Part shown: positions 1-64,000 of the stretch, piece by piece
How positions within the stretch are numbered: the first letter of the stretch is position 1
Layout of the letters: every line of letters starts with the position of its first letter
From: a virus
Taxonomy: Duplodnaviria > Caudoviricetes
Length of the DNA stretch: 64,000 nucleotides
Virus record (IMG/VR): IMGVR_UViG_2663763243_000008
Coordinates: 1 to 64,000 of that record
Reading direction: 5' to 3' (one strand)
Notes under the pieces: model-generated
What the model was told of the DNA's origin: nothing
What the model saw: the letters and a program-made list of their open reading frames with translations, nothing else
The model's database searches: none
Made by a program: the position numbers and the translations under genes

Positions 1-216
1 TCAGAACATGACCACCTGACCGCCACTTTGTGGATGAGGCATCACTGGGTTAATCTCGCCGGGCTTCGATATTGAACGCATAAAACTTTCCATCGTCACA
101 AAGGTATGGCCGCAATTCACATTGATGCACTGGTGATAGCGCTCTTTGGTTTCGGTGGTGATCTGGCTGCTACTGCGGGTATGGGCTGCGCTATGGCATA
201 AAGGGCAATTGAACAT
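1..216 (-). CDS. ogr: Ogr/Delta-family zinc-finger late-gene activator
   Basis: MFNCPLC...ERYHQCINVNCGHTF C4 zinc-finger signature, directly after gene D as in P2. Confidence 0.95.
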   Translation of the reverse strand: MFNCPLCHSAAHTRSSSQITTETKERYHQCINVNCGHTFVTMESFMRSISKPGEINPVMPHPQSGGQVVMF

Positions 217-290
217 GATCCGGACTCCGGTATCATCCCGACTATGGTCGGTGTTAATGATAATTATGCGTGATTATTGATTAAAAATCA

Positions 291-1391
291 TCATTCCATA
301 TCCAAATCATCTATTTTCACCTCCAATTCCAGCGCGGTAGTAAAACCACTGTCACTCACTGAATGGGTCACAGTCACCAATGTCCAATCAGCTTCATCAA
401 TCTGCTTTTTGAATCCGGTCACTTTAACTGGTACTTCGGGATAGAGATCTGCGCGCCCCTTCGCAAGCTGAATAGAGAATTTTGCCGCGCCACGTTGCAG
501 CCGTTCCCAATTCGATTTAGCCGCCCGCTGTGCGTTGTTCTTGCTGGCGTAAGTGGTGCGCAAGGTCAGTACATTTTCATCCGTACCTATCAGATATTCG
601 CCCTGTTTCTCTTCTGGCTTCTTGGGCTTGGCGCTGCTTTTCGTCTTGCGTTTACGCTTTACTTTTACCGCTGGTTTTTCGGTGGTGCGGGTGTTAAGCC
701 AGTTCGCCACCACGCCGGTATATGCTCCCCGGTCAGCCATACTAAATTGATGGCCGTCACCCAAACTGCGAATAATAGTCATGACCGGAATAGGTTTGCC
801 GCTGGCGTTTTTCGCCTGGCCCTGACGGATAAATAACAGATTGCCATTTTTTACCGCGGCAATCGCGCCATATTGTTTCGCCAATCGGGTAATAAAATTA
901 CCGTCTGATTCGTTGGTTTGGTCTATATGGTCAACCGCTAAATCAGCCATGACTTTATTTAAAGTTGGCGTGAGTTTATTGCGCTCGGCGACGGTTTTAA
1001 TTATCCCGCCAATAGTGGTTTTATGATAAGACTGATCACGGCGAATATTGAGCGTTTCACGAAAATCCGCACTGCGGGCGCGAATAGTTAGCTTATCCGG
1101 TGCGCCACTGTGCTCTATTTCATCCACGGTAAAGATGCCTTTATCAATCAACGCCGCCCCTTGCCAGCCTAACGCAACGGCTATTTTTGCTCCGCGCCGT
1201 GGCAGCACTAATTTACCGTCTGAATCATCCAGTTCAATATCAAGCTGATCCGCTTCAAAGCCCCGATTATCGGTCAAAGTTAACGACATCAACCGCTTTT
1301 TAATGCCGCCGCTTTTATCAATGCCATCCACGGTAATAGAATAATCCGGTGCGTTATGGCCGTTATTTGACAGGATATCTATCATCGTCAT
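291..1391 (-). CDS. gpD: P2 late control/baseplate hub protein D
   Basis: LTLTDNRGFEADQLDIELDD and DQTNESD motifs; position. Confidence 0.93.
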   Translation of the reverse strand: MTMIDILSNNGHNAPDYSITVDGIDKSGGIKKRLMSLTLTDNRGFEADQLDIELDDSDGKLVLPRRGAKIAVALGWQGAALIDKGIFTVDEIEHSGAPDKLTIRARSADFRETLNIRRDQSYHKTTIGGIIKTVAERNKLTPTLNKVMADLAVDHIDQTNESDGNFITRLAKQYGAIAAVKNGNLLFIRQGQAKNASGKPIPVMTIIRSLGDGHQFSMADRGAYTGVVANWLNTRTTEKPAVKVKRKRKTKSSAKPKKPEEKQGEYLIGTDENVLTLRTTYASKNNAQRAAKSNWERLQRGAAKFSIQLAKGRADLYPEVPVKVTGFKKQIDEADWTLVTVTHSVSDSGFTTALELEVKIDDLDME

Positions 1392-1852
1392 GATAATAAT
1401 CCGCTGGCGGTGTTCGATATTTGAGTAGCGATATCGTCAAATTGCTGGGATAAATCACCAAACATCTCTTTTAATGATTCATCGGTACGTTTTAACGTCA
1501 GCGTGAATTCAATCTTGCGGGCCGAGCCATCACGGAAAAAAAAACTTTTGCCACGGCTCAGATTCTCAATCACAAACATGCCGTGGATTGCCCCGTTCCC
1601 CTCAATCAATGACCAAGCCTTGCCAGTATCAGCCATCAACTGCAAGGCCATTAGCGAGGCTTTGCCGCCGGTCAACTCTGGGTATAACACGCCGGATAAG
1701 GTAATGGATTCTTCATCTGGCCCTAAAAATTGACTGATGGGCCGCAAGCCAATGCGCGCATTGGACGGGTGACGCCATGCCATTTGATGCTGAAAATCTT
1801 GGTAAGGGACGGTTTGCAACATAAATACAAACATCCCAAATGCCATCATCAT
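1388..1852 (-). CDS. gpU: P2 tail protein U
   Basis: MMMAFGMFVF...QFLGP...ITLSGVLYPELTGG; position after tape measure. Confidence 0.93.
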   Translation of the reverse strand: MMMAFGMFVFMLQTVPYQDFQHQMAWRHPSNARIGLRPISQFLGPDEESITLSGVLYPELTGGKASLMALQLMADTGKAWSLIEGNGAIHGMFVIENLSRGKSFFFRDGSARKIEFTLTLKRTDESLKEMFGDLSQQFDDIATQISNTASGLLS

Positions 1853-1863
1853 GTTATTACTCC

Positions 1864-4782
1864 TTAGTCGTCATGGTCTTGATAGCTACGGTTTGATTTA
1901 CTCTGTTCCCTGCTGTTGTAGGCCGCCAGTTGGCGGGCCACCTCGCGGGCAATATCCTGTGCATCATGTTGTGGTAACGGATAAATATTGATAATGGGCG
2001 CGGCATGGCTGGTTTGATTTTGCTGTGGGTTGCTGGTCTGGCCGCTGCGATATTGTGACGCAGGCAAACTGTAGGGGTGCAGCGGTGCGGCGGCAGCCTG
2101 ATAGCCACTGAATAACATGGAAGCGGCAACCGCCATTGCCGCCGTATTGCGGCGTCCTGTGACTTGCGCCGGGCCGTTAATAATTTCAGGGCCATGCTCA
2201 CCGACTACACCGAATTTACCTAACGGGATAGTGCCGCCGTTATCATACTCACCGGTATATTTAGCCGCGATATCAGCGGCACTGTTACCCTTGGGGACAG
2301 GCTTCCATGTAATACCGTAATTACCTGCTGCGGCAGCTACCGCCGGATTGCTCTGTGCCAGTTCGCGGGTTTTCTCGGAGCGCTGTTTCACTTCGTCCAG
2401 TTTTTCCAGTACCCACTTGATGGATGAAATCAGCGCGTTAAGTGGCGTCATTGCCAGGCTAATACCATCAGCCAGGAACTTACCGAAAGATTTACCCGCA
2501 TCGGCAGCGCTGTTTAAATCGGCGGTGGTTGATTGCACCGGCTCCAGTAATTTTTTAAACCAGTTCCACACGTTTTTAACCGCATCACCAATCCAGTCAA
2601 ACACCGGCCCTAGCGGCTTAAGTGCCTCTCTAATCGGTGCGGCGGCTTGCATAAAGCCATCCACCACGCCGCCGAGAAATGACTTAATCGGATTCCAATA
2701 CTTGTAAATCAACAGGCCAGCGCCCGCGATAGCCGCACCAATCAGGCCGATAGGACTAATTAAGATCCCGAACATGCCCCCTAAGCCGCCAAGAGCAAAA
2801 CGCAGGAATTTAAGCGGGGATTTAGCCAGCCAGCTAATACCATTACCCAACATTTTAAAACCGCTGATACCGGATTTAACCGGCGAACGCACCACATTAA
2901 CCAGACCATTCCCCAGCCCTTTAAGGGTGGCAATCGCCGACTGACCGCCATTTTTAGACAGTGTGAGCAGTGAGCGGCTAAAGTTGCCGATCTGCTGGGT
3001 AGTGATGGGGGTAGTGCTCGCCAGTCTGGACATACCAAACGACAGTTGCGGCAACAGCCGAATACCTAATACCGAGGTGGTAAAACGTAGCAGAGCAAAC
3101 GGCCCCAAGATACCGACAACAGCGATAGCCAATGCACCGAATGCGGCGGTAGCAATAGCGACAGCGGTACCCACCTGCACAATGCCCAGGCTGATTTTGG
3201 GATGAGCTTTGAGGAACTCGGCCACACCATGCATAAACTCGGTAATGCTTTTGGCTGTTGACCTAAGCCATGCGTCATTCTTCTCAAACAGTTCAACGCT
3301 GACGTTTTCCAAAGCGGCATGAATAATGGTCATATCGCCTTTCAGGTTGTCCAGCTTGGTAGCCGCTACGCGAGCCGCCTCGCCATCATACTCACCGGGC
3401 TGACCGCGCATCTTATCTAGCGAGCCATTACCGGCGGCGTGCATTAGCACACCAAAACCGGTTACAGCATATTGTCCGGCGATGCTCTTAAAGATAGCCC
3501 CGCGCTCAACGTTACCCATTTTTGCGGTTTTCTCATTGATATCTTTGAGGATATCAACCAGATCGCGCATATTGCCGTTTTTATCGGCCGTCTTAACCCC
3601 TAAATCTTTAACGGTACTGGAGCCACCAATACGGCTTAAAATGCTGCGCATAGTGGTACCGGCCTGACTGCCCTGAATACCGGCACTGCCCAGCATGGCG
3701 GTGGACGCTGCGACGGTTTCCAAGCTCTGACCGTATTCGCGCCCAACGCCGCCAGAATACTTCATGGATTCGCCCAGCATCGGGATATCCACGTTATTCC
3801 GGGTAAACAGGGCGGTGAGCACATCGGCCACCCGATCCATTTTCTCCGCCGGTATACCCATCGCGGTTTGAATATTTGACGCGATATCGGCGGTGGTACC
3901 CAAATCGATATCACCGGCCGCCGCCAAATTCAACATACCAGGCATCGCCCCAACAACCTGTTTAGGGCTGTAGCCAGTGCGGCCAAGGTAATATTGGCCC
4001 TCGGCAACTTGCAGATCAGTAAATTTAGAGGACAGCGGCAAGGTGCGGGCCTGATGGCGCATAGCTTGCATTTCAGGCGAGTTCTTATCTTGAATGCGGG
4101 TTACCGCTTGGGTGCCGCTCATCATGGCGTCAAATTCATAGCCAACATGCAAGGCGTTCTCAATCCCACGGCCCATCGCGCGGCCAGTGGATAGCGAGGT
4201 GTAACCCAGTCCGGCGGCAATGGCTTTGCGCTGATTGCTGCTATCAAAGCGGTTACGGGCGGCACTGAGGCGCTGTTGTTGTTGGGCCTGCTGCTCTAAC
4301 CGGCGCTGTTGTGCGGTCAGTGCGGCGGTGGTGCTGGTGATATTGGCTTTAAGTGATCGCTGTGCCTGGCCTAATCGGTTAGTGGCAATACCGCTGCTTT
4401 GCAATGCGCTGCGCTGGGTATGTAGCGCGGTGCGTAAATCATTGTATTTTTGTTTTAGCTTGGCGGCCTCTTCGCTGGCGCGCTTAAACTCTCTGGCCTG
4501 TTTAGCGGTGGGCGCGGCACTGTTTTTTAATTCATTGGCAAGCTGGCGCGCTTTATCGCGGGCGGAGGCCAGCGCCTGAGCAGCGCCATTAACCGCCACT
4601 TTATTCTTGCGAAAGCCCTCAATTTTAGCCGCCTGGCTATTGAGTTGCTTGAGTTCCTCTTTGGAGTTTTTAATGGATGCGGCCAGCATCTTATTGCTGG
4701 CCAACATAGATTTAAATGGCTTGGTAACTTTATCAATGGCATTTAAAGAAACCTGCAAGCGGAGGTTCTTATCACTCATCAC
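1864..4782 (-). CDS. gpT: Tail tape measure protein
   Basis: 972 aa, Ala/Gly-rich helical, TP901-type core (GMLNLAAAG...GIQGSQAGT); follows E/E'. Confidence 0.93.
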   Translation of the reverse strand: MMSDKNLRLQVSLNAIDKVTKPFKSMLASNKMLAASIKNSKEELKQLNSQAAKIEGFRKNKVAVNGAAQALASARDKARQLANELKNSAAPTAKQAREFKRASEEAAKLKQKYNDLRTALHTQRSALQSSGIATNRLGQAQRSLKANITSTTAALTAQQRRLEQQAQQQQRLSAARNRFDSSNQRKAIAAGLGYTSLSTGRAMGRGIENALHVGYEFDAMMSGTQAVTRIQDKNSPEMQAMRHQARTLPLSSKFTDLQVAEGQYYLGRTGYSPKQVVGAMPGMLNLAAAGDIDLGTTADIASNIQTAMGIPAEKMDRVADVLTALFTRNNVDIPMLGESMKYSGGVGREYGQSLETVAASTAMLGSAGIQGSQAGTTMRSILSRIGGSSTVKDLGVKTADKNGNMRDLVDILKDINEKTAKMGNVERGAIFKSIAGQYAVTGFGVLMHAAGNGSLDKMRGQPGEYDGEAARVAATKLDNLKGDMTIIHAALENVSVELFEKNDAWLRSTAKSITEFMHGVAEFLKAHPKISLGIVQVGTAVAIATAAFGALAIAVVGILGPFALLRFTTSVLGIRLLPQLSFGMSRLASTTPITTQQIGNFSRSLLTLSKNGGQSAIATLKGLGNGLVNVVRSPVKSGISGFKMLGNGISWLAKSPLKFLRFALGGLGGMFGILISPIGLIGAAIAGAGLLIYKYWNPIKSFLGGVVDGFMQAAAPIREALKPLGPVFDWIGDAVKNVWNWFKKLLEPVQSTTADLNSAADAGKSFGKFLADGISLAMTPLNALISSIKWVLEKLDEVKQRSEKTRELAQSNPAVAAAAGNYGITWKPVPKGNSAADIAAKYTGEYDNGGTIPLGKFGVVGEHGPEIINGPAQVTGRRNTAAMAVAASMLFSGYQAAAAPLHPYSLPASQYRSGQTSNPQQNQTSHAAPIINIYPLPQHDAQDIAREVARQLAAYNSREQSKSNRSYQDHDD

Positions 4783-4951
4783 TGCCCCCGTTACGGATTA
4801 TGGCCTTATGTCGCCATTCTAAAAGCTCACCTACAGTCATCGGGTCGGTGGCTGATGGCGGCCAATGGAATACCACCGCGATATCAGCCACCAAATCATC
4901 AACCGTCAGGCTTTCAGGTAATCGGACTTGACCGAGTTCGGTAAGAAAAAA
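4772..4951 (-). CDS. gpE': GpE' extension of tail assembly chaperone, reached by -1 programmed frameshift
   Basis: T7 run (A7 at 4946-4952 on +) near the end of E; the -1 frame reads ...LTVDDLVADIAVVFHWPPSATDPMTVGELLEWRHKAIIRNGGSDE*, typical of P2 E+E'. Confidence 0.88.
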   Translation of the reverse strand, partial: FFLTELGQVRLPESLTVDDLVADIAVVFHWPPSATDPMTVGELLEWRHKAIIRNGGSDE

Positions 4952-5217
4952 ATAGCCAACGCCTGAGACAGCGCGTAGATATCAGCTGGATCAAGATTGC
5001 TGATTTCTGGCACGGTCAGGTTAGGGGTGGTGATGCGAGGTAATACTCGGATCAGCGCGTCAACATCGGTATCTAACAGCGCTTGCAATTTAGCCCCGCG
5101 CAATGCGCCAGTGTTGGGTTTATTCACCGTCACTTCGGTGATGGTGGTATTACCCCGGATAATGGGAACATCCAGCGTGATCACATTAAATTGGGGTTCA
5201 GTCGTGTCTTTTTTCAT
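4906..5217 (-). CDS. gpE: Tail assembly chaperone E
   Basis: ITLDVPIIRG...KPNTGALRG...LPRIT motif; between tail tube and tape measure. Confidence 0.92.
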   Translation of the reverse strand: MKKDTTEPQFNVITLDVPIIRGNTTITEVTVNKPNTGALRGAKLQALLDTDVDALIRVLPRITTPNLTVPEISNLDPADIYALSQALAIFFLPNSVKSDYLKA

Positions 5218-5242
5218 AATAATTATCCGATTAAAAGTTAGG

Positions 5243-5377
5243 TGATTTGCCCCCGAGTGCGACGGGGTGACTGTTCCTACGGGCGCTCCGGCGGCTTAAG
5301 CCGCTACGACCCGAACGGAACATTTCCCCATCGATTGGGCTATCGCGACTCGTCATCCACTCTCTGATGGGGAGATG
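5243..5377. repeat. Palindromic miniature element, YPAL-like
   Basis: Three hairpins in an unusually long FII-E spacer: CCCC..GGGG, GTTCC..GCGGCTTAAGCCGC..GGAAC, TCCCCATC..GATGGGGA. Family assignment is from recall; boundaries approximate. Confidence 0.55.
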
Positions 5378-5893
5378 TTACAAACCGATATTGCGACGGT
5401 GGGCTTCCAGCATATCGACGCCGTTGACCATCTCGACCATATTCACAATATCGACTTCGATCAGCACTTCACCGTCCCACGTCAATTTGTAGTAGGTGTT
5501 TTTGGTGGAAATCTTGGTCGTGATGTTATCGCCTTGCTTGCTGTCGCCGCCGTCAATTTCTTCATGACGGCCGCGCATCACGATTTCTACCGCGTGAGTT
5601 TCGCCGGTATCGTCGCGCTGATAGGAACCCGCAAAGCGCAGTAACACCCCGTCGACTTTGGTTACGCCCCATTGCTTGTAGATCTCGGACTCAATGCCGC
5701 CCAGCGTCCAGTCAACATCCAGCGCCCCGTCAGCCAGCCCCAAATCGACCTTAGCGCTGCCGTTCATGCCGCCACCGCGAAACTCTTCAAATTTGCGGTT
5801 GAGTTTTGGCAAGGTGATCGATTCAACCACCCCTTGATAGCTGTTCCCGTCATTGAATACATTCAGGAACTTAAGTTTGCGTGGTAATGCCAT
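5378..5893 (-). CDS. gpFII: Major tail tube protein FII
   Basis: MALPRKLKFLNVFNDG...FRGGGM signature. Confidence 0.95.
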   Translation of the reverse strand: MALPRKLKFLNVFNDGNSYQGVVESITLPKLNRKFEEFRGGGMNGSAKVDLGLADGALDVDWTLGGIESEIYKQWGVTKVDGVLLRFAGSYQRDDTGETHAVEIVMRGRHEEIDGGDSKQGDNITTKISTKNTYYKLTWDGEVLIEVDIVNMVEMVNGVDMLEAHRRNIGL

Positions 5894-5904
5894 GATTAAG
5901 CTCC

Positions 5905-7080
5905 TTAGCTATTAACGGCGGCGGCGAAATTAGCCAGATAACGATCCGTAATCCGCTGACGCAGGGTTAAATCCTCCAGCGGCGGCACCGGGGTGTAGTC
6001 GTAATCAATAAACAGGTGGCCCGCTTTGAGGGTGTCTTTATCGTTGACGCTATCGTCGTACCAGCAATCGCCATCAATCAGATAACCCAATGATTTCAGC
6101 TCGCGCATTTTGGCGCGAATGCCCTCAATAATGTCTTTTGCCAGTGACGGGGTAAGCGGCTTATCGTTGGCCCACATATGGGCCTCGGCCATGGTGTCAG
6201 CCAATACCTGCGCGGTGCGGGTGTAGTTCTCAAAGGCAAATAGCGGATCATCAGAGCAAGAACGGGAACCCCAAAAACGGTAACCGTCCTTGCGGATCAG
6301 GGTGGTAACGTCTTTGCTGTTAAGCAAGTTGGCATCGGTGGCGCTGTTTTGCAGATCCCAAAATACATCCGCACTGATACCGGTAACGCCATTGACGCCC
6401 ACGTTAGACAGTGTTTTATGCCAGCCAACATCATTATCAATCTTGGCGCGCAGGCCGAGGGCGCGGGCGGTCGCAAAGGCGGTAGCCTCGGCATTAGTGA
6501 CCGTATCCCAGCTAAGAAAGTCCGGCCAAATCACCATAGCCTCTCGCTGGCTGAAATTATCGCGGTAGATAATGGCCTCTTCTTTGGTTTTACAACCATA
6601 GGCGCTGATGTAGGCAAAGGCTCGTAGGCTCTGAGCTATGGCAAGTAGTTCAGTAGCAACCGCTTTGGTGTCATGACCGGGCACCCCCAAGATGCGTGGT
6701 TTAACATCAAACTTACCCTGCGCCGCTAACAGCGCTTTCATGCCGGTATAGCGGCCATCTGGCGTGGAGCCGCCGATAATATTGGAGGTGGTTTCGGCTT
6801 CGGTTTCACCCTGAGCCACTCGGACAACAATAGTCACGGGCTTGGTTTGGTCGCTGATAGCATCCAGTGAATGGGCCAATGTGCCGGTTTCACCGGCCTT
6901 GCCGCTGGCGGCCAGCACATCGGTGAGCAATACCGGGGTATTGAGTGGAAACAGGGTGGCGTCAGCATCATCGGAGGTACAGACCATCCCGACCACCGCC
7001 GTACTGACAGTGCGGATCGGGCGAGTGCCTTCGCTAATTTCAATGACGCGCACACCGTGGTGGTAATCGGTTGCAGACAT
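5905..7080 (-). CDS. gpFI: Tail sheath protein FI
   Basis: [11 protein letters not shown]...GWHKTLSNV...[11 protein letters not shown] signature. Confidence 0.96.
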
Positions 7081-7150
7081 GCGGTTTTCTCCGGTTAAGC
7101 GTTCATTCGCTATGATGCCGGATAACTACGCGCGGGGCAGTGGGTGGGGG

Positions 7151-7170
7151 TTGTGTGAGCGGTGGCACAA
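7151..7170. promoter_or_regulatory. Ogr-binding site of late promoter pF
   Basis: TTGTGTGAGCGGTGGCACAA = TGT-N12-ACA, upstream of FI. Confidence 0.85.
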
Positions 7171-7172
7171 TT

Positions 7173-7194
7173 AAAAAGCCCCTCAATAGGGGCT
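7173..7194 (-). terminator. Intrinsic terminator of the V-J-I-H-tfa operon
   Basis: AGCCCCT...AGGGGCT hairpin followed by T-run on the minus strand. Confidence 0.7.
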
Positions 7195-7205
7195 AGTCGG
7201 CTGGC

Positions 7206-7688
7206 TTATACTGCTGGCGGCCAAGTGGGAACAATATAGCCTTGATTGACCGCTTCTACTAATAGCCATTGCGACAGTTCCGGCAACTCAATTAGCGGCC
7301 AGCCCTCCAGTGTCGGCCATGCGCGATAAGCTGCGCGAACAGTGGCTAACTCGGTAAGCTGATTTTGGGTCAGTGGGATATCGTCAATACAGTAGTCACT
7401 GACCATTAGTGGATCGGTTGCCACAATGAAAGCATCCCGATAATGGCGTGCTTTAGCTGCCAATTCATCATCGGTTAATATTGGAAACGACAGAATATCA
7501 ATCCAATTCGGACGGCCATCAATAACACCAAGTTGCTTATTTATAGGGGGCATCTGTTTCCAATATGTAGTGAGCTCCTCAGTCGTCGGAACAATTAAAT
7601 CATCAGGCAGCGAATATCTGTAACTGCCATCTTTAATCATATTTTCCGCATAAAAGGCAACGGTACTAGGGGAGAACATTGCATTCAT
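7206..7688 (-). CDS. Tail fibre assembly chaperone
   Basis: Follows tail fibre; N-terminal FSPSTVAFY...P.D and GRP.W motifs typical of tfa proteins. Confidence 0.75.
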   Translation of the reverse strand: MNAMFSPSTVAFYAENMIKDGSYRYSLPDDLIVPTTEELTTYWKQMPPINKQLGVIDGRPNWIDILSFPILTDDELAAKARHYRDAFIVATDPLMVSDYCIDDIPLTQNQLTELATVRAAYRAWPTLEGWPLIELPELSQWLLVEAVNQGYIVPTWPPAV

Positions 7689-7691
7689 AAT

Positions 7692-9026
7692 TTAATATCC
7701 TATTGCAAAATAATCGACGCCAATAGCAATGCGTGTTGTTGCGTTAGTCCAGCCAGATAAAGCAAAACTCGAAAGAGATTTACTAGCATATGCGGCCCAT
7801 GCACCATTGGTATAACTGTTGTTTTGTGATGGATGGATACCCAATACTTTGTTAGGGAATGGAATAGGAAACGTCACTATGACATCGCCTGATGCTAAGG
7901 TTGTTGCAGCACCAAATTGAAAAATAAACCCACCGGGAACATCAGGAAAACGGAAATAGTCACTAGTACCAAACACTCTCTTGCCAAAAACACTCATTAA
8001 CCCAACCAGCGAAACCAGCTTATCCGCCGTTCCTACCTGCATTTCCGCATTAGAGGCAACGCCCTTTTTAGCGGCATCGCCCAAACCTAGGTTTGTAAGA
8101 AACTTCGCCACATCTGGAATATCACTGCCATTTTTAGCCTTATCCATTTTAGCGGCTAAAGCGTCAGTCATAGTGGTCGCGAAATCAGGATCATTACCCA
8201 GCGCATCAGCTAGCTTTTTCAAGGTATTGAGCGTGGTCGGTGACGATGCGACCAATGCGGAAATAGCCGCCTGAACGAATGCTGCACTAGCCACTTGCTG
8301 CGTATTGTTTCCCGCCGCTGGCGTAGGGGTTGTTGGCGTACCGGTCAACGCAGGGCTGGCAAGGGGCGCATAGTCGGCAAGAGATTGCTTAACATGCGCC
8401 GTGGTCGCCAGTTGTGTACTGTTATCGGTTTTTGCCGCCGTGGGGGCGGTCGGTTTGCCAGTTAATGCGGGGCTGGCTTTCGGTGCGTATCGTGAATGGG
8501 GATCAGTCGCTGCCAGATGCTTTTCCATCAGGTCATCCGTATAGGCTTTTACCACAATCACCTGATCATCCACATACTTACGCGTTGCCAGTACCACCGA
8601 GGGATCAATTTTCAGCGTGACCGCATCGGTACTACTGATAATCAACACCATACGCACGGTCTGTGTGCGGCCGCTACCCTCTTGTAGCTGGGGTTTGTAG
8701 GTGTCCGGGCAGTTGGCAATGGCGATCAAAATCCCATCTTTATCGAACAGGCCAACTTCGCGTATCCACCAACCGCCGTCCGTTTCAGGAATAACCTGTT
8801 CAGCGATAATCTGGCTACTGTTAGCCTCATCAATACTTAATGAATTGAGAGCCGCACGACGCTTCTCAGCGATAAGTTTAGTTTGTGCCGGGTTAGGTGT
8901 AGGTAATACACCACCGCCATCACCTACCGCCATATGCGTAATTTGTAATTGAGTACCGAGAGCGGCCGCATTTGCCAGCTTGGCCGCCCCCAAATTGGTC
9001 AGTAGCGCAAAATATTTCACTGTCAT
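7692..9026 (-). CDS. gpH: Tail fibre protein H
   Basis: Conserved P2 H N-terminus (LLTNLGAAKLANA...GGWWIREVGL...YKPQLQEGSGR), two YAP.ASPALTG.PT repeats, variable AT-richer C-terminus. Confidence 0.93.
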   Translation of the reverse strand: MTVKYFALLTNLGAAKLANAAALGTQLQITHMAVGDGGGVLPTPNPAQTKLIAEKRRAALNSLSIDEANSSQIIAEQVIPETDGGWWIREVGLFDKDGILIAIANCPDTYKPQLQEGSGRTQTVRMVLIISSTDAVTLKIDPSVVLATRKYVDDQVIVVKAYTDDLMEKHLAATDPHSRYAPKASPALTGKPTAPTAAKTDNSTQLATTAHVKQSLADYAPLASPALTGTPTTPTPAAGNNTQQVASAAFVQAAISALVASSPTTLNTLKKLADALGNDPDFATTMTDALAAKMDKAKNGSDIPDVAKFLTNLGLGDAAKKGVASNAEMQVGTADKLVSLVGLMSVFGKRVFGTSDYFRFPDVPGGFIFQFGAATTLASGDVIVTFPIPFPNKVLGIHPSQNNSYTNGAWAAYASKSLSSFALSGWTNATTRIAIGVDYFAIGY

Positions 9027-9631
9027 GGGTTCACTCTCATATCATCAATCAGATGCACCACACCGCCGCAATAGCCTTGACCTCTGACGGTAATCGTTTC
9101 GGGCAGATAGGGGTAAATAGTCATTTCATCACCGTCATAGCTGGCGGCGCTGATGGGGATTGTTCCGTTAACGTCGAGATTAATCGACAGGCCAATCAGA
9201 TGGCGGCTACACGGCTTGGCATCATCAATCAGCCGCTCAAGCTCTTGATACATTTCCTCGGTAATGCCGGTTTCCAACACGCCAATATCGAGGCGAAAGG
9301 TGCCGGGCGTCTCGTTGGTTTTCCACCACTCAATCACCTTGATGAGATAGCCGAGCGGCTCCACCACGCGCCGAATCGCGCCAATAGTGCCTTTGCGCTT
9401 ATGCACGGTGTAAGCGACTTTAACCACTGAGCGTTTAGTCGCTTCCGGCCACTTCTCATCCCAGCGATCTACCGACCACGCCCATGCCAGATAGGGCAGT
9501 AATTCCAGCGGGCAGGTGTCGGCATTCCACAGCTTGCTCAATGGCACATCAATATCCGCCATACGTGCACAGGCTTGTGCGGCGGCGATCTCCAGTGGGG
9601 TAGAGCCAACCGGCAATAAGCGTTTATTCAT
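9023..9631 (-). CDS. gpI: Tail protein I
   Basis: LLPYLAWAWSVDRWD...HKRKGTIGAIRRVV. Confidence 0.95.
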   Translation of the reverse strand: MNKRLLPVGSTPLEIAAAQACARMADIDVPLSKLWNADTCPLELLPYLAWAWSVDRWDEKWPEATKRSVVKVAYTVHKRKGTIGAIRRVVEPLGYLIKVIEWWKTNETPGTFRLDIGVLETGITEEMYQELERLIDDAKPCSRHLIGLSINLDVNGTIPISAASYDGDEMTIYPYLPETITVRGQGYCGGVVHLIDDMRVNP

Positions 9632-10532
9632 CAGAGCCGCCCACCCTCAAGCTATAACCGGTGCAGTGAGCGGCTTGCGTTCTATCCAACACCACATCTG
9701 CCAGCGGCGCGACCAGTTCTACCCGCTGCACCCCCTCAACATGCAGCGCGGCATAAATGGCTGATTGGCGAATATCGCGACCTAAGCGGCGCTGGGTGCT
9801 GATATAGGTGTTTAGCCTGGCTTCGGCTGCGGCACGGATCGGTTCGGCTTCGGGCCCCGGATAAAAATAGAGCGTGGCGTCAATCTGGTATTCCACGATA
9901 GCGGCAGAATTAACTGTTAATCGGTCGGCCACTGGCCGCACGTTTTCATCGTTCAGCGCAGCAAAGACGTTATCCAATAAATCTTGCCGGGCTTCGCCGT
10001 TACCCTCGCGGGAAAGTACCGTAACCGTGACACAGGCGGGTGATGGGCTAATCGCTGAGGCGTCAGCAATCCGACCGTCCGCACTGCGAGCATGATATTC
10101 GTAAGCGCCGGTTGGCCCGGCCACGCTCAAGCCCTCAAAGGCTTGCGGGATACGCATGCGGAAATCGTCGTCAGATTCCATCACTGCGGTAATAGGCGGG
10201 ATGGCGGCCGCATTGGCTGGCGTGATGGTCAAGCGCTCAATGCCATTATTTGCGCCGAGGTGATCTAAGTCGCTGCCAATAGCATGAGCCACCATCACCG
10301 CTTGCGCGCCCTCATTAACACGCTGCCGCAACAGCAATTCACGGTAGGTACTTTCCTGCAACAGCTTCACGATGGGTTCCGACTCAAATGACAACGTTAA
10401 GCGCACCGCGTTTTGTTGGTCGGCCGGATATAAGGCAATAAACGCCTCTTTGCGCACGGCAAACAGGCTGTCAAAATCCAGTGATTCAATCACCAGCGGG
10501 GCCGGTAACTGGCTTAAATCAATGATTGCCAT
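9624..10532 (-). CDS. gpJ: Baseplate assembly protein J
   Basis: IDLSQLPAP...EGLSVAGPTGAYEYHA. Confidence 0.95.
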   Translation of the reverse strand: MAIIDLSQLPAPLVIESLDFDSLFAVRKEAFIALYPADQQNAVRLTLSFESEPIVKLLQESTYRELLLRQRVNEGAQAVMVAHAIGSDLDHLGANNGIERLTITPANAAAIPPITAVMESDDDFRMRIPQAFEGLSVAGPTGAYEYHARSADGRIADASAISPSPACVTVTVLSREGNGEARQDLLDNVFAALNDENVRPVADRLTVNSAAIVEYQIDATLYFYPGPEAEPIRAAAEARLNTYISTQRRLGRDIRQSAIYAALHVEGVQRVELVAPLADVVLDRTQAAHCTGYSLRVGGSDE

Positions 10533-10888
10533 TATTGGCCTCCTAGTGGCACGGCCAAACTCAACCGGCTTTCGCTGTCGGTACGGCTACCGGATAACTC
10601 CACTATCATCTGGCCGTCAATCTGGGTGGTGATACTGATGGCATTTAAGGTTACGCGCGGCTCCCAGCGCATCACTGCACCATACACCGCCGCCATCATT
10701 TTGAGACGCAGAGCGGGATTTTGTGGCTGGTCGATCAGAGTGGATAGCAGCGAACCATAATCACGGCGCATCACCCGCGTGCCTTGCGGGGTGGTCAGAA
10801 TGTCGCTGATTGACTGGCGGATGTGCTCAATATCTTCAATGTGCAAACCGCTGTTACGGTTCATGCCGATATATTTATAGCTCGTCAT
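10532..10888 (-). CDS. gpW: Baseplate wedge protein W (gp25-like)
   Basis: HIRQSISDILTTPQGTRVMRRDYGS...RWEPR. Confidence 0.95.
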   Translation of the reverse strand: MTSYKYIGMNRNSGLHIEDIEHIRQSISDILTTPQGTRVMRRDYGSLLSTLIDQPQNPALRLKMMAAVYGAVMRWEPRVTLNAISITTQIDGQMIVELSGSRTDSESRLSLAVPLGGQ

Positions 10889-11520
10889 TTAACCCCCTGA
10901 GTCCAATCGTCACCACGCTGCACGGCTCCGTGGTCATGCTTATCAACCACCACACCATTGGATGAGAACTGGCCGCCGGAATGCTCAATACTTCCGCTCA
11001 TTTTGCCGCCTTGTTTCACTTCTAAGGTGGCGGTAGCCAGATGTTGGGTACACTCCACAATGGGGGTATTCAGCGTGATTTTGACCGAGGCACTACAGAT
11101 AATATTGGGTGCGGTAACACTGGCCGACTCACTGGCTTCAATCACCGCCGAGGCTATTCCGGTAACGGCCAGGTGGCTGGTTTCCGGCTCATACTCAAAA
11201 CGGGCGCCATCAGGAAAAGTGATCACTATGCCATCGGCCGATTGTGACGGGGCTGGATTGGCATCTGAAAAAATGGCGGGCAGCACAAAACCGGTGGTGA
11301 GTTCACCGCCAATACTAAGCACCATCACTTGCTCACCCTTGGACGGCGCAGACCAAAAACGCACCCGACCGGCGCGTAGCGTTAACCAATTGAGCCAATC
11401 GGTTTCAAGGTTGCCTATCTTGACCCGACACAATCCGTTAGCAAGATCGACGTCTGAGACGATGCCAATACGGATAATGTTAGCCAATAGGCGTTTGAGG
11501 CCAGCAATAAGGATATTCAT
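10885..11520 (-). CDS. gpV: Baseplate spike protein V
   Basis: LLANIIRIG...TDWLNWL..RAG...APSKGEQV and C-terminal H.H metal motif; start placed at the ATG at 11520 below the late promoter. Confidence 0.93.
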   Translation of the reverse strand: MNILIAGLKRLLANIIRIGIVSDVDLANGLCRVKIGNLETDWLNWLTLRAGRVRFWSAPSKGEQVMVLSIGGELTTGFVLPAIFSDANPAPSQSADGIVITFPDGARFEYEPETSHLAVTGIASAVIEASESASVTAPNIICSASVKITLNTPIVECTQHLATATLEVKQGGKMSGSIEHSGGQFSSNGVVVDKHDHGAVQRGDDWTQGVK

Positions 11521-11565
11521 TCGGCCAGTCTGCCGCCTACGGGCGCGCGGGGCATGTGATGGGTT

Positions 11566-11585
11566 TTGTGTGATGGATGGCACAA
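11566..11585. promoter_or_regulatory. Ogr-binding site of late promoter pV
   Basis: TTGTGTGATGGATGGCACAA = TGT-N12-ACA. Confidence 0.85.
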
Positions 11586-11656
11586 GGGAAATGAGACTAA
11601 AGCACGCATGCTAATATCACTTGCATTGATGTATTTATTGGGGGTACATTAAATAA

Positions 11657-11929
11657 ATGGACATATCTTACGACCCAACCAAAAACGAAAAAAATATTGC
11701 TGAACGTAAATTGTCCTTTGAGGTGGCGCGTGATTTTGAAGTGGCTACCGCGCTAATTGTTGAGGATCTACGAAAGGAATATCCAGAGCGGCGCTTTCAG
11801 GCACTGGGCTACATTGAAGAGCGGTTACATATGTTGGTATTCACACCACGTAACGGCAAGGTGCATGTTATCAGTCTGCGTAAGGCCAATTCCCGTGAGG
11901 TAAAGCGGTATGAACAAAAAAATCAGTAA
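11657..11929 (+). CDS. brnT: BrnT-family ribonuclease toxin
   Basis: YDPTKNEKNIAERKLSFE...YPERRFQALG...VISLRKANSREVKRY. Confidence 0.92.
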   Translation: MDISYDPTKNEKNIAERKLSFEVARDFEVATALIVEDLRKEYPERRFQALGYIEERLHMLVFTPRNGKVHVISLRKANSREVKRYEQKNQ

Positions 11930-12200
11930 AGTCACCATAACCGATAACCCTGAGTGGGGCGAGGCAGAGTTTGCCCGCGCACGTCCAGCTACCGAGGTAT
12001 TTACCGAGTTGTTTGGGAAAGAGGGCGCGGAAAAGGTGATAAAAACCCGTGGTCGGCCAAAACTGGCAAATCCGAAAGAGCCGGTTAAGTTACGGATTGA
12101 TCACGATGTGGTGGACGCCTATCGGGCGCAGGGTGATGGATGGCAAACTAAGATGAATGAAGCGTTGCGCGATTACGCTAAAACACATGGAATGCTGTGA
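11910..12200 (+). CDS. brnA: BrnA-family antitoxin
   Basis: DNPEW...RGRPK...VKLRIDHDVVDAYRAQGDGWQTKMNEALR; overlaps brnT. Confidence 0.92.
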   Translation: MNKKISKVTITDNPEWGEAEFARARPATEVFTELFGKEGAEKVIKTRGRPKLANPKEPVKLRIDHDVVDAYRAQGDGWQTKMNEALRDYAKTHGML

Positions 12201-12221
12201 TTTAGTGTGGCATAGCAATAC

Positions 12222-12298
12222 ATCAGTTCTTCAATCCATGCGCTATCGCCGTCAGTAAAGTGCAATAACTGGCGGCGCTCTTATTTAACGGTTAGCCA
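12222..12298 (-). repeat. Decayed copy of the gene S 3' end
   Basis: Translates LTVK*ERRQLLHFTDGDSAWIE versus gpS PTVKYERRQLLGFTDGDSEWIG (about 14445-14515). Confidence 0.88.
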
Positions 12299-12375
12299 GT
12301 AGGGGAATTAAGGTCAACCATAGAGAAAGGAATGGTTATAGGGTAACTGAAAACAGCCGCCTCATTGATGTTATT

Positions 12376-12549
12376 TCAAATGTATTTATTCGGCATTAGT
12401 TTGCAAGACACCAAGAACACTATCACGATGGTTGCTAATGTGAGTTTTCCAAAGTGATCAGGAAAAAATATCAAATAACAGATTGAACATATGATAATAA
12501 CCACAAATGGAATCGTTGAAAATAATATGTTACACAATATATTTTTCAT
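12376..12549 (-). CDS. 57-aa two-TM membrane protein (absent from the ORF track)
   Basis: MKNILCNILFSTIPFVVIIICSICYLIFFPDHFGKLTLATIVIVFLVSCKLMPNKYI*; its ATG overlaps the upstream stop (TAATG). Confidence 0.75.
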   Translation of the reverse strand: MKNILCNILFSTIPFVVIIICSICYLIFFPDHFGKLTLATIVIVFLVSCKLMPNKYI

Positions 12550-13250
12550 TATCTTCCCATGCCATTAAGTATATTCACAATTTCGTCAAAGCTTAAATTG
12601 GAGTTCGAACGTATTTTCTCCATGGCTTTAGAAATAACCGGATCGATATATACATAAAGCATTTCTATATTATTGATTCGTAGTAAATTGTAATACCCAG
12701 GGTCAATGACTTGCAGCTTCCTGGCTGCCATGGCGGACTTCTGAACTTTGCCATATAAATCAGCGGCATTAATTAAAAACAAACCTTTTTTATTTATTTC
12801 TGCTCGAACAATATTCGATACAGAGAATGACCCAGAAACCGTTTTCGCTATAGAGTAAGCCATTGATTTTTTGGTAGCCATTGAAACTGCGAGATTGGCA
12901 CCCACATGGGATGAGTGATAAGCAGAACTCCGCGCATTTTCACGCAGCGTATGTTTATCAAGAACATACTCGACATAAAGCTTTATCATGTCAAAGATAA
13001 CGTCAGATCTTTTGTATATTTCTGATATTGCCTTTATTATTCTTGCATCCTCAGCCTTTATCTCCTGACATTCACTGGCATACTTTTCAAAAAAACAGGA
13101 TGTATACCAACTGGCTCTCTCTGCGCCACTGTATACACTCTCGATTGTTCCCTTGGCAGAACTCATGGTTTCTTTTAGCCCACGATCAAGTGAGAGTGAT
13201 AACATCCTATCTGCATTTAGTTTTTCTTTTAAATAAATAGAAGCATTCAT
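12549..13250 (-). CDS. Hypothetical protein (moron)
   Basis: 233-aa AT-rich ORF with GGAG RBS; no family recognised. Confidence 0.8.
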   Translation of the reverse strand: MNASIYLKEKLNADRMLSLSLDRGLKETMSSAKGTIESVYSGAERASWYTSCFFEKYASECQEIKAEDARIIKAISEIYKRSDVIFDMIKLYVEYVLDKHTLRENARSSAYHSSHVGANLAVSMATKKSMAYSIAKTVSGSFSVSNIVRAEINKKGLFLINAADLYGKVQKSAMAARKLQVIDPGYYNLLRINNIEMLYVYIDPVISKAMEKIRSNSNLSFDEIVNILNGMGR

Positions 13251-13329
13251 TAACTAGCACTCCATTGATTGTTAATAATCGTGTACTATACGTTATAATT
13301 ATGGATTTTAAATACTACAAAGGAGCTGT

Positions 13330-13578
13330 ATGATGCGATTGGCTAAATTTGGGACTTTTCTTGTTTTATTTGTTATCTTGACCTTTCTTATTCCAGAAGT
13401 GTTGGTCTTGGTATTGTCAAGTGATCAGTTTGGCGATGCGATCAGTTATTTTAACTTTCTTAATACGAATATTCTGATAGCGCTCTATTATGAAATGGCT
13501 ATTCTTGCTCTTATTCTGTCATATTTACTGACGAAAGTGATTTTTCATTTAATAAGAAAAAATAAATCATTTATATAA
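13330..13578 (+). CDS. Small two-TM membrane protein (moron)
   Basis: AAGGAG RBS, two hydrophobic segments, divergent from the 233-aa gene. Confidence 0.78.
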   Translation: MMRLAKFGTFLVLFVILTFLIPEVLVLVLSSDQFGDAISYFNFLNTNILIALYYEMAILALILSYLLTKVIFHLIRKNKSFI

Positions 13579-13602
13579 AATAATGAGTTAGAGATGTTTT
13601 CT

Positions 13603-13670
13603 ACACTAAACGCCTATCCATTCATTATCGCCGTCAGTAAAGCCTAATGACTGATGGCGCGGGTACTTAA
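13603..13670 (-). repeat. Second decayed copy of the gene S 3' end
   Basis: Translates KYPRHQSLGFTDGDNEWIGV*. Confidence 0.85.
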
Positions 13671-13671
13671 T

Positions 13672-13730
13672 TATTCATGCAGTCAGTGTGCCGCTTACGG
13701 GCGCGCACGACATGTGATGGATGGCACAAG
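13672..13730 (-). repeat. Decayed copy of the gene V start and pV promoter
   Basis: TATTCAT..TGCCGCTTACGGGCGCGC..CATGTGATGGATGGCACAAG matches 11514-11586, with a deletion between two TGTGATGG repeats that removes half the Ogr site. Confidence 0.85.
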
Positions 13731-13806
13731 AGATAATGTCATTGGGCATTACCTCTGTAACATGTTCTTATGACACTTAATTAAACAATAAAACCGAGTA
13801 TTCTAA

Positions 13807-14406
13807 ATGCGACTATTATTATTTTTTACTGGTTTTTTAGTTATTAGCACTAACGCTTATTCAGCCACAAAACCTAACCAATGGGAATCACGCATAAAAG
13901 TGTATACCCCCTCAATTGGAATTCAGCAGGATGATTCACAATTTATCGATAGCAATAATTTGGCTCTAATTACGCGCTTTGTAAGTGGCTGCGATGGGCG
14001 AGCTAACCCATGGAGTTTTGTTATAAAGGGCGTATATGAGCGAAATGATAACTCTGTTTATATATTATCCAATAAACCGTTATGTGTAGCAGATACACCG
14101 GCAATAAAGCGGTACTTAGATGAAGCGATTGAAATAAATAAAAACAAAAGCGCTGAAAGGGCATCGAGAGAAATTCAGTGGGCCAAAAGGGATCCTAAAC
14201 GACCGTATGCGTTAGGCTGCGAGGCTTATAAAAGGTCAGTCAGAGGGTTAGATGACATACCAACTATTGATATCGTCAAAAAACTTTATCCTAAGCTCAA
14301 TCCGATATATGTAACTAATTTATGGTCTCAGGGATATAAGCACGCTCAATCTTATGGAATGGCTAACGTTGATTGTAAGTACTTGGCTGATATTTCAGGT
14401 GTCTAA
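13807..14406 (+). CDS. Exported hypothetical protein (moron)
   Basis: N-terminal signal peptide (MRLLLFFTGFLVISTNAYSA), four Cys, antisense to the late operon. Confidence 0.8.
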   Translation: MRLLLFFTGFLVISTNAYSATKPNQWESRIKVYTPSIGIQQDDSQFIDSNNLALITRFVSGCDGRANPWSFVIKGVYERNDNSVYILSNKPLCVADTPAIKRYLDEAIEINKNKSAERASREIQWAKRDPKRPYALGCEAYKRSVRGLDDIPTIDIVKKLYPKLNPIYVTNLWSQGYKHAQSYGMANVDCKYLADISGV

Positions 14407-14417
14407 TTTAATAATAA

Positions 14418-14864
14418 TTATTTACCAATCCACTCCAACGCCAGATCCCCAATCCATTCACTGTCGCCGTCAGTAAAGCCTAGCAACTGGCGGCGCTCGT
14501 ATTTAACCGTTGGCCCGTTCTTTGTGACCTTATCCCGTAAGCCGTAGTGATGCACTCGCACCAGATTATTGACCTTACCGCTAAAGGTGACGGCGGCCTC
14601 GTCGGCGTTGGATTCGTTTTTGATATAACGGGCGGTGCGCAGCTTGGTAAACATCTTGCGCTTGATGCGGCCTTGTTTATCGCGGCGTTTTTTCTTGCGT
14701 GGCACAAAGGGCGATCCGTCTGGGTTTTGCTGCGACTGAATATGCTTTTGCTGGCGCTGGCGTAGCTGTTTGGATACCTGGCGCATAAACGCACCACGCG
14801 CCGGTGGGGATAATTGCGCCAGTAAAATTGATAAGGTTTGGTCTAACTCATGCAGATCATTCAT
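14418..14864 (-). CDS. gpS: Tail completion/virion morphogenesis protein S
   Basis: QQNPDGSPFVPRK...MFTKLR...VHHYGL...RQLLG. Confidence 0.93.
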   Translation of the reverse strand: MNDLHELDQTLSILLAQLSPPARGAFMRQVSKQLRQRQQKHIQSQQNPDGSPFVPRKKKRRDKQGRIKRKMFTKLRTARYIKNESNADEAAVTFSGKVNNLVRVHHYGLRDKVTKNGPTVKYERRQLLGFTDGDSEWIGDLALEWIGK

Positions 14865-15328
14865 GCGACCCACTCCGCCACGGTTTTACCGTCAACATTC
14901 ACTTTGTAGCTTTTGACAAAATATTCCGGCGGCACCGGCTCTGCCATATGCGTCACGGTTAACGTTCCGTCTTGTTCCTTAACAATGGTTCGCTCAGTGA
15001 GTTTAATGTCGAAACTGATATCACAAACCTTATTATCCAGATAGTCGGCCTCAAAGGTGAATCCATCCTGACGCTTATCGGGATTTGCCATAATATCCGG
15101 CTGGTTGGTGCGCAACCAATGCAGGATCGGCACCACAATCAAATCAATGCTATCAGCGTAATCGGTCACCACCAGATTTAAGGTGTACTGATACTCAAAC
15201 GATAATGACGGGGCCAGCGTGGCAATAATCGCCCCTTTATCAATAAAGACATGTAAGCAGTCCGGGTTTTGCTTGATATACGCCACCGTCTTTAAAATGG
15301 CGGTGCGCAGCGAATCAGGCTTTAACAT
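14861..15328 (-). CDS. gpR: Tail completion protein R
   Basis: MLKPDSLR...SLSFEYQYTLN...WLRTNQPD...LTER. Confidence 0.93.
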   Translation of the reverse strand: MLKPDSLRTAILKTVAYIKQNPDCLHVFIDKGAIIATLAPSLSFEYQYTLNLVVTDYADSIDLIVVPILHWLRTNQPDIMANPDKRQDGFTFEADYLDNKVCDISFDIKLTERTIVKEQDGTLTVTHMAEPVPPEYFVKSYKVNVDGKTVAEWVA

Positions 15329-15578
15329 TGGCGGCCCCTTGCTGGCAAGCCAGCACCGTATCAACCTGCGCCGCGCAAGCGTGCAATGCGGCCTCAAGGT
15401 GGTCAATATCGTCGTTTAAGTCACCGTTAGTGTGCGGTTCCGCTGCTGGAAATGGACAAGGCGTGACTCTCGGACAGCCATTGACGGTAATCTGCGGCCC
15501 CGGTAAAGGCAGGTCGCTGGCGCAGCCGGATAATATCATCAGGCAGGGGAGTATCAGCCCAGCGGCGTAAGGTTTCAT
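15315..15578 (-). CDS. lysC: Outer-membrane spanin LysC (Rz1-like)
   Basis: Lipobox LSGC, Pro-rich, CP.VTPC; overlaps lysB in another frame; GAGG RBS. Confidence 0.88.
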   Translation of the reverse strand: MKPYAAGLILPCLMILSGCASDLPLPGPQITVNGCPRVTPCPFPAAEPHTNGDLNDDIDHLEAALHACAAQVDTVLACQQGAANVKA

Positions 15579-15852
15579 TTTCACGGTATAACCTCTTGAT
15601 TTGGCTATTACGCTGCGCCAACAACTGATCCGTACTGGCAACCTGTTGGCGCAATTGTGCCTGTGCCTGATTATTGGCATTGGCGATCAGTGCCAGCGCG
15701 ATAAGCTGCCCGTTTTTACTGGCTACGTCGGCGGCTTGCTGATCAATTACTACTTGCCGGGCCTCAGACAAACGATAAGTTTGTACACCACTGGCGATCA
15801 GCAAGACGGCGGCAACTGTCCAGGCGAGTGGAGCGGTGTTGAAGATTGACAT
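15427..15852 (-). CDS. lysB: Inner-membrane spanin LysB (Rz-like)
   Basis: N-terminal TM, coiled coil, ENETLRRWADTPLP. Confidence 0.9.
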   Translation of the reverse strand: MSIFNTAPLAWTVAAVLLIASGVQTYRLSEARQVVIDQQAADVASKNGQLIALALIANANNQAQAQLRQQVASTDQLLAQRNSQIKRLYRENETLRRWADTPLPDDIIRLRQRPAFTGAADYRQWLSESHALSISSSGTAH

Positions 15853-15856
15853 GGTG

Positions 15857-16252
15857 TTAGCCCGGATATTGACGGGCGGACAATTGAAAATGCGGGCCGT
15901 CTTTAAAGGTGGTCCAGTTACCGCCCCATTCCACGGCGATCCTCAGCTCAGCGGCGGCCTGTTTCATCGCATCAGCCATCGGATAAAAATACTTCCATTC
16001 CCAACTCACCTTGCCATCGGGCAGCGGCACAATATCCACCGCATGACCGGTTAAATGGCGGCTGTTCAGGGTTCGGCTGGCTCCAGCATTAACCAGTTGG
16101 CGCTGGCGTTCCAGTGTGCGAACACCTTCGATCACTTTAAAATCAATCGATGTCAGCTCCAGCGCGCGGCGCACCACCTTGACCAAATCAGGATGCACGC
16201 CGATCAAGTTACTTTCGCTGGCCTTGCCGAAAATGAATTTATTGCTTGGCAT
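15857..16252 (-). CDS. Endolysin, peptidase M15 (L-Ala-D-Glu peptidase type)
   Basis: EGVRTLERQ...SRHLTGHAVD...WGGNW..FKDGPHFQL. Confidence 0.92.
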   Translation of the reverse strand: MPSNKFIFGKASESNLIGVHPDLVKVVRRALELTSIDFKVIEGVRTLERQRQLVNAGASRTLNSRHLTGHAVDIVPLPDGKVSWEWKYFYPMADAMKQAAAELRIAVEWGGNWTTFKDGPHFQLSARQYPG

Positions 16253-16625
16253 CAGAGGTTCCCGCCTTTTTGTTAACAATTTTAAATACCAGCTCACGAA
16301 TGGTCTGCAAGCCAATCAGCCCGATAAGGCAACTGACAAATATTTCCACTTTCCCGGCCGCAACTTCGGTTAATGCGCCATTGAGCCAGGGAATCGCATC
16401 AATCAGATGGATCAGCATCGGGGAGATAACCGGGCCGATATTGACGCCGACCAGCCCACACACCACCCCCTCACCAATGCCCTCACGCAACTTACCGCCG
16501 CCCCACACTACGCGGCGAAACGCCACAATAAAGGCGACCAGAAAGCCGTTTATCACGGTTGAATGGGTAGAATAAAAGGCCAGCGCCACCCCCACCCAAC
16601 TTGGATCTTTTTCTGGCATTTTCAT
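16239..16625 (-). CDS. Holin, lambda-S-like with Met-Lys-Met dual start
   Basis: Starts MKMPEK like lambda S107/S105; three hydrophobic segments, basic tail. Confidence 0.85.
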   Translation of the reverse strand: MKMPEKDPSWVGVALAFYSTHSTVINGFLVAFIVAFRRVVWGGGKLREGIGEGVVCGLVGVNIGPVISPMLIHLIDAIPWLNGALTEVAAGKVEIFVSCLIGLIGLQTIRELVFKIVNKKAGTSDAKQ

Positions 16626-16655
16626 GTCCGTTACCCCCTGTGGGGAATTGTGCAA

Positions 16656-16859
16656 TCAGTCCCAAAGCTGCAGGGTTTGCGTGGTGACAGCGGCGCTGAC
16701 TTCCGGCATTTCCACCGGGTAACCGTGTGGTAAAACTGGCCCGATATCCGCTAACCCCGGATTAGCCGCCAACACTTTTTCAGTCACGCCCTCAGTGCGG
16801 CCGTAGTAGCGCCAACACATGGCATCAACGGTGTCGTACTGCTGGGCCAGAATGCGCAT
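16656..16859 (-). CDS. gpX: Tail protein X
   Basis: DTVDAMCWRYYG...VLAANPGLA...QLWD. Confidence 0.95.
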   Translation of the reverse strand: MRILAQQYDTVDAMCWRYYGRTEGVTEKVLAANPGLADIGPVLPHGYPVEMPEVSAAVTTQTLQLWD

Positions 16860-17350
16860 TAAATCAGCTCCACCGTCATGCGGTTGATGGCCTGAATATC
16901 GTTAATCGCCCAGGCCGCATCACGGCGCAGATTATCAATGGTGGGTTCCAGTGAATCGGCCCGCTTGCCGCCCGCGCCAGTGGTATCAAAGCCACGAAAA
17001 CGATCAGTTAAACGGGCTTGCATCAGGCAAAACACCGCCGTGCGGTACAACTGAATACGGGTACTTTCCTCATTCAGTTTTTCCGCTGGTACCTCCGCCG
17101 CTGACCGATAACCCTGTTTTTGCTGGGTTAAGCGCCAGACTGTCAGCCGATCATTCACTTCATTGATGGCAAACAGCGCCGCCTCGATAACGCGCGGCTG
17201 GGTGATGGTGCCGTCCTGCCGTGACTCTTCGCGGTACTGATTCAGGTCGATATCCGGCCAGAAACCGTCATTTTTAATGACCGTGTTTTCCGCGGGTTCC
17301 ACCGGTACTGGCGCTTCTGGTGTCTGATCGGTGTTGATGAAGATTTCCAT
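16859..17350 (-). CDS. gpL: Head completion protein L
   Basis: NDGFWPDI...YRTAV...WAINDI...VELI. Confidence 0.92.
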   Translation of the reverse strand: MEIFINTDQTPEAPVPVEPAENTVIKNDGFWPDIDLNQYREESRQDGTITQPRVIEAALFAINEVNDRLTVWRLTQQKQGYRSAAEVPAEKLNEESTRIQLYRTAVFCLMQARLTDRFRGFDTTGAGGKRADSLEPTIDNLRRDAAWAINDIQAINRMTVELI

Positions 17351-17448
17351 GCTGACACTCGCAAAATAAACGGGCGGTGGACACTGGCTTTATCAGAGTG
17401 AAAAAACAGCCTAATTAGCCAGCGTGCCGCCCTCGCCGGGGCGTAAGG

Positions 17449-18105
17449 TTATGAGGCTGCTTTAATCAGCTTCTCAAGATTCTTGATATCGGTTTTCACA
17501 CCGCTGTTATCGTCCAGTTGCAGCGCCGTTTTCAGGTTTGCCAGTGCGAGAACGTGGTCGCCGTCCTGACGCAGGGCATAACCGACAAACTTATGCAGCC
17601 GGGCGCAAACCATATCCGGCATATCCTGACCGGTGAGAATTTGCTGGGCGCGTAATAGCTGCGGAGTATCGAGCGGTTTTTGGTCGGTCAAAGTGCGCTG
17701 CGCAATAGCGGCGACCTCTTCGGCAATCAGGCACGCGGTGGTGCGCTTAAAGCTATCCGGCGTCACCAAATCATGCTTGATGGCATACTCCGCAATATCC
17801 AGAGCGCGGGTGATATCACCCACATCCAGATGCCAAATCAACATACGCATCAGAATGTCGTCCTGTTCGCCGCTATCTTTCGCCAGCACACCCGCCACCC
17901 ACGGCTGGTAAGTGGGCAACATGCCTTGTTTAACTTCGGCTTTGCGGGCGATCGACTCAATACGGCCCAATTGGGCCATATCCTGTTGCAGCTTGAACAA
18001 CAACAGCTCGTAGTTGCTGGCGTGGCTCAAGTTTGCCGCCTCGCTCAGTGAATCCGATTGCTGGGCCGCCACAAACAGCCGATGGCGGCGAACGGGGTTA
18101 CTCAT
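17449..18105 (-). CDS. gpM: Terminase small (endonuclease) subunit M
   Basis: LP.YQPWVAGVL...QDDIL...IWHLDVGD...GVKTDI. Confidence 0.92.
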   Translation of the reverse strand: MSNPVRRHRLFVAAQQSDSLSEAANLSHASNYELLLFKLQQDMAQLGRIESIARKAEVKQGMLPTYQPWVAGVLAKDSGEQDDILMRMLIWHLDVGDITRALDIAEYAIKHDLVTPDSFKRTTACLIAEEVAAIAQRTLTDQKPLDTPQLLRAQQILTGQDMPDMVCARLHKFVGYALRQDGDHVLALANLKTALQLDDNSGVKTDIKNLEKLIKAAS

Positions 18106-18111
18106 AATGAA

Positions 18112-19167
18112 TTAGCCCCCAGCCGGAACGGAGAAATCACCGAATTCAATGTTTTCAATCAGGGCTACGCCGTCGAAATCTTCAACCACATAGGCTTCAT
18201 TGACTGACTCATAGTTTTCAATGCGATCCCGTTTTGGATTGTCGATAATGTGGCGGCGGCGAGTGCCGTCTTGCCAGTAGATAGACAGGTTATCTAAACG
18301 AGTGATCATGATGGCATTAGCCGGGAATGAGGGCGCACGAACTGCGGGCAAACCGCCAACACGCTTTTGGCTGATAATTAAATCGGCGGCCAGCGCTTCG
18401 CTGTTCGGCTGTTCCTGATTAACGATCGGGAAGTATTTATCCGCCAGTAACTGACGGCCAACAATCACCACCAGTTCGGTATCTTCCTGGAACCACGGTT
18501 GAATCAGTTCATCGGTGGCGGCCATCACCAGCGCATCCAGATTATGGAAGTCACCCCCTTTGCCGATGCGGATTTTTGCAGAGATCACATCACCTTGCTC
18601 ATCAACCACTTTATCCATCACCTGACCTGGCGCATCATCACGAATGCTTTGCAGCCAGCCACGGTTAACATCTTGCAGTAACTTATTGACGCTACCGTCA
18701 GAGGTTTTTGCGCGGTGAGTACCGTTAAAACCGATCATGATGCGATCCAGCGCCTGGCGTTTCACAATCGCATCACGGATGCGGATTTGAAAATCAGGGA
18801 ATTTAGCCCACATATCCAATTTGATATAAGCCAGCGCGGTATCAAAGTTGGTCTGGGTACAGTTATATTTTGTCCCATCCAGACCGCTGGGATCGGAGGC
18901 TTCACGTTCTTGCTTCGAGGTGTCGGTGGTGCTGGCAATCGGGCGATCAATACTTAAGCCAACCTTTTCACCCTCTTTCTCATCCACTGGATAAATGTTG
19001 ATTTTTGACAGAAAAACGCTGCTTTCCTGTTGTTTAGTTTCCAGTTTTTGCGCAATGGACGGCTCAACGGTGAATTTGGTGTTGATGTCATCGGCTTTTT
19101 CCAAACCGTTCAGGCTGGCAACCTGCTGGCGGTATTGGTTGTACTTTTGTCGGGTGACTTTTTTCAT
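18112..19167 (-). CDS. gpN: Major capsid protein N
   Basis: KFTVEPS...ALDRIMIGFNG...LLQDVNRGW...NLSIYWQ. Confidence 0.96.
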   Translation of the reverse strand: MKKVTRQKYNQYRQQVASLNGLEKADDINTKFTVEPSIAQKLETKQQESSVFLSKINIYPVDEKEGEKVGLSIDRPIASTTDTSKQEREASDPSGLDGTKYNCTQTNFDTALAYIKLDMWAKFPDFQIRIRDAIVKRQALDRIMIGFNGTHRAKTSDGSVNKLLQDVNRGWLQSIRDDAPGQVMDKVVDEQGDVISAKIRIGKGGDFHNLDALVMAATDELIQPWFQEDTELVVIVGRQLLADKYFPIVNQEQPNSEALAADLIISQKRVGGLPAVRAPSFPANAIMITRLDNLSIYWQDGTRRRHIIDNPKRDRIENYESVNEAYVVEDFDGVALIENIEFGDFSVPAGG

Positions 19168-19203
19168 GTGAAATTAAATCCTTAACATGGCAAGCGAAGT
19201 GAA

Positions 19204-20016
19204 TTAGCAGTCAGTCAACAGGGCACTGTCGCTGCCAGTTGAGCGCTCGCGCTGGGAAAAATTACGGTCTGTTTTACTGAGCGTGGTTTTCAACTCAGCA
19301 AGTTCTTGTTTGGTCGCATCGTTGGCGGTCTTTAGCTCAGAAAACCGCTGTTCCAGCGCAGTAAGGGCGGTAAATTTCCCCTCAACCTGCTGAGCCACCA
19401 ACTCAACCGCCTGATGCACATCGCTAAAACGGGCGTCATCACCGGTTTGCTTTTTGGTGAACATGGTTTTAATGGTGGTAAGCAGGTTGGTTTTCGATTC
19501 CTGCCCGGCTTCAAATTCCAGATTGATTTCGGTGGCTTCGGTAAAAATGGCGTCAGACTGACTTTTGCGTGATGCCAGCGGGCTATGTTCGCTTTGCGAA
19601 CAGAATGTCAGCATTTCAGCGCCTAATGAGGCAGGAGTGTCAGTAAAACCAATGCCGGTCAAATAGGCTTTGCCGGTATCCGCGAACTTCTCAATATACT
19701 CAATGCTGGAATAGACCTTTTGCCGCGCCTGACGCAGTTTCACCAAATCGTCAGTGGCATCCACCTGGACAAGCAGCGCTAATTTGCCTTTCAGTGGCCC
19801 GTCACTGATTTCTTCATATTTGGCCGCCGTGATATCGCCATAGGCGCGGAACTGGCTATCAGGTAAAACGCTCTTGATATGCTCCAGATTGGCACGCGAG
19901 CCACGAAATGCCGGGTTGTAGCTTTCGGCCATTTCAATAATGTGGGCGCGGGGAACATGGCGGCCATCACTGGTAGCTCCCTCCACCACGGCACGGAAAA
20001 ACTTAGATATTGGCAT
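19204..20016 (-). CDS. gpO: Capsid scaffolding protein/protease O
   Basis: SKFFRAVVEGATSDGR...NLEH...TDTPASLG; start at ATG 20016. Confidence 0.94.
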   Translation of the reverse strand: MPISKFFRAVVEGATSDGRHVPRAHIIEMAESYNPAFRGSRANLEHIKSVLPDSQFRAYGDITAAKYEEISDGPLKGKLALLVQVDATDDLVKLRQARQKVYSSIEYIEKFADTGKAYLTGIGFTDTPASLGAEMLTFCSQSEHSPLASRKSQSDAIFTEATEINLEFEAGQESKTNLLTTIKTMFTKKQTGDDARFSDVHQAVELVAQQVEGKFTALTALEQRFSELKTANDATKQELAELKTTLSKTDRNFSQRERSTGSDSALLTDC

Positions 20017-20091
20017 GTGATTGATTCCGGTCTGATTCGATAGTAGTGACCTATGTTGGCGACCGGCGACCAACGGAACAATCAGGCGCTG

Positions 20092-20111
20092 TTGTGCTAT
20101 GGCTGGCACAA
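20092..20111. promoter_or_regulatory. Ogr-binding site of divergent late promoters pO/pP
   Basis: TTGTGCTATGGCTGGCACAA = TGT-N12-ACA between O and P. Confidence 0.85.
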
Positions 20112-20184
20112 AGCGTAATGCGGGATGGGGGAGGTGCGGATAGGTAGCCTTGCTGCAATTAAGCAATAAAACAGGCTATTTCAC

Positions 20185-21948
20185 ATGGAAAGCGTTCTTA
20201 TCAATGCCGATTTAGACCCCCGCCGTCAAGCCATGTACCTCTATTGGCAAGGGCTGCGCATCGCCCGAATTGCGGAAATGATCGGTGAGAAAGCGGTCAC
20301 GGTACACAGTTGGAAGCGCCGCGACAAGTGGGACGCCTACGGGCCACTGGATCAGATGCAACTGACCACGGCAGCGGAATATTGCCGCCTGATCATGAAA
20401 CCTGTCAAGGAGGCCAAAGATTACAAAGAGATTGATCTGCTGGGCCGACAAGCCGAACGCCACGCCCGCATTGGTAAATACAATGATGGCGGCAATGAGG
20501 CCGATCTCAATCCCAATATTGAGAAGCGCAACAGCGGAACGCGCAAGGCTGCGCAGAAAAATGTATTCAGTGAGGCGCAGGTTGCCAAGCTGAAAGATAT
20601 TTTCAATGAATCCATGTTCGACTATCAACGTAACTGGTATGAAGCCGGTTTATCGCCTGATTTCCGTATTCGTAACTTGTTAAAATCTCGTCAGGTTGGC
20701 GCAACTTATTTCTTTTCTTGGGAAGCGCTGCTTGATGCGCTCGACACTGGCCGCAATCAGATGTTTGTGTCTGCCTCAAAAGCACAGGCGCACCAGTTTA
20801 AAAACTACATTGTCGCGGCTGCGCGCCAGGTGGATGTTGATTTGCGCGGTGAGGTAATTATTTTGCCTAATGGCGCGGAAATGCACTTTCTCGGTACCAA
20901 CGCCAGTACCGCACAGGGCCGCCCCGGCAATCTCTATCTGGATGAATATTTCTGGATACCTGGCTTTCAGAAGTTACGCCGCGCCGCATCCGGCATGGCC
21001 TCACAAAAAAGATACCGTTCTACCTATTTTTCTACGCCGTCCAGCACCTCGCATGAGGCTTACCCGTTCTGGGCTGGCACGCTGTTTAACAAAGGCAAAG
21101 CCAAAGATAAACGCATTGAAATTGATGTCAGTTATCCACGGCTGGCGGCTGGCCGGTTGTGTGAGGATAAGCAGTACCGCCAGATTGTCACCATTGAGGA
21201 TGCGCTGAAAGGTGGCTGCGACCTGTTTGATATTGATGAATTACGCAATGAAAACAGCGAGGAAGATTTCGAAAACCTGTTTATGTGCGGCTTTATTGAC
21301 GATAACGCCTCCACATTCAAATTGGCCGAAATGCAGCGCTGTATGGTCGATAGCTGGGAAAAATGGACAGACGTCAAACTGCTGGCGCTGCGCCCCTTTG
21401 GTGATCGTCCAGTGTGGATTGGCTACGACCCCGCCAGCACCGGCGATAGCGCCGGTTGTGCGGTGATTGCGCCGCCGGTAGTGGCGGGCGGTAAATTCAG
21501 GGTATTGGAGCGCCACCAGTGGAAAGGCATGGATTTTGCCGACCAGGCCAGCAATATCAAAAAAATTACTGAACGCTATAACGTCACTTATATCGGCATT
21601 GATGATACCGGTCTGGGCCGTTCCGTGACGCAATTAGTGCGGCAATTCTTCCCGGCGGTGAACGCCATTCACTACAGCTTAGAGATGAAAGCTGACCTGA
21701 TTTATAAGGCCAAAAATATTATTCAGGGCGGCCGTCTGGAGTTTGACGCGGGCTGCATTGATATCGCTACCGCGTTTATGTCGATCCGCAAAACCATGAC
21801 CGCCACCGGCCGCAATGCCACTTTTGTCACTGACCGCTCCAAAGACGTCAGTCACGGCGATGTGGCCTGGGCCATTATGCACGCCTTATTCCATGAGCCT
21901 CTTGAGGGCATTAACAGCAATAACACCAGTGTGATGGAGATATATTAA
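20185..21948 (+). CDS. gpP: Terminase ATPase subunit P
   Basis: LKSRQVGAT Walker A, LYLDEYFW Walker B, GYDPA nuclease motif, HGDVAWA. Confidence 0.96.
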   Translation: MESVLINADLDPRRQAMYLYWQGLRIARIAEMIGEKAVTVHSWKRRDKWDAYGPLDQMQLTTAAEYCRLIMKPVKEAKDYKEIDLLGRQAERHARIGKYNDGGNEADLNPNIEKRNSGTRKAAQKNVFSEAQVAKLKDIFNESMFDYQRNWYEAGLSPDFRIRNLLKSRQVGATYFFSWEALLDALDTGRNQMFVSASKAQAHQFKNYIVAAARQVDVDLRGEVIILPNGAEMHFLGTNASTAQGRPGNLYLDEYFWIPGFQKLRRAASGMASQKRYRSTYFSTPSSTSHEAYPFWAGTLFNKGKAKDKRIEIDVSYPRLAAGRLCEDKQYRQIVTIEDALKGGCDLFDIDELRNENSEEDFENLFMCGFIDDNASTFKLAEMQRCMVDSWEKWTDVKLLALRPFGDRPVWIGYDPASTGDSAGCAVIAPPVVAGGKFRVLERHQWKGMDFADQASNIKKITERYNVTYIGIDDTGLGRSVTQLVRQFFPAVNAIHYSLEMKADLIYKAKNIIQGGRLEFDAGCIDIATAFMSIRKTMTATGRNATFVTDRSKDVSHGDVAWAIMHALFHEPLEGINSNNTSVMEIY

Positions 21949-22988
21949 TGAGTAAACGCAACAGGAAAAGCCGCTCGGCCAAGGTGACAACAGCTATGGC
22001 GAGCAATAGCACCCCACAAGCCGAGGCGTTTACGTTTGACGACCCAACCCCGATGATGGATCAGCGCGATATTCTGGATTATCTGGAATGTGCAGTAATG
22101 GATCGCTGGTATGAGCCGCCGGTATCGTTCAATGGTCTGGCTAAGTCCTTTCGGGCGGCAGTGCATCATAGCTCACCTATCTATATGAAACGTAATGTAC
22201 TGGTTAGCCTGTTTGAGCCGCATCGGCTGCTATCCAAGCAGGATTTTAGCCGTTATGCGCTGGATTTTTTGGTGTTCGCCAACTCATTTTTAGAGGCCCG
22301 CTATAACCGGCTGGGCGGCATCATGAAACTGGTTCCCAGCCCAGCAAAATATACCCGCCGAGGTGTGGAGTCGGATACCTATTGGTATGTCTCATCCTAT
22401 GCCAATCCACACCCCTTTGAAGCCAACAGCGTTTTTCACCTGCTAGACCCGGACATTAATCAGGAGATGTACGGCGTTCCTGAATATCTCGCCTCGCTAA
22501 ATTCGACCTGGCTTAATGAAGCCGCCACGCTATTTCGCCGCAAATATTACCTGAATGGCAGTCACGCCGGATTTATTCTGTATATGAACGATGCCGCCCA
22601 TAAACAGGAGGATATTGACGCCTTACGCAAGGCGCTGAAAGAGTCCAAAGGGCCAGGCAATTTCCGTAATCTGTTTATGTATGCTCCAGCCGGTAAAAAG
22701 GACGGCATACAGGTGATCCCATTAGCAGAAGTGGCGGCGAAAGATGAGTTCGCCAGTATTAAGAATGTCACCCGCGACGACCAGCTCGCTATGCAACGGG
22801 TACCGCCGCAACTGATGGGCATTTTACCCAACAACACTGGCGGTTTTGGTGATGTAGAGAAAGCTGCGCGGGTGTTTGCTATTAACGAACTGGCCCCCTT
22901 GCAAGAGCGCCTGATGGAAATTAATGACTGGGTTGGGGAGGAAGTGGTGAGGTTCCGCCCCTATGATTTATTGGTTTCTGCGGGCTAA
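21948..22988 (+). CDS. gpQ: Portal protein Q
   Basis: WYEPPVS...HHSS...NQEMYGVPEY...KGPGNFRNLF. Confidence 0.96.
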   Translation: MSKRNRKSRSAKVTTAMASNSTPQAEAFTFDDPTPMMDQRDILDYLECAVMDRWYEPPVSFNGLAKSFRAAVHHSSPIYMKRNVLVSLFEPHRLLSKQDFSRYALDFLVFANSFLEARYNRLGGIMKLVPSPAKYTRRGVESDTYWYVSSYANPHPFEANSVFHLLDPDINQEMYGVPEYLASLNSTWLNEAATLFRRKYYLNGSHAGFILYMNDAAHKQEDIDALRKALKESKGPGNFRNLFMYAPAGKKDGIQVIPLAEVAAKDEFASIKNVTRDDQLAMQRVPPQLMGILPNNTGGFGDVEKAARVFAINELAPLQERLMEINDWVGEEVVRFRPYDLLVSAG

Positions 22989-23675
22989 CTAGTTCGGGGA
23001 TGTTTCAGCGCTATCTAGCTCTGTGCTGATAGGTGATTCATTCTCGATAGGGCTGTGAAGTTCATTGGGCTGGTTGTTGAAGTATTCGATGAATTTTTCA
23101 GCTATATTAATGCTGTTCCAAATAGATAAACTGCGAAATGCAATCGCAAGAAAGAGAAGTGATAAAAACACCCAAAGTATAATGCTTCCACTTTCATTAA
23201 TTAAAGTTAAGTTTGAGTAAGAAACATCTGCATTGGCTATTATTTTATTTTTGGTTATGAATGTGTAAGCAGTGACAAGTACAGAACAACTAATTAGATA
23301 TAAAACAACATAACTTGTTTTTTGGAATATCCTCTCTCTTTTAGATTCAAAACCCTTTGCATATACGGCGAAATTTTCATTGATTATATGGCAAGTTTTT
23401 AAATAACACCGTGCACTTTCAAAAAACGAGACAGATCTTGATGGATGTTGTGAGTTGAGTAATGAACAAATTTCATTAAATGTGACACCTTGCGCTCTTG
23501 TTAACCAGAAAAACAGTTTTTCAACCAGATATTTATTACATGGTTTTTTTTCATACTCAGAAATTAATTCGATGTCCAATTTGTATTTATCTTTCCACAC
23601 TGTGTGTCGATAAACAACAAAAGGTACAATAGTTCCTACAAGTACACCTAAAAGTGAAAAGAGTATTGATGCCAT
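22989..23675 (-). CDS. Membrane protein of unknown function (moron)
   Basis: AT-rich ORF, about three TM segments, convergent with Q; start chosen from AAGGA RBS (23684 also possible). Confidence 0.75.
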   Translation of the reverse strand: MASILFSLLGVLVGTIVPFVVYRHTVWKDKYKLDIELISEYEKKPCNKYLVEKLFFWLTRAQGVTFNEICSLLNSQHPSRSVSFFESARCYLKTCHIINENFAVYAKGFESKRERIFQKTSYVVLYLISCSVLVTAYTFITKNKIIANADVSYSNLTLINESGSIILWVFLSLLFLAIAFRSLSIWNSINIAEKFIEYFNNQPNELHSPIENESPISTELDSAETSPN

Positions 23676-23764
23676 TTGCAACATTCCTTTTAAAATAATA
23701 ATTGCCCAACATTTTATACTAAGTGTTCCCGAACGGCCTGTCACATCCCACGGATTTTACTTTC

Positions 23765-23811
23765 TGTGACATGTCACAAGGCTCTTGATTTTGTTTCTGT
23801 GCCATGTCACG
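23765..23811. repeat. TGTGACATGTCACA palindrome and adjacent variant
   Basis: Exact at 23765-23778, TGTGCCATGTCACG at 23798-23811, both preceded by TTTC. Confidence 0.85.
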
Positions 23812-24019
23812 ATTTTAAAAGAGCAAGCCGCAACGGCCACCTCGAAAGTCTGTGATAATTGCTCGAATTGTTTAGTAAACTTACTACCACAACCCTGCAA
23901 GTTCAAAGCGCAACAATCCGCATTATTCTATTCACCCCCCAATCATTATCTAAGCCGCGCCAACACTGGGTTTTAAGCCTCTTTCTAGCTGCATAAAAAC
24001 TGAATATTTAGTCATACAA

Positions 24020-24080
24020 AGCGCGGGTGGGGGGAGCGCGCGGAAAGAGGTGTGAGCGGTGCTTTAATCCTCCTCATATA
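24020..24080. other. Possible cos region
   Basis: GC-rich patch in the Q-A interval; minus strand ATGAGGAGGATTAAAGCAC only partly resembles the P2 cohesive end GGCGAGGCGGGGAAAGCAC. Confidence 0.3.
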
Positions 24081-24377
24081 TGCCCGAACCCTCCCCTGAA
24101 TGCATGTACGCCACTCTGTTCTTTTAGCTCGAAATGATTAGTGAGACGAAAATAAAAAAAACACTTCTATGTGTGGGGGATTTGGAGGGGAAATCGAATG
24201 GTTTTTTTGTTCTACCCAAATCTGACTGTCGTCTTTGTGCTGAAGCTGACTCTTTCTAGTTCACGTGATAATGTCAGACAGCACAACTCATATAAGGATT
24301 ACCAGTGAACATTAAATACAAGCTCACTGGCTGTTTTGCTAATGGAGCAAAGTCAGAAAATTACAATGAACATTCCT

Positions 24378-26063
24378 TCATTTTTGTAAATGATACCAAA
24401 GAGCAGGAGGAACTGGTGTTCTGAAATGTCGACAAGCTATAAAATCCAGAACTGTTAAACCAGCCTTTCCTGCACTTGATTCGGTGAAAAAATTATACCT
24501 ATCCATTTCTTTCAACTCATCCATTCTTGCTTGATAATCATTCATACTATCTGGGAATGTGATTGGAGCTTCTGTTTCACCTAAGACATATTGTGCTTGG
24601 TGAAAATATAGATGATGATAAAGATCATTAGTAGGGTGCCATAGTTGGGCGCACATCTTCGGATAAAATTCTTTTATTCCTTTCAGTAGTACATTATATC
24701 CATTTTCTTTTTTAAGGATGACTGCCCACCCCATTAAAGTAGGTATTATCCAAGATGTACTTGTTGTCTTTTCTATCAAATACTTGTCGTTATTATTGCA
24801 ATCTAAACAGATGAGATCATCAAGTGAGTCTGTTGATATAGGGTGATTTCGGCCAACTCTAAAAACAAAATCGAGTCTTGTAATCAATGTCTTGAACCAG
24901 TCTTCAGCTTTGTCCATTTTTTCTGTAAGGTATAAAAGCATAAAGGCTAGCGTAATATCAATTGCATTTTCATCGAGCCGAGGGGAGCCTGAGGCAGGAT
25001 TATTACTGATAAGCGAGCATAAGCTTTCAGCAACAATTTGAGCATTGCTAAATCTGGTTACTTGTTCTTCCCCTCCGGATTGTAGAGCGGTGATATAATT
25101 GTTTAGTCCAATGGTAGAAAGTATACCTATTTGTTCAAATATGGTTAGATTAATTAATGCACTTTCGGAAGAGTATGATGATAGAAGATATTTCTCATGA
25201 AAATATGGCTGAAGTTTTGAAAAGTATTCATTTGAGACATTAAGATAGCTCTGCCATAAAATTTCAATAGCTGGAAAATATCGATGTGGCTTTTTTTCGA
25301 GATTAATACGATGCCATACCCATAGTAAACATCGTTCCGATACATAAAGTGCTTGTTTGGTATTTCCATCTTGGATTGCCCAGTATGCCAGAATGTTGGT
25401 AGCGAGATAACAAGTTCGGATTGACTTTTCTAGATCAGAACTCTTTATTTCTCTAGTTTTTCTTCCTTTAATATCAAGTTGCAGTGTTCGAAGTAATAAA
25501 CGATGAAAATCCTCTCTTGAATAATCATTCTCACAAATTAATGATAATGACTTTCTTAAGTCAGTTCTGTCGTCGTCATTGAATATATGCTCATTTAGCA
25601 TGTACCCTTCAATAAGGGTTGCTAATTTTGCAGCGCCCCAGAAATCAAACGCATAAGGCTTATGGTCTTCAATATAACCTGACCAGCTTTGGCTCAACTC
25701 TTCTTTCATGTCACCACTGGTAGATAGTATGATCTTTTTAGGTAGTTTTTTATGCTCTGGCAATAAGTGATTCTTGATATAAACGTCAAAAATTTCATTT
25801 AAACTCGGCCTAATTGCATTTATCCCTGAATCCCATTCCACTCTGCCCAAATCTTTTTGTTTGATCACAAAGAGAAATATTTTCTTTACACCATCTTCTG
25901 GATCTTTGCCTATTGCGGCAATATCCACACCGTACTGCCTAGTGCCAGTTTGTGTTGTAAACAAGGGGATAATATCCATTGATAGCAATAAACTGGGCAG
26001 CAGTCTGTCAAGTTCATTTCTTTCTTTTAATGTTTTAATATATTGAGAAATTAAGATCTTCAT
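24378..26063 (-). CDS. Putative anti-phage protein with N-terminal PD-(D/E)xK/Mrr-like nuclease motif
   Basis: E..(QYGVDIAA)..(LFVIK) pattern followed by a long helical region; ATG overlaps upstream stop (ATGA); AT-rich; A-Q hotspot. Confidence 0.7.
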   Translation of the reverse strand: MKILISQYIKTLKERNELDRLLPSLLLSMDIIPLFTTQTGTRQYGVDIAAIGKDPEDGVKKIFLFVIKQKDLGRVEWDSGINAIRPSLNEIFDVYIKNHLLPEHKKLPKKIILSTSGDMKEELSQSWSGYIEDHKPYAFDFWGAAKLATLIEGYMLNEHIFNDDDRTDLRKSLSLICENDYSREDFHRLLLRTLQLDIKGRKTREIKSSDLEKSIRTCYLATNILAYWAIQDGNTKQALYVSERCLLWVWHRINLEKKPHRYFPAIEILWQSYLNVSNEYFSKLQPYFHEKYLLSSYSSESALINLTIFEQIGILSTIGLNNYITALQSGGEEQVTRFSNAQIVAESLCSLISNNPASGSPRLDENAIDITLAFMLLYLTEKMDKAEDWFKTLITRLDFVFRVGRNHPISTDSLDDLICLDCNNNDKYLIEKTTSTSWIIPTLMGWAVILKKENGYNVLLKGIKEFYPKMCAQLWHPTNDLYHHLYFHQAQYVLGETEAPITFPDSMNDYQARMDELKEMDRYNFFTESSAGKAGLTVLDFIACRHFRTPVPPALWYHLQK

Positions 26064-27970
26064 ACGACACCCTTTTTCGCGCATCTGAACTGAGCAATGC
26101 TGATATCATAACCAACATTATCCATTACATATCGTCGAGGTAGAGAATAACTACTAGAGAAATTTTGTAAATAAGATGGCTTACTGTAACCTTTATTGTT
26201 GAAGTCATCGTAGTAAAATGATCCAATGCCTGATTTTAATGTTATTTGAGATGCTATCTTAAATAAAAAAGATTCTTCCTTATGTAGATCGTTACTCCTT
26301 GTCATTACTTTATCTTTTTCCTTCTGAAAATTATGTACGAGCAATGAAGGGGGGGCAAATTCTTTTACTTTAGGAAGAGATGTGAATGAATAAAAATAGT
26401 TATCAATTTCAGTTAGCATTTCACTATATAATTTTATTAATTTGCTTTTTTGACCTTTAATACTATCTTGCCGTTTTTTTATTTCATGTCGTACATAACT
26501 AGGATAGTCAATCGCTATTTCATTTATAATCACATCTTTAACAAGACTATATGTTCTATTTCCTGCATTTTTTACCTTTAATAAAGAGAGTGTCAGCGAT
26601 GTTAACTGCGTCTCGTTTGAGATAAAGCCCAATAGTCTACGCACTAAGAAAATAATATCTTGCTGTGTGAAGTTGTTAATAGTCTCAATGCAGAACTCTA
26701 ATATATGTGTACTTTGGTGTACTAACAGGTACTTTGCTAGTATGCGCGAAAAAATGGTAGTTCCGATATTTTCATCAATCAATGTCAATGTGAATAATTT
26801 ATTAAGTAAATTAGGGTAATTTATTACAGTATAGATAAAGCTTTCAATTTTATTACTATCTTCTGATATTGAATTATTTCGCATCATTATAAAAATACAA
26901 TCAGTTAATAATTCATGTTTTGATTCATCTTTAGCTAAATGTGACAGTGTGTGGAAAATATTTCCACTTAAGGCATCATTATTAATTGAAGCTTTACAAA
27001 TACAAGATAACCAAAGTGAAAAATCACTATGGGAAGCTAATTGTCTTGTTATATATATTTTTAAGGATAGTACCTCTATTAGCTTTTGATTATTCGACTC
27101 TAGCAGTTTGCGAATAACAATACGAATTTCAGGTAGTTTCACCACACTATCTACGGCAGCTTGAATCGCCGCATCAGATATCTCTGGAATAGGGGACGAA
27201 ATAGTATTCTTGATAACCTTAACTATTTCACTGCTTCTGTATCGATTGCTGCTTTTTTCTACAATCCTACCAAGAATCCATAAGGACTGGGGAGACAGAA
27301 TATTATTATTTCTTTCTATGTCGCGGATCAAAATATCAATGGCTGTAGTGTGATTTTGTTTTTCTAGCGAGAACAAAGCAATGTTATAAAGTTGTAGAGT
27401 GTCTAGGTGTATATTAGAATGAATATTATTGATTATCTCATGGCATTTTTGTGTGGTATTAGACAATTTTTTTTCTAATGATGAGTATATTCCTATATAT
27501 TGATTTTTTCCTTTGTAAATAGCGGAAAAGAAATGAAACAGCTTTTGTATATCTATATTTTTTGTATGTTGTATAAACTGATCTGCTAGCGACGTAATTG
27601 CATAGGAATTACGTTCAGTCATGAGTAATGATTGCCATATGTCAAGTTTATCCTCATATAAGCTGAGGAATAAACCAGCAACTGTTGTATTTCCACCTAA
27701 AGTTTTTTCCCATATGCTAAACGCAGTCAGTATTATTATATTTTCTTCATTGACACAATCACTACCCATTTCTGAAAAGTAGTGATAGGCAACGTAATTA
27801 TCTCTATCATCATAAGATGAAAAGACTAATTTATCACCATTTAAACAATAACCATCTGATTTCTTGTTGAGAATCAACGAAAGCTCATGCTCTGCAAGTT
27901 GATATTCTAGGGCATCGATATTTGTCAAAAAAAGTTTATGAGCGATATTTTGAACAATACTATCTTTCAT
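26060..27970 (-). CDS. Large helical (HEAT/ARM-like) hypothetical protein, first gene of a putative defence operon
   Basis: 636 aa, Leu/Ile-rich, very AT-rich, GGGGGAGA RBS; no catalytic motif recognised. Confidence 0.7.
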   Translation of the reverse strand: MKDSIVQNIAHKLFLTNIDALEYQLAEHELSLILNKKSDGYCLNGDKLVFSSYDDRDNYVAYHYFSEMGSDCVNEENIIILTAFSIWEKTLGGNTTVAGLFLSLYEDKLDIWQSLLMTERNSYAITSLADQFIQHTKNIDIQKLFHFFSAIYKGKNQYIGIYSSLEKKLSNTTQKCHEIINNIHSNIHLDTLQLYNIALFSLEKQNHTTAIDILIRDIERNNNILSPQSLWILGRIVEKSSNRYRSSEIVKVIKNTISSPIPEISDAAIQAAVDSVVKLPEIRIVIRKLLESNNQKLIEVLSLKIYITRQLASHSDFSLWLSCICKASINNDALSGNIFHTLSHLAKDESKHELLTDCIFIMMRNNSISEDSNKIESFIYTVINYPNLLNKLFTLTLIDENIGTTIFSRILAKYLLVHQSTHILEFCIETINNFTQQDIIFLVRRLLGFISNETQLTSLTLSLLKVKNAGNRTYSLVKDVIINEIAIDYPSYVRHEIKKRQDSIKGQKSKLIKLYSEMLTEIDNYFYSFTSLPKVKEFAPPSLLVHNFQKEKDKVMTRSNDLHKEESFLFKIASQITLKSGIGSFYYDDFNNKGYSKPSYLQNFSSSYSLPRRYVMDNVGYDISIAQFRCAKKGVV

Positions 27971-28301
27971 TCTCCCCCCTTAGTGGAAGGTACTATGCCA
28001 AGATTCACTTGTATGCTTATAACAGAAAAAGCATTCTGACAAGCTCTATTAAATCAATATCTTTAATTTTAACATCATGCATTGATATGATCTGTGTACT
28101 GCAAAAGGAGGAACGATACTCAATGTAACGACTCACAAGGGAGATTATCTATCCCCACTCGTGTGGTAAGCCTGCTTCTTGCTTTAACCGACGACAAAAT
28201 TAATTTTAGTCCACCACATCTTTCCATCAGGCAAAGCAACAGTAAATACATTCAAAACCACAATAAAACATGTGCCTTCGTTTTATCTATTTATCAGTCA
28301 G

Positions 28302-28646
28302 CTAAATTGCATCCAACATCAACCTCTTATACCCCAATGTCTGCCAACACTCCGAATCCCCCTGCAAACAGCAACCAGCTTTATCACCTGGCAGCGTATC
28401 CCCGCACCGCTTACAGCTACTTTTCCTCAATTCGGCAAGTTGTTTATGCAGTTGCCTATTATCCTGGCGGATCAGGCTGGCTAAATACTCGGTCACCTCA
28501 TAAGGCTGGCGAGCAATGCGGCGCTGCTCGCATCCCTCCAGCACCATAGCCAATTCCTGTGCATCTAAACGCAGGGTAAGGGTAGTTATACCTAACTCTT
28601 TATCACGTTGGCGCTGAGCGCGTTTACGGTCACTTGCTGTCATCAT
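28302..28646 (-). CDS. Small protein with basic N-terminus, RHH-like core and C-terminal Cys cluster
   Basis: RKRAQRQR...PYEVTEY..LIRQD...CKRCGDTLPGD..GC...SECWQTLG; homologous to 50036-50389. Confidence 0.8.
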   Translation of the reverse strand: MMTASDRKRAQRQRDKELGITTLTLRLDAQELAMVLEGCEQRRIARQPYEVTEYLASLIRQDNRQLHKQLAELRKSSCKRCGDTLPGDKAGCCLQGDSECWQTLGYKRLMLDAI

Positions 28647-28873
28647 TTTTTATACCCCTGGCCTTTTTCCGCCAGCCCACGAATTGCTGGGCGGGCCAAT
28701 ATGATCCTCTGGCAAGCGTGAATCGCTCGGCAGAATTCATCACGCTCACAAGGATGTTCAATCGGAAGCAGTAAATATTGATTCCATGCATCACCCAGCA
28801 TTTGAGCCACTCGCTGTTCATCGACTGACAATGTGCAAATGGTGTCGGTGTAATTAATGTTGGTGACTGTCAC
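28643..28873 (-). CDS. Hypothetical phage protein
   Basis: Coupled between A and the next gene by overlaps. Confidence 0.7.
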   Translation of the reverse strand: MTVTNINYTDTICTLSVDEQRVAQMLGDAWNQYLLLPIEHPCERDEFCRAIHACQRIILARPAIRGLAEKGQGYKK

Positions 28874-31478
28874 TGTTTACTCCCTCTCGTAATTTCGCCA
28901 CTCGGCTCATTACACTAAATGCCCGCTGGGCGGTGGTTGGTTGGCACTGATACAAACAACAATCCTCTCTTGCCCGCCAGTTCTGGCCGCCGATGGTCAA
29001 CGTTGCGCCGCAAGCCAGTGATTGCGCCTGCTGTTTGCTAATGGAAAGCCCGATTGACTCGGCAAAATCACGGATTTTTGTTGTCACTGGTGCCAGTTGT
29101 ACGGTTTTTTCTTGCCGCTGGGCGGCCTTTTTGGCTGATACCTGGCGTGATAATTCCTCGGCTGGCGTCAATGGATTGGTTTTAATCGTTGCTACCGGCG
29201 TATTTTTAATCCTGCGCAGCAAGGCCCGGCGTTCTGCATCGGTGATCGCGGTGAAATCGATTATTTTTTCTTCTAATGTTCTGTCTATGGCCTCCTCCGG
29301 TTCGCATATTTTTTGCTCTACCGGAGAGTTATTGACAGAACTCCAAGGGACGGCGGGGCCGTCCTGAAAAACATCAAACCCCACGGCAACAGCGGGTTTC
29401 ACCTTTTGGCGGGCGACAATTTTCCAAGTTTTTAGGCGAGTACAGATGCGCGACGCCTCGCCCAAAAGCGGGGAATAGATACCGAAAATCTTCTCGGTGA
29501 TTTCGCCGTAGGCGTTGGGCTGTTCATTGTCCTGATAGGCAATGCGTACGGTATATTCTTCGCGGGGAATTAAGACGCCACCCTGCTGCATGATGTAGGT
29601 AGCAAAACAACTGACATCAGCCGCCGACATAACCGCATCCATTGCCGGATCAAGTAATAGCTTTTTCCCTCGCATGGCGGCTACTTTCGCTGCAATGTCT
29701 GCGGGGTCGGTTTTTTTATCTATCAGGCGCTGTATGGCTAACTTAAATTCATCTGACTTAATCAGATCATTGAGTAGCTGGTTATTCAGCTTGCGCAGCT
29801 CCCGCCAGACAGTCACCGGCGGCGTGCCTATGGGCTGATATTGGCGGATACGGTGACGAGATGCCCAGGCCATAGCAAAACGAGCCGTTTCTTTCAGCGG
29901 TTTGCCAGTTTCATGGTCTAGTTCACCGTCCAGTGCGTAACCATCAATATTTTTACTGATGTATTTAGCGATATAGGCGGTAGCGCTGCCTTTCTTTGGA
30001 TCCAGCCGTTTAGCAGTAAATCGGGCGCTAGTGCGCTTACCTAATTCGGCGCGATCAGTTTTGACGGCATAGGCGCGCATAATCTCAGTGATTGCGCGGC
30101 GCTCTTCCGGTTTCATGAATAATAGTAAGTGCCAGTGCGGCGTGCCGTCATGATGTGGCTCGGCTACGCGAAAACCGTAGACGCGCAGTTCTTCTCGGCC
30201 CAACTTGGATCCGATGTTGGCCCACAGCTTGGTGAGATAGGCTTGTGCCTGTGGTGGGGTGCTGTGATTCCACTTGGGGTTGGCATGGCCGCTTTGGTTG
30301 TTGGCGTGGTATTTAGATGGGCAAGTGATGGTGTAAAATACCCCAACATCACCACGCGACTGCGCAACCAGTTCGATCCCTTTCATGCGTGCCATTAGCT
30401 CATGGCGGCGAATAGTCGGATTGCTGATACTGGCATCCACCATTGCCTCTAAAGAAACAGTGTTGCCCTCATCATCAACTAATTCATGTCGTTTAAAAAA
30501 TTCACGGTTCCGGCGTTTTTGCTCTATCCAGTCGGCCAATGCCTCTTTACTGACATAAGGTGCGGCGCGTTTATGGATCATTCCTGCGGCGCGCAACTGG
30601 CTTTCTCGCCAGTCATTACGCAGTCGCCACAATTTACGCTCCCACCAGTCGGGATTAATCAATCGGGCAATAGCGGAGTAAAAGGTGGCGCGGTCTACGG
30701 GTTTATCTTGGTGGCCGGGCTTCGGCCCCAATTCACGCCAGTGCGACGGCCTGACGCGCAAAGACCACACTTCAAGCGCAATATTGCGATAAATGGTTAA
30801 TAACTCGGCATCAGATAAATTGCGGGTTTCTTCTGTGGGTGTGGATACCTCAGTGCAAAACATTTCATTAATACGGCCAGCAATATCATTTGCCAGCGAC
30901 TTAACCCGGCGCTTATTTAGCTCGGCAAGGTGGCTGTAAATTCCCTGAAAATAAGCCATTAACTCAGATTTACGGCCCTTGCTCACACCCTGATATTCGC
31001 GCACAGCATCTAGACGTAACAATGCATTCTTGCCGGTGCCGGTTAAGAATGCATTGGTATGTTTATCGCCATGATTTTCACGTAACCATCTAATTTTATT
31101 TTGAAAGTGAGACTTAATAAAAATAGGCTGCTCGTCAATACGGGATTCTATGCCTTGCGGTGAATCCGTCCATTGTTGCTTATCGCGCAAATATATCTCG
31201 CGCTCCAGCTCGGCGTGCTCCCTACGCATTTTAAGTAAGGTTTGATTCGGCTCCCGTAATTCGGTAAAGCCCAGCGCATTCAGGCGTTTTACGTAACGGA
31301 TAACCAGCGGATGTGATTTAGGTTTTACCACTACAGCAACCGGCGCTAAAGGTTGATAACCACCAATCGCGGGGCGCGGAGCATTCCATGAGTGATCCCA
31401 TTCAAAAGAAACATCACCGCCGCCTGGATAAGGCAGCGGTGGCGCTGGGATGATGCGGTCACGGGCATGCTCAGTCAT
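28854..31478 (-). CDS. gpA: Rolling-circle replication initiator A
   Basis: TITCPSKYH, RVAEPHHDGTPHWH (HUH), YIAKYISKNIDG; start placed at ATG 31478 overlapping the dam stop. Confidence 0.95.
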   Translation of the reverse strand: MTEHARDRIIPAPPLPYPGGGDVSFEWDHSWNAPRPAIGGYQPLAPVAVVVKPKSHPLVIRYVKRLNALGFTELREPNQTLLKMRREHAELEREIYLRDKQQWTDSPQGIESRIDEQPIFIKSHFQNKIRWLRENHGDKHTNAFLTGTGKNALLRLDAVREYQGVSKGRKSELMAYFQGIYSHLAELNKRRVKSLANDIAGRINEMFCTEVSTPTEETRNLSDAELLTIYRNIALEVWSLRVRPSHWRELGPKPGHQDKPVDRATFYSAIARLINPDWWERKLWRLRNDWRESQLRAAGMIHKRAAPYVSKEALADWIEQKRRNREFFKRHELVDDEGNTVSLEAMVDASISNPTIRRHELMARMKGIELVAQSRGDVGVFYTITCPSKYHANNQSGHANPKWNHSTPPQAQAYLTKLWANIGSKLGREELRVYGFRVAEPHHDGTPHWHLLLFMKPEERRAITEIMRAYAVKTDRAELGKRTSARFTAKRLDPKKGSATAYIAKYISKNIDGYALDGELDHETGKPLKETARFAMAWASRHRIRQYQPIGTPPVTVWRELRKLNNQLLNDLIKSDEFKLAIQRLIDKKTDPADIAAKVAAMRGKKLLLDPAMDAVMSAADVSCFATYIMQQGGVLIPREEYTVRIAYQDNEQPNAYGEITEKIFGIYSPLLGEASRICTRLKTWKIVARQKVKPAVAVGFDVFQDGPAVPWSSVNNSPVEQKICEPEEAIDRTLEEKIIDFTAITDAERRALLRRIKNTPVATIKTNPLTPAEELSRQVSAKKAAQRQEKTVQLAPVTTKIRDFAESIGLSISKQQAQSLACGATLTIGGQNWRAREDCCLYQCQPTTAQRAFSVMSRVAKLREGVNSDSHQH

Positions 31479-32310
31479 GTAATTGCGCCGGAATTGTCGC
31501 AATAATTTCTCCGATACTTTTTCTGCCATCACTTTTACAACTGATAGAGCGTGGAGCCGTAATAGAGTGGAGGGTGAAACGGCTATAGAGGTCGCGACTG
31601 ATAGAGGTATTGCTATTGGAGGCAACAACATGACAGCCATTTTCAGCAGCCCTTGCCAGTAGGCGGGCTAAACGAAATTGCTGATCAGCGCTAAAACCAT
31701 CGGTGTGATAATGGGTAAAGTCAGCAGTGCTGGATACCGGGATATAAGGCGGATCGCAATAAATCACATCACCCGCAACAGCCATTTCCAGTGTTTCGGA
31801 GAAATCACAACATAAGAAAGTCGCTTTCTTGGCTTTTTCAGCAAAGAAACGGATCTCTGCTTCGGGGAAATAAGGTGTTTTGTATTTGCCATAGGGGACG
31901 TTAAATCGCCCTTGTTGGTTATAGCGACAAATACCATTAAAACAATGGCGATTTAGATAAAGGAAGATTGCTGCTCTGGATATATCATCACGGTTTCGTG
32001 CATTAAATATTTTGCGGAAAATATAATATTGTTCGTCGGAATTAGCCGTAAGAAACAGTGAGGAAGCCACATTGATTAAGTCGCTCGTTTCTCTTTTCGC
32101 TATCTCATAGAAGTTAATCAGATCATCATTGATATCTGTTATCAGATATTCATCATAATCCGTATTCAGCATAACAGAACAGGAACCAGCAAACGGTTCT
32201 ACCAATCGTTTACCAGTTGGCAAATGTTGAAGTAAGGTTGGCATAATACGAGCCTTTGAACCGACCCACTTCAGCGGAGAGCGATTTATTGTCATTAGCC
32301 GCTTACTCAT
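31471..32310 (-). CDS. dam: DNA adenine methyltransferase
   Basis: LKWVGSK, LVEPFAGS, FNVPYG, YCDPPY. Confidence 0.95.
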   Translation of the reverse strand: MSKRLMTINRSPLKWVGSKARIMPTLLQHLPTGKRLVEPFAGSCSVMLNTDYDEYLITDINDDLINFYEIAKRETSDLINVASSLFLTANSDEQYYIFRKIFNARNRDDISRAAIFLYLNRHCFNGICRYNQQGRFNVPYGKYKTPYFPEAEIRFFAEKAKKATFLCCDFSETLEMAVAGDVIYCDPPYIPVSSTADFTHYHTDGFSADQQFRLARLLARAAENGCHVVASNSNTSISRDLYSRFTLHSITAPRSISCKSDGRKSIGEIIATIPAQLHD

Positions 32311-32500
32311 TTATTTGATTTTGGATTTTATCTGATTCCTGGCGCAGTAATTCCACCGATTCTTTAACGCATAAAGCACGAGCAATAATGACATTTGCCA
32401 GATTTTCCAGAAGCGCAGAGGTCAGTATTGCTTGTTTCCTACGTTCATTTATCAGGGCATCATTGAGTAAATCAGCATTTTTAATTTTCTTACTCGGCAT
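32303..32500 (-). CDS. P2-type early protein (DUF2732-like)
   Basis: ERRKQA...LA..I...E..ELLRQES; position upstream of dam/A. Confidence 0.6.
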   Translation of the reverse strand: MPSKKIKNADLLNDALINERRKQAILTSALLENLANVIIARALCVKESVELLRQESDKIQNQINE

Positions 32501-32582
32501 ATTCGAATCCTTAACTTTAGATAATAGGAATCCCGACGCGATAAATGCGCCATATTTAATAATCCGCTAAAACGTTATTTCT

Positions 32583-32888
32583 TTATAACAAGTCTTTAGG
32601 AATTGAATTCAAATCAACCCATAAATCCAACGCTGCTTTACGCACCGCTTTTCTTTCGTGATATTCCAACTCCCGAAATTTTCTTTCGTGGCTGTCTTTC
32701 TTTATCCCTGCGGCATAATAAATAATACCTTTAGTCTTACCCCTGCTTAATGACTCCAAACGTCGCTCAAACTCTTCATCTGGATCTTTTTTAAACAGTT
32801 CCTTTATGCGGTCTAAATGCCGTAAACCTACTTTTTGATTCCATTCCTGCATTGAAAGTGGTGATTCATCGGTATTTATTTGCCCCAT
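32583..32888 (-). CDS. Hypothetical early protein
   Basis: GAGG RBS before ATG 32888; early operon. Confidence 0.7.
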   Translation of the reverse strand: MGQINTDESPLSMQEWNQKVGLRHLDRIKELFKKDPDEEFERRLESLSRGKTKGIIYYAAGIKKDSHERKFRELEYHERKAVRKAALDLWVDLNSIPKDLL

Positions 32889-32928
32889 TATTCGCACCTC
32901 ACGGGAGTACAATTAATACGGTTTAAAC

Positions 32929-33084
32929 TTACAGACGCGCTTTGCGTGCTACTTCTTCTTTCTTGATACTGGTGCGGTGGCGGTGATCACGAATTGCGGC
33001 GCGGACAGACAAAACAGCAATCCAAATAAGCACGGTCAGCAAGATTAATGCGCCTCCGGTCAATTCAATTAGTTGCCCTGGCAT
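32929..33084 (-). CDS. 51-aa single-TM protein (absent from the ORF track)
   Basis: MPGQLIELTGGALILLTVLIWIAVLSVRAAIRDHRHRTSIKKEEVARKARL*; GAGG RBS, overlaps upstream gene. Confidence 0.65.
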   Translation of the reverse strand: MPGQLIELTGGALILLTVLIWIAVLSVRAAIRDHRHRTSIKKEEVARKARL

Positions 33085-33383
33085 GCTGGCACCTCTTCGT
33101 TGAAAAGTTGAGGTATCACGCCTGACTCACGGAACTGCTGCGTTACGGCATTCAGTTGATGGAAAGTGACTAATTCGTTTTCACCTAACTGCCACGCTAT
33201 GGCGGTAATCATGCTCAAGCCTGCCAATGTGCTGCTAGTAATGGTTTTTTTTTCACGGGCATGGAGGTTTGATTTAAGGGAAAAGACACCATTTTTCTCT
33301 ATTGCACGTCGGGTTAACTCTCCCATATCGGTCATATGAGTTCGCAGTATGGCGTTAGCTATCTGTAGGCAAGGTGATTTCAT
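33069..33383 (-). CDS. Hypothetical early protein
   Basis: ATGA-coupled to the upstream ORF in the early operon. Confidence 0.7.
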   Translation of the reverse strand: MKSPCLQIANAILRTHMTDMGELTRRAIEKNGVFSLKSNLHAREKKTITSSTLAGLSMITAIAWQLGENELVTFHQLNAVTQQFRESGVIPQLFNEEVPACQGN

Positions 33384-33586
33384 GCCGCTACTCCCGTCTC
33401 ACGTTCGGTATGCAACTGATCGATAAAGCCCGTTGCGAGGCCCTGAGCATCAAATAAGCCGAAAGACTGCTCACCCAAGAAAACTTCATAACGGTTAAGT
33501 AAGTTAATGGTCGTTCTGCGGCGAAAATTAATCACGAACCCGCGATAAAACCATGCATTACGGCTGATAACACTTAAGGCATGCAT
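33380..33586 (-). CDS. Hypothetical early protein
   Basis: GGGG RBS, follows cox-like gene. Confidence 0.7.
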   Translation of the reverse strand: MHALSVISRNAWFYRGFVINFRRRTTINLLNRYEVFLGEQSFGLFDAQGLATGFIDQLHTERETGVAA

Positions 33587-33597
33587 TATATTTTCCC

Positions 33598-33801
33598 CTA
33601 ACTATTGGCTATAGCATCTTTCAACATAGCGACCAAGTTAACTTCAACCTTGTCACCGGCTTTAATTTTCGGACGAATAATAATCCGGCCATCGCGCACC
33701 ATTCCCCGGCAGGTAGCGAACGGGATACCAGTCATTACGGCATATTCTTTCAGAGAGACATAGCCCGTGGGTACGGTGATATTAATGGTGACATTACCCA
33801 T
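33598..33801 (-). CDS. Cox/Apl-like excisionase-repressor
   Basis: YVSLKEYAVMTGIP..T.R.MV.DGR winged HTH; early operon opposite C. Confidence 0.8.
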   Translation of the reverse strand: MGNVTINITVPTGYVSLKEYAVMTGIPFATCRGMVRDGRIIIRPKIKAGDKVEVNLVAMLKDAIANS

Positions 33802-33813
33802 AATTTCCCCTTA

Positions 33814-34005
33814 TCAATCAGCCTGAATAGCAGCGATCCCACGCAAGTAAACCAGGCGGGCCATACTGGAAATTGAACGACTTTCTTTTGCTGCAAGTGC
33901 TTCTAATTCAGAGCGTTCACCATCAGATAAACGCATGGGGGTAGGATTTTTTGAGGCGATTCCTTTCGGTAATCGCGAGCGTTGATCATGTTCGACTTGT
34001 TTCAT
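33814..34005 (-). CDS. Small ribbon-helix-helix-like regulator
   Basis: PMRLSDGERSELEALAAKESRSISSMAR; first gene of the early operon. Confidence 0.7.
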   Translation of the reverse strand: MKQVEHDQRSRLPKGIASKNPTPMRLSDGERSELEALAAKESRSISSMARLVYLRGIAAIQAD

Positions 34006-34065
34006 AATGGTATATTGTGATCCACTAAGTTCCTGTACAACACAATTTAAGGAAGTATTGTTCCC

Positions 34066-34434
34066 ATGCCAAACAAAAAAGAGGAATTATTATTCCTTAT
34101 TGGCGCACGACTGCGTGAAGAAAGGGAAAAAACGGGTGAAAGCCAAGAGGCTATGGCGACAAATTTTGGTGTTTCAACCAGAACTTGGGGCAAATATGAG
34201 AGAGGGGAAACCGTACCTGATGCTGCCACACTCGCATTGCTGAATGCTCAGTATGGTTTAGACGTCATGTATATACTGACTGGGAAACGAACCCCTCCAG
34301 ATATCATCTCTACAGAAGAGCTGAAACTAGTAGAGAATTACCGAGCAATGGATGACTCGGCAAGGCTAAATATACAGGCGGTTGGCGATGCGTTCGCTCA
34401 ATCGAAGCCGAATAAATTAGCTAACAATAAATAG
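34066..34434 (+). CDS. Immunity repressor C (XRE HTH)
   Basis: IGARLREER...SQ..MA...GVS.RT..KYERGETVP; divergent from the early operon, upstream of int. Confidence 0.88.
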   Translation: MPNKKEELLFLIGARLREEREKTGESQEAMATNFGVSTRTWGKYERGETVPDAATLALLNAQYGLDVMYILTGKRTPPDIISTEELKLVENYRAMDDSARLNIQAVGDAFAQSKPNKLANNK

Positions 34435-34474
34435 TGAATAAGCATTATTTTTACGAATATGGAGATTTTTTATA

Positions 34475-35014
34475 ATGAATCTAATCAATAAGTTAATTTT
34501 TGCATCCACTGTGATTTTTTCCAGCGTTGTCTATGCCGATGGCCCTACAAAATTCTCATCTGTTCCAGATATGGTTCAACAGTTTAATGATTTTTCTACT
34601 GACAATGGCACTTTTAAAGTAATTTCAAAAAAACCTCTTCATATCCAATTATCTCCAGAAGTATTTCCGAATGATCTAAAAATAGTGATTTCTGAACAAA
34701 CAGAAAGAGCAGCGATCTATGGCATATATCGTAGCTTCATTCACACGGGTGTAGATAAAATCACCGTAACTGCCATACCTAAAATTTATAGTAAAAATGA
34801 TTATTTGATTGCAGATAAAGTGACTATTACAAAAACTCGAGCGCAAGCATTAAAAGATATTCAGAAATTTATACCCGTTACTGATTTTTCTGAACTCACT
34901 ATATCTGATGAGTATGGACATGATGAGACGTCTAAAGAATACAAGCAGATTTATTATAATGATCAGGGTGGAGTTGGCCTCGATACATTTTTCAAATATA
35001 TTACTAATAACTAA
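34475..35014 (+). CDS. Exported hypothetical protein
   Basis: Signal peptide ending VYA; AT-rich; between C and int. Confidence 0.78.
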   Translation: MNLINKLIFASTVIFSSVVYADGPTKFSSVPDMVQQFNDFSTDNGTFKVISKKPLHIQLSPEVFPNDLKIVISEQTERAAIYGIYRSFIHTGVDKITVTAIPKIYSKNDYLIADKVTITKTRAQALKDIQKFIPVTDFSELTISDEYGHDETSKEYKQIYYNDQGGVGLDTFFKYITNN

Positions 35015-35038
35015 TACAGAAAATATCTGGGAGCTACC

Positions 35039-35836
35039 ATGAGCGAAGAAAATAAAATTAGAGATGCCGCAGATGCAGTAGCTGGTATTGTTAAAGCTGT
35101 TCCAGTATATCAGGATGTTCTGCAACCAGCAGCTCAGGAGGTTGGCTCAGCACTACAGACGGTAGCTAAAACGATACATATCGTATTAGCACCAGTGAGT
35201 GCTATGGTCTGGGGATACGATAAAATCAAAGACTTTATATCTACTAAAGTTGCAGAAAAATTAAAGGATGTACCACCTGCAAATTTAATATCACCAAAAC
35301 CTAATGTGGCAGGGCCAGCTTTAGAAGCATTAAAATATATAGGTCACGATGAAAGTTTAAGTAATCTTTATGCGAATTTATTAGCTTCCTCAATGAATAA
35401 AGATACTGCCAATTCTGCGCATCCTTCATTCGTTGACATCATTAAACAGTTAACTTCTGATGAAGCAAAACTGTTAAATTACTTTTTGCTTGACCAAGCA
35501 CTCCCATTACTTAGTGGGAATTTTAAATTAAAAAATGGAGGCGAAATTTCTTACCAAAAAAACTTCTCATTATTTGGTGAAAAAGCCGGAATTGATATTT
35601 TAAAAAATATAAATAGTTATATTGACAACCTATGCCGCTTGGGTATTTGTGTAATTCCCATAGACCGTGAGTACACAGATAAAAGTATTTATAAAGAAAC
35701 ACTTGACTCTCCATTTTTTATAAAATCCATTGATGATTCGACTGGAAGATTTGAATCAAAAATAAGCATTGAATACAAATCATTAGAAATAACTGATTTT
35801 GGGAAGCAATTTTTAGATACTTGTGTGAAAGATTAA
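35039..35836 (+). CDS. DUF4393/Abi-alpha-like protein
   Basis: PNVAGPALEALKY...LYANLLASSM...HPSFVDIIKQLTSDEAKLL...IDNLCRLG...TDFGKQF. Confidence 0.8.
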   Translation: MSEENKIRDAADAVAGIVKAVPVYQDVLQPAAQEVGSALQTVAKTIHIVLAPVSAMVWGYDKIKDFISTKVAEKLKDVPPANLISPKPNVAGPALEALKYIGHDESLSNLYANLLASSMNKDTANSAHPSFVDIIKQLTSDEAKLLNYFLLDQALPLLSGNFKLKNGGEISYQKNFSLFGEKAGIDILKNINSYIDNLCRLGICVIPIDREYTDKSIYKETLDSPFFIKSIDDSTGRFESKISIEYKSLEITDFGKQFLDTCVKD

Positions 35837-35862
35837 TAATATGAAACAGGGAGGCTTTATAG

Positions 35863-36867
35863 ATGGCGATTAACAAACTTCCTTCAGGAAAATGGCTTTG
35901 CCAATGCTTCCCTTATGGCCGTGATGGTAAACGGATACGTAAACAATTTGCCACTAAAGGCGAAGCACTTTCATACGAACGCCGCATGATGGTGAATAAG
36001 CAAGATACGGGGCTGGGTGTTAGTGCGGTAACACTTAATGAATTAGTTGAGCGCTGGTATGAAATGCACGGTAAGACCCTATCTTCTGGCGAGTCCCGTA
36101 AAACTAAATTATTGGCTATTTGCGAGCGAATGGGGGAACCCTTAGCGGCAGATGTCGATAAAAATATGTTTGCTGTTTATCGGGAACGGCGGCTGAATGG
36201 TGAATGGCAAGCAAAAGGACGTACTGTTGTAAAAGAAGCTACTGTTAACCGTGAACAATCATACCTACATGCTGTATTTTCAGAATTAAAACGCCTTGGT
36301 GAGTGGGAGGGAAGTAACCCGCTTGATGGTATCCGGCAATTTAGTGAGGGCGATCAAGAACTGGCCTTTCTGTCCCAAGATGAAATCAAGCGGCTTTTAG
36401 TCTCCTGTGATGAGTCGGAAAATAAAAGTTTGGGAACTATCGTTCGCCTCTGCTTGGCTACTGGTGCTAGGTGGGGAGAAGCGCAGGATATGAAACAGTC
36501 GCAGATATTGCCTAGCCGTGTGACTTATATTAATACTAAGGGCAAAAAGAACAGAACCGTACCGATATCTGAAAAACTATTTAAGCGTATACCAAAAAAT
36601 CGCGGCGCTTTATTCACTCCATCTTATGATGCATTTAAACATGCATTGAAAAGGGCGGCTATTGAGTTGCCTAAAGGGCAACGCACACACGTACTCAGAC
36701 ACACCTTTGCTAGTCACTTTATGATGGGCGGCGGAAACATTTTAGTGCTGCAACAAATTCTTGGTCATAGCACTATTTTAATGACGATGAGATATGCACA
36801 TTTTGCCCCTAACCACTTGGATGCGGCCATCGCATTAAACCCCTACGACAAGCTAGTTATTGAGTGA
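35863..36867 (+). CDS. int: Tyrosine integrase (P2/186 type)
   Basis: TGARWGE, HVLRHTFASH, LGHS..MTMRYAH. Confidence 0.96.
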   Translation: MAINKLPSGKWLCQCFPYGRDGKRIRKQFATKGEALSYERRMMVNKQDTGLGVSAVTLNELVERWYEMHGKTLSSGESRKTKLLAICERMGEPLAADVDKNMFAVYRERRLNGEWQAKGRTVVKEATVNREQSYLHAVFSELKRLGEWEGSNPLDGIRQFSEGDQELAFLSQDEIKRLLVSCDESENKSLGTIVRLCLATGARWGEAQDMKQSQILPSRVTYINTKGKKNRTVPISEKLFKRIPKNRGALFTPSYDAFKHALKRAAIELPKGQRTHVLRHTFASHFMMGGGNILVLQQILGHSTILMTMRYAHFAPNHLDAAIALNPYDKLVIE

Positions 36868-36984
36868 TAAATAGCGAATTTTAATGGCAGCAAAAACAAA
36901 CCCTGCGCAAATATAGCTAAACATGCACATTTATAACTTATTGAATACACTTAACTTATTGATTTTAAAAAGTAGCATCAAATT

Positions 36985-37038
36985 TTTAAAATCCCTCGGC
37001 TTATGGCTGTGCGGGTTCAAGTCCCGCCCCGGGCACCA
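36985..37038 (+). repeat. att core: 3' half of tRNA-Leu(TAA), leuZ-like, from the anticodon loop to CCA
   Basis: TTTAAAATCCCTCGGCTTATGGCTGTGCGGGTTCAAGTCCCGCCCCGGGCACCA; 5' half absent; lies between two convergent integrases. Confidence 0.92.
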
Positions 37039-37083
37039 TGGAAACAAATCTAAGTAAAACAAAGTAGTATGAGTATGTCGTTA

Positions 37084-37105
37084 ACCGCCGAGAGGCGGTT
37101 TTTTT
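37084..37105 (+). terminator. Intrinsic terminator after the tRNA fragment
   Basis: ACCGCCGAGAGGCGGT followed by T-run. Confidence 0.85.
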
Positions 37106-37120
37106 GTGCCTGAAATCTCA

Positions 37121-37154
37121 TTCCTAAGATGTTCCTAACATCATTTCCTAACAT
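37121..37154. repeat. Three TTCCTAA(G/C)AT direct repeats, probable integrase arm-type sites
   Basis: Copies at 37121, 37132 and 37145 between att and the int stop. Confidence 0.6.
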
Positions 37155-37178
37155 GATTTCGGTTATCTGAATAAAAAT

Positions 37179-38195
37179 TCACTTTTTCTGACCGCCTACC
37201 ACTGGCACAATTTCTGTTTTCCTATCATATCTTGCTGTTTGGGCTGTATTCTTGTGCCCTGAAATGGCTTGCTTCTCTGCGAGGGTTCCCTCTAAGTCTG
37301 ATATTCCCTTGGCTTTTAAATCATGAAACGTGAAATCAAAGTCCAATTCGGAAAATGTTTTTGCGGCCAATAATTTTGCGTTGCGCCACCGACTATTGAA
37401 ACCATCTCTTGTGTAGCCATGCCCAGACCGCTGATGTAGTACATAAATACTGCTCACACCTGGAGCGATTTCTATTCCATCTGCAATTTTGATGGCCTGC
37501 TGTAATCTTTCCGTCCATGCCTTGATCTGTTTCTTTCCTGTTTTCCCTTGCTGTATAAATACCCCGGCATCTATTAGCTGTGACTTTTTTAAGGCGAGGA
37601 TGTCTGCTTGCCGAGCGCAACAAAGATAGGCGAGTTCCATTGCCGCTTTTACAATCGGCGGAGCTACGTTGTAGAGAGCGCTATATTCAGCGTCAGTAAT
37701 GTATCGTTCCCTGCTAACCTCTTTAAATTGCTTAACATCCTTGCATGGGTTGCCTTTTACCATTCCCCTCTCATATCCCCAACGATAAACCCGCGATAGG
37801 AAAGTTTTCTCACGGTTTGCCTGTGTTCTACTGGCAACCCCGCGTCTATCCATATATTTCCTGATATGTTCAGGTTTTATGTTGTCTGGTTCCATTTTCC
37901 CGAAAACTGGTAATACTCTAAGTGAATATTTGCGGTAGTCTTTCTGCGTCTCAACAGCTAACTCATTAAAATCAACAGAGCGGAAAAACTGTTCAATGAG
38001 TTTATTCAAGTTGGCTTTTTCTAATGGCTCAGTATTTATTTTTTCGTAGCATGACCATACTTGAGAAATAGGTGCATCCAATGGGCATAGCGATATTGAG
38101 CCACCGCGGGCGGGGTGGAATTCATATTTCGATTTTCCACGATACACCCGAGGTGGTAATGCCGTGTCTGCGGCGTTCTTGCGTTTACCGGCCAC
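37179..38195 (-). CDS. int: Tyrosine integrase
   Basis: LCCARQAD, QGKTG, FHDLKAKG, GHK...TARY. Confidence 0.94.
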   Translation of the reverse strand: MAGKRKNAADTALPPRVYRGKSKYEFHPARGGSISLCPLDAPISQVWSCYEKINTEPLEKANLNKLIEQFFRSVDFNELAVETQKDYRKYSLRVLPVFGKMEPDNIKPEHIRKYMDRRGVASRTQANREKTFLSRVYRWGYERGMVKGNPCKDVKQFKEVSRERYITDAEYSALYNVAPPIVKAAMELAYLCCARQADILALKKSQLIDAGVFIQQGKTGKKQIKAWTERLQQAIKIADGIEIAPGVSSIYVLHQRSGHGYTRDGFNSRWRNAKLLAAKTFSELDFDFTFHDLKAKGISDLEGTLAEKQAISGHKNTAQTARYDRKTEIVPVVGGQKK

Positions 38196-38421
38196 TGTTC
38201 ATGGCCTCGAAATTGGGTTCTTCTTTTTCTGGCTCTAGCGGCTTACCGCGTAAACTGATTGGATTCAAAAAATGGCCCCAAGTGGTTTTCGGGTGTCCGT
38301 CTGGGCGTCGGATAAAAAAGATCCCCGAGCGGCGTAAAGAGTCACATTGTTTGGTTTTGTAGTGATGACCGGTCAACTCAATCATCTCCTCTTTGGTGAT
38401 TATGTCGTGGTCGTTTTTCAT
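38185..38421 (-). CDS. Excisionase (DUF4224-like)
   Basis: EEMIELTG...KQC..L...GI.F..RPDG.P...EPNF; overlaps int start. Confidence 0.85.
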   Translation of the reverse strand: MKNDHDIITKEEMIELTGHHYKTKQCDSLRRSGIFFIRRPDGHPKTTWGHFLNPISLRGKPLEPEKEEPNFEAMNSGR

Positions 38422-38584
38422 GGTCTTGCCCCTGTATCATTTGGGTTATTGCTCTGTCGGTCGCAGAACAGGCCCGCTGTATATCGTGGTCGGTGAGTTG
38501 TTGTTTCCGTACACTGGCTGATAATTTGCCGATCTTAATATCTAAGTCGGTTAATAGGCGTTTGCCCGGTTGCCATGGCTGCAT
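38378..38584 (-). CDS. Hypothetical protein
   Basis: 68-aa ORF overlapping xis; start codon lies in a GCATGGTGG..CCACCATGC inverted repeat. Confidence 0.55.
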   Translation of the reverse strand: MQPWQPGKRLLTDLDIKIGKLSASVRKQQLTDHDIQRACSATDRAITQMIQGQDHEKRPRHNHQRGDD

Positions 38585-38633
38585 GGTGGTTTCCCTGGTG
38601 TTGGATTTCCACCATGCTAGCGGGGCAGGTTGA

Positions 38634-38816
38634 TTATTTCTGATTATGCAAAATCAATTTTTCGGGTGCTTTCTGCGGTGGGGTGCTGCTAATTCGAACA
38701 TCTACCGGAAAATCGTAGTGAACATCACAACGGCGATCAGTGTGGATGGTGCCTGTTCGTCCATCGGGGAGTGTGATATAGGACTTTTCACCGCGTTTGT
38801 GAGTACGCTTTAGCAT
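38634..38816 (-). CDS. Small protein, weakly CsrA-like
   Basis: ML.RT.K.GE..YI.LPDG...P.DV.I pattern and size. Confidence 0.5.
   Translation of the reverse strand: MLKRTHKRGEKSYITLPDGRTGTIHTDRRCDVHYDFPVDVRISSTPPQKAPEKLILHNQK
38640..38657. promoter_or_regulatory. YdaT/CII-type binding site at a pI-like position
   Basis: CTGATT-ATGCAA-AATCAA matches the TTGATT-N6-AATCAA site described for YdaT; upstream of xis/int. Confidence 0.72.
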
Positions 38817-38861
38817 GGGTGTTGCCTCAGTAATGCCCCGTTGGTTTGGGGCGGGATGAAA

Positions 38862-39362
38862 TTAGCGAACCTGCAGGCTACGGCTACCGATCTCGATATG
38901 CGCACCTTTAACATCAACACCATTCTCTATGGCTTCCTTAATGGCTTTTTTATCGGGCGCTACGGTGGTTTGCACTGTCACCAATTCACTGGACAATAAG
39001 TCTTCATTGTCGATCACCACACTGGCCACACCTTTGCGTGCGGTGAATGTGTTATACGGCGTTTTAAGTGTGTTCATATCTGCGGCCAATAAGCAGTTAA
39101 GGACGTACTGTTTGATCGATTTGGCCCGATTCTCGAATGACCTTTTCCGCTCAGCCAGACGTTTAGCTTCCTCATCACAGGTCTTTGCTTGCCCCTCAAG
39201 ATTGCGAACAAAGACGTAGGTTGCATCCAGCTTATCCCCCAGGGCACCCTCTAACCCCTCAAGCGTATCGGCGATCATTTCTGGCGTGAGTTCCTCTGAG
39301 GACTCAACCAACTGTTGCAGTTTGAAAAGGTCTGCGGCTAATGCGATTGCTGTATTGCTCAT
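38862..39362 (-). CDS. Siphovirus Gp157-family protein
   Basis: DTLEGLEG.L.DK...EAKRL.ERK...PDKKAIKEAI..G.DVKGA...SLQVR. Confidence 0.88.
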   Translation of the reverse strand: MSNTAIALAADLFKLQQLVESSEELTPEMIADTLEGLEGALGDKLDATYVFVRNLEGQAKTCDEEAKRLAERKRSFENRAKSIKQYVLNCLLAADMNTLKTPYNTFTARKGVASVVIDNEDLLSSELVTVQTTVAPDKKAIKEAIENGVDVKGAHIEIGSRSLQVR

Positions 39363-41554
39363 AATGTCGGCTCCTGTGCGGTAAGTTCAGCAACCCGTTT
39401 TTCAGTTAAGCGGTGTAACGCCAGCAGGCGGGTTTTGAGGTAATTGGCGTGTTCGTGATCGGCTTTGGCTTCTGCATCTTTGCGGTGTACATCAACTTCA
39501 CGCGCAATGGTGCTGTAAACCTTGTTCACTTCGTTGGTGGTGACGGCGCTCGTAATGGTATTGCCTACTTTGGTTAACTTCTCATCCAGCTCTTTGCGCA
39601 GACGAACTGAGTCACCGGCTTTCTCACTTGCGTTCTTGATAGCAAACTCAGCGGCGTTATCAGTGCGGTATCCGAGATCATCAAAAAGACCGAGGAATAC
39701 ATCAGCAGAGAAACCAAGTTGTGACAGTGCCTTTTTAGTCGCATCCGTTAGTGATTTTTTGGTGACTTCACTATCACAGGTGAGACCGTTTTTGGTGTTG
39801 TAGATATATGGGGTGCAACCATATGCAGGGATTTCGCCACGCTCACCACGCAGGGTGTAGATTAAGCGTATTTTAATGACATGATTGATCTCAGTTAGAT
39901 AGCCGCCAGATCCGTTGGGTATGACTTCTTTTATATAATTTCCATCAGCACCTTTGACTGACCGCATGATCGGTGCACCGTTATCAAAGCGTTCTTCTAA
40001 AATCTCCACCCGCCAGTTGATACCTTGTGGCCCAAGCAATTTTGTTGCTTGCATAACCATATAGGTGCCGTTAATCGACGTGCCACCACCGTTATTTGAG
40101 AATGCTTTAGTAAAGCGTTCATCGGTTCTTTGCACCGAGCGCCACAGATTCATGTTGTCCTGCACATCTTGTGGCTGTGAAGATATATCCTCTTCAATGA
40201 TGACGGCTCGCTGCTGAAATTCATCAGCAGTAACATCTACAGTAGGAATAGCGCTTTGCTGCGCCTCTTCAATAACCTCTGTCGGCTTCTCCTCAACTGA
40301 GGCATAAACGCTGTAACCCAACTGATCCAACGTCTCTTTAGCCTGTTGAGCTGCGTTATCAGTGATAGGTTCCAGTTCAGGGTTTTCCTGTTCTGTTTCA
40401 ACAATTGGCGGTTTTGTTTCAGTTTCTGGCTCAGAATTGGCAACCAGCGCCAGTTTTGTTTCATTGTTTGCCGCTGGTTGCGGTTCACCACCGGCTAGAC
40501 CATCAATAGAGAACTTGCCATCACCCAGATTGGTTACTGCGGGTTGTGGGTTTTTAACGGCTAAACACTGAGTGATAAATTCCTTTCGTGCTGAGGCATC
40601 GGTCAGGAAGATAGGTTGCTTTTTACCCGCGCGGATCACTTCAAAGATGCTTTCACGTGGAATAGATAACACATTGTTGCGAACGCGAAAATCGGTTGAC
40701 CATTTACGCCAGGCATCATCATTGTTATCCATCAGCTCTTTTGCTTGCTTCATCTCTGCCGACATGACATCCCAGCAGTTAAAATCAGCAGGCAATAAGG
40801 CGAGAGCGACTTCGAGATCGAGCGTTTTATATGTGTGCTCAAAGCTGCGTTTGATTGGCGCATCAGGAGCCGGCGTGTCAATACGGGCAACTTTTTTAGT
40901 ACCGGTTAACTCGTCACGATTGCTGGGTTCATTAACCCATTTTTCAGCAAAGCTACGTACTTCCCTGAATCCAGGTATTTTGGGGAATTTCTTATTTATC
41001 GCATCAATAAGATTTTTAATTGACTGCGGATACATCGCGCCAATTGCAGGAATACATGTGAGCGCCATGTATATCGAACTTATTTCCGGCTCAGCGTCGT
41101 CATCATTAATTAAGTCATACACAAGTGATAGCTCATGTGAATCAATGTCACGCGCACCGTACAACATTACGCTACCAACTTTAGCTCCAATACCCAGTTT
41201 GTTGAAATCAACCGGAGTAGTAGTAATGTCCTCACTTACCTCGCCGTTGTCTTCATTACCATCCTCAGGCAACGGTACAGCATTAGGCGTCCATACTTTG
41301 CCATCAAAGGTATTATCCTGTGCGAACTGCTCATCGAACTCACCAACAACCGGGCGCGGTTGCCCGACAGTATCCTCACAGATTTTCGGATCAGCAAAGT
41401 TATCACCGGCAGCGGGGTAGGCTTCCCATAATTTCCCGATGGCCAGTGCGGATGCCATTTTCTTATTTATGGCTTCCAGAGCTATAACAAGCGGTATAGC
41501 CCCATTTTTGAGAGCCGCTTTTTTCGGCTCGAATAAACAAATAAATACAGTCAT
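39359..41554 (-). CDS. RecE-like N-terminal region fused to a Rad52/Sak-like annealing domain
   Basis: HTYKTLDLEVALALL..W..WS (RecE-like); C-terminal TSINGTY...LGPQGINW...KKSLTDATKKALSQLGFSADVFLG. Confidence 0.7.
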   Translation of the reverse strand: MTVFICLFEPKKAALKNGAIPLVIALEAINKKMASALAIGKLWEAYPAAGDNFADPKICEDTVGQPRPVVGEFDEQFAQDNTFDGKVWTPNAVPLPEDGNEDNGEVSEDITTTPVDFNKLGIGAKVGSVMLYGARDIDSHELSLVYDLINDDDAEPEISSIYMALTCIPAIGAMYPQSIKNLIDAINKKFPKIPGFREVRSFAEKWVNEPSNRDELTGTKKVARIDTPAPDAPIKRSFEHTYKTLDLEVALALLPADFNCWDVMSAEMKQAKELMDNNDDAWRKWSTDFRVRNNVLSIPRESIFEVIRAGKKQPIFLTDASARKEFITQCLAVKNPQPAVTNLGDGKFSIDGLAGGEPQPAANNETKLALVANSEPETETKPPIVETEQENPELEPITDNAAQQAKETLDQLGYSVYASVEEKPTEVIEEAQQSAIPTVDVTADEFQQRAVIIEEDISSQPQDVQDNMNLWRSVQRTDERFTKAFSNNGGGTSINGTYMVMQATKLLGPQGINWRVEILEERFDNGAPIMRSVKGADGNYIKEVIPNGSGGYLTEINHVIKIRLIYTLRGERGEIPAYGCTPYIYNTKNGLTCDSEVTKKSLTDATKKALSQLGFSADVFLGLFDDLGYRTDNAAEFAIKNASEKAGDSVRLRKELDEKLTKVGNTITSAVTTNEVNKVYSTIAREVDVHRKDAEAKADHEHANYLKTRLLALHRLTEKRVAELTAQEPTL

Positions 41555-41609
41555 GTTGGTCTTGCCTCTTTGGTTTTTAAACGGATCTTGGTCTTTGATG
41601 TATGACTAA

Positions 41610-41945
41610 TTAAAAAGGAATTTCGGTATCATCAGATACGTTCGATGGAGTGCTGTGCTCGATGCATAGCAACGCCTGAATCTGATCATCAATTAGTGAC
41701 TGCTTACGATATGACTCAGCCGCAATCTGTTCCTTTTTGCTATGGAGTGAATCGACATGCTTGCTGATGATTTCAAAAGGGTCGGGTTCGTCAAAAGGAA
41801 TCGTAATTTCTCGGGTTTCGAGTAAAACATGCGCTGGCTCAACCTGTGACATGTCACAGGTGTACACGGTAAAGCGATCATCTTTTGATGTTGAATATGG
41901 ATTGGTATGGATGTAGAGCTTGGTGGTTATCTGTAGTGCTGTCAT
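41610..41945 (-). CDS. Hypothetical early protein
   Basis: AGGAG RBS before ATG 41945; ends DDTEIPF, resembling an SSB-type acidic tail. Confidence 0.72.
   Translation of the reverse strand: MTALQITTKLYIHTNPYSTSKDDRFTVYTCDMSQVEPAHVLLETREITIPFDEPDPFEIISKHVDSLHSKKEQIAAESYRKQSLIDDQIQALLCIEHSTPSNVSDDTEIPF
41842..41861. repeat. 20-bp perfect palindrome ACCTGTGACATGTCACAGGT
   Basis: Direct reading; contains the shared 14-mer. Confidence 0.9.
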
Positions 41946-41954
41946 AGCAACTCC

Positions 41955-41963
41955 TGATATACT
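41955..41963 (+). promoter_or_regulatory. Extended -10 promoter element for an antisense RNA
   Basis: TG-A-TATACT. Confidence 0.6.
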
Positions 41964-41968
41964 TATTT

Positions 41969-42088
41969 TAAGATTGATGGCGTAAGCCGTTGGTCTTGCC
42001 TCTGTTAACGGGTTGGTCCCCGTTAGCTTCCCGGTTAACTTTGGTCGGTGACCCGGGGTAAAGAAGCCCACTTCGGTGGGTTTTTTTA
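41969..42088 (+). ncRNA. Predicted antisense small RNA with three UUGGUC motifs
   Basis: Extended -10 upstream, three stem-loops whose G-U pairs work only on the + strand, then intrinsic terminator GCCCAC-TTCG-GTGGGT-T6. Confidence 0.7.
42064..42088 (+). terminator. Intrinsic terminator oriented against the pL operon
   Basis: AAGCCCACTTCGGTGGGTTTTTTT. Confidence 0.8.
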
Positions 42089-42255
42089 CGTCTGTAATTT
42101 GGTGCCCATTACGCCGGGCCAGCGGGTCAGATCTTCGGTCTTGCCTCACCACACTTTCCCGTCGTGGCTACGTTATTGGTTTGGGCTGCTGCACTGTGGT
42201 AATCATGCCGAGCCTTGGCGCGGGGTTCTCCTCCAATGCAACAACCCAAATTCTG

Positions 42256-42411
42256 TTATTGCCGTACTTTGACTACTTGATAATCACGGCCAGTATTACG
42301 TGCGTAATCATCAGCTTCTTTGCGAGTTGGGTAAGTATTTCCGTTAGCCCACATTCCACAGTAGCGATATTGGATCTGGAATTTACTCGCTTGCTTTTTA
42401 GTTGCTTTCAT
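42256..42411 (-). CDS. 51-aa hypothetical, first gene of the pL operon
   Basis: GAGGGA RBS, MKATKKQASKFQIQY... Confidence 0.55.
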   Translation of the reverse strand: MKATKKQASKFQIQYRYCGMWANGNTYPTRKEADDYARNTGRDYQVVKVRQ

Positions 42412-42465
42412 AACTTCCCTCTTTTGCCGTCTTCCCGGCTGCCAGAACGTACTAAACCTAAACTT

Positions 42466-42527
42466 GCGAATCATCCGGTGTTTCGTATGCCACCGGCAGC
42501 TACTTCGTGGGCGTCCTGCCTGTTCGC
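42466..42527 (-). ncRNA. Structured pL leader element
   Basis: GCGAA..TTCGC closing stem with GCAG..CTGC and CCGGTG..CACCGG hairpins just after pL. Confidence 0.45.
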
Positions 42528-42556
42528 ATCGGCTACTGTGCCGTGTTGATGAGAGA

Positions 42557-42609
42557 AATGTACCTATAGTTACCTTTCGTGTCAATAAGGGGGTGTTCCA
42601 ATAGTTACA
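42557..42609 (-). promoter_or_regulatory. pL promoter with two OL operators
   Basis: TTGACA-17-TACATT on minus; operators TGTACCTATAGTTACC (42559) and TGTTCCAATAGTTACA (42594). Confidence 0.8.
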
Positions 42610-42620
42610 TTTAGGGGCAT

Positions 42621-42646
42621 AAAAAAGCCCATCAGGGGGATGGGCT
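42621..42646 (-). terminator. cI terminator
   Basis: AGCCCATC..GATGGGCT followed by T-run on minus. Confidence 0.8.
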
Positions 42647-42651
42647 ATTGA

Positions 42652-43314
42652 TTACAGGTCTTGGGTAACCTGAACAACGCGACCGAGAATACGGCAATTG
42701 CCGTTTATTTCGATGGGTTTGAAATTGGGATTTAAAGGCATTAGGTATTTATTGGGGCCATCAACAACTAACTTTTTAATGGTGGCCTCGGAGCTGCCAT
42801 CAATGATGGCGACCACTATTTTACCGTACAAATCATCAATAGAACCATAATTAGGTTCTACGATAACGGTAGACCCCTCGGGGATAGAAGGGGAACCATT
42901 GGGGTTGGTCATTGACTCACCCCGAACATCCAAACCAAATGCGTTTTCAGAAACCTTCACTGTGGTGTTGCACCATCTAAGAACATCAGAGATACGGGCG
43001 GCGGAGTAGGTTTCTGTCCAGGCACCGGCTTGAACGGATGAGATGACAGGTATGGCATTAGGCACAGCGACGAGGGGCTTAATCTTCGTATCGTCAACCT
43101 GACGTAAATCTCCGGTACCATAGAGTAACCACTCTGGCGTGCATGAAAGTATTTGCGCCAGCCGGTGAAGATTTTCCCCATCTGGTTTAGTGATTCCTGA
43201 CTCCCATTTTGTCACTGATACACGGCTCACCCCAATAGCTTTGGCTAATTGGACTTGCGTGAGATCTAGCTGCAGTCTGCGAAGACGGATGCGGTCATTC
43301 ATTTCATTTTTCAT
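42652..43314 (-). CDS. cI: CI-like repressor (HTH + S24 peptidase)
   Basis: LTQVQLAKAIGVSRVSVTKWE; VRGESM and TIKKL autocleavage residues; start probably 43314. Confidence 0.93.
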   Translation of the reverse strand: MKNEMNDRIRLRRLQLDLTQVQLAKAIGVSRVSVTKWESGITKPDGENLHRLAQILSCTPEWLLYGTGDLRQVDDTKIKPLVAVPNAIPVISSVQAGAWTETYSAARISDVLRWCNTTVKVSENAFGLDVRGESMTNPNGSPSIPEGSTVIVEPNYGSIDDLYGKIVVAIIDGSSEATIKKLVVDGPNKYLMPLNPNFKPIEINGNCRILGRVVQVTQDL

Positions 43315-43379
43315 GTAACCAATGTTACGCCATAGCGATGTGAAAAGTGTTTGCATTGTTATGTACCTTTTGTTACCTT
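43314..43379 (+). promoter_or_regulatory. pR promoter with OR operators
   Basis: TTGCAT-17-TACCTT; operators TGTAACCAATGTTACG (43314) and TGTACCTTTTGTTACC (43362) match OL. Confidence 0.78.
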
Positions 43380-43406
43380 TCATCCTGAGTTAAACAAGGA
43401 GTTCCT

Positions 43407-43592
43407 ATGAACAAGAAAGATGTCGTCAAGTTTTTTGGTGGGGTAGTGAATACCGCCACGGCCTTAGGCATAAAGCACCCAGCAGTTTGCCGTTGGGGGG
43501 CAATTATCCCTGAGAAACAGGCAATGAAGATTGAACGCATGACTCATGGCGAACTGAAATATGACCCCGCTATGTATCGAAGTGCAGCCTAA
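43407..43592 (+). CDS. cro: Cro-like repressor
   Basis: KDVVKFFGG...A.ALGI...AV..WG..IP...A..IE..T.GELK. Confidence 0.88.
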   Translation: MNKKDVVKFFGGVVNTATALGIKHPAVCRWGAIIPEKQAMKIERMTHGELKYDPAMYRSAA

Positions 43593-43611
43593 CCCAATCC
43601 CACTCACAAAT

Positions 43612-43629
43612 CTGATTATCAATAATCAA
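43612..43629. promoter_or_regulatory. YdaT/CII-type binding site at a pRE-like position
   Basis: CTGATT-ATCAAT-AATCAA between cro and the cII-position gene. Confidence 0.75.
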
Positions 43630-43652
43630 TTTCCTGCGACAGGAGACGCAAC

Positions 43653-44117
43653 GTGGAACAAGAAATTAAAGCCCTTAAAGCCGAAGTTCAGGCGTGGGCG
43701 GCAGAGCGGGGGCAGGAGCATGTAGCTATCGAGATCAGCAGAATGTTTTTCTTGCTCAATATCAACACCGGTTCAGTTCGTCTCACTCCCATTGAAAACG
43801 GGCAGGGCGGCGCTGATTGGAAGTCTATTAACAACAACCGGCAGCAGTTATTTCGCTGGCTGCGCGGGGATTCAAAAGCATCAATGCGCAAGGTCTTGGA
43901 ATTATCACCGGTACTTAAAGCGGCACTCCCGGCAGAACGGCGGGCCAGGGTGAATGGCGAGACCGTGAATTATTTGGTTTCGATTGCCAGTCGAGAGTTT
44001 GCCGCAGCAATTAGCGCGGTTCTATTAGATGGCTGTGACATGTCACAAAGGATATCGGGCGCTGTTGCGGCACTTCACGCAATCAGACCACAACACCACC
44101 GGCTGACCACCGTATAA
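43653..44117 (+). CDS. YdaT-family CII-equivalent activator
   Basis: WAAERGQEHVAIEI...NNRQQLFRWL...L.P....ALP.ERRAR; cII position; GTG start with AGGAG. Confidence 0.8.
   Translation: MEQEIKALKAEVQAWAAERGQEHVAIEISRMFFLLNINTGSVRLTPIENGQGGADWKSINNNRQQLFRWLRGDSKASMRKVLELSPVLKAALPAERRARVNGETVNYLVSIASREFAAAISAVLLDGCDMSQRISGAVAALHAIRPQHHRLTTV
44034..44047. repeat. TGTGACATGTCACA palindrome
   Basis: Exact copy inside the YdaT-like gene. Confidence 0.9.
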
Positions 44118-44133
44118 AACAGAGGCAAGACCA

Positions 44134-44358
44134 ATGCTTACATCTATCGACAAAATCACCTGGCGCAACGGATTCCGGCTTAACGGCCAACCGGCAAGCA
44201 TGGTTGACATCGCCCCTATTTTTGCCGGGCGTCAGGTAGCCGCCTATAGCGTGTGGGAGCAGTATGAACAAAAGAAAGCCGACCTGCGCGGGATGAACCT
44301 ATCGCCTGACGATTATCAGTCTGCCTGTCGGCAAATAGCCGAAGCGCTAGGGATCTGA
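44134..44358 (+). CDS. Hypothetical protein
   Basis: RBS AGAGGCAAGACCA; between cII and replication genes. Confidence 0.75.
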   Translation: MLTSIDKITWRNGFRLNGQPASMVDIAPIFAGRQVAAYSVWEQYEQKKADLRGMNLSPDDYQSACRQIAEALGI

Positions 44359-44360
44359 CT

Positions 44361-45335
44361 ATGAGCATGAATCTAATGGCTCGGGCCATGAATATCAAAG
44401 TCGGCAACCCGTTACGAAAGTTAGTGCTGATAAAATTAGCTGATAATGCGAACGATCAGGGCGAGTGCTGGCCATCGGTTCCCTACATTGCCGATCAGTG
44501 TGAAATATCCGAACGCTCGGTACAGAATCATATTCAAGAACTGGTCAAAAGTGGGCTGGTTAGGATTGAAGAACGTAAATCTGATAATGGCCTGAATCGT
44601 TCAAATGTTTATCACCTGCGCTTAAATTCCGCTGGTGCAAATGCTGCACCCTATGGTGAATCTCCTGCACCCTCTGGTGTAAATGGTGCACCGGTTAGTG
44701 GTGCAAATGCTGCACCCAGAACCAGTCACTCTTTTGAACCAGTCATAGATCCAAATACACCCCTTACCCCTCAAGGGGAAACCGAAAATATTCTCGCTGA
44801 CGCTGAAAAGGCTTTGGCGTATTACAACGAACTCACTCACACTCGGTGTGAAGATTCTAGCCCATTCGAAACCTTGCTGACGGCAACGAAATCACGCAAA
44901 GCCTACGCGCTGGCTGATTTGCAACTGGTGGCCCTATGGGTAGTCAGCACATGGAAACCCCGCAACGGCAAGTATGCCAAACCTGCGAATATCTGCCGTG
45001 TAAACCGGTTCGATGGTTATCTGGCTGATGCCCGCGCATGGTCTGAGTCTGCCGGGCGGATTGATTGCGATGAGGTCATTGCTGCGTATAACCGTGTATT
45101 CAGCGATGTTTTGCCACCGGCTGAAATCGATCAGGACCGTAAACACGCCATCCGCGAATTACTCCAATACCTCAAAACCAAAGACCTTGAAGCGTTCCAG
45201 AGCTACTTCGAAGCCTTTCGCGGACAGGCAACCGTGTTTTATTTCGGTGGTGATGATGGGGCAGGCTGGCGGGCAAACTTTGATTATCTGATGAAACCGG
45301 AAGTTTTAAGAAAAACCCGTGATGGTGCGCTATGA
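44361..45335 (+). CDS. Replication initiator (O-like, N-terminal HTH)
   Basis: KLVLIKLADNAND.GECWPS...IA..CE; internal iterons; C-terminal WRANFDYL. Confidence 0.88.
   Translation: MSMNLMARAMNIKVGNPLRKLVLIKLADNANDQGECWPSVPYIADQCEISERSVQNHIQELVKSGLVRIEERKSDNGLNRSNVYHLRLNSAGANAAPYGESPAPSGVNGAPVSGANAAPRTSHSFEPVIDPNTPLTPQGETENILADAEKALAYYNELTHTRCEDSSPFETLLTATKSRKAYALADLQLVALWVVSTWKPRNGKYAKPANICRVNRFDGYLADARAWSESAGRIDCDEVIAAYNRVFSDVLPPAEIDQDRKHAIRELLQYLKTKDLEAFQSYFEAFRGQATVFYFGGDDGAGWRANFDYLMKPEVLRKTRDGAL
44634..44716. repeat. Four iterons of the phage replication origin
   Basis: GGTG.A.....TGCACC at 44634, 44655, 44676 and 44700. Confidence 0.8.
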
Positions 45336-46693
45336 ATGCATACGATTTAGAGTCAGCGGTAGTGGGTGGCCTGCTGCTCGGTGGCGCTACACCAGATGCC
45401 TATGACGTTATTGCCACTTTGCCTGAGGACGCCTTTAATACGGCATTCTTCCGCCGCGTGTATATCGAGATTAAGCGTCAGGCGCTGGGGACGTCAGTCA
45501 TTGATCCGATCTTAGTCGGCGAGTCGATGGGGGGTGATGATTTTGCCAACGTCTTAAGCACAGCAAAAAGCTGTTGGAGCGCTGCAAATCTCAAGGGCTA
45601 TGCAGACCTGGTTCGCGAATATTGGCATGTACGTGCGTTGACGGCAGCAATCCAAAAAGGGCAGCAGCAATTGGCCGCCTCTCACAGTCATGAACAGGCC
45701 AAGTTTGCTGTAGCTGAATTCATGGTCACCATGACCGAATTAACAAGCGAAAGTGGCGGCTTAATGCCGGTACACATCAAGGAATTGATGGATACCTATG
45801 TCGACACGCTGGAAAAACGGAACTTAGGCGCAGAAGAAACCCGCATGATCATGACCGGCATTGAACCGCTGGATCAGTTGACCGGAGGCTTTAACCCCAC
45901 CGATTTAATTATACTGGCCGGACGCCCCGGCATGGGTAAAACAGAGTTGGCGTTAAGCATGATTAACGGCATGACCCGTAATGGTGGTGGCGCTTTGTTG
46001 TTCTCTATGGAGATGGCAGCACAGCAGATTACCGAACGTACCATTGCCGGATCTGCCCAACTACCCGTATCCAAATTGCGTTCTGGCGTACTTTATGAGG
46101 AGGATTGGGCGCGCATATCTAACAGCCTTGGCGAGTTGGTTAATCAGGATATTTGGATTGTTGATGCCAGCGAACTCACCATTGATCAGATACGCGCCAT
46201 TTCTGAAACGCATAAACGCCGTTACCCGCACTTGAGTGGCGTATTTGTTGATTACATGGGGCTAATTACCACACCAAAAGCTGAGCGGCATGATCTGGCC
46301 GTTGGCAAAATATCCGGTGGCCTCAAAGCCCTTGCAAAACGCATCCATACGCCTGTTATCGCCTTAAGCCAACTATCTAGAAAGGTGGACGAAAGGCCCG
46401 CGGGTATGCGTCGTCCCGTTCCCGCCGATCTGCGTGACTCTGGTTCTGTTGAACAAGACGCTGACCGAATAATTTTCACCTACCGCGATGTTATTTATAA
46501 CCCACTCAGTCCAGCCAAGGACTACGCCGAATTGATTTTAGCTAAAGATAGATTTGGCATTCCGGGTGTCGTGTACCAGCAATTTAAAAATGGGCATTAC
46601 ATGCCAACTAACCAAACTAGTGCAGAGCAAGTATGCCGTATGCAGCAGGAAGCAAAATCAAACAATAGAAGTTACTCAACAAAAAAATTTTAA
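45332..46693 (+). CDS. dnaB: Replicative DNA helicase (DnaB-like)
   Basis: AGRPGMGKT, FSMEM, VDY, LSQLSR, DLRDSGSVEQDAD. Confidence 0.95.
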   Translation: MNAYDLESAVVGGLLLGGATPDAYDVIATLPEDAFNTAFFRRVYIEIKRQALGTSVIDPILVGESMGGDDFANVLSTAKSCWSAANLKGYADLVREYWHVRALTAAIQKGQQQLAASHSHEQAKFAVAEFMVTMTELTSESGGLMPVHIKELMDTYVDTLEKRNLGAEETRMIMTGIEPLDQLTGGFNPTDLIILAGRPGMGKTELALSMINGMTRNGGGALLFSMEMAAQQITERTIAGSAQLPVSKLRSGVLYEEDWARISNSLGELVNQDIWIVDASELTIDQIRAISETHKRRYPHLSGVFVDYMGLITTPKAERHDLAVGKISGGLKALAKRIHTPVIALSQLSRKVDERPAGMRRPVPADLRDSGSVEQDADRIIFTYRDVIYNPLSPAKDYAELILAKDRFGIPGVVYQQFKNGHYMPTNQTSAEQVCRMQQEAKSNNRSYSTKKF

Positions 46694-46737
46694 CCGCGCC
46701 TGACCAGCGTTTAAGTAACCCCAAAAGAGGCAAGACC

Positions 46738-47118
46738 ATGAAAAAACGTGAACTAACTACCCGTGAATTGGCTGAGGTTATGCTGGGCCAAAGCATGAGC
46801 TACAGCCAGATTATCGAGGCTATAGCTTTAAAATTCCCTAATGCTGAAATGCCTATTAACGTACTGCGTATCCGTGTGAGAAGCATGGTGCTCTCACCTC
46901 ATGCAGACATTACCCGCCGCAATGGTCGAAAGACTCAATACACCCTCAACAGTATCTCAGAGGATTTTTTCCGATTCTCTGACACACAAGTCAAACGCAA
47001 TAAAAGCGAACCCCGAACTAAACCCGCCAGAATGCCATTTGATGATAAGGAGTTGGCGTACTGCTTGCGAGCATCCCGAATAAATCAACTGATGAGCACT
47101 GTAGGCATGGGGAGTTAA
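46738..47118 (+). CDS. Hypothetical, possibly winged-HTH protein
   Basis: RBS AGAGGCAAGACC; basic 126-aa ORF. Confidence 0.72.
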   Translation: MKKRELTTRELAEVMLGQSMSYSQIIEAIALKFPNAEMPINVLRIRVRSMVLSPHADITRRNGRKTQYTLNSISEDFFRFSDTQVKRNKSEPRTKPARMPFDDKELAYCLRASRINQLMSTVGMGS

Positions 47119-47122
47119 TACC

Positions 47123-47374
47123 ATGTCCGGGCAATCTGATTATCTCCCGCCCGGACTCCCGTACAACATTTGCCTCTGGCCTCAGGAATACCAAGAAAAG
47201 CTAAATCTTGATTTGAGAGCCAGCGGCTTAATCAAAAACCTGTACGAGCGCAGGACCAACCGCGCTCATGTACTTGAAGCGATTGAACGGGTACCGGTGC
47301 ATTACCGAGAGTTTTTTAAAGAGCGCTTAAATTACTGGCGTGACCGTAGAGACCACAGAGGCGAGACCAAATGA
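47123..47374 (+). CDS. DNA polymerase III theta-like (HolE/Hot) protein
   Basis: EKLNLDL.ASG...P.HYREFFKERL resembles HolE DKVNVDLAAAG...PEHLRSWFRERL. Confidence 0.65.
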   Translation: MSGQSDYLPPGLPYNICLWPQEYQEKLNLDLRASGLIKNLYERRTNRAHVLEAIERVPVHYREFFKERLNYWRDRRDHRGETK

Positions 47375-47877
47375 ATATTTCAACCGATGGCATGATTGCT
47401 GCAATTCGTTCAGCAGCGGAAAGAGTGGAACCACGTGAAAGTGAGGTGCTAAACGGCATCGCTGATCGCATAGCGGAGCTGGTGACCTCAGCTAATAAGA
47501 ACCGGCGCACAGCGAAGCATTATGAGCGGGAGTGTTTGGAGTGGCAGGGGAAATATAATGTGATTGTTGCCGAGAACGCAGCACTTCAACAATCCTGCGT
47601 CCATGTATATAACGCTGGTTACAACAGGGGGCATCTGAATACGGTAGATGGCATCTCTTCATGTGGCGACTATGAAGAAGATGCATTTGAGGCGCTATAC
47701 GAAGTAATTAGTGTCCCTGCAACCATTCTGGCTCTTAATGATGTAGAGGCGAGTGGTGTTGAAAAATTTGCGCAGCACCGTCACGTACAAGCCTTTGACG
47801 TTGGTGTAATGGCAGATACAGGCGAGATTTCCAATATTCTTGATTTCGCAGCAAGACTACGTGAGGGGGCGCAATGA
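47371..47877 (+). CDS. Hypothetical (Ead/Ea22-like accessory) protein
   Basis: AENAAL..., A.GVEKFA and FAARLREG mosaic motifs; RBS GAGGCGAGACC. Confidence 0.6.
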   Translation: MNISTDGMIAAIRSAAERVEPRESEVLNGIADRIAELVTSANKNRRTAKHYERECLEWQGKYNVIVAENAALQQSCVHVYNAGYNRGHLNTVDGISSCGDYEEDAFEALYEVISVPATILALNDVEASGVEKFAQHRHVQAFDVGVMADTGEISNILDFAARLREGAQ

Positions 47878-50039
47878 TCTGGCCTACTGAAGTTCAGCAA
47901 TGTGCCTCATCAGTCATTCCTGTTCACCCAATGAGTGAGCCAGAGCAACAGCAGCTACTGGCCAATATGAACCAAATGTTTTTGACGCGAGAAGACCCGC
48001 GCAACATTCAAAAGGCGGCTCATGCATGGGCGCGGCGCAAAGAAATCACAGTTGCACGACCTGATTTGCAGGATGGTCTGGTTGTCGTTGGGTTCGCTGG
48101 TGGCGGTGGGAGCTGCGAGGGAATCAAGCAAGCATTAGGCTATGAACCACACATCGCGATGAACCATAATCCGGTAGCCATGGCGATGCATGCCATTAAT
48201 CACCCGCGCACGCTGCATTACCCTGAGGATATTTTCAGTGTTGATCCGCTCATCTCAACGGGCGGTTTACCGGTATTACTGGGTTGGTTTAGTCCTGATT
48301 GCCGCCATTTCTCTAAGGCCAAGGGCGGAACGCCAGTCAAGAAAGAGATTCGTGGTCTGGCATGGGTCGTATTGCGCTGGGCGCTGGCAGTACGCCCACG
48401 TTTTCTGATGCTGGAGAACGTCGAAGAATTTCGCGGCTGGGGGCCACTTTTGACGGATAGTGAAGGCAATCACCGACCTGATCCAGCCCGTAAAGGCGAA
48501 ACGTTCAAAGCGTTTATTGGCATGCTAGGTACTGGGATTGATGCTAATCACCCCGCACTGGTCGAAGTGTGTGAATTCTTGAAGATAGATATCAATGGCC
48601 CTGAAGCAGCAAGGTTGGTTTCAGGGCTGGGTTATAACGTTGATCACCGGGAACTGAAAGCCTGTGATTACGGCACACCCACTATTAGAAAACGGTTGTT
48701 TGTGGTTGGGCGTTGTGACGGTGAGCCAGTTGTCTGGCCGGAGCCAAGCCACGGCGCACCCAACTCTACTGATGTGCTTTCTGGCATGCTGCAACCTTGG
48801 CGAACGGCGGCCGAATGTATCGACTGGAGCCAGCCAACACGTTCTATTTTCGGTCGCAAAAAGGATTTGGCTGATAACACCTTGCGGCGCATCGTCAAAG
48901 GATTACAGCGGTTTGTTATTGATAACCCCGATCCGTTTATTGTGCGACTGGGACAAACTGGTTTTGGTGGTGACCGTCTGCAATACCCAATAGACCAGCC
49001 ACTAACCACAATTACCAGTAAGGCCGAGCATTTGTTGCTGGAGCCGTATGCGGTGAAGTGCAATCACACCAGCACCAAAACCAAATATGATTGTTTCCGT
49101 GGGCAGTCATTGCGCGATCCGTTACAGACCATAACCAGAACGCATGGTTTTGCTATTGCTGCGCCGGTAGTTGTACGTCAGTTCGGTAACAGTACGGCAA
49201 ATGATATCAATACGCCGCTGGGTACCGTTACAGCGGGTGGGGGCGGTAAAAGCCAGTTAGCCAGTGCGGTATTGGTGGGGGCCGGTGGCCCAACATACTC
49301 AGGAAAACCACGAGATATCAATTCACCAATCAACACCATTGCTACTCAGTCACATACAGCAATCGCCACTGCTAACCTTGTTAAGCATTACGGTGGAAAT
49401 TACACCGGTGCAGGCATCGATATTAACGAGCCATTGCATACTATCACTACGGTCGATCACCATGCGCTTTGTACATCTCACCTGGTACAACTGCGTGGTA
49501 CATGTCGCGATGGTAAACCCATCACCGAACCGGTACCGACTTTAACCGCGGGCGGTAATCATGTCGGACTGGTAAACGCATTTCTGACCAAGTATTACGG
49601 CACTGGCGGCGAGGTGGATTTATCAGAGCCGATACATGCTGTGACAACCAAAGAACGTTTTGGCTTGGTGGAAAGCAATCTTGATGCCGAACCACTGACC
49701 GACGAGCAACGCTACAACGCATGGAACTGCGCGCGGCTGGTGGATCATTTCAGCGATTTGCCGGACGACTGGCATTTATTCCCTGCACCACGGCCACAAT
49801 TTCTATCGGTAGGCGAATACATCATCGTTGATATTTGTATGCGCATGCTGATTGCGCGTGAACTGTACAACGCTAGTGGGTTCCCGCCAGACTACATTAT
49901 TGACCGAGATATTGACGGCACAATCTGGCCTAAATCTGAGCAGGTGGCAAGGTGTGGTAATGCGGTACCGCCACCTTTTGCCGAGGCATTGGTAAGGGCG
50001 AATATGCCAGAGTTGTGTATTTGGAGGATGGCGGCATGA
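47874..50039 (+). CDS. DNA cytosine-C5 methyltransferase
   Basis: FAGGGG, SPDCRHFS, ENVEEF, R.RLF, GNAVPP; long variable region with P..TIT repeats. Confidence 0.92.
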   Translation: MIWPTEVQQCASSVIPVHPMSEPEQQQLLANMNQMFLTREDPRNIQKAAHAWARRKEITVARPDLQDGLVVVGFAGGGGSCEGIKQALGYEPHIAMNHNPVAMAMHAINHPRTLHYPEDIFSVDPLISTGGLPVLLGWFSPDCRHFSKAKGGTPVKKEIRGLAWVVLRWALAVRPRFLMLENVEEFRGWGPLLTDSEGNHRPDPARKGETFKAFIGMLGTGIDANHPALVEVCEFLKIDINGPEAARLVSGLGYNVDHRELKACDYGTPTIRKRLFVVGRCDGEPVVWPEPSHGAPNSTDVLSGMLQPWRTAAECIDWSQPTRSIFGRKKDLADNTLRRIVKGLQRFVIDNPDPFIVRLGQTGFGGDRLQYPIDQPLTTITSKAEHLLLEPYAVKCNHTSTKTKYDCFRGQSLRDPLQTITRTHGFAIAAPVVVRQFGNSTANDINTPLGTVTAGGGGKSQLASAVLVGAGGPTYSGKPRDINSPINTIATQSHTAIATANLVKHYGGNYTGAGIDINEPLHTITTVDHHALCTSHLVQLRGTCRDGKPITEPVPTLTAGGNHVGLVNAFLTKYYGTGGEVDLSEPIHAVTTKERFGLVESNLDAEPLTDEQRYNAWNCARLVDHFSDLPDDWHLFPAPRPQFLSVGEYIIVDICMRMLIARELYNASGFPPDYIIDRDIDGTIWPKSEQVARCGNAVPPPFAEALVRANMPELCIWRMAA

Positions 50040-50389
50040 CTGACACCAAGGAACGGGCTACGGCCCGTAAACGCCTACAACGGCAAAAAGAACGTGAGAA
50101 CGGCAGTTATAAATTAATAGCGACGATAGACCAGCAAGAAAAGGAAATGTTACAGCAGAACTGCGCCTTGCGTCGGCCGCAGCGCGAGCCGTATGACATG
50201 GACGAGTACATAACTATGTTGATACGCAAAGATAACGCAGAGCTACAGGCGCAGCTCAAAGAGCAAGCTGGGCGCAAGTGCGGTAAATGTGGCGATGCCC
50301 TACCTGGTGATAGTCAGGGCTGTGCATTTATAGGTGAAAGTGAATGCTGGCAAACTCTTGGCTGGCATGAGACTAAATTAACTATATAG
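50036..50389 (+). CDS. Small protein with basic N-terminus, RHH-like core and C-terminal Cys cluster
   Basis: RKRLQRQK...PYDMDEY..LIRKD...CGKCGDALPGD..GC...SECWQTLG; homologous to 28302-28646. Confidence 0.8.
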   Translation: MTDTKERATARKRLQRQKERENGSYKLIATIDQQEKEMLQQNCALRRPQREPYDMDEYITMLIRKDNAELQAQLKEQAGRKCGKCGDALPGDSQGCAFIGESECWQTLGWHETKLTI

Positions 50390-50392
50390 TGA

Positions 50393-50406
50393 TGCGACAT
50401 GTCACA
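50393..50406. repeat. TGCGACATGTCACA (one-mismatch copy of the shared palindrome)
   Basis: 3 nt after the stop of the Cys-cluster gene. Confidence 0.8.
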
Positions 50407-50431
50407 TAACTATAATAAATGGAGATAAAGA

Positions 50432-50695
50432 ATGAAGTTTGCGGATAATGAGAATATGAAAAAAAAGATTATTGAAGATTTTCAGCGTCTTCAAAAACAG
50501 ATATATGTGGATGGAGATTACATTACATTGAATGTTGACTATCCATATCAGATACCTTTGTCTTCATGTTCGACACATGAGGCAATTTTAAGCCATGTTA
50601 TTCAATTATCCGAAAAGAACTGGATGGACTTAAAATTGATAAATTATTTTATAAAAATCGCCGCAGGTGCAAATAACATCAAGATTAATTTATGA
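50432..50695 (+). CDS. AT-rich hypothetical protein (moron)
   Basis: GGAG RBS; composition differs from neighbours. Confidence 0.7.
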   Translation: MKFADNENMKKKIIEDFQRLQKQIYVDGDYITLNVDYPYQIPLSSCSTHEAILSHVIQLSEKNWMDLKLINYFIKIAAGANNIKINL

Positions 50696-50798
50696 TTAAT
50701 GTTTGATGAGTCTAATTAGCTGATATAATCATTATCGCCAGCCTGAACAACTGGCAACCTAAATATCGTGCTGCTGTGCCATACATCCGGGGGCGGAA

Positions 50799-51392
50799 AT
50801 GGCACAGTATAGTTTTACCAAATCAACAGGTGGGATCTTGGTACCGGCCACGCCGGATGCTGAGGATTTTGTCAAAAATACCAAGCTGGGGACTATTGTC
50901 ACTGGCGAATTTAAACGTGTGCGTAATGCGCCGTTTCACCGTAAATTCTTCTCGTTACTCAACCTTGGCTTTGAATATTGGGAGCCAAAGGGTGGGGCGA
51001 TATCACCATTCGAAGTAAAATTCCTGCGCGGCTATGTAAGCCAACTTATTTCCTATGTGGGGAATGAGGGCGTACTTCATGAAATAGCTGACGATTATCT
51101 GGCGCTGGTGGCCGGTAAACGAGCGGCGAACTTATCTACAGCAAAATCATTCCATGCTTTCCGCCGTTGGGTGACTGTCGAGTCAGGACATTATGATCTG
51201 TTCGAATTACCGGACGGCTCAACGCTGCGTGAGCCCCGTTCTATTTCATTCGCAAAAATGGACGAGCTGGAATTCAACGATTTATACAAATCAGTGCTGA
51301 ATGTTCTGTGGACTTTCATTCTCAGTAAATCATTCAGTCATCCATCCGAGGCGGAGAACGCCGCCAGTCAATTAATGAGCTACGCAGCTTAG
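50799..51392 (+). CDS. DUF1367-family protein
   Basis: RN..FHRKFFSLLNLGFEYWEP.GG...PRSISFAKMDE.EF. Confidence 0.85.
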   Translation: MAQYSFTKSTGGILVPATPDAEDFVKNTKLGTIVTGEFKRVRNAPFHRKFFSLLNLGFEYWEPKGGAISPFEVKFLRGYVSQLISYVGNEGVLHEIADDYLALVAGKRAANLSTAKSFHAFRRWVTVESGHYDLFELPDGSTLREPRSISFAKMDELEFNDLYKSVLNVLWTFILSKSFSHPSEAENAASQLMSYAA

Positions 51393-51400
51393 GAGCAATC

Positions 51401-51685
51401 ATGGCTAATTTACGCAAAGAGGCAAAGGGCCGTGAATGCCAGGTCCGTATTCCTGGTGTGTGCAATGGTAACCCTGAAACAGTGGTGCTGACTCATTATC
51501 GGCTGGCAGGAACCTGCGGTACCGGAATTAAACCCTCTGATGAACAGGCCGCGTGGGGATGTAGTGCATGCCATGACGAATGTGACCGGCGCACTCGTTT
51601 AATTGATGGCGACACGGCACGCCTATATCACGCCGAGGGCGTTATGCGCACACAGAATATATTGAGAAAGGAAGGAAAATTATGA
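51401..51685 (+). CDS. DUF1364/YbcO-family putative nuclease
   Basis: LRKEAKGRECQVRIPGVCN.NPETVVL.H...CSACHD. Confidence 0.88.
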   Translation: MANLRKEAKGRECQVRIPGVCNGNPETVVLTHYRLAGTCGTGIKPSDEQAAWGCSACHDECDRRTRLIDGDTARLYHAEGVMRTQNILRKEGKL

Positions 51686-52254
51686 TTTATCCAACGACGT
51701 GCGGTAAGGCTGATGGCAACGAGTTACACTTAAATACGTTAGAGCTTATTTGGCTCAAGGGTAAACTGAAGATGTGGGGGCGCTGGTCTCGCATAGCAAA
51801 AACGGGTGGTGCTCAGGGGGTATTCTCCCGATTATTGGCTAAACAACAAATAACTAAAGCCGCATTAAAAGCAGCTATTAGCCAACTGAGAAAATCAGGC
51901 TTATCCAGAGAGGAGCTGTTCGAGATATTTGGAGACCTTAACAACCCCAAGGCCCACAGTAATCTAATCTATTGCACTGATGATGAGGGGTTACTAATGG
52001 ATTCGGTTGTTGGCTTGGTTCTACAATCAACCCCTGGGTTAATTGGTATACTGCAACAGCATTATATTTTTAAAAAGAAACGCTACACGATGGCAGAAGA
52101 AATGCAGGAAGCGCACCCAGACCTATCAATTTCAACGTGCCGCCGCCGTATTGATGTATGGATTAATACCGCCGAATACATGCTTTATCGCCCCATGAGC
52201 GACGCTTTTGATAAAGACATAAAAAGATTCGAGAAAAAAACTTTGACTATTTGA
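51682..52254 (+). CDS. Late antiterminator Q-like (DUF1133 family)
   Basis: LE.IWLKGKLKMWGRWS...TCRRRIDVW; directly upstream of pR' and lysis genes. Confidence 0.8.
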   Translation: MIYPTTCGKADGNELHLNTLELIWLKGKLKMWGRWSRIAKTGGAQGVFSRLLAKQQITKAALKAAISQLRKSGLSREELFEIFGDLNNPKAHSNLIYCTDDEGLLMDSVVGLVLQSTPGLIGILQQHYIFKKKRYTMAEEMQEAHPDLSISTCRRRIDVWINTAEYMLYRPMSDAFDKDIKRFEKKTLTI

Positions 52255-52270
52255 ACAAAAAATATATGAT
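52243..52270 (+). promoter_or_regulatory. pR'-like late promoter
   Basis: TTGACT-16-TATGAT at the end of the Q-like gene. Confidence 0.55.
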
Positions 52271-52318
52271 TTAGACATAAGCTCGCGGAGCTATACACGC
52301 AAGCGACGAAATTAAAAG

Positions 52319-52376
52319 AAACCCGCCATCTGTGCGGGTTTTTCTATTTTTGGCCTCACCAATCGGTGGGGCTTTG
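52319..52376 (+). terminator. Tandem tR'-like terminators
   Basis: ACCCGC..GCGGGTTTTT and GCCTCACC..GGTGGGGCTTT. Confidence 0.7.
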
Positions 52377-52399
52377 TCATTTCTGGAGGATAGGAAAAT

Positions 52400-52630
52400 G
52401 CTGTAGCAAAACGGTTAGGCCGCACGTATATGTCGCAGTCATGATGCGACCCCGAATACCCAAAGTTGCGGGTAGCCAGTCTCAGGTAAAAAGCTGGGGG
52501 CGAACTGGTGAGGGTTAATGGGAGAAATCGCACCGGTAAAGCAGTTAGCAAGCCACACTAACACCGGTTATTAGCGGCTTAAGGCGGCAGAGACTCAAGG
52601 GCATGAGCGTGGCCACTGCGAGAAGTGGCG
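52400..52630 (+). ncRNA. Putative structured non-coding RNA in the late leader
   Basis: About 230 nt without a credible ORF, at least five hairpins, followed by a terminator at about 52640-52668. Confidence 0.45.
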
Positions 52631-52693
52631 ATACTTTTTCAGGCTGCGCTTTTGCGTGGCCTTTTTTATGCCAACCGGTACCGGGGGGTGAGG

Positions 52694-52960
52694 ATGAAAA
52701 ACATGCAGGAGAGGATTGCAGACAATGCCACTTATGGCGGCGGTATCGGCTCAGTTTTATTTAGTTTGATTAACTACCTTGCCCCGAGCGAATGGATGAT
52801 TTTAGGCATTATCGTTGGCATCATCACCACGATAATCGGGTGCGCTTCTGGCGTGTGGTTTAAGTGCCAGCGGCAAAAACTCCTCAGAGAGTACCTTAAT
52901 CGGAAAAACAAAAACCTGACAGATGAAGAGATGCACATATTGATGTCGGAGGATCGTTAA
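52694..52960 (+). CDS. Holin (class II/pinholin-like)
   Basis: Two TM segments, basic tail, M-K-N-M dual start, precedes endolysin. Confidence 0.8.
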   Translation: MKNMQERIADNATYGGGIGSVLFSLINYLAPSEWMILGIIVGIITTIIGCASGVWFKCQRQKLLREYLNRKNKNLTDEEMHILMSEDR

Positions 52961-53493
52961 TGTCGATATCAACAAAGAGCAAGCTCAGCGCTACCGTTCT
53001 GGGTGTTGTGCTAGCTGGCGCACCGGCATCGATAATTCTTGATCACTACCTTGATGAGAGAGAGGGGAATCGCCTTTCAGCTTATCGGGATGGGCAAGGA
53101 AAGCCGACTATTTGCCGTGGTATTACTTATATCGACGGCAAACCAGTGCTGATGGGGATGAGACTTACCGCCGCTCAATGCGACAAGTTAAACCAGAAAG
53201 AATCAGCCGCTGCCATAGCCTGGGTTGAACGGAATGTTCACGTTCCACTGACAGAACCACAGAAAGCCGGTATAGCTTCATTCTGTCCTTACAACATTGG
53301 CCCTGCCAAATGCCTACCATCTACGTTTTATTACAAACTCAACGCTGGCGACCGTAAAGGCGCATGTGCTGAGATCAAGCGCTGGATCAGGAACGGCGGG
53401 AAAGATTGCCGCATTCGCTCCAACAACTGTTACGGGCAGATAGAACGCCGTGCGCAAGAAAGCGAACTGACGTGCTGGGGGCTGGATGAATAA
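52960..53493 (+). CDS. SAR-type lysozyme (GH24 endolysin)
   Basis: N-terminal weakly hydrophobic SAR segment; EG...AY.D..G..TIC.G catalytic motif. Confidence 0.93.
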   Translation: MSISTKSKLSATVLGVVLAGAPASIILDHYLDEREGNRLSAYRDGQGKPTICRGITYIDGKPVLMGMRLTAAQCDKLNQKESAAAIAWVERNVHVPLTEPQKAGIASFCPYNIGPAKCLPSTFYYKLNAGDRKGACAEIKRWIRNGGKDCRIRSNNCYGQIERRAQESELTCWGLDE

Positions 53494-53818
53494 GGCCATT
53501 GGATTAGTCATTGCTGTGCTGGTGGTTATTGCGTCGGCTCTGTTCTTTAACAGTTATCGCCTCTCAAATGATATCCAAAAAGCGGAAAAAGCGCTGAGTG
53601 ATGAGCAAGCCACAAACACAGCACTGGGCAACATCATCGATGCATACCAGGTGAATGAAGCCGCCAACCGAGCAGCCACAACCCGTCAGCTTGAGAACGA
53701 AAGGAAACTACGCAATGAAAGTGAATTACAGGTTGCACGGTTTAAAGCAGCAGCGGCGAGTGATGATTGTGCTATCAAGCCTATGCCTGGTGATGTCATT
53801 AACGTCATGCGTGAATAA
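53486..53818 (+). CDS. Rz-like inner-membrane spanin
   Basis: N-terminal TM + coiled coil, after endolysin. Confidence 0.82.
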   Translation: MNKAIGLVIAVLVVIASALFFNSYRLSNDIQKAEKALSDEQATNTALGNIIDAYQVNEAANRAATTRQLENERKLRNESELQVARFKAAAASDDCAIKPMPGDVINVMRE

Positions 53819-54023
53819 TCCCGTTAAACCACCCATTACCGAACCAGCCCTATTATTACCCGCAGAGTCAGCGCTTACCCCTTGTGAGGTTCCAGAATTT
53901 ACCGGTACTACATGGGGAGATGGCGGGTTGTACGCGATGGAACTAAAGCGGGAACTACGAATCTGCAAAGGTCGGCTTGATGAGGTTATTGACTGGCGCC
54001 AGAACGTTGGGAGGAAAACATGA
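53715..54023 (+). CDS. Rz1-like lipoprotein spanin (start uncertain, 53715 or 53763)
   Basis: Lipobox LTSC, Pro-rich, TWGD; overlaps Rz. Confidence 0.8.
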   Translation: MKVNYRLHGLKQQRRVMIVLSSLCLVMSLTSCVNNPVKPPITEPALLLPAESALTPCEVPEFTGTTWGDGGLYAMELKRELRICKGRLDEVIDWRQNVGRKT

Positions 54024-54088
54024 TTGCAAATTGGGAAGCACTGCCACAACGGCTCTCAGTAGATACCCAATAACAGACAATCTATGCA

Positions 54089-54409
54089 ATGATAAGGAAC
54101 GATTTAAGCTCAAGGTTGCAAGGCATGGCAAAGTTCATAAGGGACTACAAAGGGGCGTTTAGACGCAATGGGTATATCGGACTCGGGATAAGAGAATGGA
54201 TATTCTTCACGCTGAAAAGTGCGCTGCTTTTTTTGGTACTTATTCTTGCTTTCACCGCTCTACAGTACGCCGCTATTTTCGGGACTCCTTTGTTTGACTA
54301 TTTAACGGCTCCCGGTATTCGCATTTCCAGTATCTGCGGGATCCTCGCATCACTGATAGTGAGCTTCGGACCAAGTGTGTTGTACAGCATTAGATACTGC
54401 GTCAGGTAA
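54089..54409 (+). CDS. Two-TM membrane protein (moron)
   Basis: Hydrophobic ORF between lysis and packaging genes, followed by a terminator at about 54418-54440. Confidence 0.6.
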   Translation: MIRNDLSSRLQGMAKFIRDYKGAFRRNGYIGLGIREWIFFTLKSALLFLVLILAFTALQYAAIFGTPLFDYLTAPGIRISSICGILASLIVSFGPSVLYSIRYCVR

Positions 54410-54521
54410 TCATCACAAGCCGCCTCCGAGCGGTTTTTTATTGGATGCTATTTATAAAACTCTGCCAAGCTTCACCATAATGGCGCTTCACAAAGATTTA
54501 TAACGACAAAAGGAATAGCGA

Positions 54522-55124
54522 ATGACCAAACCAGATTGGGAGGCCATCGAATCGGCGTACCGAGCTGGCTTGATGTCTATCCGAGAAATAGCATCACAAC
54601 ACGGCATCACTCACGGCGCTATTAACAAGCGAGCAAAGCGTGACGGCTGGGAGCGTGACCTCAAGGCGAAGATAAAAGCCAAGGCAGATGCGCTGGTATC
54701 CAAACGCGAGGTATCCAGCAAGGTATCCACTGAAACGGCTACCAACGAGCGGATACTGATTGAGGCTAACGCAGAAGTCATTGCCAACGTTCGCATGGAG
54801 CATCGTGGCGATATTCGTCGTGCTAGGGCAATCACCAACGCTCTATTTGATGAGCTTGGAGCTGAGTGTGCTGATGTCGCTACTCTGGAAAAGCTCGGTG
54901 AGTTAATGTTCAACCCAGACGATAAGGGACAGGATCGCCTGAATGAGATTTATCATAAGGTCATCAGCATGCCGGATCGGGTTAAGTCGGTTAAGGCGCT
55001 TAGCGATGCATTGAAGAACCTCATCGGACTTGAGCGTCAGGCATACGACATCGACGGGCCGGAAGGCGACAACTCTGTTAAGAAACTTTCTGACCTGATG
55101 GATTCATTGTCTCAGGGGGCATAA
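54522..55124 (+). CDS. Terminase small subunit
   Basis: PDWEAIESAYRAG.MSIREIA HTH; precedes terL. Confidence 0.88.
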   Translation: MTKPDWEAIESAYRAGLMSIREIASQHGITHGAINKRAKRDGWERDLKAKIKAKADALVSKREVSSKVSTETATNERILIEANAEVIANVRMEHRGDIRRARAITNALFDELGAECADVATLEKLGELMFNPDDKGQDRLNEIYHKVISMPDRVKSVKALSDALKNLIGLERQAYDIDGPEGDNSVKKLSDLMDSLSQGA

Positions 55125-56596
55125 TGAGACCTGAGCACCTCAAGCTGCTGGCAGATAAAGACTGGCGGCTGAATAATCTTTACTGGATCACCGACAAAGA
55201 AGGTAAGCCGATACGCTTCAGGATGACGCCTGAGCAGCGCGAATACTTCGAAGGTATCCATACTCGTAATATCATTCTTAAAGCTCGTCAGCTTGGCTTC
55301 ACGACTGAGGTTTGCATTATTCAGTTAGATGCCGCGCTGTTCGAATCGGCCAAATGTGCCCTGATTGCCCACACACTGAATGACGCCAGGCGTCTGTTTC
55401 GCGAAAAGGTGAAATACGCCTACGACAAGTTGCCCGATGAAATCAAAGCAGCCAATCCGGCAAGTAATGATTCCGCTGGCGAGTTGGTATTTAACAAAGG
55501 CGGCTCACTCTACGTCAGCACCTCATTTCGTGGCGGCACGCTGCGTTACCTGCATGTTTCAGAGTTCGGTAAGATATGCGCCAAGTATCCTGACAAAGCG
55601 CGTGAGATTGTCACTGGCGCATTGGAAGCGGTATCAACTGACTGCTTTACCACTATCGAAAGTACAGCGGAAGGTCGCGCTGGTTACTTCTTCGACTATT
55701 GCCAAACAGCAGAAAAAGCACAGCTTCAGGGAAAGAAACTTTCTAACCTCGATTGGAAGTTCTTCTTCTTCACCTGGTGGCGAAACCCGCAGTACGCAAT
55801 TGACCCGGTTGAGGCTTTACCTCAGCGCCTGGTTGATTACTTTGCAGAGATGGAAGCCAAGCACGGCGTTCATCTAAACGAGCGCCAGAAAGCCTGGTAT
55901 TACGCCAAAGAGAAGACTCTCGGCGATGACATGAAGCGGGAATACCCAACTATCCCGTCTGAGGCATTCCAGCAATCAGTGGAAGGCGCGTATTACGCCA
56001 AACAGTTCCGCTGGCTCTACACCAACAAACGTATCGACTCAATTCCTGATAACGCACACCTTCCCGTTCACACGTTCTGGGATATCGGCGTGGGTGACTC
56101 TACTGCTATCTGGTTCGTGCGAGAGGTTGGTGAAGAGTTCCACGTCATCGACTACTACGAAAACTCCGGTGAAGGTCTGCGGCACTACATGAAAGTGCTG
56201 AAAGACCGAGGATATGAGTATGGTGACCACTGGGGGCCACACGACATTGAGAACCGTGAATTCGGCTCTGATGCCAAATCCCGTAAAGAGCTGGCTCGCG
56301 AAGGCTACGAAATCGACGGTCAGGTTTACTCCATGACATTCAAAGTGGTTCCGAAAACCGGCGTTGATACCGGCATTGAGTCAGTGCGTGAAATCCTCCC
56401 TAAATGTGTCTTTGACGATGAGAAGTGCGCAGAAGGCATCACTCATTTGGAAGGTTACAGGAAGGAATGGGATGACAAGTGCGGCTGCTGGAAAGACAAG
56501 CCATTACATGACCACACATCTCACGGCTCTGATGCGTTCCGCTACTTTGCCGTAGCCAAGAACAACCACAAGCAAGTCGGCGCTGTATTCTTCTAA
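55124..56596 (+). CDS. Terminase large subunit
   Basis: LKARQLGFTT, LHVSE, ESTAEG, WDIG, SHGSDAFRY. Confidence 0.95.
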   Translation: MRPEHLKLLADKDWRLNNLYWITDKEGKPIRFRMTPEQREYFEGIHTRNIILKARQLGFTTEVCIIQLDAALFESAKCALIAHTLNDARRLFREKVKYAYDKLPDEIKAANPASNDSAGELVFNKGGSLYVSTSFRGGTLRYLHVSEFGKICAKYPDKAREIVTGALEAVSTDCFTTIESTAEGRAGYFFDYCQTAEKAQLQGKKLSNLDWKFFFFTWWRNPQYAIDPVEALPQRLVDYFAEMEAKHGVHLNERQKAWYYAKEKTLGDDMKREYPTIPSEAFQQSVEGAYYAKQFRWLYTNKRIDSIPDNAHLPVHTFWDIGVGDSTAIWFVREVGEEFHVIDYYENSGEGLRHYMKVLKDRGYEYGDHWGPHDIENREFGSDAKSRKELAREGYEIDGQVYSMTFKVVPKTGVDTGIESVREILPKCVFDDEKCAEGITHLEGYRKEWDDKCGCWKDKPLHDHTSHGSDAFRYFAVAKNNHKQVGAVFF

Positions 56597-56606
56597 GGAG
56601 CAATCA

Positions 56607-58064
56607 GTGAGTGATACCAATAACGAGGTTCAGTTCCTCGTGAATGCCCTCGCTGACCAAGTCGCGGTGGGTCGCCAGCGTGCTTTATACGCCGGTCAGT
56701 TTAACGGGAACACCAAGCGCACAACATTATGGGATGAATTTGGATACCCGGACACTGTAAGTTTCGCAACTTTCTATAGGACTTACCGCAGAAACTCAGC
56801 TGCATATGCCGGTGTACACGTAACGCTGGATTCCTGCTGGGTTGATAAGCCAATCATCATTGATGGCCCTCTCGCTGATAAGAAGAAAAAAGAAACGCCT
56901 TGGGAAAAGACGGTAACCAAGCTTCTTAAAAAGTATTGGGAAAAAATCAAGGATGCAGACCGCCGTAACATGGTCGGGCATTACTCGGCGATCATTCTGC
57001 AAATAAAAGACAATCGTGACTGGTCAGAGCCTGTAGATAAGGCGCTGGTTGCAAAGCTAGGCGAGGCCGCTTTAGTTAAGCTGATCCCCGCATGGGAATC
57101 ACAGATTAAGCCTGGCAGTTATGACATCGACACGCGGTCAGATACTTACAGTCAGCCAGTTAACTACACGTTCAATGAGCAGCCCATCGGTGATGACGGA
57201 ACATACGGCAATGTTAGAAGTATCACAGTGCACCCAGACCGGGTGATAATTCTCGCCGAGGGCTCTGAAGACGACAACATGCTTTCCGGTGAACCTCTCA
57301 ATGAGGCCGGATATAATGATCTGCTGGATATTGAGAAAACCAAAGGCGGCAGCGCAGAGGGGTTCCTGAAAAACGCCAGTCGTCAGCTTGGAATTGAGTT
57401 CGATAAAGAAACTGACATGGCGACACTGAAGAAGGCAGCCACCGATGCCGGTTTCAAAGACCTCGGCGATGCACTGAACGATAAGATTGTGAGGATGAAT
57501 AGGGGGACTGATTCCGCTCTGGTTATGCAGGCCGGTCAGGCTTCAGTTCTATCGGTGGCCGCTGCTGACCCAACGCCATCATGGACTGTATCTGCCAACA
57601 GCTACGCTGCAACTATCCGTTGCCCATTCAACATTCTTTTCGGCAAGCAAACGGGGAACCTTGCTTCAACGGAGGACAAGAAGGCGTGGGCGGCTCGATG
57701 CAATTCCCGAAGAAGCAGTTGGCTGTCTTACATCATCACTACCGTCGTTCAGAGGTGGAGTGATCTTGGTGTAATTCCTCAGCCTAAGGCGGGAGAAATT
57801 ACCGTCGATTGGTCGGATTTACTCGCCCCGGGCGACAGTGAGAAGCTCGACAACATGGGCAAGCTTGCAGATATCGCGCAGAAAACTCAGCAGGCATACG
57901 GAACGCCAGCGGTAGAGATTAACGAAATCCGCGCTGCTGGTGAACTTGAGACAATCAAAGAGCCAAAAGAACCAGACCCTAACGCAAAACTAACCGATAA
58001 GGATCCGCTGAATGGAGATGGCGACAGCGACCAGAATCGGGACACCGATAGTACCGCGCAATAA
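56607..58064 (+). CDS. Portal protein (DUF1073-like)
   Basis: Follows terL; WDEFGYP...GGSAEGFLKNA...LFGKQTG.LAS.ED. Confidence 0.85.
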   Translation: MSDTNNEVQFLVNALADQVAVGRQRALYAGQFNGNTKRTTLWDEFGYPDTVSFATFYRTYRRNSAAYAGVHVTLDSCWVDKPIIIDGPLADKKKKETPWEKTVTKLLKKYWEKIKDADRRNMVGHYSAIILQIKDNRDWSEPVDKALVAKLGEAALVKLIPAWESQIKPGSYDIDTRSDTYSQPVNYTFNEQPIGDDGTYGNVRSITVHPDRVIILAEGSEDDNMLSGEPLNEAGYNDLLDIEKTKGGSAEGFLKNASRQLGIEFDKETDMATLKKAATDAGFKDLGDALNDKIVRMNRGTDSALVMQAGQASVLSVAAADPTPSWTVSANSYAATIRCPFNILFGKQTGNLASTEDKKAWAARCNSRRSSWLSYIITTVVQRWSDLGVIPQPKAGEITVDWSDLLAPGDSEKLDNMGKLADIAQKTQQAYGTPAVEINEIRAAGELETIKEPKEPDPNAKLTDKDPLNGDGDSDQNRDTDSTAQ

Positions 58065-58983
58065 AGCCGACCCTACTCAGTCTTACCGCGCCGTTAACAA
58101 GATGTATCGGGATATCGAGGAGCGTTACTTAGGCATTAAAACCGCCTTGAAGCGGCTATTTGATGAGCGACTGACTGGCAGGGTGAGAGAAGGTAACACC
58201 CAGACTTCATTCGCAGTGCATGGCGACACCATCTATCAGGTAAATGCGTCAGCGTACATCTATGACATGACAGCGCAGCAACTCGCCGACCTGCTGGAGC
58301 GTGTGCAGACGATTCTGGACGACTATCTGCTCGAAGGCATAGGTCAGGACATTTGGGCGCTCTCATACGTTTCTGATGAGTACCAGCGAGGCACGTTAAA
58401 CGCATTCACCAATTTATCAGTGCAGTCGCAGGTTTACGCACAACAAACTACGTTGTCCGCGCTGCTATCGACTCCTGCTTACCAGAATCAGATCGCCGCC
58501 GCTTTCATATCGACTTACAGCGACTGGAAGGGCGTCTCTGACGCTGCAAGGGCTGATCTAGCCAATATCATATCTGACTCAATCGGTCGTGGCGTAAATC
58601 CACGCGAGACTGCGGGGATCATCAGTAAGCGACTTAATGTCTCGATGAGTAGCGCCAAGCGGATAGCCCAGACTGAACAGGTGGGCGCATTGCGTCAGGC
58701 TCAATGGGCGGAAACAGAGTGGGCTAAAGAGCGATTAGCTCTGAACACAGCACTTCTGCATCTATCAGCGCTGAAGGCAACCACAAGAACATCTCATGCT
58801 TTCTGGCATGGCAAGACGCGCACTGTTGAAGAGGTGCGAGAATGGTATAGCCGCGATGGCAACCGTTATCACTGCTACTGCAGCCAGATTCCGGTGATTC
58901 TGGATATTGATGGCATGATCGTTAATTCTGGAATCGTTGAAAGGCTGAGTAAAGAGCGCAAGGAGTGGCAACAGTCCGCTTAA
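58012..58983 (+). CDS. Minor head protein (SPP1 gp7/Mu F-like)
   Basis: AKRIAQTE...TTR.SH...HG...CYC. Confidence 0.85.
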   Translation: MEMATATRIGTPIVPRNKADPTQSYRAVNKMYRDIEERYLGIKTALKRLFDERLTGRVREGNTQTSFAVHGDTIYQVNASAYIYDMTAQQLADLLERVQTILDDYLLEGIGQDIWALSYVSDEYQRGTLNAFTNLSVQSQVYAQQTTLSALLSTPAYQNQIAAAFISTYSDWKGVSDAARADLANIISDSIGRGVNPRETAGIISKRLNVSMSSAKRIAQTEQVGALRQAQWAETEWAKERLALNTALLHLSALKATTRTSHAFWHGKTRTVEEVREWYSRDGNRYHCYCSQIPVILDIDGMIVNSGIVERLSKERKEWQQSA

Positions 58984-58994
58984 GAGGTAGCCCA

Positions 58995-59090
58995 ATGCAA
59001 TTTGATTTTCTACCTGTTTTCGCAGTTGGTTTTTCCTTGGGGCAACTATTTTGCCTTATTTGGATGTACCTGTTGATCCTGAGAAAATAA
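58995..59090 (+). CDS. 31-aa hydrophobic peptide (absent from the ORF track)
   Basis: AGAGGT RBS; MQFDFLPVFAVGFSLGQLFCLIWMYLLILRK*; terminator at about 59099-59122. Confidence 0.5.
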   Translation: MQFDFLPVFAVGFSLGQLFCLIWMYLLILRK

Positions 59091-59152
59091 TGAACCCGAG
59101 GTCGCTAAGGCGGCCTTTTTTATTGCCTGAAATCCACCAAAGAGGACACAGC

Positions 59153-60550
59153 ATGTCACGCATCTGCGTAAACGTGCTGTCGGTCATCAACTCCGCTTCA
59201 AACATCACTTCTGAAACCATTGATGGCGTTGAGCACATCGTTGTGAAGGACGTCTGTCCTGTCATCGACGATATCGTGCTCAATGGCGGACTGTACCCGG
59301 CAGACGAGATTTCCAAAGGCTTCAAAAGCCTTGAAGGTAAGCCCATGCCGTATGGGCATCCGAAGATTGAAGGCCAGTACGTCAGCGCAAGTAATGTGCG
59401 GGCCGTGAACGAATATCACATTGGGGCATTCGCCCGTAACGTTCGTAAAGACGGCGATCGTGTACTGATGGATATGTGTGTTAACCGCCGTTATGCCGAA
59501 GCGACGGATAAGGGCAAAGAGGTCGTTAATAGACTGGATGATATGAAGGGGGGGAAAGAGGTTGAGCCGATCGGCGTTTCAACTGGCCTCGGGCTAAATC
59601 GAGCGGAAGGGAAAGGAGTTTCCAAGGGTAAAAAATATAACTGGGTTGCCCGCAACCAAGATTACGACCACTGCGCCATCCTGTTGCACGAGACGCCAGC
59701 CGGAACGACGCAAGAAGGTGTAGGGATCTTTGTTAATGCCCAGGGTGACCAGCTTCAAATAGAAACCGTGAACCTCGCAGATGCGTCCAATTGCACAGAA
59801 GAGGGGTTGCTGAATAAAGCCAAGTTCTTCTTCACTAATGCTTCTAATTACTCCTTTGATGACATCCAGCGAGCACTCAGCCAAAAGCTGCGTGAGGGTA
59901 AGTCTGATGACTTTTACTCATGGCCTGATTCCGTATGGCCGGACAAGTTCATCTACAACGATAAAGGCAAAACATATCAACAGAAGTACCTCATCGACGA
60001 TGACGGCACAGCTGAATTCGTCGGCGAACCTGTAGAAGTCGTGCGCAAACCCACTGAGTACGAAATTAAAACCAACGGAGCTGAAAACCCGATGAAAGAC
60101 ATGATTGTTAACGCACTGAAAGCAAAAGGTAAGCCGACCGAAGGCAAGACCGAAGCTGAATTGCTTGATGCATACAACCAAATGAATGCAGAAGAAGCAA
60201 AGATCAAAACTGAAACGCCGGAAGAGAAGGCTGTTCGCGAAAAGAAAGAGGCTGATGATAAGACCACCAAAGATAAAGCCACCAACAGTGAAGAGATACC
60301 GTTATGGGCTAAAGCACTCGCCGATCGTGTTGATTCAGTGGTGAATAGCTTGAGCGTTAACTCCGACAAGGAGAAGACTGAAAAGCGATCAGCAGTTAAA
60401 GCTAAGTTTGGCCTTGAAGATATCGCAGTAAACGCTTTAGACGGCGCTGCTCTCGATGGGCTATTCGCCCAATGCGCAACCTCAACCGGTCTGAATGGCT
60501 CTTTCCGCCAGGCCAATTCCTCTCAATCAGTTAGCGAAATGCCGGAGTAA
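59153..60550 (+). CDS. Prohead protease/scaffold (DUF2213-like)
   Basis: P.GHP, VSTG, DHCAIL; charged C-terminal scaffold region; GAGG RBS at 59153. Confidence 0.8.
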   Translation: MSRICVNVLSVINSASNITSETIDGVEHIVVKDVCPVIDDIVLNGGLYPADEISKGFKSLEGKPMPYGHPKIEGQYVSASNVRAVNEYHIGAFARNVRKDGDRVLMDMCVNRRYAEATDKGKEVVNRLDDMKGGKEVEPIGVSTGLGLNRAEGKGVSKGKKYNWVARNQDYDHCAILLHETPAGTTQEGVGIFVNAQGDQLQIETVNLADASNCTEEGLLNKAKFFFTNASNYSFDDIQRALSQKLREGKSDDFYSWPDSVWPDKFIYNDKGKTYQQKYLIDDDGTAEFVGEPVEVVRKPTEYEIKTNGAENPMKDMIVNALKAKGKPTEGKTEAELLDAYNQMNAEEAKIKTETPEEKAVREKKEADDKTTKDKATNSEEIPLWAKALADRVDSVVNSLSVNSDKEKTEKRSAVKAKFGLEDIAVNALDGAALDGLFAQCATSTGLNGSFRQANSSQSVSEMPE

Positions 60551-60553
60551 ACA

Positions 60554-60994
60554 ATGGCTAAAGATGGAAAGCACGTAATCCACGCGGGTGGCATCTTCGC
60601 AAATCCGCAGTTGCATCGTGAAGGTGCGGCAGCAGCGGCAACCCAACCGGGAACAGTTGGTTTCTTCGATAACACTACGAAGAAATTCACCGCCTCAGTT
60701 GATGGCAACGAAGACGCAATTCTTTATGTCGCAAACTACGACTACCTGCGCTGCAAAACGGTGGATGACACCATTGCGGCGGGTGATTGGGTAGTAGCGA
60801 TGCATCCAACCCCTGGCGTTTTCTTCAACGTTCCGGCAGCACCCGGCACATACACCAAAGGCCAGCCTCTCTCTATCGTCAATGGACGAGTTAAGGCGAA
60901 AGCAACCGGCGAATCTACTCGTGCTTATGTAGAAGAAGACCGTTCATACACCATTGCGACAGCAGGCCAGCTCCTGCGCGTTGTCATTAAGTAA
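60554..60994 (+). CDS. Head decoration protein
   Basis: Size and position between scaffold and capsid genes. Confidence 0.7.
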   Translation: MAKDGKHVIHAGGIFANPQLHREGAAAAATQPGTVGFFDNTTKKFTASVDGNEDAILYVANYDYLRCKTVDDTIAAGDWVVAMHPTPGVFFNVPAAPGTYTKGQPLSIVNGRVKAKATGESTRAYVEEDRSYTIATAGQLLRVVIK

Positions 60995-61004
60995 GGAGCC
61001 GCGA

Positions 61005-62081
61005 ATGTTTGTATTTTCCACGAAGAAAGCCACTGAGACTGGCAATCTTGAAGTTAACTCGTCTCAGTTCAGGAAGTTGACTTCAGCACGTAATGCCAGT
61101 GCCCAGGCCGCAGCTGACTTTATTGCCCGCACAAAATGGCGTGGCGATGCCGAAGATGCTCCTGAGCTGACAGCAGTGAATGCCGTTGATGATATTCGCC
61201 GACTTTACAAAGCATACGATCAGACTGTTTTGTCTGAGTTTGAGCCAAACACGGAATTCACTTTGTTGAATGACCTGATGCCGCTGTCTCGCTCAGTTCG
61301 TCTGGAGGAATCAGTGTATGAGTATGCTCGTACTGGCGGGCGTGGTTGGGCACACACGTCGATGTCTGGACAGATTGGTGCGGCGCTAGATGCGAAGTCC
61401 TACACCTTCGATGGCACGATGGTTCCTATCCATGACAGCGGTTTTAAGTTCAATTGGCGTGATCCGGTATTCAACAAAGGCTCGGCCCTGGCTTCTTTGT
61501 CTGATGCTCAGGCTGGCTCTATCAAAGACGTTCGTCGCCAGTATGTGGATTACATCTGGGAAGGCTTCCGCGACGCGGCAGGCAACTACATCAATTTCGA
61601 TGGTAAGACTTGGAAAGGTTTACGCCACGACGAACGTGTCGCCCAAGTTACGCTGACTGTTAACTTTGCGACCAGCACGGATGTTAAAGCCATGCGGGGC
61701 GGTGCAATTGCCTTGCGTGATGTACTGAAGCTGCAAAACTTCCAGTACGGACAACAGACCTGGTATGTATCGAGCGAAATCATCTCTAACTGGGAACAGT
61801 ATTTTGATGTGAATTCGACCCGTACAGTGCTGGAAGAAATCATGAAGTTATCTGGTATCTCAGCCATCAAAGAAGATGTTGAACTGACTGGCAACGAAAT
61901 CGTGATTGTTCCTCTGCAAGCCGGTGTCATCGCTCCCATCGTTGGGCAGGCATTCGGTACAGTTGCCGATCCTCGCCAGTTCTACAACTCGGACTACGTG
62001 TGGCGCTCATGGGGTGCTGCTGGCCTGATGGTTAAGCAGGACATTAACGGTCACTTCTCTGTCATCCACGCATCCAGCTAA
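61005..62081 (+). CDS. Major capsid protein
   Basis: About 358 aa, position, AAGGAG RBS; PIHDSGF...WR motif. Confidence 0.82.
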   Translation: MFVFSTKKATETGNLEVNSSQFRKLTSARNASAQAAADFIARTKWRGDAEDAPELTAVNAVDDIRRLYKAYDQTVLSEFEPNTEFTLLNDLMPLSRSVRLEESVYEYARTGGRGWAHTSMSGQIGAALDAKSYTFDGTMVPIHDSGFKFNWRDPVFNKGSALASLSDAQAGSIKDVRRQYVDYIWEGFRDAAGNYINFDGKTWKGLRHDERVAQVTLTVNFATSTDVKAMRGGAIALRDVLKLQNFQYGQQTWYVSSEIISNWEQYFDVNSTRTVLEEIMKLSGISAIKEDVELTGNEIVIVPLQAGVIAPIVGQAFGTVADPRQFYNSDYVWRSWGAAGLMVKQDINGHFSVIHASS

Positions 62082-62090
62082 GGAAAAATC

Positions 62091-62456
62091 ATGGCACTTG
62101 TAAAAGTTTTAGTAGCAAACCTTTTCGCCGGTGCCAGCTTCCAGAAATTGGAGGTTGGCCAGTCTTACGAAGTTGATGATGCGATTGCCGGGAAGTGGAT
62201 TGAAAGTGGCAAGGCTGAGAAGTCTACAGAGAAGAAAGGCGAGAAGCTGGTATTTGAAGTGGCTACGCCGTCCGTGTCAGTTAGCAATGGAAGCGTGCTG
62301 CAAGTCCAGCTTGATGAGGCATTGGGCCGAATCGATGAACTCACCACGGCATCCGAAGACGCAGAAGCAGCACACGCTGAGGCTATCGCTCAGGTAACCA
62401 AGCGAGCAGAAGACGCAGAAGCAGCTTTAGCTGCGGCAACGAAAAAGGATAAGTAA
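62091..62456 (+). CDS. Hypothetical virion-associated protein
   Basis: AAGGA RBS after the capsid gene. Confidence 0.7.
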   Translation: MALVKVLVANLFAGASFQKLEVGQSYEVDDAIAGKWIESGKAEKSTEKKGEKLVFEVATPSVSVSNGSVLQVQLDEALGRIDELTTASEDAEAAHAEAIAQVTKRAEDAEAALAAATKKDK

Positions 62457-62458
62457 GT

Positions 62459-62830
62459 ATGGCGCAGATAACAGCCGCGCAGGTTAAACAGCAGTTGTCT
62501 GCGCTTGGTTACACCATTCCTGATTTCATGATTGATGCCTACCTTTGCAAACTGGAAAGCATAAGTCAGTGCCTGGAGGCGGCTGGCTACGACGAATGTG
62601 ATTTGATGCTGATTCAGATGTATGCCGTCACCCTCATGGCGGTTACTGCTTTCAATCAGCGCATTAAGTCTCAGTCAGCGCCTTCAGGGGCGGGGCGGTC
62701 ATTCGATTATGGTGGTGATATCAAGACAATGCGAAATAGCTTGGTGGCGCTAGATACGGCTGGTTGCACAGGTTCGCTACCGATTGATGTGGGCGTATCG
62801 GTTGGTTTTTTTGATGTGGTGGGAGGCTGA
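62459..62830 (+). CDS. Head-tail adaptor
   Basis: IKSQSAPSGA.RSF.Y...LDT.GCT; position. Confidence 0.7.
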   Translation: MAQITAAQVKQQLSALGYTIPDFMIDAYLCKLESISQCLEAAGYDECDLMLIQMYAVTLMAVTAFNQRIKSQSAPSGAGRSFDYGGDIKTMRNSLVALDTAGCTGSLPIDVGVSVGFFDVVGG

Positions 62831-63144
62831 TGATGATTGAAGCAAAAAAACTCGCTGACTTGATGAATATGATGTTCAAGTCTGACCCAGTAGCTGTTGA
62901 GTCCATTATTTCCAGCCGAGTCATTGTTAATGAAGTCATGGCATCATCAGACTGTCCGATTATGTTAGGTCGGGGCTCTCAAGGAGTTTTAACAGTGGGC
63001 ACAGTCGGGATACTTAATGGATTGGCAGCGCCTGGCACTGGATATCTTGCTGCAATTTATGGTGATGACAAACAGCTGTCAGGATTCACAGTCGTTGGCT
63101 GTAAAGAATGTGAACCATACCAGTATGAGCGGTACCACTTATGA
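62830..63144 (+). CDS. Hypothetical protein inserted in the head-tail cluster
   Basis: Coupled on both sides. Confidence 0.65.
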   Translation: MMIEAKKLADLMNMMFKSDPVAVESIISSRVIVNEVMASSDCPIMLGRGSQGVLTVGTVGILNGLAAPGTGYLAAIYGDDKQLSGFTVVGCKECEPYQYERYHL

Positions 63145-63491
63145 GCAGCGCCGCAAGCTGGAGTTATACGGCAACCGCTACTTTATGGAAGAAGAACGGG
63201 AAGCCAGATGATTATGGTAAGCAGGCTTGGCTACCTCCTATTCAGCTCATGTGTGATTACGGCGGTGATGCTACGGCGAAGTTGGGTGGACTCGGTTTAG
63301 AGTTCGTTATCAAAAACACGCACTGGACTGAGTATGCCGAAGCTGAGCGGGGCGACTATATCCTGATTGGCGATTCGGTAGCGACTGACCCGACCAAGGT
63401 GGATGGCGCGGACGAAGTAAGGCATATCATTCGTTACGCTGACACATTCGAGCGCATTGCGGACGACTTCGCAATTATCACGGGAGTCTGA
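63141..63491 (+). CDS. Head closure protein
   Basis: MSS.A.WSYTA.AT.W...DDYG; position. Confidence 0.7.
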   Translation: MSSAASWSYTATATLWKKNGKPDDYGKQAWLPPIQLMCDYGGDATAKLGGLGLEFVIKNTHWTEYAEAERGDYILIGDSVATDPTKVDGADEVRHIIRYADTFERIADDFAIITGV

Positions 63492-63492
63492 C

Positions 63493-63861
63493 ATGGGCGC
63501 GAAGGTTAAAGGCATCAGAGAGGCTAAAGCTAATCTGAATAGGCTGATTAATGATATTCAAGGCCGGAAAGCTGTCAGGGCGATGACTAAGGCGTTAATT
63601 ATCGGAGCGTCACAGGCTGCACTCTATACCCCCATCGATACATCAACCCTTATCAATTCTCAGTTTCGTGATATCAGCGCGAATGGCACCAGGCTGACTG
63701 GGCGCGTGGGCTATTCGGCTAATTACGCGATATATGTCCACGATCCGAATGTTAAGCAGGTATTCCGTAGGCCAATGGCTGAGAAAGAGTTTCTTACGAA
63801 AGGTTTCGCGGATAGTAAACAAGCCATTGAAAAGGCAATTATGGAGGAAATGAAGCTATGA
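63493..63861 (+). CDS. Neck protein (HK97 gp10-like)
   Basis: TPIDTSTLINS...VGYSANYA.YVH...EFL.KGF. Confidence 0.78.
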   Translation: MGAKVKGIREAKANLNRLINDIQGRKAVRAMTKALIIGASQAALYTPIDTSTLINSQFRDISANGTRLTGRVGYSANYAIYVHDPNVKQVFRRPMAEKEFLTKGFADSKQAIEKAIMEEMKL

Positions 63862-64000
63862 CTCCATCAATGCACCGGCGTGTTCGCGATTACTTTGTCG
63901 AGTCTGGGTTAACTACTGCTTTCGCTACTCAAATGCTCAAATGGCGTGATACCGGCAAGCTGACAGAGCAGTTTATTGTTTTTCGGCCCAACGGCGGCAG
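63858..64000 (+). CDS. Tail terminator-like protein, truncated by the window edge
   Basis: ATGA-coupled start MTPSMHRRVRDYFVE...FIVFRPNGG, open to the end. Confidence 0.6.
   Translation, partial: MTPSMHRRVRDYFVESGLTTAFATQMLKWRDTGKLTEQFIVFRPNGG

Follow-up and report, generated by a model that had tools for sequence, protein, structure and literature searches.

Introduction

Olokun is a named anti-phage system of two proteins, OloA and OloB, the origin of which is credited in PMC10121019 to reference 7 of that paper. Its mechanism is still termed poorly characterised in the literature. The reference in question is reportedly Millman et al. 2022. In the available part of a preprint (bioRxiv 10.1101/2025.07.10.664194), OloB is assigned to the PD-(D/E)XK nucleases and OloA is described as adaptin-like, and the complex of PfOlokun, a homologue, has a mass of ~278 kDa by mass photometry and is a 2:2 assembly of OloA and OloB in an AlphaFold3 model. 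According to the same portion of the text, PfOlokun degrades the DNA of T7, SECphi17 and SPO1, leaves E. coli genomic DNA undegraded and merely nicks plasmid DNA; mutations in the OloB active site lead to loss of the complex, and cleavage in vitro matched defence in vivo only partly (10.1101/2025.07.10.664194). Olokun does not appear among the systems that this part of the preprint lists with Walker A partners (10.1101/2025.07.10.664194).

The window analysed here is a stretch of 64,000 nucleotides (positions 1 to 64,000) of the IMG/VR virus record IMGVR_UViG_2663763243_000008 (Duplodnaviria; Caudoviricetes). We conclude with considerable confidence that a P2-like (Peduoviridae) prophage here carries an intact Olokun system, oloA followed by oloB, as lysogenic-conversion cargo, in a variable slot that runs from the portal/cos side to replication gene A. 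The locus is genuine but unremarkable: an already named two-protein anti-phage system that serves as swappable prophage cargo.

Locus organization and genomic context

The gene pair lies on the minus strand, joined by an ATGA overlap, inside an AT-rich slot of 4.1 kb that separates the portal gene of the prophage from its replication gene A (Table 1). The GC content is 0.29-0.37 over oloA and oloB compared with 0.50-0.52 in the phage backbone on either side. The longest oloB ORF encodes 568 aa, and the start within the ATGA overlap gives a protein of 561 aa; the latter start is correct, given that the protein then begins in register with position 1 of the OloB profile and with homologue N-termini. 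A search of the record itself with OloB gave one match (E 3e-183), which has no internal stops. Elsewhere, both the window and the record contain a second prophage only.

Table 1 Features of the Olokun locus and its flanks, in window coordinates
Feature	Position	Strand	Description and basis
oloA	26060..27970	-	636 aa; HEAT/ARM-type alpha-solenoid (predicted) partner protein of Olokun; ORF, PADLOC OloA, AF2, Foldseek
oloB	24378..26063	-	561 aa; Olokun nuclease subunit; ORF, PADLOC OloB, AF2
ATGA overlap, oloB start codon on oloA stop codon	26060..26063	-	Translational coupling; read directly
Shine-Dalgarno-like purine run directly upstream of the oloA ATG	27971..27980	-	Read directly
OloB residues 1-160, FokI-cleavage-domain-like PD-(D/E)xK-fold nuclease domain (predicted)	25584..26063	-	VIA-align; E14, E17, D19, D47, K68
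OloB residues 161-561, all-helical domain (predicted)	24381..25583	-	AF2 secondary structure; generic helical-repeat matches only, no specific structural relative found
OloA residues 431-636, part best conserved across distant homologues	26063..26680	-	Mean identity; model pLDDT
Variable cargo slot without counterpart in the closest phage	24129..28211	.	blastn against Yersinia phage vB_YenM_42.18
gpP-like terminase, flank	20185..21948	+	98.6% protein identity to annotated vB_YenM_42.18 gene
gpQ-like portal gene, left anchor of the hotspot	21948..22988	+	95.1% protein identity to annotated vB_YenM_42.18 GpQ
gpA-like replication gene, right anchor of the hotspot	28854..31640	-	95.0% protein identity to annotated vB_YenM_42.18 GpA
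Membrane ORF, 228/251 aa	22989..23744		A phage without Olokun has a homologue in the corresponding place (59% identity)

In a blastn comparison, homology to Yersinia phage vB_YenM_42.18 ends at 24128 and restarts at 28212. The slot of that phage holds other cargo, an 871-aa gene with a partial match to the PADLOC Ppl model (E 2.5e-28). In a distant P2-like viral contig (L085), OloA and OloB are encoded directly after gpQ, which is the same site. The portal-to-gene-A slot behaves as a swap site, and the cargo of the sister phage there is different and defence-like.

The membrane ORF next to the portal gene was considered as a third component of the system and rejected on account of its homologue in a phage without Olokun (Table 1). 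A promoter scan gave 24 hits compared with 21.7 in shuffled sequence, which is no excess, and no promoter is claimed; a terminator scan likewise showed no excess (4 compared with 3.5 in shuffled sequence). A search of 22500..29000 against Rfam returned no family. Of three raw RNA runs under the same species label, 0 reads fell on 21900..29900, a result without weight for or against expression.

Identification as Olokun and family distribution

OloA matches PADLOC model PDLC03925 with an E value of 1.4e-76 (protein residues 76-633 on profile positions 20-594 of 596), its first 75 residues falling outside the model, and OloB matches PDLC03926 with an E value of 5.3e-182 (residues 1-559 on positions 1-553 of 556). 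Both models are matched nearly end to end, and the pair is therefore the named Olokun system. Searches of Pfam, NCBIfam and PHROGs with both proteins gave no significant family, the best match being DUF1672 (E 0.001, below its cut-off); therefore, no NTPase, TIR, SIR2, RT or methylase domain was detected in OloA or OloB. The window OloB shares 96% identity with a Yersinia alsatica protein and 73% with one from E. coli, and the identity of OloA to the Y. alsatica partner is 90%; the close homologues are named 'hypothetical protein' in public records. With 346 homologues for OloB and 49 for OloA, chance is of no concern for the two genes.

In other genomes, 80 OloB loci were compared: 59 encode a full-length ORF (557-798 aa) on the same strand directly upstream of OloB, 12 have a short OloA upstream and seven have a truncated or broken OloA-like sequence; the remaining two show no OloA, one of them at a contig edge. 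All 60 upstream partners that were scanned (the 59 and the window's own) match the OloA model, and an NTGA start/stop junction is present at 55 of the 80 loci. No third gene recurs among 124 immediate neighbour ORFs, in which the commonest Pfam family is phage integrase (4/124), followed by transposases, type I restriction specificity subunits and AbiU2-type HEPN genes with two occurrences each. Two candidate associations were rejected. Mokosh adjoins Olokun at a single short-OloA locus (L072) and at none of the 11 others, and a methyltransferase adjoins Olokun in L085, yet none is present among the 25 commonest neighbour Pfam families shown for the 124 ORFs.

The homologues of OloA and OloB are mostly chromosomal, and a pattern scan of IMG/VR viral contigs gave only four distant OloB loci. 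Complete E. coli genomes gave no megablast match to the island, and a phage collection gave no tblastn match to OloB; both are sets that may omit records close to the window.

These results bear on a sequence-only reading of the same DNA, which had described two AT-rich, ATGA-coupled ORFs of 636 and about 561 aa in the interval between the replication genes and the portal. The coordinates, GC content and flanks all hold, as does the reported absence of NTPase, TIR, SIR2, RT and methylase motifs, and the co-occurrence of homologues proposed there as a check is borne out by all 59 full-length ORFs upstream of OloB in the 80 loci. The inference of a defence system, with a helical scaffold or sensor and a PD-(D/E)xK-fold nuclease in a variable P2-like slot, was sound in kind. 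The system was said to be unassignable and 'unrecognised', and this part falls: a confident match to a known system, which that reading itself had named as counting against it, is what the nearly full-length PADLOC matches provide.

OloB: nuclease domain and active site

The AF2 model of OloB has a mean pLDDT of 87.5. Residues 1-155 are modelled as an alpha-beta-beta-beta-alpha-beta core (H15-28, E31-36, E48-53, E60-68, H84-99 and E109-115). The best solved match to residues 1-160 in VIA-align is the FokI cleavage domain (2fok_A; Z 11.1, r.m.s.d. 3.7, 143 residues aligned), followed by the BspD6I small subunit (2p14_A; Z 10.3), N.BspD6I (2ewf_A; Z 10.1), AF1548 (1y88_A; Z 10.0) and MspJI (4f0p_A; Z 9.0). 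The match of the nuclease domain came from VIA-align only: when the whole OloB model was compared with the PDB in Foldseek, nothing reached E <= 0.001 (MspJI was at E 0.025), and the OloB profile gave nothing better than E 0.19 against PDB sequences. For the helical residues 161-561, the single hit of an Atlas search, an unnamed cluster at 0.85, is uninformative.

Five residues, E14, E17, D19, D47 and K68, are invariant in 71 OloB sequences and in 14 of the most divergent members. Of the hallmarks of the superfamily, the aspartate (D47) is at the start of strand 2 and the lysine (K68) is in strand 3. Position 66, two residues before K68, is a valine in the window protein and is at least 90% valine in the 71 sequences; in all 14 divergent members it is V, I, L, T or S and never acidic. 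Therefore, the canonical (D/E) of (D/E)xK is absent across the OloB family and the assignment of the catalytic site is non-canonical. Relocated acids are known in the PD-(D/E)xK superfamily (Cfr10I/NgoMIV type).

An E...GVD...FVIK pattern, seen earlier at the start of the second protein, corresponds to E14/E17, G45-V46-D47 and F65-V66-I67-K68. From it the protein had been likened to Mrr/PD-(D/E)xK nucleases. The PD-(D/E)xK fold is supported by the model, and 'Mrr' was loose, as the FokI/BspD6I domains are closer (Z 10.1-11.1) than the Mrr-like domain of LlaBIII (Z 8.1). In sequence, no Pfam family matched at E <= 1. The remainder of this protein and the first protein had been read as all-helical, and residues 163-561 of OloB and OloA up to residue 530 are indeed modelled almost wholly as helices.

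OloA: solenoid, conserved C-terminal region and short forms

The AF2 model of OloA (mean pLDDT 79.5) shows helical repeats through residue 530; the last ~105 residues have pLDDT < 50, with low-confidence segments at 531-552 and 554-636. Foldseek matches of the model are CAND1, importin-alpha, PP2A-A and AP-2, with E values of 7e-4 to 4e-3. As modelled, OloA is a HEAT/ARM-type alpha-solenoid of adaptin-like character without an NTPase motif in Pfam.

The mean identity to distant homologues is 27-30% for OloA residues 431-636 compared with 16-18% for residues 71-430. OloA identity is lower than OloB identity in all 41 loci with long matches to both proteins, indicating that OloA diverges faster. 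These divergence rates are what suggests that the solenoid of OloA may act as a sensor.

In the 12 short-OloA loci among the 80 fetched, the partner is only ~290-325 aa long (about 300), and the N-terminal half of the solenoid is therefore missing. Four short OloA proteins that were scanned match the C-terminal part of the OloA profile only (positions 312-591 at the widest). The OloB-like proteins of these pairs retain E14, E17, D19, D47 and K68, as in the window copy, from which they differ in that OloB identity is 24-29% and the window copy is of the long form.

Proposed mechanism and alternative explanations

Translational coupling is evident at the ATGA overlap, and OloA and OloB would probably be made from a single transcript. 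The two proteins may then assemble into a 2:2 OloA-OloB complex, as the mass photometry and AlphaFold3 model of PfOlokun suggest. OloB would be the effector, with two FokI-like N-terminal nuclease domains pairing so as to cleave or nick DNA. The nuclease fold and its conserved residues are seen in the model and the alignments; the chemistry would presumably employ D47 and K68 together with an acid from helix 1 (E14, E17 or D19) that replaces the missing acid at position 66. OloA would be the regulatory or specificity subunit: its conserved C-terminal ~200 residues may hold OloB, and its fast-diverging N-terminal solenoid may set when, or on what, the nuclease acts, such that phage DNA is degraded and host DNA spared. 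This division of roles is suggested by the divergence patterns and by the selectivity reported for PfOlokun in vitro.

A bolder version, which we put forward tentatively and consider doubtful, is that Olokun is a modular nuclease with an exchangeable sensor. The OloB site, which lacks its canonical second acid in all members examined, would be kept incomplete, or covered by the conserved C-terminal part of OloA with its tail that is modelled as disordered by itself, and the fast-diverging N-terminal solenoid of OloA would be an exchangeable receptor for phage components that is dispensable in the short-OloA subtype. The reported breakage of the complex by OloB active-site mutations fits an OloA contact at the active-site region, as far as the available part of the preprint describes it (10.1101/2025.07.10.664194). 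If the exchangeable-sensor reading were true, phage specificity could be readable from the N-terminal half of OloA and reprogrammable through it.

The same disturbance of the complex, taken as a sign that OloA sits on the active-site region, would also suit abortive infection by the same pair, a reading that we consider unlikely. OloA would then be an antitoxin-like protein that shuts a promiscuous OloB until a phage cue frees it, whereupon host and phage DNA would be destroyed and the cell would die. The tight ATGA coupling, which fixes the OloA/OloB stoichiometry, and the conserved C-terminal tail of OloA, which is modelled as disordered by itself, are in keeping with this. So is the statement, in the available part of the preprint, that its other PD-(D/E)XK systems cut all DNA in vitro and yet are non-toxic, implying regulation in cells (10.1101/2025.07.10.664194). 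However, the same part of the source reports that purified PfOlokun, with OloA bound, breaks down the DNA of some phages and leaves E. coli genomic DNA alone, which points to direct target discrimination and not to the freeing of a non-specific toxin (10.1101/2025.07.10.664194).

That the window copy is no longer functional and represents decaying cargo is very unlikely: both frames are full-length relative to the profiles and stop-free, every family-invariant residue is present, and neither the Shine-Dalgarno sequence nor the coupling junction is disrupted. Still less credible is that the genes serve the phage itself, in host-DNA breakdown or as a packaging or replication accessory, and not in defence. 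Their location inside a prophage, adjoining packaging and replication genes, would agree with such a role, but the pair is missing from the closest phage, in which other cargo fills the slot even though the backbone proteins share 95-99% identity. In addition, most homologues are chromosomal, with integrases, transposases, restriction specificity subunits and AbiU2-type HEPN genes recurring nearby, and the scan of IMG/VR viral contigs gave just four distant homologues. Finally, a new, unnamed sensor-plus-nuclease system, for which the silence of Pfam, NCBIfam and PHROGs and the 'hypothetical protein' names of close homologues might speak, is already refuted by the full-length PADLOC matches to both Olokun models, the 60/60 scanned partners matching OloA and the treatment of Olokun by name in several papers.

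The identification of the pair as Olokun carries little weight as a discovery, because standard defence annotation (PADLOC) names both genes. The locus has modest value as a clear case in which the portal-to-gene-A slot of P2-like phages carries Olokun as exchangeable cargo, with a second independent instance in the distant P2-like contig. Also of modest value, as concrete points for work on the mechanism, are the family-wide lack of an acid at the canonical second position of the OloB active site, the faster divergence of OloA with its conserved C-terminal region, and the short-OloA subtype.

Comparison with known systems

The window copy resembles the Olokun family in gene order, strand and start/stop overlap, and in the predicted PD-(D/E)xK-fold nuclease domain of OloB and adaptin/HEAT-like solenoid of OloA. 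We find no architectural difference; this copy is a diverged, enterobacterial-type member with the long form of OloA. At an average of 110 Da per residue, its proteins of 636 and 561 aa correspond to ~70 and 62 kDa, which places a 2:2 assembly in the range of the ~278 kDa of PfOlokun. [quoted passage not shown]

In structure, OloB residues 1-160 align best with the catalytic domains of the type IIS enzymes FokI and BspD6I, over 137-145 residues at an identity of only 6-10%. On the strength of the models, the likeness between OloB and FokI is one of common fold and not of family membership. Olokun, unlike FokI, has neither a FokI-type DNA-recognition domain nor a cognate methyltransferase, judged by the 25 commonest Pfam families shown for the 124 neighbour ORFs. 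FokI-type sites have an acid at the second-acid position, where OloB has the hydrophobic V66. FokI and BspD6I-type cleavage domains cut only once paired. This obligate pairing agrees with the Olokun model in the available part of the preprint, in which the nuclease domains are paired (10.1101/2025.07.10.664194).

With respect to location, the nearest counterpart is the tin/old interval of P2. The Olokun genes are unrelated to tin and old, whereas the position, from the portal/cos side to gene A, is the same. This interval, together with prophage and satellite defence hotspots, is said to be the subject of Rousset et al. 2022.

Identification and operon structure

Both products match PADLOC profiles nearly end to end: the 636-aa product matches the OloA profile PDLC03925 with an E value of 1.4e-76 (profile positions 20–594 of 596) and the 561-aa product matches the OloB profile PDLC03926 with an E value of 5.3e-182 (positions 1–553 of 556). 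On the strength of these matches, the pair is assigned to Olokun as an ordinary, intact member of this named system. The sequence-only reading, which proposed an unrecognised defence system composed of a sensor or scaffold and a nuclease, was right in kind, but its novelty does not survive the near-full-length matches. Neither product matched a significant family in Pfam, NCBIfam or PHROGs, which explains why the sequence-only reading could not put a name to the pair and why close homologues are named 'hypothetical protein' in public records. The original source of Olokun is reportedly Millman et al. 2022. PMC10121019 credits the system to earlier work (its reference 7).

Read directly, the oloA/oloB junction is gtcgtATGAag, in which the oloA stop codon and the oloB ATG share four bases, and a purine-rich Shine–Dalgarno run lies immediately 5' of the oloA ATG. 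The 561-aa start of oloB is taken as correct because this ATG matches position 1 of the OloB profile and the N-termini of homologues. The GC content is 0.29–0.37 across the two genes versus 0.50–0.52 in the flanks. Every sequence-level statement of the earlier description holds, including the two AT-rich, overlapping reading frames of 636 and about 561 aa.

Features of the Olokun operon, its slot and the corresponding slots of two related phages (positions in the window unless a locus is named)
Feature	Position	Strand	Remarks
oloA ORF	26060..27970	minus	636 aa
oloB longest ORF	24378..26084	minus	568 aa; 561 aa from ATG within overlap
OloB helical domain (residues 161–561)	24381..25583	minus	invariant polar and aromatic residues
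Membrane-type ORF abutting portal gene	22989..23744	minus	228 aa from MASILF start; 251 aa longest ORF
ORF between slot and gene A	28302..28646	minus	114 aa; phage backbone gene
Slot gene of vB_YenM_42.18	L001 5599..8217		871 aa; annotated 'chromosome partition protein Smc'
Type II methyltransferase, OloA and OloB of a viral contig	L085 1869..9716	same as gpP/gpQ	directly after gpQ

Structure of OloB

The AF2 model of OloB, built from 71 sequences with a mean pLDDT of 87.5, consists of an N-terminal α-β-β-β-α-β domain (residues 1–155) followed by an all-helical region (residues 163–561). Foldseek returned no match at E ≤ 0.001 for the whole model. Residues 1–160 were placed on known nuclease domains by a full VIA-align search, with the highest score to the FokI cleavage domain (2fok_A; Z = 11.1, r.m.s.d. 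of 3.7 for 143 aligned residues), followed by the R.BspD6I small subunit (Z = 10.3), N.BspD6I (10.1), AF1548 (10.0), MspJI (9.0), the LlaBIII Mrr-like domain (8.1) and NucS (7.5). Glu14, Glu17, Asp19, Asp47 and Lys68 are invariant in the 71 sequences and are kept in 14 of the most divergent members, which include the short-partner subgroup and viral contigs. Position 66, the site of the canonical (D/E)xK acid, is Val, Ile, Leu, Thr or Ser in all 14 divergent members; since it is never acidic, the site of the family is non-canonical, and one of the helix-1 acids is likely to substitute for the canonical second acid.

The helical domain matches only generic repeat proteins, the structure search having found no specific relative. 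It carries the invariant residues Glu243, Arg244, Trp248, Trp250, Arg252, Gln473, Trp475, His476, Asp540, Arg545 and His546, and could serve to bind DNA or OloA, or could form another functional site.

Structure of OloA

OloA (AF2 model from 46 sequences; mean pLDDT 79.5) is a helical-repeat solenoid up to residue 530 with a low-confidence tail (residues 531–636). Foldseek matches include CAND1, importin-α, PP2A-A and AP-2. Among distant homologues, conservation is highest in the tail and the 100 residues before it (27–30% identity), compared with 16–18% for residues 71–430. Identity is lower in OloA than in OloB at each of the 41 loci with long matches to both.

Conservation of the pair

OloB relatives were sought by a pattern scan in which each species was represented by a single genome; 94 were found, and 80 loci were retained. 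A same-strand ORF of 557–798 aa ends at the OloB start in 59 of these, and the OloA profile was matched by all 60 upstream proteins scanned (59 full-length and the window's own). The start/stop junction has the form NTGA at 55 of the 80. OloA-like sequence is truncated or broken upstream at seven loci and was not found upstream at two, one of them at a contig edge. The 124 ORFs that directly adjoin 66 operons on one side or the other show no recurring third family (four loci in which no full OloB ORF was found were left out of this count); the commonest family is phage integrase (4/124). Because OloA is conserved upstream and no neighbour family recurs, we conclude that Olokun is a self-contained pair moving among mobile and defence contexts.

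The remaining 12 loci, on genome contigs (L065, L068–L072, L075, L077–L080 and L082), have an upstream ORF of ∼290–325 aa in place of the long OloA and form a short-OloA subtype of Olokun. In the four short ORFs scanned, the match to the OloA profile was confined to its C-terminal part (at the widest, 312–591), and the other eight are 31–62% identical to one of these four. Their OloB-like proteins are 24–29% identical to that of the window and keep Glu14, Glu17, Asp19, Asp47 and Lys68. On an Azonexus chromosome (L072, 70..7674), a Mokosh type I pair, MkoA (kinase and helicase domains) and MkoB, lies directly upstream of the short-OloA operon on the same strand; this adjacency was not found at the other 11 loci.

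Proposed mechanism

A preprint (10.1101/2025.07.10.664194) places OloB among the PD-(D/E)XK nucleases and describes OloA as adaptin-like. In that work the purified homologue PfOlokun is a complex of ∼278 kDa whose 2:2 model sets the nuclease domains next to each other, and this complex is lost upon mutation of the OloB active site. [quoted passage not shown] In two other papers the mode of action of Olokun is still described as unknown or only poorly characterised, and a literature search by system and protein names found no other mechanistic work.

We propose a mechanism that draws identity, gene coupling, folds and conservation patterns from the present analysis and borrows stoichiometry and DNA selectivity from the preprint's homologue. 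The translationally coupled OloA and OloB would form a complex; OloB would be a FokI-like, pairing-dependent DNA nuclease, held by the conserved C-terminal region of OloA at a putative interface, and the diverging solenoid, a candidate sensor, would set specificity. Phage DNA would be degraded directly. The main rival, in which the same Olokun system would act by abortive infection, seems rather unlikely.

The P2-like slot

The flanking proteins are P2-type gpP terminase, gpQ portal and gpA replication protein, 98.6%, 95.1% and 95.0% identical, respectively, to those annotated in Yersinia phage vB_YenM_42.18 (Peduoviridae), and the position between replication genes and portal noted earlier holds. 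DNA homology to this phage stops at 24128 and restarts at 28212; the slot 24129..28211 is thus exchanged cargo. The 871-aa slot protein of vB_YenM_42.18 gives a partial PADLOC Ppl match in its C-terminal half (E = 2.5e-28) and weak LmuB/SMC-type matches, and its gene is probably another defence gene.

The membrane-type ORF abutting the portal gene was considered as a part of Olokun but belongs to the phage, since a homologue lies at the same place in vB_YenM_42.18 (59% identity versus 95–99% for the neighbouring backbone proteins). Its product, a fast-evolving membrane protein with a weak PADLOC '2TM effector' match (E = 0.0079), could be a superinfection-exclusion factor. The 114-aa product has no match in Pfam or PADLOC; vB_YenM_42.18 encodes a hypothetical protein in the equivalent position that shares 94.7% identity with it.

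Beyond the P2-like prophage, the record continues as a second prophage (window ∼39000..64000 and record 64001..79813), with no housekeeping genes seen. Its translations, read by eye, include ORFs resembling a replication initiator and a DnaB-type helicase, and a DNA cytosine methyltransferase-like ORF of 721 aa (47874..50039). On the same reading, its long tail module encodes a tape-measure protein and a tip protein of 1046 aa.

OloA (E = 2.4e-59) and OloB (E = 1.8e-174) are also carried by a distant P2-like viral contig (L085; gpP and gpQ 43% and 50% identical, respectively). The contig's OloB shares only ∼29% identity with that of the window, so the same site has been occupied twice, independently. 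The two differ in orientation: the operon lies on the same strand as gpP/gpQ in the contig and on the opposite strand in the window.

Follow-up and report, generated by a model that had tools for sequence, protein, structure and literature searches.

The early region of a lambda-like prophage, contained in a 64,000-nt stretch of viral DNA (positions 1 to 64,000 of IMG/VR record IMGVR_UViG_2663763243_000008, referred to here as the window), raises the question of why one short word should cover the ribosome-binding sites (RBSs) of several early genes. The word, GAGGCAAGACC (the tag, or label), includes a properly spaced GAGG as Shine-Dalgarno sequence (SD), spans 11-15 letters over these sites, and stands before genes that begin after an intergenic gap. 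Five exact copies are present, where 0.01 are expected from 100 dinucleotide-preserving shuffles, in agreement with an earlier sequence-only reading of the window; the three one-mismatch copies listed by that reading also occur in the early region, those at 38422 and 47358 as given and the third at 38818 rather than 38817 (Table 1). A fourth one-mismatch match, at 60141, lies within a late gene without a start codon and is probably due to chance, and two-mismatch matches are about as frequent as chance predicts (17 found versus 13.2 expected). As the same reading had claimed, all eight copies run in the sense of the operon in which they lie (minus strand to the left of cI, plus strand to the right of cro), and the P2-like prophage (positions 1-36000) contains none at one mismatch or fewer. 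The copies occupy about 10 kb around the immunity region, and six of them finish 0-3 nt 5' of an ATG, namely those of xis, the 60-aa gene, the RecE-like exonuclease gene, and the 74-, 126-, and 168-aa genes. The cI, cro, ydaT-like, O, and phrog_2479 starts display ordinary SDs that differ from the tag.

Table 1. Tag copies, predicted small RNA gene, and associated elements of the early region (positions in the window)
Feature	Position	Strand	Context or basis
Variant tag GGGGCAAGACC	38422..38432	-	Abuts ATG of excisionase gene (38185-38421; phrog_1266)
Variant tag GAGGCAACACC	38818..38828	-	1 nt 5' of ATG of 60-aa gene (38634-38816; phrog_2482)
Hairpin GCCCC-AAACCAAC-GGGGC	38835..38852	-	Upstream of 38818 tag
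Exact tag	41558..41568	-	3 nt 5' of ATG of 731-aa RecE-like exonuclease gene (39359-41554; phrog_2489)
Predicted sRNA promoter	41934..41963	+	Weak -35 (TAGTGC/GTGCTG); -10 TATACT at 41958-41963
Predicted IsrB-like sRNA, about 118 nt	41969..42087	+	Rfam isrB match, fold, alignment
sRNA 5' hairpin	41969-41998	+	Predicted fold
sRNA pairing stretch UUGGUCUUGCCUC	41990-42002	+	Complement of tag
Exact tag, orphan	41992..42002	-	pL-leader strand opposite sRNA pairing stretch; no start codon
sRNA hairpin 2, UUGGUC loop	42004-42027	+	Predicted fold
sRNA hairpin 1, CUUUGGUCGG loop	42029-42058	+	Predicted fold
sRNA terminator with U7	42060-42087	+	Predicted
Exact tag, orphan	42137..42147	-	pL leader, upstream of hairpin (42104-42119) and leader terminator; no ORF
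pL-like promoter TTGACA-17-TACATT	42557..42585	-	Starts leader with both orphan tags
Accessory hairpin CGG-CUGACCA-CCG	44100..44112	+	Finishes 9 nt before 44122 tag
Exact tag	44122..44132	+	1 nt 5' of ATG of 74-aa gene (44134-44358; phrog_2465), which comes after YdaT/CII-like gene
Accessory hairpin GCGC-CUGACCA-GCGU	46696..46710	+	Finishes 16 nt before 46727 tag
Exact tag	46727..46737	+	Abuts ATG of 126-aa gene (46738-47118), which comes after DnaB-like helicase gene
Variant tag GAGGCGAGACC	47358..47368	+	2 nt 5' of ATG of 168-aa gene (47371-47877)

A clue is offered by the copy at 41992, which the sequence-only reading took as an ordinary one. No start codon follows it; instead, it is the complement of the pairing stretch of a predicted small RNA (sRNA) gene. 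The plus strand at 41990-42002 reads TTGGTCTTGCCTC and lies within a promoter-to-terminator unit whose fold has a z-score of -5.1. This unit is located between the 731-aa exonuclease and phrog_2479 genes and pL, antisense in the pL operon, and its predicted promoter overlaps the SD and ATG of the opposite-strand phrog_2479 gene. A match to the Rfam family isrB (RF01386) covers 42000-42086 (+) and spans the whole covariance model (positions 1-87 of 87) at 35.0 bits (E 7e-5 to 2e-4), which is just the gathering score; a default gathering scan of the whole 64-kb window does not list it. Rfam C4 retrieved no match at the gathering threshold in the 64 kb or at E up to 10 in 41850-42650. The complement of the label (anti-label) is situated mostly inside the stem of the 5' hairpin in the window, with about 5 bases free, and RNAalifold gives an alternative internal pairing of UUGCCUC with GGGGUAA.

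The tag characterizes a large family of prophages with hosts in Yersinia, Serratia, Rouxiella, Symbiopectobacterium, Providencia, Proteus, Morganella, Xenorhabdus, and Photorhabdus, and the label is invariant across at least 10 genera. The sequence-only reading had named frequency at host gene starts and random orientation as checks on its proposal. Across five host genomes the label proved phage-specific, with 35 of 38 copies in prophage early-region clusters (a reversed control pattern gave 8 matches), and none of the 224 further copies is wrongly oriented, 196 of them having an ATG within 0-3 nt. The sRNA gene accompanies the label in 19 of 20 multicopy records, which were themselves found through the label; among 71 loci found through hairpin 1, the exact anti-label is present in 70, and 68 of these 70 carry further labels. 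A cultured member, Pectobacterium phage ZF40 (NC_019522), has an early gene order like that of the window, with five exact labels, one variant, and the sRNA gene. The ZF40 sRNA reads GGUCUUGCCUU, where a C-to-U change retains G-U pairing, and its hairpin 2 lacks the UUGGUC found in the window sRNA. A term search of the ZF40 genome paper returned no Shine-Dalgarno, ribosome binding, RBS, motif, or small RNA (PMC3391216), and a literature search retrieved no paper describing this tag.

Comparison within the family, whose sequence sets overlap and contain many close relatives, reveals an asymmetry between the strands. In 35 of 35 unique sequences the sRNA strand folds lower than the pL strand (mean -53.1 versus -37.5 kcal/mol), with 2-10 G-U pairs versus 0-3, and five pairs of the hairpin-2 stem show both-sided changes in 3-15 of the 35. 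At the predicted sRNA promoter, 38 of 38 unique relatives retain a -10 hexamer of the form TAnnnT, which takes five different sequences.

The invariant stretch UUGGUCUUGCCUC complements the SD-to-AUG region of every tagged gene, and its fuller form, 5'-(CA)UUGGUCUUGCCUC(UU), complements the label exactly, which is itself extended to AA-GAGGCAAGACC-A-AUG-AU. Outside the 11-mer, A is conserved at -1 (89%), at -2 (65%), and before the ATG (92%), followed after the ATG by A (61%) and T (62%); flank conservation stops where complementarity to the RNA consensus ATCATTGGTCTTGCCTCTT stops. Five of the six labelled starts yield predicted cofold energies of -15.8 to -30.1 kcal/mol (74-aa gene, the strongest predicted target, -30.1; RecE-like exonuclease, -17.5; 126-aa gene, -17.0; 168-aa gene, -16.8), as against 0 to -7.3 kcal/mol for 15 unlabelled starts that do not overlap the sRNA gene. 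The sixteenth unlabelled start, that of phrog_2479, is opposite the sRNA promoter and 5' end and cofolds at -20.7 kcal/mol. Weak predicted binding at the labelled gene at 38816 (-7.4 kcal/mol), where the change in the tag disrupts one pair, and at the 42137 orphan (-5.2 kcal/mol) speaks against a reading based on the sRNA. The A-to-G changes in the 38422 and 47358 tags retain pairing as G-U pairs. More generally, 14 of 18 unique one-change variants at ORF starts are A-to-G or C-to-T with G-U pairing kept, a count that is not of independent cases (about 7 events versus 3) and includes SD G positions constrained anyway. Past the label, uninterrupted pairing gains little when RNA and target come from one phage (mean 5.0 nt) rather than from different lineages (4.5 nt). 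Because the pairing stretch is invariant in every relative found, all of them lack a compensatory change of seed and target, the type of evidence that would weigh most.

The two orphan copies share the pL leader. In most relatives the 41992-equivalent copy is followed by a mini-ORF (MINH*), whose ATG is lost in the window and at five other loci (L108, L130, L139, L141, and L163); the label opposite the sRNA is kept even without a following ATG. The copy at 42137 was correctly read as preceding no start codon, and its equivalent is present in 26 of 70 relatives. A lambda-type nut site, considered for this 42137 copy, consists of a boxA with the consensus CGCTCTTTA and then a boxB hairpin bound by the arginine-rich N protein. 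The label is unlike this boxA. In relatives, a hairpin GCYCG-GAAAGA-CGRGC comes after the orphan label, behind TGAC, and the window leader contains the hairpins GCCG-GGAAGA-CGGC (42426-42439) and GCCC-GGCGUAAU-GGGC (42104-42119). No N-like gene follows the pL leader.

Upstream GACC(A) sites at 41588, 44105, 46702, and 47351, another element of the sequence-only reading, are indeed present, the sites at 44105 and 46702 in small hairpin loops and those at 41588 and 47351 unstructured. Homologous accessory hairpins (CACGC-C(A/C)GACCA-GCGUG) are carried by relatives, the hairpin GCGC-CUGACCA-GCGU also precedes ZF40 gp16, and the loop of the hairpin upstream of the 38818 tag reads GGACCAAC in relatives. 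Plain GACC is not enriched in the tagged region. Family-wide, 48 of 104 labelled starts have GACCA in the 80 nt upstream, versus 52 of 310 control starts; for its complement TGGTC the counts are 0 of 104 versus 11 of 310. The UUGGUC in two sRNA hairpin loops matches the GACCA loops upstream of some targets.

The sequences establish the tag pattern and its specificity for phages, the folding of the sRNA gene and the asymmetry between its strands, and the complementarity. Building on these, we consider it rather probable that a multitarget anti-RBS sRNA represses the labelled early genes; that the sRNA is expressed in the tagged prophage family and pairs in vivo, which way the effect runs, and what role it has are inferred from these sequences. 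The label would serve as a common address for 5-8 early genes, covering their SD, spacer, and start codon, in the two divergent early operons of a Rac/Gifsy/ZF40-like prophage family with one IsrB-class sRNA gene. Transcribed antisense to the pL leader from a promoter overlapping the start of the first pL gene, and ending at the U7 terminator, the sRNA would pair over the RBS of each labelled mRNA for 13-19 bp. Pairing may nucleate at a short free toehold (CCUCU in the window, UUGCCUCUU in most relatives) and spread from there into the sRNA 5' hairpin, blocking ribosome entry, with the duplex perhaps cleaved by RNase III or RNase E. The UUGGUC loops might make first ("kissing") contact with GACCA loops 15-25 nt upstream of some labels. 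The predicted sRNA is fully complementary to the pL leader as well, and the 42137 orphan would let it bind the nascent leader at one more site, immediately ahead of the leader terminator. In sum, excision, recombination, and replication-region genes would be kept silent in the lysogen or early after infection.

The RNA-level signal envisaged by the sequence-only reading, pairing with an RNA that displays UUGGUC loops, receives partial support and is the explanation favoured most, because the tag complements a conserved antisense sRNA gene, is phage-specific and never misoriented, and because GACCA is enriched upstream of tagged starts and TGGTC is absent; the RNA-binding protein and recombination linkers that it also named are less probable rivals. 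A phage or host protein acting as translational repressor or activator would grip the GACCA of a hairpin loop together with the GACCA between SD and AUG, and the 3-4 such sites of the pL leader would serve to titrate the protein or to load it. T4 RegA and CsrA are of this kind, one factor repressing many mRNAs over their RBSs with accessory sites in hairpin loops, and GACCA, present both in the label itself and, 15-25 nt away, in hairpin loops, is reminiscent of the way in which CsrA sites combine a loop with an SD. Invariance of the whole 11-mer, more than the 7 nt that an RNA seed requires, and the partial burial of the anti-label in a stem would also suit a protein. RegA and CsrA, however, recognize loose consensus sites, whereas the tag sites are invariant and have an RNA complement. 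No candidate protein emerged. Among the labelled genes and their small neighbours none matches an RNA-binding family, and the 51-aa first pL gene of the window is missing from relatives. A protein, which we regard as unlikely, would moreover leave unexplained the exact complement within a conserved promoter-to-terminator unit, the better folding of the sRNA strand in 35 of 35 sequences, and the favouring of G-U-compatible variants. We give similarly little credence to the label as an efficient, self-contained translation-start cassette at module boundaries, spread and homogenised by recombination between mosaic relatives (a "linker" in the sense of Susskind and Botstein), with the sRNA overlap incidental or cis-antisense only. 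The GAGG spacing and the intergenic gaps fit such a cassette, as do mosaic junctions at the label, where 27 site pairs (22 downstream-only, 5 upstream-only) have one flank at least 75% identical and the other at background. These junctions are nevertheless a small minority beside 348 site pairs alike on both flanks, 15 nt is short for homologous exchange, ORF-less copies are retained in the leader, and different SDs stand before other well-expressed early genes (cI, cro, ydaT-like, O, phrog_2479). Since no stretch of at least 7 nt in a host 16S rRNA complements the spacer CAAGACC, efficient translation does not by itself account for an invariance that extends over at least 10 genera.

Two further readings move the signal to other molecules. 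Recognition of the label on DNA, for example by a phage protein for DNA binding, replication, or methylation, would accord with the 721-aa DNA methyltransferase encoded by the phage and with confinement of the label to the immunity region; it is very unlikely, given that strict co-orientation (0 of 224 wrong) and a fixed 0-3 nt ATG distance are properties of an mRNA signal and that the label is asymmetric and nonpalindromic. Barely credible is a super-SD, in which the bases after GAGG extend pairing with 16S rRNA, at its 3' tail or another region. The duplex with the 16S tail is slightly better than that of a U-spacer control (-11.2 versus -8.6 kcal/mol), but in a Providencia host 16S no complement of at least 7 nt to any part of GAGGCAAGACCAATG was found (0.6 expected), just two 6-mers match, at internal positions, and the label is absent from host gene starts.

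Small phage RNAs that pair with phage RBSs or leaders include P1/P7 c4, P22 sar, P4 CI, and N15 CA, which act through loops and short complementary boxes and keep lytic functions off. Each of these serves one operon at one or two sites, whereas the window sRNA would address 5-8 starts in both early operons; it also has no Rfam C4 match, unlike P1/P7 c4-type RNAs. Another parallel is IsrB of Salmonella. Northern blots and primer extension revealed IsrB-1 and IsrB-2 as RNAs of 88 and 94 nt, with sbcA/STM1010 given as isrB flanks in Table 1 of that report (PMC2330248); the RNAs are expressed in lysogens (PMC7067206) and listed as ProQ-associated (PMC5391140), and the isrB passages of these three papers give no target or function. 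The E. coli "IsrB" (IS092/AzuCR) is an unrelated RNA (PMC12612679). The Gifsy-2 isrB, which scores 99 bits, lies between STM1009 (exoVIII) and STM1010, and IsrB of Gifsy-2/Gifsy-1, like the window sRNA, is antisense in the pL operon just upstream of a RecE-like exonuclease and possesses a 3' half made of a CUUUGGUCGG-loop hairpin and terminator. The difference is at the 5' end, which in Gifsy IsrB reads UGCCUUAACAGCACC, with no repeated complementary sites in Gifsy-2, whereas the 5' part of the window sRNA is an anti-RBS stretch matched by 5-8 gene starts; the mapped Gifsy-2 5' ends would land inside the anti-label.

A likeness of another type is found in the start-associated sequences (SAS) and extended SAS of Cluster K mycobacteriophages. 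The SAS passages of PMC3203893 describe the SAS as an asymmetric 13-bp repeat with an SD core, located 3-7 bp ahead of the starts of non-structural genes, most of these starts being ATG, in a single orientation and absent from the host genome. They are kept across subclusters before unrelated genes, about half have an upstream inverted repeat, and they were suggested as sites for a host- or phage-encoded RNA or protein (PMC3203893). The tag shares this pattern of an SD-containing asymmetric repeat near ATGs, in one orientation, absent from the host and in some cases with an inverted repeat; set against the SAS inverted repeats, its upstream hairpins show stem covariation. The SAS consensus GGGATAGGAGCCC, the hosts (phylum), and the phage type all differ from those of the tag, so that the likeness is an analogy of pattern only. 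The same passages describe no matching antisense RNA, whereas a complementary sRNA gene was identified for the tag.

If the sRNA reading is right, many RBSs would share a uniform address label that one antisense RNA recognizes, an arrangement without a described counterpart among lambda-like phages. It also gives a hint of what to seek in other phages with "start-associated" repeats. The IsrB class of prophage sRNAs, which according to the isrB passages of these sources has been known since 2008 and is expressed and ProQ-associated (PMC2330248, PMC7067206, PMC5391140), would gain its first concrete function and target set. The idea is directly testable, with ZF40 in culture and the pairing accessible to compensatory mutations. 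Because heteroimmune relatives from at least ten genera share one and the same sRNA and label, we also propose, as a tentative and rather doubtful extension, that the sRNA "zip code" is common to the family and that the sRNA of a resident prophage also silences the early genes of any superinfecting relative, a cross-immunity independent of the repressor. On this extension, the demand that one RNA stay matched to many sites would explain why the label is frozen amid diverged surroundings, and similar reasoning may account for the SAS. The sRNA reading by itself would give the lysis-lysogeny switch of these prophages an extra RNA layer, and perhaps cross-immunity between relatives.

A search of the window for GAGGCAAGACC, the 11-mer label lying over ribosome-binding sites of early genes of the lambda-like prophage, bore out the eight-copy motif proposed in the sequence-only reading, with five exact copies, against 0.01 expected from 100 dinucleotide-preserving shuffles, and three copies carrying one mismatch. 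A fourth one-mismatch match, at 60141 within a late gene, looks like a chance occurrence, and two-mismatch matches are at chance level (17 vs 13.2 expected in the 64-kb window). The label consists of a Shine-Dalgarno (SD) sequence, GAGG, and a spacer, CAAGACC(A), and an ATG follows within 0-3 nt of the label end in six of the eight copies. As that reading had also claimed, every copy is co-directional with its local operon, minus left of cI and plus right of cro, and the P2-like prophage carries none, the first 36 kb being free of labels even when one mismatch is allowed. Positions 1-34000 hold the P2-like prophage, which adjoins the lambda-like one within a single provirus record. The CII-like gene is a member of the Pfam family YdaT_toxin (E 2e-26), which places the immunity region in the Rac type (racR-ydaS-ydaT).

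Features of the lambda-like prophage early region, with positions in the window
Feature	Position	Strand	Details
Label, exact copies	41558, 41992, 42137	-	string match
Label, exact copies	44122, 46727	+	string match
Label, one mismatch	38422, 38818, 47358		one-mismatch search
Labelled gene			xis, phrog_1266
Labelled gene			60 aa, phrog_2482
Labelled gene			RecE-like exonuclease, 731 aa, phrog_2489
Labelled gene			74 aa, after YdaT/CII-like gene, phrog_2465
Labelled gene			126 aa, after DnaB-like helicase
Labelled gene			168 aa
CII-like gene	43653-44117	+	Pfam YdaT_toxin
pL-like promoter	42585-42557	-
62-nt leader stretch	42465-42527	-
boxB-like sites	42426-42439, 42104-42119	-	GCCG-GGAAGA-CGGC (42426-42439)
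51-aa ORF	42256-42411	-	own SD
Intrinsic terminator hairpin	42067-42080		between labels 41992 and 42137
phrog_2479 gene, true start	ATG 41945	-	own AGGAG
Small RNA, -10 hexamer		+	TATACT
Small RNA, 5′ hairpin		+
Small RNA, pairing stretch	41990-42002	+	TTGGTCTTGCCTC
Small RNA, UUGGUC-loop hairpin		+	3′ of pairing stretch
Small RNA, CUUUGGUCGG-loop hairpin		+	3′ of UUGGUC-loop hairpin
Small RNA, 3′ end		+	GC-rich stem, then seven U

Scanning IMG/VR for the label followed by ATG retrieved about 20 records with two to five copies each amid many single chance matches. Of 38 exact copies in five host genomes, 35 fall within 10-13 kb prophage early regions, where the label strand flips at the immunity region; the three strays are at chance level, since a reversed control pattern gives eight matches in the same genomes. 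This marks the label as a signal of the phage, not a start signal of the host. Unique label contexts in multi-copy loci number 151. An ATG stands within 0-6 nt in 135 of them (as AATG in 103), a TTG 3 nt downstream is the only start codon in one, and no start codon follows in 15; those listed without a start are leader copies, except one in L051, probably a chance record. A scan for the leader arrangement in one genome per species yielded 37 stretches, about 30 of them in Enterobacterales (Yersinia, Rouxiella, Serratia, Symbiopectobacterium, Providencia, Proteus, Morganella, Xenorhabdus, and Photorhabdus), the rest looking like chance matches or misassigned contigs. Yersinia frederiksenii ATCC 33641 carries a leader almost identical to that of the window, and a megablast of 38000-48000 for close annotated phages returned short pieces only. 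The cultured Pectobacterium phage ZF40 shares both the early gene order and the leader of the window's prophage, with five exact labels and one variant, GAGGCAAGATC, at the exonuclease.

The plus strand from 41934 to 42087 reads as a complete small gene for a predicted IsrB-like RNA (41969-42087), antisense to the pL leader and with its predicted 5′ end placed upstream of UUGGUCUUGCCUC. On the pL strand, nothing but CUUCUUUACC follows the GC-rich stem. The predicted RNA has a folding energy of -56 kcal/mol (z-score -5.1), and an Rfam scan by E-value matched 42000-42086 (+) to the full isrB model at 35.0 bits, which equals the gathering score; the default whole-window Rfam scan lacked that match and, like a tRNA scan of the window, returned nothing. 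In an alignment of 35 unique family sequences, whose relatedness makes the counts overstate independence, the putative pairing stretch, or anti-label, is invariant, while the stems of hairpin 2 (the UUGGUC-loop hairpin) vary on both sides, five pairs showing compensatory changes in 3-15 sequences. Single-sequence folds favored the small-RNA strand over the pL strand in 35/35 cases (means of -53.1 vs -37.5 kcal/mol), and still in 34/35 with the terminator removed; they replaced RNAalifold on a MAFFT alignment, which mis-registered hairpin 1 and proposed long-range pairing. The small-RNA strand has 2-10 G-U pairs per sequence vs 0-3 on the pL strand, and because these pairs turn into A-C mismatches on the pL strand, it is the antisense RNA that selection has acted on.

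Upstream of the anti-label by 22-32 nt, all 38 unique sequences have a TAnnnT hexamer (TAAAAT, TATATT, TATACT, TATAAT, or TATAGT), with a weak -35, mostly TTGTGC. The 5′ hairpin is built from differing sequences in different lineages, its 3′ arm always being part of the anti-label, of which only about five bases are unpaired in the window's RNA. No sequencing run listed as carrying the window's sequence was registered as RNA. Three raw RNA runs from the same species label, and one run of contigs, were compared with positions 37000-50000. Reads of the raw runs fall within 37000-37113 alone, in host flank, and the sequenced strain thus lacks the prophage; the contig run contains a relative, with strand not readable from contigs. 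Reads at 37000-37113, host DNA beside the integrase end of the prophage, reach a depth of 200-330 on a single strand, with many molecule starts at 37073-37090. ARAGORN found no tRNA in this interval, which is probably an attachment-site gene.

Label and RNA gene occur together. The gene is present in 19 of the 20 multi-copy viral records found through the label, the remaining one being a metagenome record, half complete, in which two labels are oddly placed. Searching in the opposite direction, with hairpin 1 as the query, gave 71 further loci, 70 with the exact anti-label and one chance match, and thus no variant pairing stretch; since this stretch never varies, no compensatory seed-target change can be found. 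Further labels accompany 68 of the 70 anti-label loci, the two without being loci of 3.1 and 1.1 kb. These labels number 224, none of them wrongly oriented: 109 are on the pL side and 89 on the pR side, each in the sense of its own promoter, and 26 occupy the interval from pL to the terminator, as the 42137 copy does. An ATG lies within 0-3 nt of 196. In G008, a relative's record, a second compact unit with two anti-labels 22 nt apart (5985-6028) sits beside a normal small-RNA gene.

Target conservation extends beyond the 11-mer, with A (65%) and A (89%) upstream and A (92%), ATG, A (61%), and T (62%) downstream before falling to background, a pattern that is reverse-complementary to ATCATTGGTCTTGCCTCTT, the consensus of the RNA. 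Of 18 unique one-change label variants found at ORF starts, 14 carry A-to-G or C-to-T, substitutions that would leave a G-U pair with the RNA, and none carries G-to-A; the changes amount to about 7 events vs 3, and SD bases make up three of the four G positions, so that the variants are suggestive of pairing. The predicted ZF40 small RNA has a C-to-U change that would likewise retain pairing. With unfolding deducted, cofold energies for the window's RNA and the individual start regions ranged from -15.8 to -30.1 kcal/mol across five labelled starts; the start with the GAGGCAACACC variant gave -7.4, and 15 unlabelled starts outside the RNA gene gave 0 to -7.3. The phrog_2479 start, which overlaps that gene, gave -20.7 and the 42137 orphan -5.2. 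Flank pairing was marginally longer within a phage than across lineages (5.0 vs 4.5 nt) and is not counted as support.

The accessory upstream sites of the sequence-only reading survive in a narrower form: plain GACC is not enriched in the label region of the window, and GACCA occurs within 80 nt upstream of 48/104 labelled vs 52/310 control starts. Occurrences are densest 15-25 nt ahead of the label, and many fall in a 7-nt loop (e.g., CACGC-CAGACCA-GCGUG); the complement of GACCA, TGGTC, precedes 0/104 labelled vs 11/310 control starts. Judged from sequence, these loops could pair with the UUGGUC loops of the RNA, as first proposed. A protein might instead read GACCA in the loops and in the label, but no candidate protein was found. 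The label might also be a plain ribosome-binding site or linker cassette, and 27 mosaic junctions do fall at it; a cassette sits poorly with 348 site pairs alike on both flanks, with the retention of ORF-less labels, and with a spacer devoid of 16S complement (no 7-nt complement vs 0.6 expected), a count on which extended 16S pairing was also rejected. Nor does a DNA-level site fit, given the strict orientation and fixed ATG distance of the label.

The leader downstream of the pL-like promoter was read in three frames on the minus strand (41540-42660). The 42137 label precedes no start codon, as the sequence-only reading held, and the 41992 label is likewise without a gene; both sit in a leader of about 310 nt between the 51-aa ORF and the phrog_2479 gene start, and two hairpins with GACCAA in their loops lie immediately upstream of the 41992 copy. 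In most lineages (e.g., the leaders L017, L043, L075, L093, and L161), a mini-ORF of 4-7 codons (MINH*, MISIIDR*, MTNH*) begins at the leader label, and the antisense RNA forms its 5′ hairpin from that very sequence; neither the window's lineage nor the Symbiopectobacterium/Serratia lineage retains this mini-ORF. The 51-aa ORF lies inside the pL leader alongside a duplicated hairpin unit and looks like an inserted moron. It was dropped as an N-like or RNA-binding factor encoded by the first pL gene because it is missing from the closest relative (L108) and from the other leaders and has no family match.

Additional elements were observed in the same leader. BoxB-like hairpins come after the orphan label, and in the relatives' leaders L116, L043, and L100 they read GCYCG-GAAAGA-CGRGC with TGAC before them, L116 having three tandem units. 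No N-like gene was found after the leader; relatives' genes after the helicase have Arg/Lys-rich N termini, e.g., MAKTAAERKAEQRKR. A 62-nt stretch has 85-95% identity with intergenic DNA from numerous phages not otherwise related (ST64B, 118970_sal3, SfII, YeP1-3, mEp460, phiNP, and Stx2c-converting phages), lying in ST64B immediately downstream of the cI-like gene sb38. A close relative's contig joins 42464 to 42528, exactly without this stretch, which has an unremarkable fold (z-score 0.1) and may be a portable leader element, e.g., a put- or nut-like antiterminator.

In Gifsy-2, isrB scores 99 bits and occupies the corresponding antisense position, flanked by STM1010 and exoVIII. IsrB-1 and IsrB-2 were identified by northern blot and primer extension as starvation-induced RNAs of 88 and 94 nt, antisense to flanking genes (PMC2330248), and IsrB is expressed in lysogens (PMC7067206); the available portions of these two papers give no target. 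The nearest described pattern, the start-associated sequence of Cluster K mycobacteriophages, resembles the label in placement, orientation, host absence, and upstream repeats, its function being given as unknown in the available portion of the report (PMC3203893). Literature matches listed for the 11-mer string concerned eukaryotic or viral cell biology and none phage, and those listed for IsrB with the host genera included no paper naming IsrB. No description of the label or of IsrB targets turned up in literature searches on IsrB with prophage, sRNA, or Gifsy, in those on prophage antisense RNA and ribosome-binding sites, or in the available part of the ZF40 genome paper. In mechanism, the closest systems are antisense RNAs of phages, namely c4, sar, and P4 CI, none of which is known to act on more than one operon. 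Unlike the RNA of the window's family, Gifsy-2 IsrB has a different 5′ end and no repeated targets of at least 10 nt, only three scattered 9-mers being found, and the proposed multi-target design is therefore a feature of this family rather than of all IsrB RNAs.

What the first reader, a model, noticed from the sequence alone, without database searches (positions are those of the whole stretch)
41955..42088. Predicted prophage antisense sRNA complementary to a ribosome-binding-site motif shared by six early genes
Seen: inside the leftward operon, the + strand has an extended -10 (TGATATACT, 41955), three stem-loops and a T-tailed terminator (ends 42088). Stem 1 (41970-41997, GUAA tetraloop) has four G-U pairs that would be A-C mismatches on the other strand, so the fold favours a + RNA. 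It carries GUUGGUCUUGCCUCUGUU and two more UUGGUC hairpin loops (42013, 42041). The complement, GAGGCAAGACC, forms the Shine-Dalgarno-to-start segment of xis (38422, GGGGCAAGACC-ATG), the 60-aa gene (38817, weaker), the RecE/Sak gene (41558) and the rightward genes at 44134, 46738 and 47371 (GAGGCGAGACC). Pairing would be about 13-19 nt, and the deviations at 38422, 42136 and 47363 are A>G, which keeps G-U pairing. Known: P1 c4 and P4 CI RNAs give RNA-based immunity but act on essentially one operon. Inference: a trans-acting RNA silences translation across both early operons as a second immunity layer, or acts against related phages. I do not recognise it as a described family.
Basis: partly seen in the sequence, partly recalled or inferred. 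Interest (0 to 1): 0.92.

Follow-up and report, generated by a model that had tools for sequence, protein, structure and literature searches.

The report
Prophage small RNA mirroring shared start-site tag
A lambda-like prophage encodes a roughly 118-base small RNA, a distant relative of Salmonella IsrB, whose exposed stretch mirrors a private ribosome-binding tag on its recombination, excision and replication genes, so one RNA probably holds those genes down together.

Summary
At 41970-42087 (+) lies a conserved, strongly folding RNA gene with a -10 box and a U-tailed terminator. It is antisense inside the leftward early operon of a Rac/Gifsy-like prophage. It matches Rfam isrB only at the cut-off (35.0 bits) and sits at a comparable place to Gifsy-2 IsrB. 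Covariation and 102 G-U cells against 0 A-C cells show that the fold is selected on the + strand.

Its seed UUGGUCUUGCCUCU is the complement of the tag GAGGCAAGACC (9 copies against 0.85 expected). The tag sits directly before ATG at six genes that open translational units.

The tag is phage-private: 31 of 32 copies in five whole bacterial genomes lie in prophage clusters that also hold the seed. All 15 tag-ascertained viral contigs carry the RNA.

A sister clade has the seed UUGGUCUUUCCUC and the tag GAGGAAAGACC. The tag counts are 284/0 against 0/79, a compensatory switch.

No expression or functional data could be obtained, so repression in trans remains an inference (about 0.55). Earlier notes of this scan describe the same system on other DNA in at least six genomes. 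Phage ZF40 carries it and could be used for tests.

The parts
41955..41963 (+). Extended -10 box TGATATACT of the sRNA promoter. It overlaps the SD region of the 111-aa gene on the other strand.
   Evidence: Invariant in 21 of 21 distinct type-A sequences, while the 6 nt that follow vary. Relatives have TAAAAT, TATAAT or TAGAAT at the same place. Not listed by the consensus scan.
41970..42087 (+). Predicted sRNA of about 118 nt: stem 1, linker, two UUGGUC-loop hairpins and a terminator.
   Evidence: Folds. Rfam isrB at 42000-42086, 35.0 bits. Covariation. Strand test.
41970..41997 (+). Stem 1: 12 bp with 4 G-U pairs and a GUAA loop. Its 3' arm holds the first part of the seed.
   Evidence: In 12 type-A variants, 144 of 144 cells pair on the + strand against 95 of 144 on the - strand. 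All changes lie in the 5' arm or keep pairing.
41990..42003 (+). Seed UUGGUCUUGCCUCU (anti-tag). GCCUCU at 41998-42003 is single-stranded.
   Evidence: Invariant in 28 of 28 distinct sRNAs (the collection pattern fixed most of it, but 17 of 17 protein-ascertained loci also hold it). Mean unpaired probability of the GCCUCU part is 0.95.
42004..42027 (+). Hairpin 2, loop UUGGUC.
   Evidence: 6 of 9 pairs show changes on both sides; the loop is invariant.
42029..42058 (+). Hairpin 3, inner loop UUGGUC within CUUUGGUCGGU. This is the IsrB core.
   Evidence: 4 of 9 pairs show changes on both sides. Shared with Gifsy-2 IsrB.
42060..42087 (+). Intrinsic terminator (GCCCAC-UUCG-GUGGG plus U7).
   Evidence: and the Rfam alignment. 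One search listed only the - strand reading.
41992..42002 (-). Orphan tag copy inside the sRNA gene, followed by ACG rather than ATG. It is part of the pL transcript.
   Evidence: It is a diverged paralogue of the tag plus first codons of the 74-aa gene.
42137..42147 (-). Second orphan tag copy in the pL transcript, with no start codon behind it.
   Evidence: Present in part of the relatives only.
41558..41568 (-). Tag before the RecE-like exonuclease gene (39359-41554), which is coupled to the Gp157/Gam-like gene.
   Evidence: Cofold ddG -18.4 kcal/mol.
38818..38828 (-). Weakened tag GAGGCAACACC before the 60-aa gene. A hairpin with an AAACCAAC loop lies upstream at 38835-38852.
   Evidence: ddG -8.2. 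Relatives have the exact tag and a GGACCAAC loop.
38422..38432 (-). Tag GGGGCAAGACC before xis (38185-38421), which overlaps int.
   Evidence: ddG -16.9.
44122..44132 (+). Tag before the 74-aa gene (phrog_2465), which leads the O-like initiator and the DnaB helicase genes.
   Evidence: 92% complementarity over 25 sRNA positions, query 33-57. ddG -30.9, the strongest site.
46727..46737 (+). Tag before the 126-aa gene, which is followed by the theta-like 83-aa gene.
   Evidence: ddG -12.8.
47358..47368 (+). Tag GAGGCGAGACC before the 168-aa gene, which is coupled to the 721-aa DNA methyltransferase gene.
   Evidence: ddG -17.6.
42557..42585 (-). pL-like promoter TTGACA-17-TACATT. The pL transcript runs through the sRNA gene.
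41610..41945 (-). 111-aa gene (phrog_2479) just downstream of the sRNA gene in the pL direction, with its own GGAG RBS.

Best explanation
The region is an independently transcribed, roughly 118-nt small RNA gene. It is a divergent, 5'-extended relative of Salmonella prophage IsrB, and it lies antisense near the start of the pL operon.

Between stem 1 and hairpin 2 the RNA exposes GCCUCU. This is the open end of a 14-nt seed, UUGGUCUUGCCUCU, complementary to A-GAGGCAAGACC-AA. That sequence is a phage-private tag which includes the Shine-Dalgarno core. It sits 0-3 nt before the ATG of the first gene of six translational units:
- xis-int
- the 60-aa gene
- recE-like plus gp157
- 74 aa plus O plus DnaB
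- 126 aa plus theta-like
- 168 aa plus methylase

Inferred mechanism, in three steps:
1. Pairing starts at the exposed anti-SD stretch.
2. Pairing then displaces the G-U-rich stem 1.
3. The duplex occludes the ribosome-binding site. In a lysogen this would hold leaky excision, recombination and replication expression down. It could also act on incoming phages that carry the same tag.

The regulators cI, cro and ydaT/cII have other RBSs and would escape. On induction, the perfectly complementary pL transcript, with its two orphan tag copies, would titrate the RNA.

Shown here: the gene's anatomy, strand-specific structure conservation, enrichment and position of the tag, mutual co-occurrence, and the compensatory seed/tag switch.
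Inferred: transcription in this host, repression, and the biological role.
For: RNA gene:
- The Rfam isrB match over the full model is 35.0 bits.
- Gifsy-2 IsrB (99.3 bits) also lies antisense in the leftward early operon, there directly upstream of sbcA/recE; here the 111-aa gene lies between.
- In Salmonella, IsrB was seen by Northern blot and primer extension (PMC2330248, passages read).
- On 28 distinct sRNAs, 97.6% of cells pair. 10 pairs change on both sides, against 4.9 in shuffles (0 of 500 shuffles reach 10).
- The + strand pairs in 641 of 657 cells and the - strand in 539 of 657. There are 102 G-U cells and 0 A-C cells.

Tag:
- 9 copies against 0.85 expected. Six lie before ATG.
- In five whole genomes, 31 of 32 copies lie in prophage clusters that also hold the seed. 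The reversed-pattern control gave 0.

Link between RNA and tag:
- 17 of 17 protein-ascertained relatives hold the seed.
- 15 of 15 tag-ascertained contigs hold the sRNA.
- Of 97 IsrB-core loci without the seed, 95 have no tag copy and 2 have one.
- 92 loci with the G seed hold 284 GAGGCAAGACC..ATG and 0 GAGGAAAGACC..ATG. 27 loci with the U seed hold 0 and 79.
- The base before GAGG shifts with the seed. It is A in 72 of 97 unique contexts with the CCUCU seed, and C in 24 of 48 with CCUCG.
- Single deviations in tags: 12 wobble-preserving units against 5 that break pairing.
- Cofold ddG is -8.2 to -30.9 kcal/mol at tagged starts. It is 0 to -4.6 at eight untagged starts. The ninth untagged start, that of the 111-aa gene, gave -12.6 because its region overlaps the sRNA gene in cis.
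- Phage ZF40 has 8 tag copies in 11.4 kb (0.10 expected) and an sRNA with a perfect TATAAT box.
Against: - There is no expression evidence for this RNA in any host.
- The consensus scan did not list a + promoter or a + terminator here. The -35 region is poor.
- The Rfam score sits exactly at the cut-off. The default gathering scan of the whole window reported nothing. Type-B relatives and ZF40 are not called isrB.
- Eight of the 14 seed bases are paired in stem 1.
- The seed/tag switch is in effect one event between two clades. Because the sRNA gene contains a tag copy on its - strand, the switch would also arise if some other phage factor reads all tag copies.
- The loci counted are not independent; several come from one contig.
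- Extended complementarity beyond the core shows no clean subtype-specific covariation.
- Gifsy-2 IsrB has no recurrent RBS complement, so this role cannot be generalised to the whole family.
Confidence: 0.55

Rival explanations
1. The RNA acts only in cis. It pairs with the pL transcript that runs through its gene, giving RNase III cleavage, termination or transcriptional interference. It matches the tags only because its gene happens to contain a relic tag copy. The tags themselves would be kept uniform by another phage factor, such as an RNA-binding protein.
For: - The gene lies near the start of the pL operon, about 0.5 kb from a pL-like promoter here and directly after the pL leader in some relatives.
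- The - strand copy is a diverged paralogue of the 74-aa gene's start region.
- IsrB in Gifsy-2 is likewise antisense within the operon and has no tag system.
Against: - A purely cis antisense RNA needs no particular sequence. Yet the 14-nt seed is identical from Yersinia-type to Proteus-type phages, while the neighbouring stems change by compensation.
- In ZF40 the orphan copy has lost the first G of GAGG, in a way that keeps G-U pairing with the tags.
- Tag deviations lean towards wobble-preserving changes.
Confidence: 0.2
2. The functional strand is the - strand. On this reading the region is a structured pL leader: a nut-like, attenuator-like or sponge-like element with GACCAA loops. There would be no + RNA.
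For: - The - strand hairpins carry GACCAA loops.
- A similar hairpin plus tag precedes the 60-aa gene.
- One search lists the - strand hairpin as terminator-like.
- An earlier scan note (e1-6216495) read a look-alike region this way.
Against: - 102 G-U cells would become A-C mismatches on the - strand, and no cell pairs only on the - strand. Stem 1 pairs in 144 of 144 cells on + against 95 of 144 on -.
- The - strand fold has z -2.4, against -6.3 for the + strand.
- The - strand tail CTTCTTTACC is a poor terminator.
- The homologous IsrB is a + type transcript in Salmonella (PMC2330248).
Confidence: 0.07
3. The sRNA is real, but its main targets are host mRNAs, reached through the conserved UUGGUC/CUUUGGUCGGU loops shared by all IsrB types. 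The tag is simply this phage lineage's preferred strong RBS.
For: - The CUUUGGUCGGU loop and the terminator are the parts shared with Gifsy-type IsrB, which has no tag system.
- IsrB is induced by starvation in Salmonella (PMC2330248).
Against: - This does not explain why the seed and all tags switch together.
- It does not explain why tags are absent from host genes: 31 of 32 copies lie in prophages.
Confidence: 0.1

Closest known systems
IsrB-1 / IsrB-2 of Salmonella Typhimurium prophages Gifsy-2 and Gifsy-1 (Rfam RF01386)
   Same: - Antisense position inside the leftward early operon near the recE/sbcA module.
- The hairpin with the CUUUGGUCGGU loop.
- The CCCACUUCGGUGGG terminator.
- Its own -10 box beside the start of the downstream pL gene.
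   Different: - The window RNA scores only 35.0 bits, against 99.3 for Gifsy-2 IsrB.
- It is about 30 nt longer at the 5' end (stem 1 plus seed) and has three UUGGUC motifs instead of one.
- Gifsy-2 has no shared RBS tag and no recurrent complement to IsrB.
- I found no target for IsrB in print. It is called likely lysogeny-related in PMC5391140 (passage read) and has 0 mentions in the 2025 review PMC12197685 (term search).
c4 immunity RNA of phages P1 and P7
   Same: A prophage RNA that pairs, partly through loop sequences, with repeated complementary sites at a ribosome-binding region and so blocks a lytic function. The description of c4 comes from passages of the review PMC12197685 and from recall.
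   Different: - c4 is processed from the same transcript as its target and acts on one operon (recalled).
- The RNA here has its own promoter, is antisense-encoded, and matches six start sites in two divergent operons.
- No Rfam match other than isrB reached an E-value below 0.03.
Start-Associated Sequences (SAS) of cluster K mycobacteriophages
   Same: - A 13-bp asymmetric, phage-private motif that contains the SD core.
- It lies a few bases before mostly ATG starts of non-structural genes of different families, in one orientation, and is nearly absent from the host genome.
- Its partner was left open as 'either RNA or protein' (PMC3203893, passages read).
- Its function was still called unverified in 2025 (PMC12699233, passages read).
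   Different: - The sequence is unrelated (GGGATAGGAGCCC) and the hosts are unrelated.
- No complementary RNA is described there.
- Here a matching RNA gene sits in the same phage and changes in step with the tag.
Cis-antisense phage RNAs such as P22 sar and lambda OOP
   Same: A short terminated RNA transcribed against an early operon (recalled; not checked in a paper here).
   Different: Those RNAs act on the overlapping transcript only (recalled). The RNA here has in addition an invariant seed that matches distant start sites.

Membership tests
Rfam isrB (RF01386) | Covariance-model score at or above the gathering score of 35 bits. | tested here: inconclusive
   35.0 bits over the full model at 42000-42086 + (E 2.8e-4, marked 'over cut-off: yes'). 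The default gathering scan of the whole window returned nothing. Of the relatives, type D scores 80.8 and type E 38.2. Type B (3 loci) and ZF40 are not called.
Rfam isrB (RF01386) | Hairpin with the CUUUGGUCGGU loop, followed by the CCCACUUCGGUGGG terminator. | tested here: met
   Alignment. The pattern built from these two elements recovers both Gifsy-type and window-type RNAs.
Rfam isrB (RF01386) | Position: antisense within the leftward prophage operon beside the recE/sbcA module. | tested here: met
   PMC2330248 Table 1 gives the orientation as <- -> <-.
Rfam isrB (RF01386) | Expressed as a discrete RNA of about 90 nt that binds Hfq or ProQ. | not testable with these tools
   No RNA run held the stretch.
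P1/P7 c4-type or P4 CI-type immunity RNA | Sequence and structure homology to those families. | tested here: not met
   Neither Rfam scan reported such a family. The resemblance is one of working principle only.
SAS-like start-associated tag (cluster K mycobacteriophages) | An asymmetric motif that includes the SD core, lies a few nt before the start codon, reads in one orientation, marks non-structural genes and is rare in the host genome. | tested here: met
   The consensus differs from the cluster K sequence, so this is an analogue, not a member.
CsrB/RsmZ-type protein sponge | Repeated GGA motifs in hairpin loops; a match to an Rsm or Csr model. | tested here: not met
   The loops are UUGGUC. 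The rsmX match is 23.6 bits against a gathering score of 56.

The most novel reading that the evidence does not exclude
The tag and the sRNA form a phage-private translational address system with at least two natural specificities: G seed with C tag, and U seed with A tag. On this reading a resident prophage's RNA silences the effector genes (excision, recombination, replication, methylase) of itself and of any incoming phage that carries the same tag, but not those of phages with the other tag. That would be an RNA-based heteroimmunity layer laid over the protein repressor. The pL transcript would act as the built-in decoy that releases the block on induction.
Probability: 0.3. Interest if true: 0.9.

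Novelty: new variant of a known kind. Interest (0 to 1): 0.78.

Why it matters
- It would give a first function to a branch of the IsrB family, known since 2008 without a target.
- It would show a new design principle in temperate phages. One small RNA would control many translational units in both early operons through a private ribosome-binding tag, instead of one operon as with P1 c4 or P4 CI.
- It offers a concrete RNA partner for start-associated tags. The analogous SAS motifs of mycobacteriophages have lacked an explanation since 2011.
- The two natural seed/tag pairs amount to a ready-made compensatory-mutation experiment.
- The isolated phage ZF40 carries the system, so the idea can be tested directly.

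Tried and rejected
Expression. The look-up of sequencing runs listed no RNA holder. Read laying on 41750-42350 with three raw RNA runs carrying the same species label gave 0 reads in each. One contig of unknown kind from run X1 covered the stretch. This says nothing for or against expression.

Other seed classes. The pattern with A or C at the central seed base gave 17 stretches, none with the sRNA architecture. Only the G and U classes were found.

Subtype-specific covariation beyond the core. The - strand copy resembles the start of the 74-aa gene family in all subtypes. However, the cognate gene scored best in only 2 of 6 rows, one of them tied. I read this as old paralogy, not covariation. 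Within the U class, the 5' extension was not above shuffles (P 0.155).

Tags in other IsrB types. Gifsy-2 and representatives of other IsrB types showed no recurrent RBS 8-mer complementary to their sRNA.

Similarity searches. Only ZF40 matched in 'phages', and nothing matched in E. coli for the window RNA. The U-class RNA occurs in 5 of 5,426 E. coli genomes, unannotated, and in no record of 'phages'.

Literature.
- The search for the tag or seed letters returned 252 papers. The 15 listed were all eukaryotic primer or siRNA hits; the other 237 were not seen.
- The IsrB searches gave no target. 'IsrB' in PMC12266141 looks, from the title and from recall, like the unrelated E. coli RNA of that name.
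- The ZF40 search listed no transcriptome study among the 15 of 1,733 papers shown.
- Supplements of papers were not opened and may hold sRNA lists that bear on this.

RNAduplex energies looked inflated by long looped duplexes. I used the cofold differences instead.

Full report
Setting. The window holds a P2-like prophage, per earlier scan notes that I did not check, and, from about 37 kb, a Rac/Gifsy-like lambdoid prophage. The record is an IMG/VR provirus of 79,813 bases.

Annotation:
- Leftward genes:
  - int (37179-38195)
  - xis (38185-38421)
  - a 60-aa gene
  - a Gp157/Gam-like gene
  - a 731-aa RecE-like exonuclease (39359-41554)
  - a 111-aa gene (41610-41945)
  - a small gene ending at 42256, probably 51 aa from ATG 42410
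  - an S24-type cI (42652-43383)
- Rightward genes:
  - a cro-like gene
  - a YdaT/CII-like gene
  - a 74-aa gene
  - an O-like initiator
  - a DnaB helicase
  - a 126-aa gene
  - a theta-like 83-aa gene
  - a 168-aa gene
  - a 721-aa DNA methyltransferase

A pL-like promoter, TTGACA-17-TACATT, lies at 42585-42557 on the - strand.

Observation.
- The + strand folds to -60.1 kcal/mol (z -6.27; 0 of 200 shuffles as good). The - strand folds to -36.3 kcal/mol (z -2.40).
- The 11-mer GAGGCAAGACC, with at most one mismatch, occurs 9 times against 0.85 expected.
- Eight copies lie between 38.4 and 47.4 kb, always in the sense of the local operon. Six sit 0-3 nt before an ATG.
- The ninth copy (60141) lies inside a late gene and looks like chance.
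- One caveat: the simple consensus scan listed neither the + promoter nor the + terminator, and it listed the - reading of the hairpin.

What the RNA is. A permissive Rfam scan matched isrB (RF01386) over the full model at 42000-42086 +, with 35.0 bits, exactly the gathering score. The default scan of the whole window reported nothing.
- In Gifsy-2 the model hits at 99.3 bits between sbcA/recE and STM1010. That site is antisense to the leftward operon, with a -10 box next to the start of the downstream gene. The arrangement here is similar, except that the 111-aa gene lies between the RNA and the recE-like gene.
- IsrB-1 and IsrB-2 were detected by Northern blot and primer extension as RNAs of 88 and 94 nt, induced by starvation (PMC2330248, passages and Table 1).
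- I found no target for it. A 2025 review of phage sRNAs does not mention it (PMC12197685, term search).
- The window RNA is therefore a divergent IsrB relative with about 30 extra bases at the 5' end. Its closest kin (type B, ZF40) fall below the Rfam cut-off.

Relatives and structure.
- All 17 loci found through the neighbouring 111-aa protein (74-81% identical) hold the exact 21-mer around the seed.
- A seed-independent pattern of the IsrB core gave more than 116 viral stretches of several types.
- On 28 distinct seed-bearing RNAs (alignment A1), hairpins 2 and 3 and the terminator pair in 97.6% of cells. 10 pairs change on both sides, against 4.9 in shuffles (0 of 500 shuffles reach 10). 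Slid controls pair in 33-51% of cells.
- The fold belongs to the + strand. 641 of 657 cells pair on + and 539 of 657 on -. There are 102 G-U cells and no A-C cell.
- Stem 1 of the 12 type-A variants pairs in 144 of 144 cells on + and in 95 of 144 on -.
- A -10 hexamer stands at the same place in every type (TATACT, TAAAAT, TATAAT, TAGAAT).

The tag. The six tagged genes each open a translational unit (coordinates):
- xis (overlapping int)
- the 60-aa gene
- recE-like (ATGA overlap with gp157)
- 74 aa (followed by O and DnaB, with 2-nt and overlapping junctions)
- 126 aa (followed by the 83-aa gene)
- 168 aa (ATGA overlap with the methylase)

The genes cI, cro, ydaT/cII, the 51-aa gene and the 111-aa gene have other RBSs.

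The tag is phage-private. In five whole bacterial genomes, 31 of 32 tag-plus-ATG copies lie in six clusters spanning about 8-22 kb that also hold the seed pattern. The reversed pattern occurs 0 times. By their record titles, the five genomes are Xenorhabdus, Symbiopectobacterium, Providencia, Pectobacterium and Yersinia.

Link between RNA and tag.
- Every locus with the seed has 3-8 tag copies, counting its own complement. Of 97 IsrB-core loci without the seed, 95 have none and 2 have one.
- In the other direction, among stretches found by tag plus ATG alone, 15 contigs had two or more true copies, and all 15 carry the seed plus the UUGGUC hairpin.
- Prompted by a motif quoted in an earlier scan note, I searched for a one-letter seed variant. 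I found a sister clade of 25 distinct RNA segments with the same architecture but the seed UUGGUCUUUCCUCG.
- In 27 such loci there are 79 GAGGAAAGACC..ATG and 0 GAGGCAAGACC..ATG. In 92 G-seed loci the numbers are 0 and 284; 2 of the 92 had no exact copy. This is a compensatory switch, G-C to U-A.
- The base before GAGG shifts too. It is A in 72 of 97 unique contexts opposite CCUCU, and C in 24 of 48 opposite CCUCG.
- Single deviations in tags are wobble-preserving in 12 units and breaking in 5. The binomial P is 1.7e-5 against 7/33, and 0.049 against a 45% null that I assumed. The units are not fully independent.
- Cofold energy gains are -8.2 to -30.9 kcal/mol at tagged starts. They are 0 to -4.6 at eight untagged starts. 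The 111-aa start gives -12.6 only because it overlaps the RNA in cis.
- GCCUCU is unpaired with probability 0.95, while UUGGUCUU sits in the G-U-rich stem 1.

Origin. The - strand of the RNA's 5' part is a diverged copy of the tag plus the first codons of the 74-aa gene. In the window the match is 92% over 25 positions. In type B it still has an ATG and a 4-codon ORF. A second orphan tag lies at 42137. A hairpin with a GACCAA-type loop plus a tag also precedes the 60-aa gene. This mirrors hairpin 2 plus the seed, and would allow a loop-loop contact.

Reading. The best-supported explanation is a trans-acting anti-RBS RNA that also pairs in cis with the pL transcript.
- The main weakness is that the switch is one event between two clades. 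Because the RNA gene embeds a tag copy, another phage factor that reads all tags would give the same pattern.
- The - strand reading is disfavoured by the strand test.
- No RNA data could be had.

Comparison.
- The principle is that of P1 c4 or P4 CI, but with its own promoter and six start sites in two operons.
- The tag is an analogue of the SAS motifs of cluster K mycobacteriophages. Their partner was left open as RNA or protein in 2011 (PMC3203893), and their function was still called unverified in 2025 (PMC12699233).
- Phage ZF40 carries the whole system, hidden inside an over-called gp08.

Earlier notes of this scan describe the same system in at least six other genomes. I treated them as leads, and I tested the variant-seed lead myself.

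Noticed in passing
window 41610-42152 (-); L367 4919-5407: The longest ORF (GTG start, 180 aa) runs across the sRNA gene. The real gene most likely starts at ATG 41945 with a GGAG RBS (111 aa). ZF40 gp08 is annotated in the same over-extended way and hides that phage's sRNA.
   Followed up: partly
window 42256-42585 (-): The 109-aa TTG ORF overlaps the pL-like promoter. A 51-aa gene from ATG 42410 with the RBS GAGGGAAG is more likely. It has no PHROG hit. The leader holds a CCGGUG/CACCGG hairpin (about 42475-42495) that is conserved in relatives lacking this gene.
   Followed up: partly
window 38835-38852 (-): A GCCCC/GGGGC hairpin with loop AAACCAAC lies just upstream of the weakened tag of the 60-aa gene. 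Relatives have loop GGACCAAC and the exact tag, that is, the mirror of sRNA hairpin 2 plus the seed.
   Followed up: partly
window 42626-42646 (-): A clean intrinsic terminator directly after cI, followed by the pL-like promoter. cI and pL are therefore separate units, with no rex-like genes between them.
   Followed up: no
L183 (IMG/VR contig), about 5.8-6.8 kb of the locus: An unrelated GC-rich viral contig has three start sites with GGAGGCAAGA(A/C)C. This may be another private start-site tag.
   Followed up: no
L498 (IMG/VR contig), around 99-132: A tandem array of CTTTGGTCTTACCT units in an AT-rich viral contig, caught by chance by the seed-variant pattern.
   Followed up: no
literature: The name IsrB is also used for an unrelated E. 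coli K-12 RNA. The 45 mentions in PMC12266141 look like that RNA, judged from the search listing and from recall, not from reading the paper. Literature searches on the name are therefore polluted.
   Followed up: no
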